31,500 nucleotides of DNA, from positions 1 to 31,500 of the forward strand of contig LVBO01000142.1 in assembly GCA_001604435.1 (NCBI GenBank). The letters are read 5' to 3'. The stretch is from Synergistales bacterium Syner_01 (GTDB lineage: Bacteria > Synergistota > Synergistia > Synergistales > Aminobacteriaceae). Shown in pieces: positions 1-31,500 of this stretch. How positions within the stretch are numbered: position 1 is the first letter of the stretch; every line of letters starts with the position of its first letter. Position numbers and translations under genes: made by a program. The notes beneath the pieces were generated by a model. That model saw only the letters and a list, made by a program, of their open reading frames with translations. It was not told the DNA's origin and did no database searches.

Positions 1-59
1 TGGTAAGGCAGAGGACTGCAAATCCTTTATCCCCAGTTCGAATCTGGGTGCCGCCTCCA
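1..59 (+). tRNA. tRNA-Cys(GCA), 5' end truncated by window
   Basis: Anticodon arm GAGGA-CTGCAAA-TCCTT, T-arm GTTCGAATC, ends GCCGCCT-CCA. Confidence 0.96.
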
Positions 60-72
60 ATTTTTTGTACAT

Positions 73-148
73 TCCTCGGTAGCTCAATCGGCAGAGCGGG
101 TGGCTGTTAACCACTAGGTTCGAGGTTCGAGTCCTCGCCGAGGAGCCA
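73..148 (+). tRNA. tRNA-Asn(GTT)
   Basis: Acceptor TCCTCGG/CCGAGGA-G-CCA, anticodon arm GGTGG-CTGTTAA-CCACT, T-loop TTCGAGT. Confidence 0.97.
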
Positions 149-158
149 GAAAGTTTCC

Positions 159-192
159 AGGCCATTCTGGATTTTTCCGGAAGGCCTTTTTT
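159..192 (+). terminator. Intrinsic terminator after tRNA cluster
   Basis: AGGCC(A)TTCTGGA-TTTT-TCCGGAAGGCCT hairpin followed by T-run. Confidence 0.7.
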
Positions 193-306
193 GTTTTAGT
201 CTTGCCGCGCGCGTACTTCCCTCGAAGAGAGCCGCTTACCGAAGTCTTTTTTCGGCGCGCTGGATCATCGGAATATACAGAAGAAGAAAAGAAGAGAGGT
301 GGATAT

Positions 307-471
307 ATGTTTAAAAAGCTAGTGTACATGGCCGGAAAACCATTCTGGCTCCTGCCCGAGGGCAGTCTGCTCGACGTCGAACAGCGCAACGGCCGTATCG
401 TCGATCCGGTTGTTTTCCGCAAGAAGAACGACGTCAGAAGCAACGAGAACACTCATCTGAGTATGAATTAG
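307..471 (+). CDS. Small hypothetical protein (54 aa, MFKKLVYMAGKPFWLLPEG...)
   Basis: SD-like AGAGGTGG just upstream of ATG307; bracketed by terminators at 159-192 and 511-549. Confidence 0.5.
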   Translation: MFKKLVYMAGKPFWLLPEGSLLDVEQRNGRIVDPVVFRKKNDVRSNENTHLSMN

Positions 472-510
472 TCCTTCCCATGCGGGAAGCGCACTGAATA
501 CAGATCGATG

Positions 511-549
511 GACAGGCTCCGGGTTTTCCGGGGCCTGTCTTGTTCTTTT
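511..549 (+). terminator. Intrinsic terminator after small ORF
   Basis: 12-bp stem GACAGGCTCCGG/CCGGGGCCTGTC, 5-nt loop, followed by TTGTTCTTTT. Confidence 0.6.
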
Positions 550-764
550 CCTTTCGAGCTCCGGACAAGATTCCGCACGGTCCGATTCCCCGCTACAGCG
601 CCCTGCATTCGCAGCGAACCAAGCCTGCCTTTAAGAGCATGATACAATATAAAACACATAACCTGTTTGTTCCCTCTGCGATTTTGGATTTAGAATTTGA
701 ATCTCCCGAGGTCGGGCTATGGTCCAAGTGCGGTCGGGGAAGTCACGTAATGAGGATGTGCGCC

Positions 765-1715
765 GTGAGAATACTGATAGCTGAAGACGATCTGACATCT
801 CGCAAAATTCTCTCAGGAGTGCTCCGTAAGATCGGCCACGAGGTCCTGGAAACGGTGGATGGTTTCGCTGCGTGGACGGAGCTGCAAAAAACGGGCGGCC
901 CGAAGCTGGCGATTCTCGACTGGATGATGCCGGAGATGGAAGGGCTGGACGTGGTGCGCAAGGTGCGCGCCCTGGATATCGAAAAGCCACCGTACATCAT
1001 CATGCTGACCACCAGGGGAGAGAAGTCGGACATCATCGCCGGACTGGATGCCGGAGCGAACGATTATCTCTCCAAACCGTTCGACACAGGAGAACTCCAG
1101 GCGCGCGTCGAGGTGGGCCGCCGTATGATCGAACTGCAGGACGCGCTTGTCGAAAGCAGAAAGGCGCTCGCCTACGAAGCCTCTCATGATCCGCTGACCA
1201 AGTTGGCCAACCGGAGGGCTGTTCTGGAGTATCTGGAATTGCAAATGGTTTCCGCGAGGGAGAACGGGGATATTCTGACGGCGGGAATGTGCGACATCGA
1301 CCATTTCAAGAAAGTGAACGACACTTGGGGTCATCAGGTGGGCGACGATGTGTTGTGCGAGCTCGCCCATCTTCTGCGCGAAAGCGTCGAGGGGAGAGGG
1401 GCGGCGGGCCGTATGGGAGGAGAGGAGTTTCTGCTGGTTCTCCGGATGAAGCCGGGGGGCGATTTCATGGGGGAATACGCTGCGATCTGCGCACGGATAG
1501 CCGCAACGCCTCTGAAGACGCGGGCGGGCGATATCCCTGTGACCGTCAGTATAGGGGTTTCATGCGCGTCGGGAAAAAGCAGCGTGGACGCTATACTGGG
1601 TCCGGCGGACGCCGCTCTTTACAGCGCGAAGGCGGGTGGACGGAACAGAGCCGTCTTCGCTTCGCTCGAAAACGAAGAGAATGCCGAAACATCCGACTGC
1701 CCGCGCTCGGAATAG
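765..1715 (+). CDS. Response regulator diguanylate cyclase (REC + GGDEF domain)
   Basis: ILIAEDD, LDWMMP, DYLSKP receiver motifs; DIDHFKKVNDTWGH and GGEEF. Start placed at GTG765 (GAGGA 8 nt upstream; ATG750 is an alternative) rather than 540. Confidence 0.93.
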   Translation: MRILIAEDDLTSRKILSGVLRKIGHEVLETVDGFAAWTELQKTGGPKLAILDWMMPEMEGLDVVRKVRALDIEKPPYIIMLTTRGEKSDIIAGLDAGANDYLSKPFDTGELQARVEVGRRMIELQDALVESRKALAYEASHDPLTKLANRRAVLEYLELQMVSARENGDILTAGMCDIDHFKKVNDTWGHQVGDDVLCELAHLLRESVEGRGAAGRMGGEEFLLVLRMKPGGDFMGEYAAICARIAATPLKTRAGDIPVTVSIGVSCASGKSSVDAILGPADAALYSAKAGGRNRAVFASLENEENAETSDCPRSE

Positions 1716-1727
1716 CACCGCCGCGGG

Positions 1728-1760
1728 AAAAAAGAAGAGCCTTCCCTTACGGAGAGGCTC
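1728..1760 (-). terminator. Intrinsic terminator between convergent DGC and MarR-GNAT genes
   Basis: GAGCCT-TCC/GGA-G-AGGCTC hairpin with TCTTCTTTTTT tail on the minus strand. Confidence 0.6.
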
Positions 1761-1768
1761 CTCGGCTC

Positions 1769-2725
1769 TTAGACCATTTCGACCTCTTCGTCCGGGTCGA
1801 AGAGAAGAATGTCCCACCGCTCTTCGGTCAGTTCGCGCCCCCATATCGTGTGCGCGACTTCCTCGGTGGGGGAGAATCCGTACATCTCGTAGAGATGACG
1901 CGCGTTCCGAAGCTCGGAAAACGTCCACAGGAAGATCCTGTGATACAGGTTCATCCGGCAGAAATCCAAAGTCTCCTCCATCAGACGTCTTCCCACTCCC
2001 ATGCCGCGGAACTCCGGCTCCACAAGGAACCAGCGGAGCTGGGCAACCCGTTCTTCGACATGGTCGATGGCGATGGAGCCGACGACCGAACCGCCGTTCG
2101 TCGCGACCCACGCCTGCCCCATGCCGTTTTCCCTGTTCTTCAGAAAACGCGCCATCCCTTCGAAGAGGTAGGATTCGAACGACGCGTCGAAAGCGTACTG
2201 CTTGCTGTAAAACTCCATGTGGCGTGCGACGACCGTGCCGAGTTCGCCCGGAGATACGGTACGTACTTCGAGTTCAAGCGGAGTTTTCGTCAAAAGCGAG
2301 CGAATACTTTCCATAGAGCGCAAGAGCGCTGCGGTTTCTCTCTCCGAAAGGGGGGAAATAAGATCCGCCGCTTTCTTGTCCGACGCCTTTTCAAGAGAGG
2401 CGAGCACTCGTTCGCCGTGTTCGGTCAGCCTGAGCAGATACGCTCTCCCATCGAGCGGCGACCGCTCCTTCGTCAGCAGTTCATCCTGTTCGAAACGGCG
2501 GACTATCCTGCTCAAGTATCCGGGGTCGAGGTCAAGTTCCCTGTTGATTTCGCTTGCCGTAGGATTTTCCGAGTGTTTGATCTCGAAGAGGACTCTCACC
2601 TCGGCCAGGGAGAAGGGGCTGTTCAGCACCGACTGGTTCACGGCGCCTATGATCCGGGTATAAAACCGGTTGAAAGAACGTATCCTCTGCGTAATTTCGT
2701 GCGGGTTCTCTTTCACTTCCATCAC
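1769..2725 (-). CDS. Bifunctional MarR-type HTH regulator / GNAT N-acetyltransferase
   Basis: N-terminal MarR wHTH (LDPGYLSRIV, SPLDGRAYLLRLT); C-terminal GNAT (LRWFLVEPEFRGMGVGRRL, ARHLYEMYGF). Start may be ATG2722. Confidence 0.93.
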   Translation of the reverse strand: MMEVKENPHEITQRIRSFNRFYTRIIGAVNQSVLNSPFSLAEVRVLFEIKHSENPTASEINRELDLDPGYLSRIVRRFEQDELLTKERSPLDGRAYLLRLTEHGERVLASLEKASDKKAADLISPLSERETAALLRSMESIRSLLTKTPLELEVRTVSPGELGTVVARHMEFYSKQYAFDASFESYLFEGMARFLKNRENGMGQAWVATNGGSVVGSIAIDHVEERVAQLRWFLVEPEFRGMGVGRRLMEETLDFCRMNLYHRIFLWTFSELRNARHLYEMYGFSPTEEVAHTIWGRELTEERWDILLFDPDEEVEMV

Positions 2726-2753
2726 TTCCTTTCGTTTAGGATTTTCACTCTGT

Positions 2754-2783
2754 AATGATATTTCGTATCATTGATGATGTCAA
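2754..2783 (-). promoter_or_regulatory. Sigma70 promoter of MarR-GNAT gene with overlapping palindromic operator
   Basis: Minus strand TTGACA-17nt-TATCAT; palindrome AATGATA-N5-TATCATT (2754-2772) covers the -10 and spacer. Confidence 0.75.
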
Positions 2784-2866
2784 GCAAATTATCGTCTGTT
2801 TGGAAGAAGTTTTGACGAAAATACATCCTTTCCGGTGAGGAGTATAGGGGGGTGTATGCACATATA

Positions 2867-4141
2867 TCATCGGTGCTTCGTCAAGTCCTTCAGATGTTGG
2901 AGTTTTTCGGGAGAGATATTCCCCGAGAGGAATGAGGAGTAGGCCGTCTTATTGTGGAGTAGCGGTTCGCGCCGCAGTTCAGGGAGGGAAGAGGCGGCTT
3001 CCTCGAACGAGGGCGTTCCCGGTACCGGGGAGAATTCCGCAAGCTTCGACCGCGCTCCGCACGATTCGACGAAGCGTATCGATTCTTCCACCGAGGCTGT
3101 TGACTGTCCGGGAAGGCCGGCGAGAATGTATGTTTCCATCTGTTCGGAGGCGAACCCCGCTTTCGTCAGATTGTGAAGGGCGCGCCGAAACTCTTCCCCG
3201 GACGTCTTGCCGGAGCCCTTTCGCTGAAAGGAGGGGTCGCTGCTTTCGAGGCTCAGGCGCAGAGTTTGAAACCCTGTCCGCTTGAGGACGGCGGCGCAGC
3301 GTTCGTCGATTTCCCGGACGTGGAGCCCGTTCGGCGTATGGTATCGGACGCCGGGGAAGCGAGAAACGAGCTCTTCGCAGAGCGGATAGAAGCGCCGTTC
3401 CTTGTCGATCAGCAGCGCGTCGTCGTAGAATGCCGCGTCGCGCACTCCGTCGAGGGAGAACTGAAAAGCGGCGTCGCCAAGCGTCTCGGAAAGGTCCCTC
3501 TCGATGAACTTCGGGAAGAGCAGCTTGGAGGCGCAGTAGTCGCAAGAGAGCGGGCAGCCGAACGACGTCAAAAGCGGCGCGTACCCCGGCTCTTGGTACA
3601 GCTCCATCGCCGGGCGGATAAAGGGGATGTCCGGCAGGACGTCCTGTACGATGTCCGCTCCCGACTTCCCGGCGTGTTCGGGACAGAGCCGGGCGTAAAC
3701 GCCTCCCAGAAGGACGGGTACGTCGGGGAAGACCTCCTTCGTCAGCTCGACGGCGCGAAAAACGCCCTCGTACCAGTAGGTCATTCCGGACGTGACCATG
3801 ACGTAGTCCGGACGCGGGAGCGCGCGCAGCCGCCGGAGGATCTCCGCGTCGTCCAGCCCGAATCTGTGGTAGCGGCGGGGAATGTTCCGGAAGGGGGCCG
3901 GTTTGGGGATTTCCTTCCGGAGGAGCTTTCGGCGTCCGAAGGAGAGCCGCTCGCCGGAGCCTTCCGCGATGCAGTCGAGAAGGTGGACCGTGTTCCTCCG
4001 TCTCCGGAGAGCGTCGAGGAGAAAGAGGAGCCCGAGCGGTTTCGCCCACAGGTCGAAAAACGTGAAGTCGAAGACGGGGGGATTGATCCCGAGGATGGTC
4101 GCTCCCCGAAGTTCTCTGAGAAACGGCGTAGCGTCCGCCAT
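2867..4141 (-). CDS. B12-binding-domain radical SAM protein
   Basis: CPLSCDYC (CxxxCxxC); N-terminal cobalamin-binding-like domain (PDYVMVTSGMTYWY, PVLLGGVYA); FYDDALL; YILAGLPGQ. Confidence 0.88.
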   Translation of the reverse strand: MADATPFLRELRGATILGINPPVFDFTFFDLWAKPLGLLFLLDALRRRRNTVHLLDCIAEGSGERLSFGRRKLLRKEIPKPAPFRNIPRRYHRFGLDDAEILRRLRALPRPDYVMVTSGMTYWYEGVFRAVELTKEVFPDVPVLLGGVYARLCPEHAGKSGADIVQDVLPDIPFIRPAMELYQEPGYAPLLTSFGCPLSCDYCASKLLFPKFIERDLSETLGDAAFQFSLDGVRDAAFYDDALLIDKERRFYPLCEELVSRFPGVRYHTPNGLHVREIDERCAAVLKRTGFQTLRLSLESSDPSFQRKGSGKTSGEEFRRALHNLTKAGFASEQMETYILAGLPGQSTASVEESIRFVESCGARSKLAEFSPVPGTPSFEEAASSLPELRREPLLHNKTAYSSFLSGNISPEKLQHLKDLTKHR

Positions 4142-4265
4142 GCATGATCAGCTCTTTTCCGAAGATATGGAGGAAGTCTTGGCGGCTTCTCCCCCTTTAA
4201 TGATACCATCGCGCCGACGGCGCCACGTCGGCGAACCTCTCCCCGTGCAGAGAGTCCGGCCGTTT

Positions 4266-4295
4266 TTGACAGTATTTCTCGGCAAGGTGTATAAT
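4266..4295 (+). promoter_or_regulatory. Sigma70 promoter for riboswitch-thiT
   Basis: TTGACA (4266-4271), 18 nt spacer, TATAAT (4290-4295). Confidence 0.75.
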
Positions 4296-4305
4296 TGCTG
4301 CGTTC

Positions 4306-4397
4306 GCATCGGGGGAGTCCGCAACGGACTGAGAGGGGGGTGTTCGTCCCCCGACTCCTGGAACCTGATCCGGGTCATGCCGGCGAAGGGAAGGTGC
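4306..4397 (+). promoter_or_regulatory. TPP riboswitch aptamer
   Basis: GGGGAGTCC...GGACTGAGAG...GAACCTGATCCGGGTCATGCCGGCGAAGGGAAG core; P1 GCATC/GGTGC; lies upstream of thiT. Confidence 0.95.
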
Positions 4398-4446
4398 CGC
4401 TTTCAGGGACATTCCACCGATGAAAAGCTGAAAGGAGGAGTGTTCC

Positions 4447-4962
4447 ATGTTTCATGTCCGCAACACCATTCTCGTCGAAGGCGCTCTTGCAGTCGCCCTC
4501 TCCGTTGTGTTCTCGGCGCTTCGCCTCTGGACGATGCCCCAGGGAGGCTCCATCACCCTCGAAATGCTTCCGATTTTTCTCTTCGCCCTCAGGCGGGGCG
4601 GAAAAGCAGGGTTGGCGGCGGGAGCCGTCTCGGGGGTCATGCAGCTCATCACCGGCGGGTACATCGTGCACCCCGCGCAGGCCCTTCTTGACTATCCGAT
4701 CGCGTTCGGCGTCCTCGGCGTGACGGGTTTCTTCAAGAACCGTCCTCTCTGGCTGGGAATTACGCTCGGCGGCTCGCTCCGCTTCTTCTGCCACGTGCTC
4801 TCCGGAGTCGTCTTCTTCGGCTCGTTCGCCCCGGAAGGGACGAACGTCTGGGTGTACTCCGCAGTCTACAACGGCTCGTTCATGGCGCCGACGCTCGTCG
4901 TCTGCGGCGTGCTCGCCTATCTTATCTGGCCCAGGCTTAGGAGGGTGGGGGCGGAGGAATAA
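4447..4962 (+). CDS. thiT: ECF transporter S component, thiamine-specific (ThiT/YuaJ family)
   Basis: MPQGGSIT, QALLDYPIAF, CHVLSGVVFF, YSAVYNGSFM motifs; hydrophobic; downstream of TPP riboswitch; SD AAAGGAGG. Confidence 0.93.
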   Translation: MFHVRNTILVEGALAVALSVVFSALRLWTMPQGGSITLEMLPIFLFALRRGGKAGLAAGAVSGVMQLITGGYIVHPAQALLDYPIAFGVLGVTGFFKNRPLWLGITLGGSLRFFCHVLSGVVFFGSFAPEGTNVWVYSAVYNGSFMAPTLVVCGVLAYLIWPRLRRVGAEE

Positions 4963-6019
4963 TCCCCTCGCCGAAAAGCCGCTCCCGTATCTTTCCGCTC
5001 CCGGCGGGCAGAGTCGCCGCCGCCAGTTCCGACGGATTTGCCCACCTGCCGTTCACAGCTTCGAGGTCGCCGGGGGAGTGCAGCCGTACAATCCGGACTG
5101 CGAGGCGAAGACGCCACTTCGTAAAGGAGCAGCGGACTTCGCCGCCGCAGTTCGCATCGCTTCTCCGCGCCAGTTCCGTCAACGGCGATTCCTGCTCCGC
5201 CGGCGGCGCGCTCCAGGGAAACTCCTCGAAGTTCGCCCACAGCCCCGCGGGGGGGCGTCTTCGCAGAAAAACGCGATCTCCGGACACGAAGACTGCTAGG
5301 AGTCCTTCGAGGCTCTCCGACTTCGTCCGCCGGGAGAGTACCGGGCGTTCGAGGGCGCTTCCCCGAAGTCGCGCGAGGCAGAGGAACTCGAGCGGACACT
5401 CTCCGCACAGGGGCGACGTCGGCGCGCAGAGCGTCGCGCCGAGTTCCATGATCGCGGAGTTGAAGTCTCCCGGACGATCCGCCGGGAGCATTCGTTCGAA
5501 GGCGCTCAGGACGGTTTTCTCCCCCACCCTTCGGTCGACCGGCTCTTGAAGGTCGAGCAGGCGGGAGAAGACGCGCTTTCCGTTGGCGTCGAGGGCGGGG
5601 ACGCGAAGACCGAAGGCGATGCTCGCCACTGCCGCGGCGGTGTAGGGACCGACTCCCGGAAGGGCGCGCAGCTCCTCGAAGGACGCTGGAAGCGTGGCGA
5701 ATCCGCGCTCTTGCAGCAGCCGCGCCGCGCGCAGCAGGTTCCTCGCCCTGGAGTAATACCCGAGTCCCTCCCATGCCTTGAGGACCTCCTCGTCTTCCGC
5801 CTCGGCGAGCGAGCGCAGCGTGGGAAAGGCACGCATCCAGCGGCGATGGTACTCCACCCCTCGTGCGGCCTGAGTCTGCTGGAGCATCACCTCCGAGATC
5901 CAGACGGCGTACGGATCGTTCGTCTCCCGCCATGGGAAGGGCCGCCGGCAGGCGTCGTACCAGCGGAGCAGCGGCGGAGCTCCTTCTTCCAGAGTGATCT
6001 TCGGCGAACCGTGTACCAT
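4937..6019 (-). CDS. mutY: A/G-specific adenine DNA glycosylase
   Basis: PYAVWISEVMLQQT, WEGLGYYSRARNL, HhH LPGVGPYTA, Fe-S motif CX6CX2CX5C, C-terminal NUDIX-like domain; start at ATG6019 with GGAGG SD. Confidence 0.95.
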   Translation of the reverse strand: MVHGSPKITLEEGAPPLLRWYDACRRPFPWRETNDPYAVWISEVMLQQTQAARGVEYHRRWMRAFPTLRSLAEAEDEEVLKAWEGLGYYSRARNLLRAARLLQERGFATLPASFEELRALPGVGPYTAAAVASIAFGLRVPALDANGKRVFSRLLDLQEPVDRRVGEKTVLSAFERMLPADRPGDFNSAIMELGATLCAPTSPLCGECPLEFLCLARLRGSALERPVLSRRTKSESLEGLLAVFVSGDRVFLRRRPPAGLWANFEEFPWSAPPAEQESPLTELARRSDANCGGEVRCSFTKWRLRLAVRIVRLHSPGDLEAVNGRWANPSELAAATLPAGSGKIRERLFGEGIIPPPPPS

Positions 6020-6209
6020 GCGGCGCCTCCTTCCTTCTTGATCTCTTCGTTTTTCTTCCATAGAGCATATGTATAACATGGAGCGTCATAGGGTACAATA
6101 CGAGGGGAGTATTCCGGACATTCCACCGGTTCAGAAAAGGCCCCGGCCATAGAGGCTTTCCCCCCGTTCGTTCGAGGGGGCGCTCTATCCCGCAGAAGGA
6201 GGAACGAAA

Positions 6210-8261
6210 ATGGCGACAACTGAGAGCATCCGGTACGATTTTTCTCTTTTCGGCGAGATGGACTCCTATCTCTTCCGGGAGGGCAATCACTTCCGCCTGT
6301 ACGAAAAACTGGGGGCGCACGTCGTCGACGACGGCAAACTCCCGGGGACGTATTTCGCGCTCTGGGCGCCCAACGCGAGGGAGGTCAGCGTGATCGGCGC
6401 CTTCAACGACTGGGACAGGACGCGTCACTATCTCTCCCCCAGGAAGGACAGTTCGGGGATATGGGAGGGCTTCGTCCCCGGAGTGGGCAAGGGCGCGCTG
6501 TACAAGTACTCCCTCCGCTCCCGCAACGGGAATGTCTTCGAGAAGGGAGACCCTTTCGCCGCCTTCTGGGAGATCGCGCCGAAGACGGCCTCCATCGTCT
6601 GGCCGTACGACTACTCATGGAACGACGAAGAGTGGATGAAAAACCGCCGCGCGCACAACGCCCTCGACGCCCCGATGTCGGTCTACGAGGTGCACGTCGG
6701 GTCGTGGCGCAGAAAACCGGCCGAGGGCTTCCGTTCGCTCTCCTATCGCGAGCTGGGGCACGAGCTCGGCGAGTACGTCCGCGCGGCGGGCTTCACGCAC
6801 GTCGAGCTGCTCCCCGTCATGGAACACCCGTTCTACGGCTCCTGGGGATACCAGACGCTGGGGTACTTCGCGCCCACAAGCCGCTACGGAACGCCGGAGG
6901 ACTTCATGTACATGGTGGACGTGCTGCATCAGATGGGGATCGGCGTGGTCCTCGACTGGGTGCCGTCGCACTTCCCGGCCGACGCGTACGGGCTTGCCCG
7001 CTTCGACGGCACTTGCCTGTACGAGCACGAGGATCCCCGGAAGGGGTATCAGCCGGACTGGGGGAGCCAGATCTTCAACTTCGGCCGCAACGAGGTGCGC
7101 GAGTTTCTGATCAGCAGCGCCTTCTGCTGGCTCGACCGCTTCCACGCCGACGGAATACGGGTGGACGCCGTCGCTTCAATGCTCTACCTTGATTACTCCC
7201 GTAAGGAAGGGGAGTGGATCCCGAACCAGTTCGGCGGCAGAGAGAATCTGGAAGCCGTCGGTTTTCTGAAAAAAATGAACGAGGCCGTCTACCAGGAGTT
7301 CCCCGATGTCCAGACCGTCGCCGAGGAGTCCACCGCCTGGCCGATGGTGACGCGCCCGACCTTCTTGGGAGGTCTCGGCTTCGGCATGAAGTGGAACATG
7401 GGGTGGATGCACGACATCCTCGAGTACATGCAGAAGGACCCTGTCTACCGTAAGTACAACCACAACAAGATCACCTTCAGCATAATGTACGCCTTCACCG
7501 AGAACTTTCTTCTCCCCTTTTCGCACGACGAGGTGGTCCACGGCAAAGGGTCCATGCTCGGCAAGATGCCGGGCGACGAATGGCAGCAGTACGCCAATCT
7601 CCGGCTGCTGCTGGGGTTTATGTACGCGCATCCGGGGAAGAAGCTCCTCTTCATGGGGAGCGAATTCGGCCAGGGGAGAGAGTGGAACCACGACGACAGC
7701 CTCTTCTGGGATCTGCTGCACTCTCATCGCCACAAGGGGATGCTGGACTGGGTGACCGACCTGAACCGGGTCTACCGGAGCGAAGCGGCCCTCCATTCGC
7801 GAGACTTCTCGCCGGAGGGGTTCCAGTGGTGCGACTTCTCCGACTGGGAGCAGAGCGTGGTCTCCTTCGTCAGGAAGGGCGCCGGGAGGGAAATGGTCTT
7901 CGCGGTCTTCAACTTCACCCCTGTGCCGCGCTTCGGGTACCGTATCTCCGTCCCGGAGGGCGGATGGTGGAGGGAGCTGCTCAACAGCGACGCGGGGGAG
8001 TACGGAGGAAGCGGCGTCGGCAACTTCGGCGGCGCGAAGGCGGAGCCGATCCCGAACTCCTCCTGGCATTCGCTGACTGTTTCGCTTCCGCCGCTGGGAA
8101 TGCTGCTCTTCAAGCTGGAACGCCCGGAGGCGCTTCCGGAACCCGTCACGGAAAATCGGCCTGTGTCCATCCCCGCTCCGGTTCCGCAGGAAGCGAAGAA
8201 GACGCTCCCCGAGCCGGCAAAACCGCCTCTTCCGGAAGCGACGAGACGAGGGAAAAAGTAA
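6210..8261 (+). CDS. glgB: 1,4-alpha-glucan branching enzyme (GH13)
   Basis: FALWAPNA, YEVHVGSW, RVDAVASMLY, AEESTAWP, SHDEVVHGK catalytic motifs; SD AAGGAGG. Confidence 0.97.
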   Translation: MATTESIRYDFSLFGEMDSYLFREGNHFRLYEKLGAHVVDDGKLPGTYFALWAPNAREVSVIGAFNDWDRTRHYLSPRKDSSGIWEGFVPGVGKGALYKYSLRSRNGNVFEKGDPFAAFWEIAPKTASIVWPYDYSWNDEEWMKNRRAHNALDAPMSVYEVHVGSWRRKPAEGFRSLSYRELGHELGEYVRAAGFTHVELLPVMEHPFYGSWGYQTLGYFAPTSRYGTPEDFMYMVDVLHQMGIGVVLDWVPSHFPADAYGLARFDGTCLYEHEDPRKGYQPDWGSQIFNFGRNEVREFLISSAFCWLDRFHADGIRVDAVASMLYLDYSRKEGEWIPNQFGGRENLEAVGFLKKMNEAVYQEFPDVQTVAEESTAWPMVTRPTFLGGLGFGMKWNMGWMHDILEYMQKDPVYRKYNHNKITFSIMYAFTENFLLPFSHDEVVHGKGSMLGKMPGDEWQQYANLRLLLGFMYAHPGKKLLFMGSEFGQGREWNHDDSLFWDLLHSHRHKGMLDWVTDLNRVYRSEAALHSRDFSPEGFQWCDFSDWEQSVVSFVRKGAGREMVFAVFNFTPVPRFGYRISVPEGGWWRELLNSDAGEYGGSGVGNFGGAKAEPIPNSSWHSLTVSLPPLGMLLFKLERPEALPEPVTENRPVSIPAPVPQEAKKTLPEPAKPPLPEATRRGKK

Positions 8262-8269
8262 CATCATAC

Positions 8270-8310
8270 AGCGCGGAGGAGACACGACGTTCTCCTCCGC
8301 GCTTTTTCTT
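8270..8310 (+). terminator. Intrinsic terminator of glgB
   Basis: 13-bp perfect stem AGCGCGGAGGAGA/TCTCCTCCGCGCT then TTTTCTT. Confidence 0.8.
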
Positions 8311-8323
8311 CGTCGAATCGCGT

Positions 8324-9199
8324 TTATTCCCCGGACTCCTTTGAAGCGAGGTAGATGCCCGCAAGGATGAGCCCTCCTCCGAGGACCTTGACGAGCGTGA
8401 TCGGTTCCCCGAGGAAAAGGGCGGCGAGCAGCGAACTCCCCACGGGCTCCCCCAGCAGGCAGAGCGCGACGGTTCCGCCCGTCAGCCAGCGGAGCGCCCA
8501 GTTGTAGCTCGAGTGCCCCAGCAGCTGCGGCACGAGCGCCATAAGGAAGAACGCGCTCCACGTTCCTGTCGAGTAGCCGGCGACGGGGAGACCGAAGGCG
8601 AGCACGACGATCCAGAGGACGACGGCCGCCGTGCCGTAGTTCAGCGTCACGTAGCTCCCCAACGAGATGCGCGGCCTGACCTTCCGGCCGAAGAGGATGT
8701 ACAGGGCGGCGAAGAAGCTCCCCTGGAGCGCGAGGAAGTTCCCCCACAGCGCGGACCACCCCAGCGCGAAGTCGCCCCAGCTGATGACGACGGCTCCGGG
8801 AAGCGCCAGCAGCAGTCCCTTCTTCAGCGACGGGGAGAACGGGTCTCCCGTCAGGAAGGGCGAGAGCAGCCCCGTCCACAGAGGAATCGCGTTCACGATG
8901 ACCACGCTGCTGGCTACGGAGGTGTAAAAGAGCGAAGAGATCCACGTGGCGAAGTGGAGCGCGAGGAAGACGCCCGAGGCGACGCCGCGTAGAATGTCGC
9001 TCCTGTCGAGCGAGGCGATCTCGCGCACCGCCCGCCGCGCCGTGAAGGGGAGCAGAAAGAGCGTCGCCAATCCGACTCTGTAGGCGGCGATGACGAGCGG
9101 GGGCGCTTCGGCCATCCGTGCGAAGATGGCGCCGGTCGAAATCGCGAAGACCCCCAGCGAAAGGACGAACCACGGCGAAACGGGCGGCCTGTCGGTCAT
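8324..9199 (-). CDS. DMT/EamA family transporter
   Basis: About 10 hydrophobic segments in two EamA repeats (FLALHFATWISSL; PQLLGHSSYNWAL; LGEPV). Confidence 0.9.
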   Translation of the reverse strand: MTDRPPVSPWFVLSLGVFAISTGAIFARMAEAPPLVIAAYRVGLATLFLLPFTARRAVREIASLDRSDILRGVASGVFLALHFATWISSLFYTSVASSVVIVNAIPLWTGLLSPFLTGDPFSPSLKKGLLLALPGAVVISWGDFALGWSALWGNFLALQGSFFAALYILFGRKVRPRISLGSYVTLNYGTAAVVLWIVVLAFGLPVAGYSTGTWSAFFLMALVPQLLGHSSYNWALRWLTGGTVALCLLGEPVGSSLLAALFLGEPITLVKVLGGGLILAGIYLASKESGE

Positions 9200-9206
9200 G
9201 GCGCGC

Positions 9207-10232
9207 CTACTCCTTCGCGTTCCGGTGTTCGAGGTAGAGTTCGTAGTGCTTCTTCAGCATCGCCGGAATCGGCAGCGTGTAGGGGCAGCGGCCGACGCAG
9301 ACGCCGCACTCCGTACAGTTGGGGACGGTGTCCAGGTTCGCCGCCGCGAAGTTGGAGGCCACCTTCGCGGACATCCGGCTCGCCAACAGGGGGTAGATCA
9401 TGCTGCCGGTGATGGCGACGCCGAAGGGACAGGGCTGGCAGTACTCGCACCGGCGGCAGAACTCTCCGCCGAGCTCGGCCTTCACACGCGCCATCTCCTC
9501 GAAGTCCTTTTCGGAGGAGCTGTTCTGCACGTCGTAGAACGAGACGACCTGCTCCACCGACTCCACCGAGTCGTACCCCGGAATCGGGAAGAGGTCCGCG
9601 TGGGAGCGCAGGAATTTGAATGCCAGCGCGGCGTCCGTGATCGCGCCGCCCGCGAAGGGCTTCATGCCGATGATGGCCACGCCGAGTTCGCGCGCGAGTG
9701 GGTGCAGTTCGTCGGCCGCCTCGGTCTCGATGAAGTTGAAGGGGAACTGGATGGAGATGAAGTCCCCGGTCCGGATCAGCTTCATCGCCATCGGGATGCT
9801 GTGCGACGTCACGCCGATGAAGCGGACCTTCCCGGCCTGCTGCGCCGCGAGCGCAGCTTCCATCGCGCCGCCGGGCGCGTAGATCGCCTCCCGATCCTTC
9901 TCTTGGGCGACCTGATGGAACTGGAAAAGATCGACATAGTCCGTCTTCAGGCGTTTCAGGCTCAGGTCGATATGCTCCGCGACGCTCTTCCCGTCGCGCT
10001 TCATGCTCTTGGTGGCCAGGAAAATCTTGTCGCGGACCGGGGAGAGCGCCCGTCCGATCTTCTCTTCGCTGTCGTGATACAGGTTCGCCGTGTCGAAAAG
10101 CGTGATCCCCCTGTCGAATGCCGTCCTGAGCACCCGCTCGGCCTCGTCGAACGTGAGGCGGATGACGGGAATGGCTCCGAAACCGAGTTCGGAGACGGTG
10201 ACGCCGGTCTTGCCGAACGGAAGATACTTCAT
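9207..10232 (-). CDS. Aldo/keto reductase with C-terminal 4Fe-4S dicluster domain
   Basis: GKTGVTVSELGFG, FDTANLY, LATK, DYVDLFQFH; CRRCEYCQPCP and CTECGVCVGRCP; start at ATG10232 with AAGGAG SD, not 11009. Confidence 0.92.
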   Translation of the reverse strand: MKYLPFGKTGVTVSELGFGAIPVIRLTFDEAERVLRTAFDRGITLFDTANLYHDSEEKIGRALSPVRDKIFLATKSMKRDGKSVAEHIDLSLKRLKTDYVDLFQFHQVAQEKDREAIYAPGGAMEAALAAQQAGKVRFIGVTSHSIPMAMKLIRTGDFISIQFPFNFIETEAADELHPLARELGVAIIGMKPFAGGAITDAALAFKFLRSHADLFPIPGYDSVESVEQVVSFYDVQNSSSEKDFEEMARVKAELGGEFCRRCEYCQPCPFGVAITGSMIYPLLASRMSAKVASNFAAANLDTVPNCTECGVCVGRCPYTLPIPAMLKKHYELYLEHRNAKE

Positions 10233-10343
10233 GGGTGTCAGCTCCTTCATGCAGAATGTTTTTCCGATGCTTTCGCCGTCAAGAATACCAGAGAACGGGG
10301 GAGTTCGAAAGAGCGCACCGAGAAGCTCGTAGCGGTTTTTTTC

Positions 10344-10372
10344 TTGAAGCTTCAGGATGCTCGTGATAAAGT
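10344..10372 (+). promoter_or_regulatory. Probable sigma70 promoter for AlkD-like gene
   Basis: TTGAAG-17nt-TAAAGT with TGn extended -10. Confidence 0.45.
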
Positions 10373-10418
10373 TTTCCTGAGAATGTACGTCGAAAAATAC
10401 GGAAAGAGAGTGATCTCC

Positions 10419-11129
10419 ATGGATCCCGTGATCGAGGAACTCCGAAAAGAATTCGCGGCGCTCGGCGACGAGGAGATCCGCCGGAGCGGCCGGCGTTTCT
10501 TCAAGGAGAGCGTGAACCTGTACGGCATAAAGACCGCCGTCGGCACGAAGATGGCCAAAGAGTATTTTAAAAAGCTCAAGGGAAGGGCGAAAGCGGATAT
10601 TTTCGCTCTTTGCGAGGAACTCTGGAAATCCGGTATGATGGAAGAGTCGTTCGTCGCCTGCAACTGGTCGTACGCCCTCCGGAAGGAGTACGCCGAAGAA
10701 GACTTCGCCGTCTTCGAGCGTTGGGTTTTCGAGTACGTCGGCAACTGGGCCTCCTGCGACACACTCTGCAACCACACCGTCGGCGCATTCATCGAGACTT
10801 TCCCGCAGTATGTGGAGCGGCTGAAGGAGTGGACGGCCTCGGAGAACCGGTGGGTCCGCAGGGCGTCGGCCGTTTCGCTGATCGTTCCCGCGCGGAACGG
10901 ACTCTTCCTCGACGACGTCTTCGACATCGCCGAGAGGCTTCTGCCCGACGCCGACGACCTCGTGCGGAAGGGGTACGGATGGCTGCTCAAGGCAAGCTGC
11001 GAAAAACACGAGGACGAGGTCTACCGCTATGTTCTGAGCAGAAAGGACGTCATGCCGAGGACCGCGCTGCGCTATGCGATAGAAAAGATGCCTCCGGAGA
11101 AAAAGAGAGAGGCGATGAAACGGTCGTAA
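10419..11129 (+). CDS. DNA alkylation repair protein (AlkD-like HEAT-repeat glycosylase)
   Basis: NWASCDTLC, ENRWVRRAS, DDLVRKGYGWLLK, MPRTALRYAIEK; start at ATG10419 inside the longer computed ORF. Confidence 0.9.
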   Translation: MDPVIEELRKEFAALGDEEIRRSGRRFFKESVNLYGIKTAVGTKMAKEYFKKLKGRAKADIFALCEELWKSGMMEESFVACNWSYALRKEYAEEDFAVFERWVFEYVGNWASCDTLCNHTVGAFIETFPQYVERLKEWTASENRWVRRASAVSLIVPARNGLFLDDVFDIAERLLPDADDLVRKGYGWLLKASCEKHEDEVYRYVLSRKDVMPRTALRYAIEKMPPEKKREAMKRS

Positions 11130-11284
11130 GCCGCATCACGGCATTTTCGGATCGTTGCGGCGTGCGGGGAAACGAGGCGAAGCGGCTGCATTGCGCAAAA
11201 AACAGTCTCTCTGCGACGGCGCCTCGTCGAGAGAATGAGAAAGCTCCTATGGAATGGAACTCGAAAGCGAGCTGGAAGAAGAGG

Positions 11285-13279
11285 ATGGAAAAACAACCGA
11301 CTGTTGCGGAATTGCAGAAGAGGATTGCGGAGCTGGAGGAGAGAGTGCACCGGGAGAAACTTGCGAAGGATGCGTTGCGGGAACAGGAGATGCGGTACCG
11401 CGCCATTGTCGATCAGGCGACGAGCGACGCCTTGCTGGTGCACGATTTTCAAGGGCGTTTTCTCGAGGTCAACCGGCGTGCGTGCGAGAGTCTCGGGTAC
11501 TCGAAGGAAGAGCTTCTTCGAATGTCCGTGACCGATGTAGAACTCGACTTCGATTTGCAGAGCGCTCAGGCGGAGTGGTCCAAAATCGAACCGGGAGTTC
11601 CCTATACCCTGTACGGGCATCAAAAACGTAAAGACGGCTCGGCCTTTCCTGTGGAAATCCATTTCGGCTGTTCGGAGTGGAACGGGGAGAAGCTCTTTCT
11701 CGGCCTGGTCCGCGATATTACGGAACGCAGAAGGACGGAAGAGGCCCTGCGCGAAAGCGAAGAGCGCTTCCGGAGCATCGTGGAAGGCGCTCCGGACGCC
11801 ATTTTCATACAGAGCGACAGAAGATTCGCCTACTTGAACCCTGCCGCATGCCGACTCTTCGGCGCCGCTTCGGCGGACGAACTGAAAGGGACGCTTGTTT
11901 TGGACCGCATCCACCCTCAGTATCATCAGGTGGTCGAGGAGAGAATGAGGTATTTGAACGAAGAACGCCGTTCGCTGCGCGAACGCGTCGAGTTGCGTTT
12001 CCTCCGGATGGATATGAGCGAAGTCTGGGTGGAAACCAGCGGGGAGCCCATTTTCTACCAGGGAAAACACGGGGCGCTCGGCTTCGCCCGAGATATCACC
12101 TGGCGAAAGCAGGCGGAAGAAGCCCTCCGTGAGAGCGACCGGCTGAAAACGGCGTTCCTCCAGAATATTTCGCACGAGATACGAACGCCGATGAACGGTA
12201 TCCTCGGCTTTCTCCGGTTGCTCGAGATGCCTGCGCTTGAAGACGACGAACGGAGCGAATACGTCCGTATCGTCAACCAGAGCGGACGAAGGCTCTTGAG
12301 CACGATCAACGACATCATCGAATTGTCCAGGATCGAGGCGGGGCGAACGGATGTGCGCATGGAAAGCGTCGACGTCGAGCAGGTCATGCGCTTTCATTTC
12401 AACTTCTTCGAGCCGCAGGCGGAGGAGAAGCGGCTTTTTCTTACGCTGGCGGAACACGTTCGCGGAGAGGATGCGCTGCTTCGCACCGACAAGAACAAAC
12501 TGGACAGTATTTTGAACAGTCTTCTGGGAAACGCGATAAAGTTCACCAGCAAGGGGGGCGTGGAGTTCGGCAACCGGATCGAAGGCTCCGAACTGGCCTT
12601 CTATGTGCGCGACAGCGGCGCGGGAATTCCCGAGGACCGCACCAAGGTGATCTTCGAGCGGTTCATGCAAGCCGATTCGAGCATCGCCCGGCCGTACGAA
12701 GGGTGCGGACTGGGGCTCACGATCGCGAAGGCCAACGTAGAATCCCTCGGCGGAAGGATACGGGTTAGTTCCGAACCGGGGAAGGGGAGTCTGTTCAGTT
12801 TTTCTATACCGTACCTACCGCTCTCCCCGGAGGCCTCCGTTCCCGAGGCGCCAGGATCGGATAAGAACGAAGAAGGCCCTCTCATCCTGATTGCCGAGGA
12901 CGATCCGATCAGCTTCCGCTTTATGGAATCGGTGTTGAAAAAAGCAGGGTACGCCCTGCTGCACGCCGTCGACGGGGAGGAGGCGCTGCGCGCCGCGAGC
13001 GAACATCCCGGCCTGGCGCTCGTCCTCATGGATCTCAAGATGCCGCGGATGAACGGCTTCGAGGCCACGCGGAGAATCAGGCGCATCGATAAAGACATTC
13101 CAATCATCGCGCAGAGCGCGTATGCATTTCCCGATGATCGCCAAAAAGCGCTGGAGGCCGGCTGCGACGACTACCTCGTCAAGCCCGTCGACAGGACCTT
13201 CCTGCTGAATATGGTGAAGCGCTACTGCGAGGAGAAAGGAGGAGGCGGGAAGGATGCGGCGGGAGAAAGAAGAACTTGA
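11285..13279 (+). CDS. Cytoplasmic hybrid sensor kinase (coiled coil-PAS-PAS-HisKA-HATPase-REC)
   Basis: Two PAS/PAC (…RDIT), H-box SHEIRTPMN, N-box NAIKFT, G boxes, REC (AEDD, LMDLKMP, YLVKP). Alternative start ATG11249. Confidence 0.93.
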   Translation: MEKQPTVAELQKRIAELEERVHREKLAKDALREQEMRYRAIVDQATSDALLVHDFQGRFLEVNRRACESLGYSKEELLRMSVTDVELDFDLQSAQAEWSKIEPGVPYTLYGHQKRKDGSAFPVEIHFGCSEWNGEKLFLGLVRDITERRRTEEALRESEERFRSIVEGAPDAIFIQSDRRFAYLNPAACRLFGAASADELKGTLVLDRIHPQYHQVVEERMRYLNEERRSLRERVELRFLRMDMSEVWVETSGEPIFYQGKHGALGFARDITWRKQAEEALRESDRLKTAFLQNISHEIRTPMNGILGFLRLLEMPALEDDERSEYVRIVNQSGRRLLSTINDIIELSRIEAGRTDVRMESVDVEQVMRFHFNFFEPQAEEKRLFLTLAEHVRGEDALLRTDKNKLDSILNSLLGNAIKFTSKGGVEFGNRIEGSELAFYVRDSGAGIPEDRTKVIFERFMQADSSIARPYEGCGLGLTIAKANVESLGGRIRVSSEPGKGSLFSFSIPYLPLSPEASVPEAPGSDKNEEGPLILIAEDDPISFRFMESVLKKAGYALLHAVDGEEALRAASEHPGLALVLMDLKMPRMNGFEATRRIRRIDKDIPIIAQSAYAFPDDRQKALEAGCDDYLVKPVDRTFLLNMVKRYCEEKGGGGKDAAGERRT

Positions 13280-15923
13280 AGCGCTCCGGTTGCGTGTCGC
13301 CGATCTGGAGCGCGCATTACGGAGAGGGTGTGCGTTCGTCGGAGTCGAAGACTGTTTCAGGGCGGCGTTCGAGTCCTCCGGCGTCGCGCAGTCGATCAAG
13401 TTGCTCACGGGAGAGATAACTATCAACAGAGCGTTCCGGGAGATGTTGGGCTATTCGGAGAACGATTGTCCTTCTTCTTTTTGGGAAGGGCTTACGGCTC
13501 CGGAGGACATCGAGTACAGCAGAAACAGGCTTGAGGCGCTTCTCGGCGGAGAAAGCGGTGCGGTACGCTATATCAAAAGGTATATCCATAAGAACGGCTC
13601 CTATGTTTGGGGGGACGTCAGTTTGACCCTCAGACGGAATGAAGAGGGGGAGCCGCTCTTCTTCATCGCCACGATCCTTGATATTTCCGAGAGGAGACGG
13701 GCGGAAGAAGCTTTACGGGAGAGCGAGGCCCGCTTGAAGCTGTTCATCGAACACGCTCCCGCGGCTCTGGCGATGTTCGACCGCCAACTGCGCTACCTTG
13801 CGGTCAGCAGACGCTGGATGAACGACTACGAACTGGGTGAACGGGATATCATCGGGGTTTCCGATTACGAGGTGTTTCCCGAAATCGACGAAAAATGGAA
13901 AGAGATACATCGTCGTGCGCTCTCGGGCGAGGTCGTCAAGGGCGATGACGATCCCTTTGAAAGAGCGGATGGCCGGGTGCAGTGGCTTCGGTGGGAGGCC
14001 CGCCCATGGTATGCGGGCAGTTCGAAAATCCAGGGGATCGTTGTCTTTACCGAGGACATCAGCGCAGTCAAACACGCGGAGTTCATGCAGCAGGAAAGTG
14101 AGGCAAAGTTTCGAAGCATTGTGGAAAATGCCCCGGATGCGATTTTCATCCAGACCGAAGGAAAGTTCGCGTATCTGAATCCTGCGGCATGCCGCCTTTT
14201 CGGAGCCTCGTCGCAGGAGGAGCTTCTGGGAACGCCTGTTCTGGAGCATGTCGATCCGCTCTTTCACGACGCGGTCCGCGGTCGTATCCGCAGACTGAAC
14301 GAAGATCGGCAGCCAGTGCGTGACTCCATGGAACAGCGGATGCTGCGGACGGATATGAGCGGGGTATGGGTGGAAACGACAGGGGAACCTTTCCTCTACA
14401 AGGGGAAGACGGGGGCGCTTGTCTTTGTTCGCGACATCACATGGCGGAAAGAAGCCCAGGCATCTCTCCGGGAGAGCGAAGAGCGCTTTCGCTGCATCTT
14501 CGAGGAAAATCTCTCCGTCATGTTCATCGTCGATCCTTCCACAGGCCGTTTCCTTGACGTGAACAAGGCATGCGTTGCGTTTTACGGATGGTCCAGAGAA
14601 GAGCTGCTGCGGATGCGAAGTCAGGATATCAATCTGTTGGGCGAGAGTTCTTTGCGGGAGATTCAAAAAGCGGCCGCCGGGGAGCATTCGTACTTCGAGT
14701 TCAGACATCGCCTGGCGGACGGGGGCATACGCGACGTGGAGGTCTTCACCAGCAGGATATCGGCGGGGGAGAAGCCTATTTTGTTTTGCATCGTCAACGA
14801 CATAACTTCCCGCAAGTCCGCGCAGCGCCAGGTGCGTCTTCTCGGAAGGGCCGTGGAACAGAATTCGGGCAGCATCATCATCACCGATGCCGAGCAGAGG
14901 ATAGAGTATGTCAACCCCGCATTCTCGCTTTCGACAGGCTATTCGGCTGACGAAGTGACCGGACGGCATGTCCGGGCGCTCAGATCGGAGGAGCACGGAG
15001 AGCTGTTCCACGAGGATGTATGGAAGACGCTCCTTTCGGGGCGCACTTGGAGGGGAGAGGTGCGGTCCCGAAAGAAGAGCGGCGAACTTTTCTGGGAGAA
15101 CGTCGTCATCTCGCCGATTCACGATGAAGGAATGTCGATATCGCATTTCATCGCGATCAAGGACGACATTACTGAGAAGAAACAGCTGATCGAGTCGCTC
15201 GTGCGGGCCAAGGAACGAGCGGAGGAGAGCGATCGCCTGAAAACGGCATTTTTGCAGAACATGTCGCACGAAATTCGAACACCGATGAACGGCATTCTCG
15301 GCTTCCTCGGTCTGTTGGACGAACCCGCCCTCGACGAGGATGAGCGGAGCGAATATATCCGGATAGTCAACTTCAGCGGTCAAAGACTTTTAAACACGAT
15401 CAACGACATCATCGAAATATCGAGAATAGAGTCCGGGGAGGTTTCTCTCCATATCGAGGAAGTCGATGTCGAACAGATGATGCGCTATCATCGGGATTTG
15501 TTCAGCCTGCAAGCTCAGGAAAAGGGTATCGGACTGACGCCGGCCGAATATCTCGTCGGCGACGCCGCGATCATCCGTACCGACAAGAACAAGCTGTACA
15601 GCACGCTGTCCAATCTTTTGGGCAATGCGGTCAAGTTCACGTGCAAGGGAGGCGTGGAGTTCGGCAATCGCCTCGAAGGGCAGAATCTGATTTTCTATGT
15701 GAAGGATACAGGGATCGGAATTCCGGAGCATCGACTGGGCGCCGTCTTCGAGCGTTTTATGCAGGCCGATCAGAGCAGCACCCGGCCGTACGAAGGCTCC
15801 GGACTGGGGCTCACCATCGCGAAGGCCAATGTGGAGGCGCTTGGAGGGCGCATTCGGGTTGTTTCCGAAGAGGGGAAGGGGAGCGTGTTCAGCTTCTCGA
15901 TACCGTACATTCGAATCTCGTGA
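13254..15923 (+). CDS. Cytoplasmic multi-PAS sensor histidine kinase (5 PAS-HisKA-HATPase)
   Basis: Five PAS/PAC units, SHEIRTPMN, NAVKFT, DTGIGI, GSGLGL; strong SD; overlaps upstream kinase by 26 nt. Confidence 0.93.
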   Translation: MRREKEELEALRLRVADLERALRRGCAFVGVEDCFRAAFESSGVAQSIKLLTGEITINRAFREMLGYSENDCPSSFWEGLTAPEDIEYSRNRLEALLGGESGAVRYIKRYIHKNGSYVWGDVSLTLRRNEEGEPLFFIATILDISERRRAEEALRESEARLKLFIEHAPAALAMFDRQLRYLAVSRRWMNDYELGERDIIGVSDYEVFPEIDEKWKEIHRRALSGEVVKGDDDPFERADGRVQWLRWEARPWYAGSSKIQGIVVFTEDISAVKHAEFMQQESEAKFRSIVENAPDAIFIQTEGKFAYLNPAACRLFGASSQEELLGTPVLEHVDPLFHDAVRGRIRRLNEDRQPVRDSMEQRMLRTDMSGVWVETTGEPFLYKGKTGALVFVRDITWRKEAQASLRESEERFRCIFEENLSVMFIVDPSTGRFLDVNKACVAFYGWSREELLRMRSQDINLLGESSLREIQKAAAGEHSYFEFRHRLADGGIRDVEVFTSRISAGEKPILFCIVNDITSRKSAQRQVRLLGRAVEQNSGSIIITDAEQRIEYVNPAFSLSTGYSADEVTGRHVRALRSEEHGELFHEDVWKTLLSGRTWRGEVRSRKKSGELFWENVVISPIHDEGMSISHFIAIKDDITEKKQLIESLVRAKERAEESDRLKTAFLQNMSHEIRTPMNGILGFLGLLDEPALDEDERSEYIRIVNFSGQRLLNTINDIIEISRIESGEVSLHIEEVDVEQMMRYHRDLFSLQAQEKGIGLTPAEYLVGDAAIIRTDKNKLYSTLSNLLGNAVKFTCKGGVEFGNRLEGQNLIFYVKDTGIGIPEHRLGAVFERFMQADQSSTRPYEGSGLGLTIAKANVEALGGRIRVVSEEGKGSVFSFSIPYIRIS

Positions 15924-16009
15924 CGAGGTCTTCGGCGATACATGCACGTTGATCGAAAACGACGTTCTTTGTTCCTTGCGAATGTCCTGCCGCCGGTTGA
16001 ATTCAGTCC

Positions 16010-17095
16010 TCAGAAGATGACGGCGAAGAGGAAGGGGAGCACCATCAGAATGCTCAGCAGCCTGACGGTCTGCAGAATGCTCACCTTCAACGGATCGGCG
16101 CCCATCTCCTCCGAGATGATGGACATCTGCGAGAGTCCTCCAAGCGAGGAGGAGAGAAGGCAGGTGGGGTAGTCCCACCCCGTCATCCTGTGGAGAAGCA
16201 CTCCGAGGAGGATGCTGCAGAGAAGCATGATCGCGGTGAGCGCGACGACAGGCAACCAGAGCATGCCGAACTGGTGCAGAGTAGGGATGGTGATGTTGGA
16301 GGCGATGATGATGCCGATGCCGATCTGGGCGACCGTCCGCAGTATAGAAGGCATCGGCGGAAGCTCTCCGCGGAGAAGATTCACCGCCGCAACCGCGAAC
16401 ATCGCGCCTGTGAGGATGCCGACAGGCAGCCGAAGAACGTACCCCGTAATGCCTCCGGCAAGCGCCGCGGCGAGCAGCACCACATACCCCTTCGCCGAGG
16501 GGGCCGCAACCGGTCCGAGCGGAGCAGGCTCGCCGTCTTCGGCAACGGGCGGCTCCACACGCAGCGGCGACGGCGACGGAAAACGGCTCCGCTCGCGACG
16601 GCCGAAGCGCTTCGTCCATACGCGGCAGACTACCGGAGTGATCAGGATCGCCGAGAGCAGGCGGAATACCTGGAGCAGCGTCACGCTTGCGACGTCCGCG
16701 CCAAGCGACATGGAGAGAAGCGCCATCTCCGCAATCCCTCCCGCCGTCGAGCCGAGGAACGCCGTCTGCGGGGAGAGGTCGCTCATCATGTACAGCGCGC
16801 CGCCTCCCAGCAGAGAGAGAATGAGCATGCTCAGAGAGACGACGAGGGCCGGGACGGGAAGCTCGCGGAGAAATGCGAGCGATTTTCTGTTTACCCGCAA
16901 GCCGACATAGCAGCCGATCACAAGATTGCTGTAGCGGGAGATCCACTGCAGATGCGTCTCGGGGAAAAAGCCCGCCAGGTTGAGGGCGCTCGCGAAGAAG
17001 AGCGAACCGAGGATCGCCGGAACAGGCAGAGAGAGTCTTTTAAAGATCAGGCAGCCGGCGGCGCCGACCGAAAAAAGCAGAAGAAACGCTGTCAT
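16010..17095 (-). CDS. AbrB-family (putative ammonia monooxygenase-like) membrane protein
   Basis: Two homologous hydrophobic halves with GSTAGGIAEM / SSSLGGLSQM and LQVFRL / LQTVRL motifs. Confidence 0.87.
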   Translation of the reverse strand: MTAFLLLFSVGAAGCLIFKRLSLPVPAILGSLFFASALNLAGFFPETHLQWISRYSNLVIGCYVGLRVNRKSLAFLRELPVPALVVSLSMLILSLLGGGALYMMSDLSPQTAFLGSTAGGIAEMALLSMSLGADVASVTLLQVFRLLSAILITPVVCRVWTKRFGRRERSRFPSPSPLRVEPPVAEDGEPAPLGPVAAPSAKGYVVLLAAALAGGITGYVLRLPVGILTGAMFAVAAVNLLRGELPPMPSILRTVAQIGIGIIIASNITIPTLHQFGMLWLPVVALTAIMLLCSILLGVLLHRMTGWDYPTCLLSSSLGGLSQMSIISEEMGADPLKVSILQTVRLLSILMVLPFLFAVIF

Positions 17096-17134
17096 GAGAA
17101 CGAATACAAACCTCCGAACCGCACGGTGCGAGTT

Positions 17135-17416
17135 TTAGTGATGACGAATAGCGAACGTGCTTTCGTCTTCCTTCGGCGGCGTCTCCAGCACGACCAGTCG
17201 GGCGACGGCGGCTGTCGACGGCCCCTTGCGGAGCCACCGCTCCATCTTTTCCATCGCCTCCCGCTCGCCCTGCGCGTGCACTTCGACCGCGCCGTCGGGC
17301 AGATTCCGGACCCATCCGGTCACGCCGAGTTTGAGCGCCATCCTCGCCGCTGAGTGGCGGAACCCGACGCCCTGTACCGTTCCCATGACGAGAAAGCGCT
17401 TGCGAACCAACGTCAT
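17135..17416 (-). CDS. acyP: Acylphosphatase
   Basis: GTVQGVGFR and GWVRNLPDGAVE signatures. Confidence 0.95.
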   Translation of the reverse strand: MTLVRKRFLVMGTVQGVGFRHSAARMALKLGVTGWVRNLPDGAVEVHAQGEREAMEKMERWLRKGPSTAAVARLVVLETPPKEDESTFAIRHH

Positions 17417-18330
17417 GCTCGTGCGACCGACAGTCCTTCGATGCGTTCGATTCTGGATTCCAGTGACGGGTGCGTGCTGAAGAGACTGTCCCTTCCTTTT
17501 TTATTCTTCCTGAGGGGGTTGACGATGTACAGATGCTGCGTCCCCCGGCTGGCGCCTTCGAGTTCGTTCGGGTCGCTCGTCAACTTTCTCAGGGCTGACG
17601 CCAACCCCGCAGGGTTCCGCGTCAGCTCGACCGCCGAGGCGTCCGCGAGGTACTCCCGCTGACGGCTGACCGCGAGCTGGATGATCGAGGCCAAGAGCGG
17701 CGCCAGAATCGCGAGCACGAGCGCCACGACCGCCATCACCGCCTGTCCCTTCCCCCCGTCGCTTGAACGGCTGCTGCGGCGTCGTCCGAAGAAGACGCTG
17801 CGCATGACCACATCGCAGATAAGCACGATCGAACCGACCATCACCGCCATCAGCATCGCGAAGCGGATGTCGTAATTCCGCACGTGCGACATCTCGTGCG
17901 CCATGACTGCCTGAAGCTCCTCGCGATTCAGCTTTTCCATCAGTCCGCGCGTGATCGCCACGCTCGCGTGCTGCGGATCGCGTCCAGTCGCGAAGGCGTT
18001 CATCGCGCCGTCCTCGATCATGTACACCTTCGGCATCGGGAGACCGGCTGCGATGGAGAGCTCCTCCACGACGTTCCAGAGCTGCGGGGCGTCTTCGTGA
18101 CGAATCTCCCTCGCGCCGCTCATCGAGAGGATCATGGACGCGCCCGCATACCACGAGATCAGAAAATAGATCACCGCGACCGCCGAGGCGACGATAAGCC
18201 CCGTGTACCACTCGCCTCCCCACCAGACGCCGACGGAGGCGCCCAGCCCGCCGAGCAGCAGCAGAAGCAAAAAGAAGAGAAGATAGCTCAGACGCTTGTT
18301 ATGCTCGATAAGCCCCTCGAAGCTGACCAT
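17413..18330 (-). CDS. htpX: HtpX-like M48 zinc metalloprotease
   Basis: NAFATG, HEMSH zinc motif, SRQREYLADA, FSTHP; N-terminal TM segments. Confidence 0.93.
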   Translation of the reverse strand: MVSFEGLIEHNKRLSYLLFFLLLLLLGGLGASVGVWWGGEWYTGLIVASAVAVIYFLISWYAGASMILSMSGAREIRHEDAPQLWNVVEELSIAAGLPMPKVYMIEDGAMNAFATGRDPQHASVAITRGLMEKLNREELQAVMAHEMSHVRNYDIRFAMLMAVMVGSIVLICDVVMRSVFFGRRRSSRSSDGGKGQAVMAVVALVLAILAPLLASIIQLAVSRQREYLADASAVELTRNPAGLASALRKLTSDPNELEGASRGTQHLYIVNPLRKNKKGRDSLFSTHPSLESRIERIEGLSVARA

Positions 18331-18334
18331 ATTT

Positions 18335-18895
18335 TCACCTCCACGAAACCTGAACGGACTGCAACTCGGAAGCGTCCTCGGCCGCCCACATGGAGCGCGG
18401 TTCGTACCCCAGCCGCCGCGAGATCAGATTGTTCGGGAAGACGTCGATAGCGATGTTGAAGGCCTTGACGGCGTCGTTGTAGTACTGGCGGGCGAACGCG
18501 ATCTTGTTCTCCGTCGAGGCCAGCTCCTCCTGAAGCGCGAGAAAGTTCCGGTTCGCCTTCAGCTCGGGGTAGTTCTCCGAGACGGCGAAAAGAGATTTCA
18601 ACGCGCCCGTCAGCTGATTCTGCAGCGGAGCGGCCTGTTCTGGAGAGGTCGCCGAAAGCGCGGCGCTCCGTAAAGCGGCGATGCGTTCGAATACTTCCCT
18701 CTCATGCGTCGCGTACCCCTTCACCGTCTCCACAAGGTTCGGGATCAGGTCGTACCGCCGTTTCAACTGGACGTCGATCTGGCTCCATCCGTTCTCGACG
18801 CTCGCCTTTCTGCGCACAAGGGTATTGTAGATGTAGACGGCATACACAACGATTCCCGCCGCCAGCGCGACGAAAAGATACAGTCCGTTTCCCAT
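18335..18895 (-). CDS. lemA: LemA family protein
   Basis: N-terminal TM; WSQIDVQLKRRYDLIPNLVETVKGY; ENYPELKAN; RQYYNDAV. Confidence 0.95.
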   Translation of the reverse strand: MGNGLYLFVALAAGIVVYAVYIYNTLVRRKASVENGWSQIDVQLKRRYDLIPNLVETVKGYATHEREVFERIAALRSAALSATSPEQAAPLQNQLTGALKSLFAVSENYPELKANRNFLALQEELASTENKIAFARQYYNDAVKAFNIAIDVFPNNLISRRLGYEPRSMWAAEDASELQSVQVSWR

Positions 18896-18954
18896 AGGCC
18901 GCAGTCCCCCTTCCTGACAGGATGTACTCTAAAAATCATTATACACCAGCCGCT

Positions 18955-19773
18955 TTATCCAAGATGGCGAGGAAGATGTTCTTTGAAGAGTTCGTAGACG
19001 CGCCGTGTGACCGGCCCGGGGTTTCCGTTCCCGATGACGGTGTCGCCCACTTTGGTTACGGGCGTCACCTCTTTCACGCTTCCGGTGATGAACGCCTCCG
19101 TCAGATCGGGCAGCTCGTCGAGCTTCATGCAGCGGTACTCGACGTTGAGCCCTTCTTCCCTGGCGAGGCCGATGACGACCTCCCTCGTGATGCCTCGAAG
19201 CACTCGATGGTCCGGCGCCGTGATCAGGTTGTCCATCGCAACGCCGAAGAAGCTGCTCGTGGCGGATTCCGTGATCTCTCCGTCCGCGCAGTGGAGCGCC
19301 TCGAACGTCCCCGGAAGGTGGTTTTTATACGCGTTCATGTAATTGATGGATTTTACCCTGAACAGCTGCCGCGCTTCCGGAAGAAGGGAGAGCGCGACTC
19401 CTTTCGTGAAGAACTCCTCGGGCACGGGAGCGACGGGCGAGAAGATCGCCAGAAAACGCGGCGAAGGAAACGAACCGTACTCTTCGACGTCCCCGCCGGT
19501 CAGGAAGATCTTCGCGAGCGCGTCCCCCTCGAAACGCGACAACCCCTCCCGGACGATATCCCCTATCTCGTCCGAAGAGAGCGGCATCGCGATGCGCGAA
19601 AGCCGCGCCGAGTTCGAAAATCTTTCCAGATGGGCGGAAAGAGCAAAAGGACGACCGCCGTAGCTTCGCACGCTGTCGAAAACCGCCACGCCGCGCTGCA
19701 GCGCGAGGTCGGAAACGGGAAGTGCCGCCTGGTCCCCATCCAGAAACACCCCGTTCATGAAACAAAATACCAT
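18955..19773 (-). CDS. PLP-dependent aminotransferase class IV (D-amino acid transaminase-like)
   Basis: RGVAVFD, HLERF, catalytic K in VKSINY, EITES, LRGITR, EAFITGS; start at ATG19773 (GAGGTG SD). Confidence 0.9.
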   Translation of the reverse strand: MVFCFMNGVFLDGDQAALPVSDLALQRGVAVFDSVRSYGGRPFALSAHLERFSNSARLSRIAMPLSSDEIGDIVREGLSRFEGDALAKIFLTGGDVEEYGSFPSPRFLAIFSPVAPVPEEFFTKGVALSLLPEARQLFRVKSINYMNAYKNHLPGTFEALHCADGEITESATSSFFGVAMDNLITAPDHRVLRGITREVVIGLAREEGLNVEYRCMKLDELPDLTEAFITGSVKEVTPVTKVGDTVIGNGNPGPVTRRVYELFKEHLPRHLG

Positions 19774-19882
19774 GTTGGAAAGCACCTCGATTATGTAAAA
19801 AATATGTTCGGTTGATTGCACTATCCTAACATCAGTGCGCGAGAAGCTCAATGCCGAATCGGCGTTTTCAGCGAAGAAGAAT

Positions 19883-19912
19883 AAAAAAAGACCGCTCGAT
19901 TCAGCGGTCTTT
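19883..19912 (-). terminator. Intrinsic terminator of tRNA-Gln/Glu operon
   Basis: AAAGACCGCT/AGCGGTCTTT perfect 10-bp inverted repeat with T-run on the minus strand. Confidence 0.75.
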
Positions 19913-19947
19913 CAATGTATAACGCCGCACATTAGTACGGTTTATTT

Positions 19948-20023
19948 TGGTAGCCCCAACGGGATTCGAACCCGTGTTTTAACCTTGAGAGGGTTACGAC
20001 CTAGGCCACTAGTCGATGGGGCC
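19948..20023 (-). tRNA. tRNA-Glu(CTC)
   Basis: Minus strand GGCCCCATCG...TAACC-CTCTCAA-GGTTA...GGTTCGAATCCCGTTGGGGCTACCA. Confidence 0.96.
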
Positions 20024-20034
20024 ACTATCTTGCT

Positions 20035-20108
20035 TGGCTGGGGAACCTGGATTCGAACCAAGATTACCTGATCCAGAGTCAGGCGTCCTGCCATTGGACG
20101 ATTCCCCA
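20035..20108 (-). tRNA. tRNA-Gln(CTG)
   Basis: Minus strand TGGGGAA...CCTGA-CTCTGGA-TCAGG...GGTTCGAATCCAGGTTCCCCAGCCA. Confidence 0.96.
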
Positions 20109-20144
20109 ACTTCGAGCACGCGCATTTTCTCGTGTGCGGGGTAC

Positions 20145-20172
20145 ATGATACCAGAAATCCGGCGTTTGACAA
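20145..20172 (-). promoter_or_regulatory. Promoter of tRNA-Gln/Glu operon
   Basis: Minus strand TTGTCA-16nt-TATCAT with TGn extension, about 37 nt upstream of tRNA-Gln. Confidence 0.65.
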
Positions 20173-20272
20173 GGGGGGGAGGGTGAATGAAAAAGACTTA
20201 GTATTTGAACAAAGCAAAGCGAAAAAATTGCGCAGGCGTTTTGCTTTCTAAAAAGCAGCTTCAGCCTCCGGA

Positions 20273-20448
20273 TCGCGTATCGTTTTCAGTTTGTACATCC
20301 TCCGGCTCCGGCAGTCCTGACCGAACATGTACGGCAAGGCGATTCGGAAGGGGCATACTCAATGGTACCGCAAGTACCGGCTCTCTCAAGCTTTGATGCC
20401 GATAATCGGAATCCCGGACCGGAATTCCTCCTTTATGATGGTACGCGA
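20273..20448 (+). ncRNA. Candidate structured RNA, possibly 6S RNA
   Basis: About 176 nt rod: 12-bp terminal helix TCGCGTATCGTT/GATGGTACGCGA (3 GU pairs, favouring the + strand), helix TCCGG(C)TCCGG/CCGGACCGGA, internal loops; contains AGTCCTGACCGAAC resembling the B. subtilis 6S-1 pRNA template; no convincing ORF. Ends uncertain. Confidence 0.5.
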
Positions 20449-20557
20449 CGATGAGTTTTCCCCGCAAAGGCGGTACAATACAGAAACGGTTCCGCTACGC
20501 TTCCTTTGAGGGCGTCGGAGCGTCTCAAGAGAAACGAGAGGATCGAGAGGATCGCTT

Positions 20558-21127
20558 ATGATGTATTGGTGGAGAAATGGTGTATTCCGTATGCTGATTA
20601 TGCTCGCGACGGCGGTGTCCTGCGTGTGCGTTCCTTGTATCGCCGCATCTTCCCTGCCGCAGGAAAAAACCCCGAATGCTTCCGAGGTCTCCGTTTCTCA
20701 GGGGATCGCGAAGTTGGGGTTTTTATGGCCTCTGTTCGTGCCCGGAACGGTGACAAGCCGCTTCGGACAGAGGACGCACCCGATCACCAAGGAGGCGGAT
20801 TACCATATGGGCGTGGATATTCATGTTCCTCACGGAGCCCCTATTCGAGCGGCCAAAGCGGGAACGGTGATTTTCTCCGGTCCGCGGGGAGGGTACGGGA
20901 ACGCGATCATCATCCAGCACGATGCGAAAAGCTCCTCCTTATACGCTCACTGCTCCCGCCTTCACGTCAAGCGAGGGAGGAAGGTGCATCAAGGACAGGT
21001 GATCGCCGCGGTCGGCGAGACGGGAAGGGCGACGGGGCCGCACCTTCATTTCGAGATACGCACGGGCGGAGGCGCGGTCAATCCGCTGGAGTTCTGGAAG
21101 AAGCACGCGGAAACATCGGCGCGGTAA
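20558..21127 (+). CDS. M23 family metallopeptidase, N-terminal signal/anchor
   Basis: TSRFGQR-HP, HMGVD (HxxxD), YAHC, TGPHLHFEI (HxH). Confidence 0.93.
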   Translation: MMYWWRNGVFRMLIMLATAVSCVCVPCIAASSLPQEKTPNASEVSVSQGIAKLGFLWPLFVPGTVTSRFGQRTHPITKEADYHMGVDIHVPHGAPIRAAKAGTVIFSGPRGGYGNAIIIQHDAKSSSLYAHCSRLHVKRGRKVHQGQVIAAVGETGRATGPHLHFEIRTGGGAVNPLEFWKKHAETSAR

Positions 21128-21206
21128 AAACGTAGGGAGGGTACCTCGTTCTTCCCGCTTTCAAGGCGGTTCGCCCGGAGTCTTGATCCGCCGGCGTATG
21201 CTCTTT

Positions 21207-22529
21207 TTACCGCAGTATCGCCGTTTCTTCGAGCAGAGGGCTGCGACTCAGACTGTTCGGGAGGAGCAGTCTGCCGGTGAGCACCGGGTTGTACAGGCGG
21301 TACCAGAGTCCGTCCGCCAGGTCGACGCCCGCGTGTGCGTACGCTCTCCAAATAAGCTCGGTGCAGTAAAGCCTGCCGCGGTCTCCGTCGTCGAACGCGG
21401 TGTCGAACGGCACGCGCGCTTCGTAGTACTCCAGGGCTTTCCTGCTCGCTTTTTCGGCGGCGCCGGGATTTCCCTTCACGCGATACATGCTCGCCCTGTC
21501 CACCTTTTCAGGGGAGAGAAACGCCGCCGTGCTTTCCATCTGCACCTGTTCGGCGTCGGGAGATGCGTGGACGATGAACGGGACGCCGTCGATCATTCTG
21601 ACGATGCCCGTATGTGAAAAGACGTCCGTTCCGTCCTCCAGAAGATTGACGATCTTGCTCCGCCACGTTTTCCCTCCGACGAACACGATATCTCCGTTCC
21701 TGAACTGATCGGCGGGAATGGTGAACGACTCCGGGAAGTATGTGGAAAAGGGGTGTTCCCGGTTGCGGACGTAGCTGTAGCGTATTCCTCCCACAGGCCG
21801 CGGGGGCGTTGCGGTCGACGCAAGGAGCTTCCCTTCGCCGACGGAGAGGCGCGAGATCGTCAGCGGGAGAAGAAAGCCGTCGAAGTCGATGATGGGTTGA
21901 AGCCGGTCGATGTCTCTTTGAAAAAGAACCGTTTTGTCCTCGCCGTTGATGCGTATCTCCGGACTTTTCAGCATAACGCGCTTCCCGCCTCGGAGTTCGA
22001 GCCTCGTCGTTATTCCCGCAAGAAGGGAGAAGCCCGTTGTTCCGGGCCGGTAGCGCCCCTGAACGGAAAACACCCCCGACGCCAGCTCCGCGGAGATTCG
22101 GCTCCAACTCCCGGAAGCGTATGTCTTCAGGGTTTCCAGGATATCCCGTTCGTCGATCATGAGTTCGAAGTTGCTCCGCAGCGCGTCGAGCACCCGGAAG
22201 GAGCGCCGGGCGCCGCGAATCCACTCCGAGGGGGGATTGAGCTGTACGAACGCCGACTCGATGTTCAACCGTTCGATGCGCAAACCTCCGAGAGAGCCGC
22301 CGTGGAGAGAAAGAAAAACGGCCCGGACCGCGCCGTCGTCGTCTGGAGGCGCATCCATTTCCAGTTCCAGGGAGTCCGGATCGGTGAGCGAGACCAGAAG
22401 CGCGAGCAGCCTCTCTCCGTTGCTTGCGGGGATGAACTCGCCGGAAAACGCGCGGCGGGTCTGCTCCGCAGCTGCGGAGAACGGGCTGAAGAGAAAGAAA
22501 CATACGAGGAGAAAGAATGTTTTTTTCAC
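21207..22529 (-). CDS. Secreted protein: DUF2993/LmeA-like N-domain fused to permuted NlpC/P60 (YiiX/YaeF, C92) amidase domain
   Basis: Signal peptide MKKTFFLL...AAA-E; C-terminal GDIVF...SHTG...PFDTAF...YCTELIWRAY (His before Cys); N-domain assignment less certain. Confidence 0.78.
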   Translation of the reverse strand: MKKTFFLLVCFFLFSPFSAAAEQTRRAFSGEFIPASNGERLLALLVSLTDPDSLELEMDAPPDDDGAVRAVFLSLHGGSLGGLRIERLNIESAFVQLNPPSEWIRGARRSFRVLDALRSNFELMIDERDILETLKTYASGSWSRISAELASGVFSVQGRYRPGTTGFSLLAGITTRLELRGGKRVMLKSPEIRINGEDKTVLFQRDIDRLQPIIDFDGFLLPLTISRLSVGEGKLLASTATPPRPVGGIRYSYVRNREHPFSTYFPESFTIPADQFRNGDIVFVGGKTWRSKIVNLLEDGTDVFSHTGIVRMIDGVPFIVHASPDAEQVQMESTAAFLSPEKVDRASMYRVKGNPGAAEKASRKALEYYEARVPFDTAFDDGDRGRLYCTELIWRAYAHAGVDLADGLWYRLYNPVLTGRLLLPNSLSRSPLLEETAILR

Positions 22530-22814
22530 GCGGATTTCCCCCTATCGGCGATGCGGAGACGTGGACGGCTTCGCGTATCCGTTGTGCTTCCCGGAAAAAA
22601 CGTCCATACGTGTTTTTGTGTCGCGCAAAAAAAGAATTCTGTAGTATTGTATCAGAGAACTGTATTCGAGGCGAAGCGCGTGTATTATAATGACACTTCC
22701 TTGTCCCCGGGAAAAGAGTGCGCGGGGAGAGGGTCCAACGTTCATGCCGGGTGACGCCGGAATGCCTGCTCCGGCGATCGGTCCGGGATTTCGAGGATGG
22801 CGAGGTGGTGTGTA

Positions 22815-23354
22815 TTGAGGATCTTGTTTGTCGACGGGAATCCAAGCGCGGAAGACGACGTTTTCGGCGAGCGTCTTGCGGCGATGGAGCACGCTGTTGG
22901 GGGGCACGATGTCACGAGCTTCTGTCTCCGGGGTAAGGCGATTCATTCCTGCATCGGCTGTTTTGCGTGCTGGATACGCACGCCCGGAACATGTATCTTT
23001 CAGGATGATCACGTCGAGCTGCTGTGTTCGTTTCTGAAATCGGATGTTGCCGTTTTCGCCTCTCCCATGATCGCGGGTTTTTACTCCGCGCTTCTGAAGA
23101 CGGCGATCGACCGTGTCATCCCGCTTGCTCTGCCGTACATCGAGCTGGCGGACGGGGAGTGCCGTCACCCTCTTCGCTACGGTCGTTCCATGCCGAAGCT
23201 GGCGTTTCTGTACGAGCCGGAGGAAGATACGGACGCGGAGGATCTCCGGATCGTGTCCACGGCGTTCGAGCGCTTCGCCCGCAACGGGCACACGCGTTTT
23301 CTGTTCGCCCGGCCCTTGAGCGACAAGTCCGGAGGAGGTGCGCCATGCGATTGA
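22815..23354 (+). CDS. Flavodoxin-fold / iron-sulfur flavoprotein (Isf)-like protein
   Basis: CIGCFACWIRTPGTC (CX2CX2CX7C), FASPM, LLKTAIDR; TTG start with GAGGTGG SD. Confidence 0.85.
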   Translation: MRILFVDGNPSAEDDVFGERLAAMEHAVGGHDVTSFCLRGKAIHSCIGCFACWIRTPGTCIFQDDHVELLCSFLKSDVAVFASPMIAGFYSALLKTAIDRVIPLALPYIELADGECRHPLRYGRSMPKLAFLYEPEEDTDAEDLRIVSTAFERFARNGHTRFLFARPLSDKSGGGAPCD

Positions 23355-24013
23355 ACATCTTTAACTGTTCTCCGCGCGGCAAGAGGAGCAACACCAGGGT
23401 GCTTGCAGGAGCTTTTGCGGAGGGATTTCTTGAAACGGAAGGCCCTTATGGGCAGAACGAAGTGCGTGAGTATTTCATTTCGGATCCCGGTGAATTCCGG
23501 CTGGCTTCGGAGGTTTTCGGGGAACCTTGCGTCGCGCTGATCGCCTTCCCGATCTACGTGGACGCGATGCCCGCGATCGCGAAATCCTTCATCGAGGAGA
23601 TCGCCGCCTACAAGGGGCGCTGTTCGTCGACCAGAATGCTCTTTCTTATTCAGTCGGGATTTCCGGAGGAAACGCATACTCGGCCGATGAAGGCGTACCT
23701 CGAAAAACTGGCGAAACGCCTCGGCGCCCCTTGCGACGGAGTCATCAGGATGGGCGGCGGCGAGGGGGCGCGGGACCGTGTGCGCGGATCGAAGAGCGGC
23801 GGAAAGATGTTCGAACGCTACCGGATGCTCGGCAGAGGGTATGCTGCGAACGCTGTTCTCGACGAGGCGATCCTTGCGAAGCTCGCAGGGCCGAAGCGCC
23901 TTCCCGCGCTGTTGGCGCCGCTCGTTTTGCCGCTGGCGAACTTTTTTTTCTGGGACAGGGAGCTGAAACGGAACGACGCGTTCGGAAAACGCTTCGACAA
24001 GCCGCTGGAGTGA
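23345..24013 (+). CDS. Flavodoxin-fold NAD(P)H-dependent oxidoreductase
   Basis: FNCSPRGKRSNT FMN-phosphate loop, FPIYVDAMPA, FLIQSGFPE; overlaps upstream gene by 10 nt. Confidence 0.85.
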   Translation: MRLNIFNCSPRGKRSNTRVLAGAFAEGFLETEGPYGQNEVREYFISDPGEFRLASEVFGEPCVALIAFPIYVDAMPAIAKSFIEEIAAYKGRCSSTRMLFLIQSGFPEETHTRPMKAYLEKLAKRLGAPCDGVIRMGGGEGARDRVRGSKSGGKMFERYRMLGRGYAANAVLDEAILAKLAGPKRLPALLAPLVLPLANFFFWDRELKRNDAFGKRFDKPLE

Positions 24014-24055
24014 GCGAAAGGCTGTGAAGTCGCTTTTAGTGCGGGGGGATGCATA

Positions 24056-25198
24056 ATGATTACCGTCAGGCAGCTGTTCGACCTGCCGGTGTTTCAGGGA
24101 AGCGAAATTTTAGCCGGAGAAAAGGGAGTCGACCATCCTGTACGATGTATCGATATCGCGGAAGTTCCGGATCCTTCATTATGGCTTGATCCCGGCGTTT
24201 TTATTCTGACGACGGCGTACGCTTTTCATAAAGAAAAGAGATCGTTGATGTTTTTCCTTGAGAGCCTTGTAAGGAGCCGGGCTGCGGGGCTTGGTATCAA
24301 GCTCGGTCGTTTTCTCGACGAACTGCCCCGCGAGTTCGGCGAATACGCCGACAAATTCAACATGCCGGTGATCCTTCTGCCGTTGGAGCTTCGATACACT
24401 CACGCAATTCGCTCGGTTACCGAGGCGATTTTGAAGGATGAAGAAAGGGATCCGGATTTCTCCGATCTATCCGAGAGTTTGTCCAAACTTCTTTTTTGCG
24501 AATCGTACGAAGACGCTCTAGCAACCTTCGAGGCGGCCGGGATCTCGCGCTCGAGTAAGGGGGTAGTTCTGATGATAGCCGGGACCCCCTCCGAGACTGC
24601 GGTTCTTACCAGCGTCATCGCCGGGATAGTCCAAAGCGAAGGAGATCTTTTCGCCGTAGTGAGGACGTCGTCCGAGACTCTTATTCTTTCTCGTCCTTTC
24701 GTTCTTGAAGAACATGACTTTTCGAAAGCGGTGAAGTTCTTCCCTAAGGGGACATTTGTTACCTCGGGCGGCGAATATTCGCTTGAGGAAATCCGTTCTT
24801 CATATGAAGAAGCGAAATTGTGCAGGCGTCTATTGAAAATTTTCGCATCACCCGAGGGAGCGTACTCGAAAGCGGAGTTGGAGGTGTTTTTCCCTTTCCT
24901 CCAAGGCGAGAGCAGCGGTCTCCTGAAAGAAAACGCACTGCGGCTGCTGAGCCCTGTCATCGAATACGATTCCGCGAATAGAGCCTCGTTGCTGCAAACG
25001 TTGTGGATGTTTATGCTGTGCGATTGCGATCACGCCAAAACCGCCCAGAGGCTCCATCTTCACCGCAACTCGCTTCGTTATCGCTTGGCAAAAATCCGCC
25101 GTCTGCTTCCGGAGAATAGTTTAAACGGAGTGGCCTTTCATAGACTGTTCCTCGCGCTTATGATCTACTTTGCGCACTGTGCACCCTGCACAAATTGA
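24056..25198 (+). CDS. PucR-family transcriptional regulator
   Basis: N-terminal PucR sensor (ILAGEKGVDHPV..EVPD..W...LTT), C-terminal HTH (YD...LLQTL...TAQRLHLHRNSLRYRL). Confidence 0.93.
   Translation: MITVRQLFDLPVFQGSEILAGEKGVDHPVRCIDIAEVPDPSLWLDPGVFILTTAYAFHKEKRSLMFFLESLVRSRAAGLGIKLGRFLDELPREFGEYADKFNMPVILLPLELRYTHAIRSVTEAILKDEERDPDFSDLSESLSKLLFCESYEDALATFEAAGISRSSKGVVLMIAGTPSETAVLTSVIAGIVQSEGDLFAVVRTSSETLILSRPFVLEEHDFSKAVKFFPKGTFVTSGGEYSLEEIRSSYEEAKLCRRLLKIFASPEGAYSKAELEVFFPFLQGESSGLLKENALRLLSPVIEYDSANRASLLQTLWMFMLCDCDHAKTAQRLHLHRNSLRYRLAKIRRLLPENSLNGVAFHRLFLALMIYFAHCAPCTN
25177..25193. promoter_or_regulatory. Candidate PucR-family operator (inverted repeat)
   Basis: CTGTGC-N5-GCACAA overlapping last regulator codons, about 110 nt upstream of the OPT start; extra half-site TTGTGC at 25210-25215. 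Confidence 0.55.
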
Positions 25199-25301
25199 AA
25201 TCCGCGCTTTTGTGCTCGCCAATAGGCGGAAAGTCTTGTATTGCTGAACTCTTCATATCGTATCCTTATCTTCAAATTTTCTATCATGAGGAGGATATGT
25301 T

Positions 25302-26945
25302 ATGGAGGTGCGAAAGGAACATGTCAAAGCGCTTGAAATCAGGACGATAGTTCTTAGTATCTTGGTATCCGCCGCTTCGGCGGTCATCTGTATGCAGATA
25401 ATCTCTCGGATAGGCGTCACGCCGAATACTTCGATCATCGGCGCCCTTCTTGCGATGCTTTTGGCGCGTATGCCCATCGAGGGGATGAAATCGTTCCGTT
25501 CGCTGGACCGACAAAATCTGGTGCAAACGATGACCTCCGGCGCCGGCTTCGCGGCCGCCAATTGTACGCTCCTTTCGGTCTCCATTTTTTACGCGTACGG
25601 AGAGTTGTCGCTCCTCTTCCCCATGCTGCTGGGAGCCGGTATAGCCACTCTGATCGGTATGCATCTTGTGTACCGGACATTCGATTCCGAACTTTTCCCG
25701 GCCGCCGGTTCCTGGCCTCCCGGTGTTGCGACGGCGCAGGCGCTGATCGCGGGCGACGAAGGTGGAAAGAAGGGCCGCAGTCTTCTCATCGCAATCATTC
25801 TTGGCGCGGTGGGAAGCAGCCGGCTTTTCGCGTTTCCGACACTGGGTATAGGAGGACTTCCGATGGCGGGTGTCGGTATCGCGTTCATCGCGAATGTGAC
25901 GGCGATGATTGCGCTTGCGATCGGACTCATCGTTCGAGGTTACTTCCCCGTTATTTCGACCTGGATTGCTCCCATTGCGGAGAGCATGGGGTTTGCAAGT
26001 CTTCCCGTCGATCTCGGGAAGACTTATATTCCACACGGTTTTATGATCGGCGCGGGCGCAATTACTCTCGTGCAGGCGTTGATGATCATTTTCAAAGACA
26101 AGAAAGGGGCTTCGACGAGCGGCGTTGTCGAGCGGTACGCAGTCTCCGCGGCCTTGTTGAAGAAGACTCTCTCCTACCATGTTCTCCTCTTTGCGGCGGG
26201 GGCGATCTCTTTGGCCGTTCTGAGCGGAATCTGGACGGAGATGTCTATCGAAAAATTGTTCCTCTGGATTGTATGGTGTACGTTCTCCGCAACCGTCGCG
26301 CCCGTTCTCGTCGGATTGTCGGCGATGCACTCCGGCTGGTTCCCCGGTTTCGCAGTTTCAATCATCTTCCTCAGTCTTGGTATCTTCATGCACTTCCCTT
26401 CCCACGCGCTTGTCCTTCTTACCGGATATGTCGCAAGCACGGGGCCATGTTTCGCCGATATGGGATACGATCTCAAAACGGGATGGATAATCCGCGGTCG
26501 GGGGGCCAACCCCGAGTATGAAATCGACGGACGTCGTCAACAGATGATCTCGGAGGTCATCGGCGGGGTCGTCGCTGTTGTTGTAACCGGGCTGTTGATG
26601 CGGATGCACTTCAAGCTGGATATGATTCCTCCCGTCAGTCGAGTGTTTGCTGCTACAGTGAAAGCGGGACTGCATCCTGAAATTTTAAGACAGTTGATTG
26701 TTGCAAGCGTTTTCGGCGCAGCGCTTCAGTTTGTGGGCGGAGCAAGGCGAGCCGTCGGAATCCTTTTCGCGACGGGTTTACTGATCAACAACCCGATCTA
26801 CGGAGTCGGTCTGCTTGTTGCGCTGTTGATTCGTTGGCCCTTGGAAAGAAAGTACAAGTCGGAACTGGAGATCTATGGCGGTGGTTTCGTCGCCGGCGAC
26901 GGGATCTACGGTTTCGTGAACGCGCTCGTACGGACGTTCGGCTAA
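25302..26945 (+). CDS. OPT/YSL-family oligopeptide transporter
   Basis: Highly hydrophobic 547 aa; GVTPNTSIIGA, QNLVQT, WPPGVATA, GPCFADMGYDLKTG, GFVAGDG; SD GAGGAGG. Confidence 0.9.
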   Translation: MEVRKEHVKALEIRTIVLSILVSAASAVICMQIISRIGVTPNTSIIGALLAMLLARMPIEGMKSFRSLDRQNLVQTMTSGAGFAAANCTLLSVSIFYAYGELSLLFPMLLGAGIATLIGMHLVYRTFDSELFPAAGSWPPGVATAQALIAGDEGGKKGRSLLIAIILGAVGSSRLFAFPTLGIGGLPMAGVGIAFIANVTAMIALAIGLIVRGYFPVISTWIAPIAESMGFASLPVDLGKTYIPHGFMIGAGAITLVQALMIIFKDKKGASTSGVVERYAVSAALLKKTLSYHVLLFAAGAISLAVLSGIWTEMSIEKLFLWIVWCTFSATVAPVLVGLSAMHSGWFPGFAVSIIFLSLGIFMHFPSHALVLLTGYVASTGPCFADMGYDLKTGWIIRGRGANPEYEIDGRRQQMISEVIGGVVAVVVTGLLMRMHFKLDMIPPVSRVFAATVKAGLHPEILRQLIVASVFGAALQFVGGARRAVGILFATGLLINNPIYGVGLLVALLIRWPLERKYKSELEIYGGGFVAGDGIYGFVNALVRTFG

Positions 26946-27595
26946 TGACGGGAAGAAGACGGGTCGGACTGATCCGCGTGCTTTCCACGACTGATATGAA
27001 GTTGCTCGGATTGCACGGCGAGATCATCATGGAACGATTCCCCGGACTGGATGTATGTTCCGTTTGCATACCGGATCAGCCCGAGGGAGTTTATGACGAG
27101 GAAACCGAGATGCTTGCCGTTCCGAAAGTGGTTTTGCTCGCGCAAGCAATGGAGTTGGATGGTATGGACGCTGTGATCGTAAGTTGCTTCGGCGATCCCG
27201 GAGTTACCCAAGCAGCCGCCTTGCTGAATATCCCGGTGATCGGAGCCGGCCGGGCCTCGGCGTCTATTGCGCGATCTCTGGATGTCCCGACAGGAGTGCT
27301 TGGTCTCATTCCGGAGATTCCTGAAGGCGCGAAAATCGTGCTGGGAGAGCGGTTGCTTTCGAATATCGTGCCGGAAGGGGTTGTTTCCACTCTCGACCTG
27401 ATGACGCCGAAGGGAAAGTCGTCGGTGCTGGAGGCGGGAATGAAACTAAAAAAGGCGGGCGCGAAGGCGCTCCTTTTAGGGTGTACCGGTATGTCGACCA
27501 TCGGCGCCGCACAACTGCTGAGAGAGACGTTGAAGATGCCGGTGGTCGACCCTGTTCGATCGGCCGGCGCGGTCGTGCGGGCTCTTATGGAATGA
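26945..27595 (+). CDS. Asp/Glu/hydantoin racemase family protein
   Basis: Two-Cys motifs VSCFGDPG and LGCTGM, PVVDPV; TAATG coupling to OPT. Confidence 0.9.
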   Translation: MTGRRRVGLIRVLSTTDMKLLGLHGEIIMERFPGLDVCSVCIPDQPEGVYDEETEMLAVPKVVLLAQAMELDGMDAVIVSCFGDPGVTQAAALLNIPVIGAGRASASIARSLDVPTGVLGLIPEIPEGAKIVLGERLLSNIVPEGVVSTLDLMTPKGKSSVLEAGMKLKKAGAKALLLGCTGMSTIGAAQLLRETLKMPVVDPVRSAGAVVRALME

Positions 27596-27614
27596 AAGAG
27601 GGGAGTGCTGCCGC

Positions 27615-28703
27615 ATGTCCGAAATGATTATCACGGAAGCGATCGCCGAAGCCGCGATTCTGGGAGGCGCTGTTCTCGGAGGCGGCGGAGGAGGAGGAAT
27701 GTCCAATGGAAGGAAAAACTATCGGGAAGCTCTTTCCTTGGGAGACGTTCGACTTGTGGATGTCGACGATATCCCGGCGGATACTCTTTTGATCACAGCC
27801 TCCGCAGTGGGAGCCCCTGCCGCGGAGGAAGCGCATGTCGGAAAAGAGGGCTATCTGCGTGTAATCGATCTTCTCATCAAGAACGGCTGTCCGAAGCCGG
27901 GCGGATTTATACCCAACGAATGCGGCGGCAGTTCGATCACCAACGGGTGGATACCCGCGGCTCTTATGGGGCTTCCCGTAGTAGACGCCCTCTGCAACGG
28001 CAGGGCGCATCCCACCGGAACGATGGGATCGATGGGGCTTCATAGAAAACCGAACTATGTCTCTCGTCAATCCGCGGCGGGAGGCAACCCCGAGAAGGGG
28101 GCGTACCTCGAGATATATGTTGAAGGAACGCTGGAGTCAACGGCGGCCCTTGTACGTGCGGCGGCGGACAAAGCCGGAGGGCTTGTGGCGGTGGCGCGCA
28201 ATCCCGTCGACGCGGCCTTCGTGAAAAAGAACGGCGCATGCGGAGCCCTCAAGCAGGCGATACGACTTGGCGAGCGCATGCTAAACGCTGCGCACGGAGG
28301 AGGAGAACAGGTTGTCTCCCGAGTCGTAGAATATCTCGGAGGAACTATCGTGACAAGGGGCGAGGTGTTCTCTCTGGAGCTAGTCACCAAGGGCGGTTTC
28401 GACTCGGGAATCATCGCGATAGGCGACTGCGGGACCACGTTCTGGAATGAGTTTATGACCCTGGAACGAAGGGGAGAGCGCCTGGGGACTTTCCCCGATC
28501 TTATCATGACGCTCCGCGGGGAAGACGGACTTCCGGTCACGACGGCGGAGCTGCGAAAAGGACAGGATGTCTTTCTGATCCATGTGCCTTCGGAAAAACT
28601 CATCCTGGGAGAGGGAATGCGCTGCGCGGAGCTGATGCGAAGCATCGAGTCCGTAGTGGAAAAGGAGATTCTTCCGTATATCGGAAGCGTTCTTCGAACA
28701 TGA
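27615..28703 (+). CDS. DUF917 family protein
   Basis: GGAVLGGGGGG, SAVGAP, NECGG, DALCNGRAHPT, TFPDLI motifs. Confidence 0.85.
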   Translation: MSEMIITEAIAEAAILGGAVLGGGGGGGMSNGRKNYREALSLGDVRLVDVDDIPADTLLITASAVGAPAAEEAHVGKEGYLRVIDLLIKNGCPKPGGFIPNECGGSSITNGWIPAALMGLPVVDALCNGRAHPTGTMGSMGLHRKPNYVSRQSAAGGNPEKGAYLEIYVEGTLESTAALVRAAADKAGGLVAVARNPVDAAFVKKNGACGALKQAIRLGERMLNAAHGGGEQVVSRVVEYLGGTIVTRGEVFSLELVTKGGFDSGIIAIGDCGTTFWNEFMTLERRGERLGTFPDLIMTLRGEDGLPVTTAELRKGQDVFLIHVPSEKLILGEGMRCAELMRSIESVVEKEILPYIGSVLRT

Positions 28704-28725
28704 AAAAGGAGATGGGGTTCTCATC

Positions 28726-29688
28726 ATGTCCATGAAATATGCAATGGAAGCCTATGAAATGTTGGATAGCCCTTCGGTGTCCGGCGAATCGGTCAAGTCC
28801 GCTCTTGTCGGAGCGGGTGTGAAAGAACGCGACATAACGGTGAAGACCGTTCGAGGACCGAAAGGACATACGGATTTTGTCAAGGTCTGGATACCGGGAG
28901 CGAAAGGGAAGCGCAGCGGAGGAGTCGCCCCCACGCTCGGTATCGTCGGAAGACTCGGCGGGATCGGCGCGCGCCCGGAGAGGATCGGGCTTGTTTCGGA
29001 CGGCGACGGCGCCGTCTCCGCGATCGCGACGGCGATGAAGTTGGGGCGTATGGCGAGTATCGGCGACAGTCTCGAAGGGGACGTCTTCGTTTCGACGCAC
29101 GTATGTCCGAACGCCCCTACTCGTCCGCACGATCCCGTTCCGTTTATGGATTCGCCGATCGATATGATGATCGCGAACGGGGAGGAGATGAGCGACGAAC
29201 TCGACGCCGTCCTGTCCATCGATACCACGAGAGGGAACAGGGTAATCAATCATAAGGGGTTCGCGATCTCCGCGACGGTAAAAGAAGGGTACATTCTCAG
29301 AGTGAGCGAGGACCTTCTATCATTGATGACCTCCGTTACCGGGAAACTTCCAGTCGTCCTTCCGATCACCATGCAGGACATAACGCCCTACGGGAACGAC
29401 GTGTATCATTTGAACAGCATTCTCCAGCCGTGCACCGCCACGAAAGCTCCGGTAGTGGGCGTCGCGCTGACGTCGGAATCGGCCGTCCCCGGGTGCGCCA
29501 CAGGAGCGTCGCATATTGTCGATATCGAACTTGCGGTTCGTTTCGTCGTCGAGGTTGCCAAGTATTTTGGCGAAGGGAAGGCGAAGTTCTTCAACGAGAA
29601 AGATTTTTCGCGTCTGGTAGAACTTTACGGTCCGATGACGCATCTGCAGACGATGGGAAAAAACGGGAAGCAGCCGCAGAAACTATGA
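28726..29688 (+). CDS. DUF1177 family protein
   Basis: TDFVKV, GRLGGIGARP, VSDGDGA, HDPVPFM, SIDTTRGNR, QDITPYGN, HLNSILQP, GCATGASH. Confidence 0.87.
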   Translation: MSMKYAMEAYEMLDSPSVSGESVKSALVGAGVKERDITVKTVRGPKGHTDFVKVWIPGAKGKRSGGVAPTLGIVGRLGGIGARPERIGLVSDGDGAVSAIATAMKLGRMASIGDSLEGDVFVSTHVCPNAPTRPHDPVPFMDSPIDMMIANGEEMSDELDAVLSIDTTRGNRVINHKGFAISATVKEGYILRVSEDLLSLMTSVTGKLPVVLPITMQDITPYGNDVYHLNSILQPCTATKAPVVGVALTSESAVPGCATGASHIVDIELAVRFVVEVAKYFGEGKAKFFNEKDFSRLVELYGPMTHLQTMGKNGKQPQKL

Positions 29689-30545
29689 AATGTCAGTTCA
29701 CGCTCACTGTATCGGAAGGAAAGCGCTTGATCGCCAAAGGAATCGCTTCTCTTCCCTCGCTACGAAAAGCGCTCGACGGAGGATTGATTCTGCTGAAGGG
29801 CGGTACTACGGTCTCCGCTCTTTCGGAAGAGCTGTGCGGCCGGCCTCTGCGTATTTCCGGGAGGATCACCCCCCGCGGTACGGTTTCGTCGGGAAGTTCC
29901 GATGTCGAGGATGCGCACTCGATTTTGTTACGGAAAGGCGTACCGGAAAAGGCGGACGGTCGTCTGGCGGAGATAGGAAGAGAAATGGGGCCGGACGACG
30001 TTGCCGTCTGCGGCGCGAACCTTGTCGATCATGATGGGAACGCCGTAATGATGGCGGGACGCGATTTGTGCGGCGAACCCGGGAGCGTGATCCCGTCGCT
30101 TGAGTCGGAGGGGGTTCTCTGTATGGTGGCAGCGGGGCTGGAGAAATTCTCTCCCTACCCTGTGAGGGAATCATGCCACTTTGCGGGGCGGAAGTCTTCT
30201 TCATGGGCAATGGGAATGGCGGTAGGACTCGTCCCCGTTCCGGGAAGGGTTTTTTCGGAGATGGATGCTCTCCTCGCGCTGGGAGCAGATCGCTGCATGC
30301 TCGTCGGGCGCGGCGGTATTTGCGGCGCGGAGGGGGCGTCGACGTTCGTGGTCGAGGGGGACGCACGGCGGTTGAAGGAACTTCTGAAGCTTGTCCTTTC
30401 TCTGAAGGGGGCGGAAGAAAGCGGGAGTCGGTCTTCTCTGACCGAGTGTATTCATTGCGGCCCCAACAGGACGACGCATCTAGCGTGTATCTACGGAGGT
30501 TGCGCAGAGGAGGAAGGATCATGGAAAGGCGTATCGGTACGGTGA
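29685..30545 (+). CDS. Conserved hypothetical protein, Cys-rich C-terminus
   Basis: ATGA overlap with DUF1177 stop; LTVSEGKRLIAK, KGGTT, GANLVD, GLEK, MGMAVGL, GAEGA; ECIHC...HLACIYGGC. Confidence 0.8.
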   Translation: MKCQFTLTVSEGKRLIAKGIASLPSLRKALDGGLILLKGGTTVSALSEELCGRPLRISGRITPRGTVSSGSSDVEDAHSILLRKGVPEKADGRLAEIGREMGPDDVAVCGANLVDHDGNAVMMAGRDLCGEPGSVIPSLESEGVLCMVAAGLEKFSPYPVRESCHFAGRKSSSWAMGMAVGLVPVPGRVFSEMDALLALGADRCMLVGRGGICGAEGASTFVVEGDARRLKELLKLVLSLKGAEESGSRSSLTECIHCGPNRTTHLACIYGGCAEEEGSWKGVSVR

Positions 30546-31195
30546 CGATAGGGCAATCGCCTCGAGTGGACGTTATTCCCGAGATTGCCGAAATTTTAGG
30601 AACCGATGTCGAAATAGTGGAGGCGGGGGCGCTCGACGGGCTTTCGAGGGAGGAAATCGCCGGAATGGCTCCTTCGAAGGGGGATTATGTTCTCGTCACG
30701 CGCCTCGCCGACGGCGCCTCCGTACAGGTTGCGGAGCGGTACATCACACCGCGTATTCATCGGAAGATCGACGAGCATTTTCACAATGGCATACAGTTGG
30801 TTCTGTTGTTGTGCACAGGGGAGTTCCCCGGTTTCGAAACGGGAGGTCTGCTTATCCGTCCGCAGAAAGTGCTGTTCAATGCAGTTGCGGCAGTGGCGGA
30901 GGGGTTGCGGCTGGGTATTCTGACGCCGTCCGGGGAACAGATCGAACAATCGGAGCATAGGTGGGGTGTTCTGGCGAAAGATGTTCGCGCCGTTCCCTCC
31001 TCCCCGTACAGCGACGCAATGGAGCAGGCCGCGAACGCTGCGCGTGCTCTCGATGAGTGGGGGGCGCAGATTATAGTTATGGACTGTATCGGCTATACGG
31101 GGGAGATGCGGAAGCTGGTCAGGGAGATTACGGGCAAGCCGGTTGTGTTGGCGCGGGGAATCGTGGCCCGGACAGTCGCGGAACTGCTTGAATGA
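30521..31195 (+). CDS. AroM family protein
   Basis: TIGQSPRVD, EAGALDGL, LVTRL.DG, LLCTGEF, MDCIGY; SD GAGGAGG. Confidence 0.9.
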   Translation: MERRIGTVTIGQSPRVDVIPEIAEILGTDVEIVEAGALDGLSREEIAGMAPSKGDYVLVTRLADGASVQVAERYITPRIHRKIDEHFHNGIQLVLLLCTGEFPGFETGGLLIRPQKVLFNAVAAVAEGLRLGILTPSGEQIEQSEHRWGVLAKDVRAVPSSPYSDAMEQAANAARALDEWGAQIIVMDCIGYTGEMRKLVREITGKPVVLARGIVARTVAELLE

Positions 31196-31220
31196 AATCG
31201 ACCCGGGAGGATTGAGAAGA

Positions 31221-31500
31221 ATGGATTTCATAACCGTCGCGAAGCGTCTTTTAACGGATAACATGGGCCTGCGGCCCACGGAATCTCTACTCGTCGTGTA
31301 CGATGAAACGACGCTCCGCATCGGAGAAAGTCTTTTCGAGGCGGGAACGATGCTGGGAGCTCGTTCTTTGGCTCTGCGCATACCGCTGCTCGCGAAGAAC
31401 GGCGAAGAGCCCTTTCGGATCGTTGCAGGAGCGATGGAGGAGTCGGATGTTGTCGTCGCGGCTACGGAGAAATCTCTGACGCATACTCGAGCCAGAAAGA
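31221..31500 (+). CDS. M29-like / leucyl aminopeptidase family protein, 3' truncated by window
   Basis: Own translation: MDFITVAKRLLTDNMGLRPTESLLVVYD...KNGEEP...AMEESDVVVAATEKSLTHTRARK; GGAGG SD; not in the ORF track because it has no stop in the window. Confidence 0.8.
   Translation, partial: MDFITVAKRLLTDNMGLRPTESLLVVYDETTLRIGESLFEAGTMLGARSLALRIPLLAKNGEEPFRIVAGAMEESDVVVAATEKSLTHTRARK

Follow-up and report, generated by a model that had tools for sequence, protein, structure and literature searches.

We identified, in a wastewater bacterium of the Synergistaceae, a PucR-family regulator gene followed by a seven-gene operon whose gene order recurs across phyla and whose RNA is present in situ. 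Tentatively, at a little short of an even chance, we interpret the operon as inducible and catabolic, serving to break down a small compound of peptide origin on which ordinary peptidases fail; cyclic dipeptides (2,5-diketopiperazines), or another cyclic amide of this kind with epimerisable α-carbons, are the most likely substrates.

The window, that is, the whole stretch of 31,500 nucleotides that was analysed, is an entire contig, and the contig end truncates the last gene. Between 24056 and 31500 it carries eight co-directed open reading frames, given here with two regulatory features.

24056..25198, + strand: PucR-family transcriptional regulator (380 aa), a short form with the PucR N-terminal domain and HTH_30 (PF07905, 102.5 bits; PF13556, 56.1 bits)
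25178..25192, no strand: palindrome TGTGC-N5-GCACA, candidate PucR operator, within the regulator gene's final codons
25199..25301, + strand: regulator-operon intergenic region, putative operon promoter; the 27-nt block 25246-25272 aligns identically in a same-genus relative
25302..26945, + strand: OPT-family transporter, importer (547 aa; PF03169, 72.7 bits)
26945..27595, + strand: hydantoin-racemase-like two-cysteine racemase or epimerase (216 aa; PF01177, 80 bits)
27615..28703, + strand: DUF917 / S-Me-THD-like protein, candidate ring-opening hydrolase (362 aa; PF06032, PF20906)
28726..29688, + strand: DUF1177 protein with a predicted zinc-exopeptidase fold (320 aa; PF06675, 443 bits)
29685..30545, + strand: unnamed protein (P0001) with a predicted ISOCOT (RpiA/eIF2B-like) fold and a Cys/His tail (286 aa)
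30521..31195, + strand: AroM, second racemase-fold protein (224 aa; PF07302, 262.5 bits; PRK10481, 236 bits, above the cut-off of 198)
31221..31500, + strand: short M29/NicX-like metallohydrolase, first 93 codons, cut by the contig end

The initial annotation had described eight co-oriented genes coupled through TAATG (26943-26947), ATGA (29685-29688) and a 25-nt overlap (30521-30545), and all of this was borne out, as were its family assignments when compared with profile matches. At the remaining junctions the genes are 19, 22 and 25 nt apart, and a GGAGG-type ribosome-binding site is present in every case; the absence of a clear terminator between genes was likewise confirmed, with 17 weak matches in a terminator scan all falling within coding sequence and none in the intergenic gaps. 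In a wastewater metatranscriptome, the depth over the operon was approximately ten times that over the regulator gene and the DNA upstream; in metatranscriptome X2, coverage of the PucR gene was near zero and was absent at 24992-25291, the first metatranscriptome contig beginning at 25292. The proposed eight-gene unit therefore stands for the seven structural genes, whereas the 103-nt gap between the PucR and OPT genes, together with the RNA coverage, separates the regulator from the operon. The operon is switched on in wastewater, and the data indicate that a promoter of its own, likely within 25199-25301, drives its seven genes; the co-expression that had been suggested is thus supported by contig-level coverage, which falls short of proving a single transcript. 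In a same-genus relative the operon terminates after the M29-like gene.

The order OPT-racemase-DUF917-DUF1177-unnamed-AroM-M29-like was kept in six of the seven DUF1177-bearing Synergistaceae relatives, the seventh (L013) keeping this order but having neither racemase nor unnamed gene. The full order was also found in other phyla (L017-L023 and L039). Because the order recurs in all seven relatives, L013 being two genes short, and in other phyla, the arrangement is far beyond chance. The initial annotation had proposed a gene-neighbourhood survey, and the counts from 57 DUF1177 loci flanked on each side by 6 kb or more revealed genuine co-occurrence across many bacterial and archaeal phyla: DUF1177 was accompanied by AroM at 43 loci, DUF917 at 28, OPT at 27, the M29-like gene at 24 and the racemase at 22. 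Peptide transport, by OPT or by an Opp/Dpp ABC system, was represented at 45 of the 57, the ABC system standing in for OPT at 18; at 4 loci an NCS1 hydantoin/allantoin-type permease took the place of the peptide transporter. Carriers range from gut bacteria to hot-spring archaea and are mainly peptide fermenters, and the module is common in archaea without murein. Its transporters are solely importers, its regulators belong to the PucR or IclR families, which are best known from catabolic operons, and additional exopeptidases (M20, S51 peptidase E and M24) recur beside it; this gene content argues for a catabolic, peptide-linked role.

PucR genes were present at 18 of the 57 loci, 15 of them also with DUF917, racemase or M29-like genes. 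Related loci totalling 1.41 Mb contained 10 exact copies of the pattern TGTGC-N5-GCACA (~1.3 expected), in every case immediately upstream of the first module gene, at loci from two phyla; in 9 cases an identified PucR gene ends at the palindrome or just before it. The palindrome is identical in the same-genus locus L011, and an additional half-site, TTTGTGC, lies 3' of it at 25209-25215. Judged from sequence, the palindrome is likely the operator for PucR, and its recurrence at the same position beside PucR genes in two phyla supports the earlier proposal of PucR control.

In the scheme that we propose for the substrate, the reactions and their order, the PucR-family protein would bind the palindrome in the final codons of its gene and activate the promoter in the 103-nt gap. 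The compound would be imported by OPT, epimerised at a ring α-carbon by the hydantoin-racemase-like enzyme and opened through water addition by DUF917; AroM and the ISOCOT-fold protein may epimerise another centre or the linearised product, which DUF1177 and the M29-like hydrolase would cleave to amino acids. Besides the conserved module, the palindrome and the RNA coverage speak for this reading, as do the retained active-site residues and the AroM fusions described below.

The OPT orthologues of the relatives are 62-87% identical and occupy the same position. The racemase retains both catalytic cysteines (C81 and C180, conserved across 32 sequences), and its nearest solved structure is PDB 2EQ5 (E 4.9e-57), a 'hypothetical hydantoin racemase' of Pyrococcus horikoshii that aligns over residues 6-211 and has both catalytic Cys motifs, although it is an archaeal structural-genomics entry without demonstrated substrate and the operon enzyme comes from the Synergistaceae. 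Hydantoin and allantoin racemases were also matched, as was OpaE (PDB 9QBX), a fungal Asp/Glu-racemase-family epimerase of oxepinamide biosynthesis with the same superfamily and cysteine dyad. OpaE is distant from the operon racemase (E 5.6e-07) and is a biosynthetic tailoring enzyme, not a member of a catabolic operon; it epimerises an amino-acid α-carbon inside a tricyclic nonribosomal-peptide derivative (PMC12661438), so that the ring epimerisation step has precedent. By analogy, the substrates of these solved relatives point towards a cyclic amide, as do the NCS1 permeases at 4 loci.

Conserved positions in DUF917 comprise a Gly loop (22-27), E102, D124, R130, N278, E279 and D295. The sole characterised chemistry of the family acts on thiohydantoin rings and is thiocarbonyl desulfuration, not amide hydrolysis; the ring substrate suggests a cyclic amide by analogy, whereas the reaction type counts against the favoured reading. 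The best NCBIfam matches of the protein are thiohydantoin desulfurase (282 bits) and S-methyl thiohydantoin desulfurase (257 bits), and it shares both Pfam families with these ergothioneine desulfurases (NF058529, NF058532) and aligns with the two models over their full length, but the equivalog cut-offs, 440 and 450 respectively, are far higher than these scores. Because DUF917 scores under both, ergothioneine is unlikely, as the initial annotation had judged, and the desulfuration step that it included found no support. Ergothioneine-type thiohydantoin catabolism with DUF917 as the desulfurase is thus very improbable: the partner enzymes of that pathway are absent from the operon, no ammonia-lyase or urocanase family was recurrent among the module's neighbours at 80 loci, transport is by peptide-type systems, and the urocanase-family gene that the genome does possess is on a separate 1.7-kb contig.

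Of all module members, DUF1177 is the best conserved and the most regularly present, with 57-88% identity between bacterial and archaeal phyla. Its AF2 model (pLDDT 80) matched M17 aminopeptidases in Foldseek (E 7.5e-10) and gave Z 15-17 to M20, M28, M42, M17 and M18 enzymes in VIA-align, and on this model the fold is that of a zinc-exopeptidase; its metal ligands could not be mapped, because no solved peptidase matches at the sequence level. Carbamoylase-type M20 amidases were one match among many (6c0d, Z 14.7; 1z2l, Z 14.8). This match bears on a hyu-like utilisation of hydantoins or N-carbamoyl amino acids, in which the racemase would act on 5-substituted hydantoins, DUF917 would be a non-canonical hydantoinase and DUF1177 a carbamoylase. 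Operons of the hyu type (permease, hydantoin racemase, hydantoinase and N-carbamoyl-amino-acid amidohydrolase) share with the module the logic of import, two-Cys racemisation of a cyclic amide, ring opening and M20-fold hydrolysis; their racemase is homologous to that of the module, solved relatives of which are annotated as hydantoin racemases (2EQ5, 3QVJ), and both the thiohydantoin activity of the DUF917 family and the NCS1 permeases fit. We nevertheless consider this reading improbable, given that the transporter is of peptide type at 45 of the 57 loci, that no dihydropyrimidinase-type or HyuA/B hydantoinase recurs at the surveyed loci, DUF917 and DUF1177 standing in their places, and that AroM as a second racemase, its ISOCOT partner, the M29-like hydrolase and the extra peptidases are additions that a hyu pathway would hardly need. 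Furthermore, 5-substituted hydantoins are not known to be common in nature, whereas the module occurs in many phyla and habitats.

AroM has two cysteines, C98 and C189, that do not vary among 35 sequences. The unnamed protein matched no Pfam or NCBIfam model and had 607 representatives at E ≤ 0.001 among 1.84 billion sequences; its AF2 model (pLDDT 88.9) resembles 1vb5 (Z 9.8) and 3a11 (Z 9.5). Because natural fusions join it to AroM (P0264, P0267 and a 502-aa AFDB entry), it likely works as an AroM partner. The M29-like fragment is 48-83% identical to the N-termini of full-length orthologues (314 aa), which match PF02073 (36 bits) and NicX (7cn3, E 0.006) and keep E245, H271, H289 and D291; the earlier label of aminopeptidase calls for adjustment, the protein being a short, divergent M29/NicX-like form.

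Many loci have the DUF1177-AroM core but lack DUF917 or the racemase; this counts against the favoured reading, since the core may act on a linear peptide. Accordingly, salvage of linear, peptidase-resistant di- or tripeptides with D- or isomerised residues (D-Asp, isoAsp, D-Ala or D-Glu, from aged-protein or cell-wall debris) is a possible, if on balance unlikely, explanation, in which AroM and the racemase would epimerise an in-peptide residue, hydrolysis of the peptide would then fall to DUF1177, the M29-like enzyme, M20 or peptidase E, and DUF917 would be an accessory amidase. The minimal recurring unit of peptide transporter, DUF1177 and AroM fits such a role, as do Opp/Dpp and OPT, which carry linear peptides, the recurring peptidase E, M20 and M24 dipeptidases and the peptide-fermenting carriers. 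However, DUF917, known solely for five-membered-ring chemistry, is left without a role; the racemase is nearer to hydantoin and allantoin racemases than to Asp or Glu racemases; the NCS1 permeases do not carry linear peptides; and many carriers are archaea without murein, although these could scavenge it. To our knowledge, the dipeptide epimerases characterised so far are enolase-superfamily enzymes and do not have the Asp/Glu/hydantoin-racemase fold.

No characterised pathway maps onto the cluster, and no assay of any module enzyme from any organism was found in the literature; the initial description of the cluster as uncharacterised holds to that extent, but the cluster type had been noted bioinformatically. 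The relevant passage of Andreas and Giessen (Nat Commun 2024, PMC11055893) reports PF01177, DUF917, AroM, OPT/ABC peptide transporters and peptidases as enriched around non-CDPS cyclodipeptide oxidases, which is consistent with a cyclic amide substrate. In contrast to those neighbourhoods, cyclodipeptide oxidase subunit B was not detected in this genome (86% complete) and did not recur in the 80 surveyed loci, which argues against the favoured reading. That passage does not mention DUF1177, the ISOCOT-fold protein, a PucR operator or peptidase E; new here are the palindrome, the operon RNA coverage, the predicted folds of DUF1177 and of the unnamed protein, the fusion of the latter with AroM, and the proteobacterial peptidase E. 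Since cyclodipeptide oxidases are tailoring enzymes in known pathways, and OpaE is a tailoring epimerase, the genes might instead serve to make or tailor a natural product of modified-peptide type; this is hardly probable, as no synthetase (NRPS, CDPS or ATP-grasp) or exporter recurs, the substitutes for OPT are binding-protein-dependent ABC systems and hence importers, the regulators are of the PucR and IclR families, and several exopeptidases are present.

For cyclic dipeptides in particular, the proteobacterial versions of the module carry peptidase E (S51), the E. coli member of which is an Asp-X dipeptidase. Diketopiperazines resist peptidases, yet they are degraded inducibly by bacteria via unidentified enzymes, Asp-containing rings often being preferred (PMC3852281), and this preference alongside peptidase E suggests, by analogy, that cyclic dipeptides are the substrate.

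The eight co-oriented genes that the initial annotation had placed between 24056 and the contig end were all recovered as plus-strand open reading frames of the families claimed, and the tight junctions it had reported (TAATG, ATGA and a 25-nt overlap) are exact in the sequence. The other gaps of the operon measure 19-25 nt, with a GGAGG-type ribosome-binding site in each, and a terminator scan found none in any intergenic gap, as had been proposed.

Genes of the module and its regulator (window coordinates, strand, product and family)
24056-25198, plus strand, PucR-family regulator (PF07905 and PF13556)
25302-26945, plus strand, OPT transporter (PF03169)
26945-27595, plus strand, Asp/Glu/hydantoin racemase (PF01177)
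27615-28703, plus strand, DUF917 protein, S-Me-THD-like (PF06032 and PF20906)
28726-29688, plus strand, DUF1177 protein (PF06675, 443 bits)
29685-30545, plus strand, unnamed protein of 286 aa (no family)
30521-31195, plus strand, AroM (PF07302, 262 bits)
31221-31500, plus strand, first 93 codons of an M29-like protein (family from orthologues only)

At 31.5 kb the window makes up one whole contig of a metagenome-assembled genome (86% complete, 683 contigs), and the closest named relatives of its proteins belong to Synergistaceae and Aminivibrio. Positions 540-18330 carry unrelated genes, encoding a response-regulator diguanylate cyclase, a B12-binding radical SAM protein, a glycogen-branching-type enzyme, a DNA alkylation repair domain protein, two large PAS histidine kinases and an M48 peptidase. 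The gene at 23024-24013, directly upstream of the regulator, reached 22.9 bits against a flavodoxin-like fold, short of the cut-off of 27. Its synteny is kept among same-genus relatives, including one that lacks the PucR gene (locus L010), and close to its 3' end, at 23926-23949, a hairpin precedes a T-run.

The window stretch is present in public wastewater RNA libraries. By word depth, a crude measure, contigs of metatranscriptome X2 covered 25292-29779 at 13-18 and the remaining operon at 4-10, against 0-1.8 over the PucR gene and the 4 kb upstream, while X1, probably a DNA run, was flat at about 14-17 over the whole stretch. X2 contigs span gene junctions, at 26898-27390 that of OPT and racemase and at 28011-29779 those of DUF917, DUF1177 and the unnamed gene, assembled contigs being no proof of a single transcript; the first contig starts at 25292, which is 10 nt 5' of the OPT start codon. 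Sparse pieces from X8, a second metatranscriptome of the same study, mapped only inside the operon. Set against the silent flank, the depth over the operon speaks for in situ expression of the seven genes from a promoter within the 103-nt gap between the PucR and OPT genes, separately from the regulator. Scanning this gap revealed no convincing sigma-70 promoter or consensus. A 27-nt block within it (25246-25272), just upstream of the first X2 contig (25292), has been kept in a same-genus relative even though its flanks have diverged, and probably holds promoter elements; the start of transcription is expected near 25270-25292.

The regulator belongs to the PucR class by both its PucR N-terminal domain (102.5 bits) and its C-terminal HTH_30 domain (56.1 bits), and scored far below all NCBIfam equivalog cut-offs checked (PmfR, AdeR and CdaR). 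Within the last codons of its gene lies a palindrome, TGTGC-N5-GCACA (25178-25192), with an additional half-site at 25209-25215; palindrome, half-site and the 25246-25272 block are all identical in the same-genus relative, with 74% identity between the two PucR proteins. One exact copy in the window is unremarkable alone, at least one being found in 29 of 100 shuffles. Across 1.41 Mb from 80 DUF1177 loci, 10 exact copies were found where about 1.3 are expected, all 10 just upstream of the first module gene and nine where an identified PucR gene ends or shortly beyond. Their carriers are Synergistaceae (L017 and L020), Blautia and other Lachnospiraceae (L048, L050, L060, L064, L068 and L087), Alicyclobacillus (L051) and another Bacillota genome (L083). 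The palindrome thus has good comparative support as a candidate PucR operator upstream of the operon promoter. In L051 (3774-5223) an NCS1 permease is encoded downstream of the same palindrome.

Of 41 genomes searched for DUF1177, 8 have it, namely that of the window and seven relatives at the genus, family or order level; six of these seven keep the order OPT, racemase, DUF917, DUF1177, unnamed gene, AroM and M29-like, and the seventh (L013) is without the racemase and the unnamed gene. A wider scan of one genome per prokaryotic species yielded at least 595 loci, of which the best 80, with DUF1177 protein identities of 57-88%, were analysed. They span Synergistota, Bacillota (including gut Lachnospiraceae), Enterobacterales, Burkholderia, Actinomycetota and Verrucomicrobiota among the bacteria and Thermococci, Thermoplasmata and Bathyarchaeia among the archaea. 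All open reading frames of the 80 loci were clustered, recurrent clusters were named by Pfam, and neighbours on the DUF1177 strand within 7 kb were counted in the 57 loci flanked by 6 kb or more on each side. The families of the operon co-occur with DUF1177 across phyla, bearing out the grouping of the initial annotation; as the loci are those most similar to the query and related genomes are not independent, the counts describe this sample and do not amount to a statistical test.

Families neighbouring DUF1177 (number of 57 loci)
AroM, 43
DUF917, 28
OPT transporter, 27
M29-like protein, 24
Racemase, 22
Opp/Dpp-type ABC importer, 18
PucR regulator, 18
IclR regulator, 14
M20 peptidase, 14
Unnamed protein, 8
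S51 peptidase E, 6

An OPT or ABC system was present in 45 of the 57 loci, and the module comes in three flavours. The window's type, found also in Bacillota and archaea, combines PucR, OPT, racemase, DUF917, DUF1177, AroM and the M29-like protein with or without the unnamed protein; the second, of Proteobacteria and Actinomycetota, combines IclR, OPT, DUF1177, AroM and peptidase E with or without a racemase; and the third consists of an Opp/Dpp ABC system, DUF1177 and M20. In 4 of the 80 loci an NCS1 permease of the cytosine/purine/allantoin type (cluster c44) replaces the peptide transporter. Across Synergistota, Enterobacterales, Actinomycetota, Thermococci and Bathyarchaeia, DUF1177 is far more conserved than its operon partners (24-83% identity for AroM), which suggests strong structural constraint (perhaps from a large oligomer), frequent transfer or both.

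Each protein of the module was compared with family models and solved structures. The OPT transporter matched PF03169 in two stretches (72.7 bits against a gathering threshold of 25.8) and, at 547 aa, is shorter than the 623-position profile. The racemase exceeded its PF01177 threshold (80.3 bits against 31), and its catalytic cysteines C81 and C180, conserved in 32 sequences, line up with the Cys motifs found in its closest match in the PDB, the Pyrococcus horikoshii entry 2EQ5 (E 4.9e-57). Putative hydantoin racemases, an allantoin racemase and OpaE matched more distantly; OpaE acts as an epimerase on an amino-acid residue in tricyclic nonribosomal-peptide derivatives (PMC12661438). It is homology to entries annotated as hydantoin racemase that links the protein to a putative activity of this kind.

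Both domains of the DUF917 protein were detected (PF06032 at 76.6 and PF20906 at 83.8 bits, cut-off 27), and its alignments to the models of thiohydantoin desulfurase (NF058529; 282.2 bits, cut-off 440) and S-methyl thiohydantoin desulfurase (NF058532; 257.4 bits, cut-off 450) run end to end with scores below these equivalog cut-offs, placing it in another branch of this family. The residues conserved in it comprise a glycine-rich loop, E102, D124, R130, N278, E279 and D295; a PDB sequence search returned nothing useful. The ergothioneine pathway was rejected as an assignment for the operon on the missed cut-offs and the absence of its partner enzymes: profile searches of the window found neither ergothionase nor urocanate hydratase, in line with the initial annotation, and no ammonia-lyase or (thio)urocanate hydratase recurs in the 80 related loci. 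The genome's only urocanase-family gene (979-1650 on contig C376, locus L097) lies on a 1.7-kb contig apart from the operon and probably serves ordinary histidine utilisation, unlinked to it. The same genome carries a second DUF917 paralogue (1624-2706, minus strand, contig C136, locus L100) beside genes for a MATE transporter, a metallo-beta-lactamase-fold protein, DUF1576 and DUF1254/DUF1214, in a neighbourhood free of DUF1177, AroM and racemase.

The DUF1177 protein matched PF06675 over its full length (443.3 bits, profile positions 2-272 of 272). Its AlphaFold (AF2) model (pLDDT 80) was matched to M17 aminopeptidases by Foldseek (E 7.5e-10) and, with VIA-align, to many M20, M28, M42, M17 and M18 enzymes at Z 15-17 over 216-250 residues; the predicted structure is a zinc-exopeptidase fold (clans MH/MF). 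Single-sequence and profile searches of the PDB returned no relative and no sequence-level alignment to any solved peptidase, and the invariant residues include many Asp, His, Glu and Cys, which could not be assigned to metal-ligand positions. For the M29-like protein, the 93-aa window fragment had no Pfam match; full-length orthologues gave 36.4 and 29.4 bits to PF02073 (gathering threshold 27), spanning only profile positions 185-348 of 406. These orthologues are 314 aa long, compared with about 400 for M29, retain Glu, His and Asp motifs and bear a faint likeness to the M29-fold dioxygenase NicX.

AroM scored well above the thresholds of both PF07302 (262.5 bits against 23.8) and PRK10481, the E. 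coli AroM model (236.2 against 198), and its C98 and C189 are invariant. PDB sequence searches with AroM and with the unnamed protein yielded nothing useful. For the latter, a search of 1.84 billion proteins gave 607 representative relatives at E <= 0.001; of its homologues, 120 were listed with source names, and none of these bears a functional name. It carries an invariant Cys/His tail. Its model (pLDDT 88.9) drew only weak ISOCOT matches from Foldseek (best E 1.1e-03); the exhaustive aligner was needed to match it to 1vb5 (eIF2B-related, Z 9.8), 3a11 (ribose-1,5-bisphosphate isomerase, Z 9.5) and RpiA 1uj4 (Z 7.4) over 129-150 residues, and the core is predicted to be an ISOCOT fold (RpiA/eIF2B/DeoR-C/CoA-transferase-like). 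In two independent representatives of about 500 aa, domain searches found a complete AroM domain (246 and 222 bits) fused to the unnamed domain; the AlphaFold DB has an entry for a comparable fusion of 502 aa, which may be one of those two proteins. These natural fusions and the translational coupling through the 25-nt overlap onto aroM are what argues that the unnamed protein works as a partner of AroM, co-folding of the two (score 0.00, mark 0.32) being uninformative either way on binding. Among its relatives (P0321 and P0363), the unnamed protein is also found joined by its C-terminal half to an HTH_3 DNA-binding domain and, in its whole length, to Clp_N repeats, hinting that the ISOCOT domain can act in ligand binding, as it does in DeoR/SorC regulators.

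The occurrence of importers only, catabolic-type regulators and several exopeptidases points to the catabolism of a peptide-like compound; a biosynthetic reading was considered and set aside. Salvage of linear peptides with D-residues or isoAsp is the main rival account of that compound, and it is favoured by the DUF1177-AroM core, which often stands without DUF917 or without the racemase. We lean instead to a peptide-derived cyclic amide, on account of the two racemase-fold enzymes, the only known chemistry of one family member, which is on five-membered ureide rings, the hydantoin/allantoin-type NCS1 permease standing in for the peptide transporter in four loci, and the enrichment of the same families around cyclodipeptide oxidases reported in a 2024 bioinformatic study, which noted this cluster type (PMC11055893). 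The module resembles the hyu system in logic but is distinguished from the hyu operon by its peptide-type transporter, the canonical hydantoinase and the NCS1 hydantoin permease of that operon both being absent from the window. Non-CDPS cyclodipeptide oxidase clusters differ in having nitroreductase-like A and DUF6092 B subunits; since no oxidase was found for the module, we do not place it among them, although the search of the window's own genome (86% complete) for the B subunit (DUF6092, PF19585) was a weak one, control genomes being silent as well.

Among cyclic amides, diketopiperazines fit best. They arise spontaneously from peptides as cyclic dipeptides, epimerise readily, act as signals and abound in food, guts, digesters and hot environments. 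Peptidase E of E. coli is an Asp-X dipeptidase. Diketopiperazines resist peptidases, and their bacterial degradation is inducible, by enzymes that had not been identified in 2013 (PMC3852281); our literature search returned no later identification of such enzymes and no gene for cyclic dipeptide hydrolysis. Several degraders favour Asp-containing rings (PMC3852281), a possible, if speculative, reason for peptidase E in the proteobacterial flavour. Tentatively, and regarding it as rather unlikely as a whole, we propose that the module is the missing, widely distributed pathway of 2,5-diketopiperazine degradation. In that case DUF917 would be the first diketopiperazine hydrolase to be identified, and the ring and dipeptide epimerases would be the hydantoin-racemase-like protein together with an AroM-ISOCOT heteromer. 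DUF1177 would represent a new family of zinc dipeptidases, and the PucR-type activator would sense the cyclic dipeptide; we infer every one of these reaction assignments.

The literature search returned no functional study of DUF1177 (PF06675), DUF917 or the AroM family (PF07302). DUF1177, AroM and this branch of DUF917 have no demonstrated function in this context, and with one nameless family they make up one of the more widespread gene modules still without a function. To the cluster type noted in 2024 the window adds the cross-phylum PucR palindrome, RNA support in situ, fusions of the unnamed protein with AroM confirmed by domain search, and the division into three flavours, including the variants that carry peptidase E or NCS1. 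Were the module a diketopiperazine pathway, several DUFs would gain functions, the recovery of nitrogen and carbon from cyclic dipeptides by peptide fermenters would be explained, and enzymes for making or removing chiral dipeptides would be at hand; the conserved candidate operator, expression in situ and many cultured carriers make the hypothesis directly testable. These carriers include Serratia marcescens, Pantoea, Burkholderia territorii, Brevibacillus borstelensis, Paenibacillus macerans and Blautia caecimuris, and DUF1177 and DUF917 are both present in Haloferax volcanii too.

Beyond the contig end, the 3' border of the operon could be followed in relatives. The M29-like gene closes the operon in a same-genus relative, where the gene after it is convergent. 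In a relative of the same order (L015), the stretch 3' of the M29-like gene (4457-7115) encodes, on the same strand, a MOSC-domain protein, an acetamidase/formamidase-family protein and a DUF364/DUF4213 protein.
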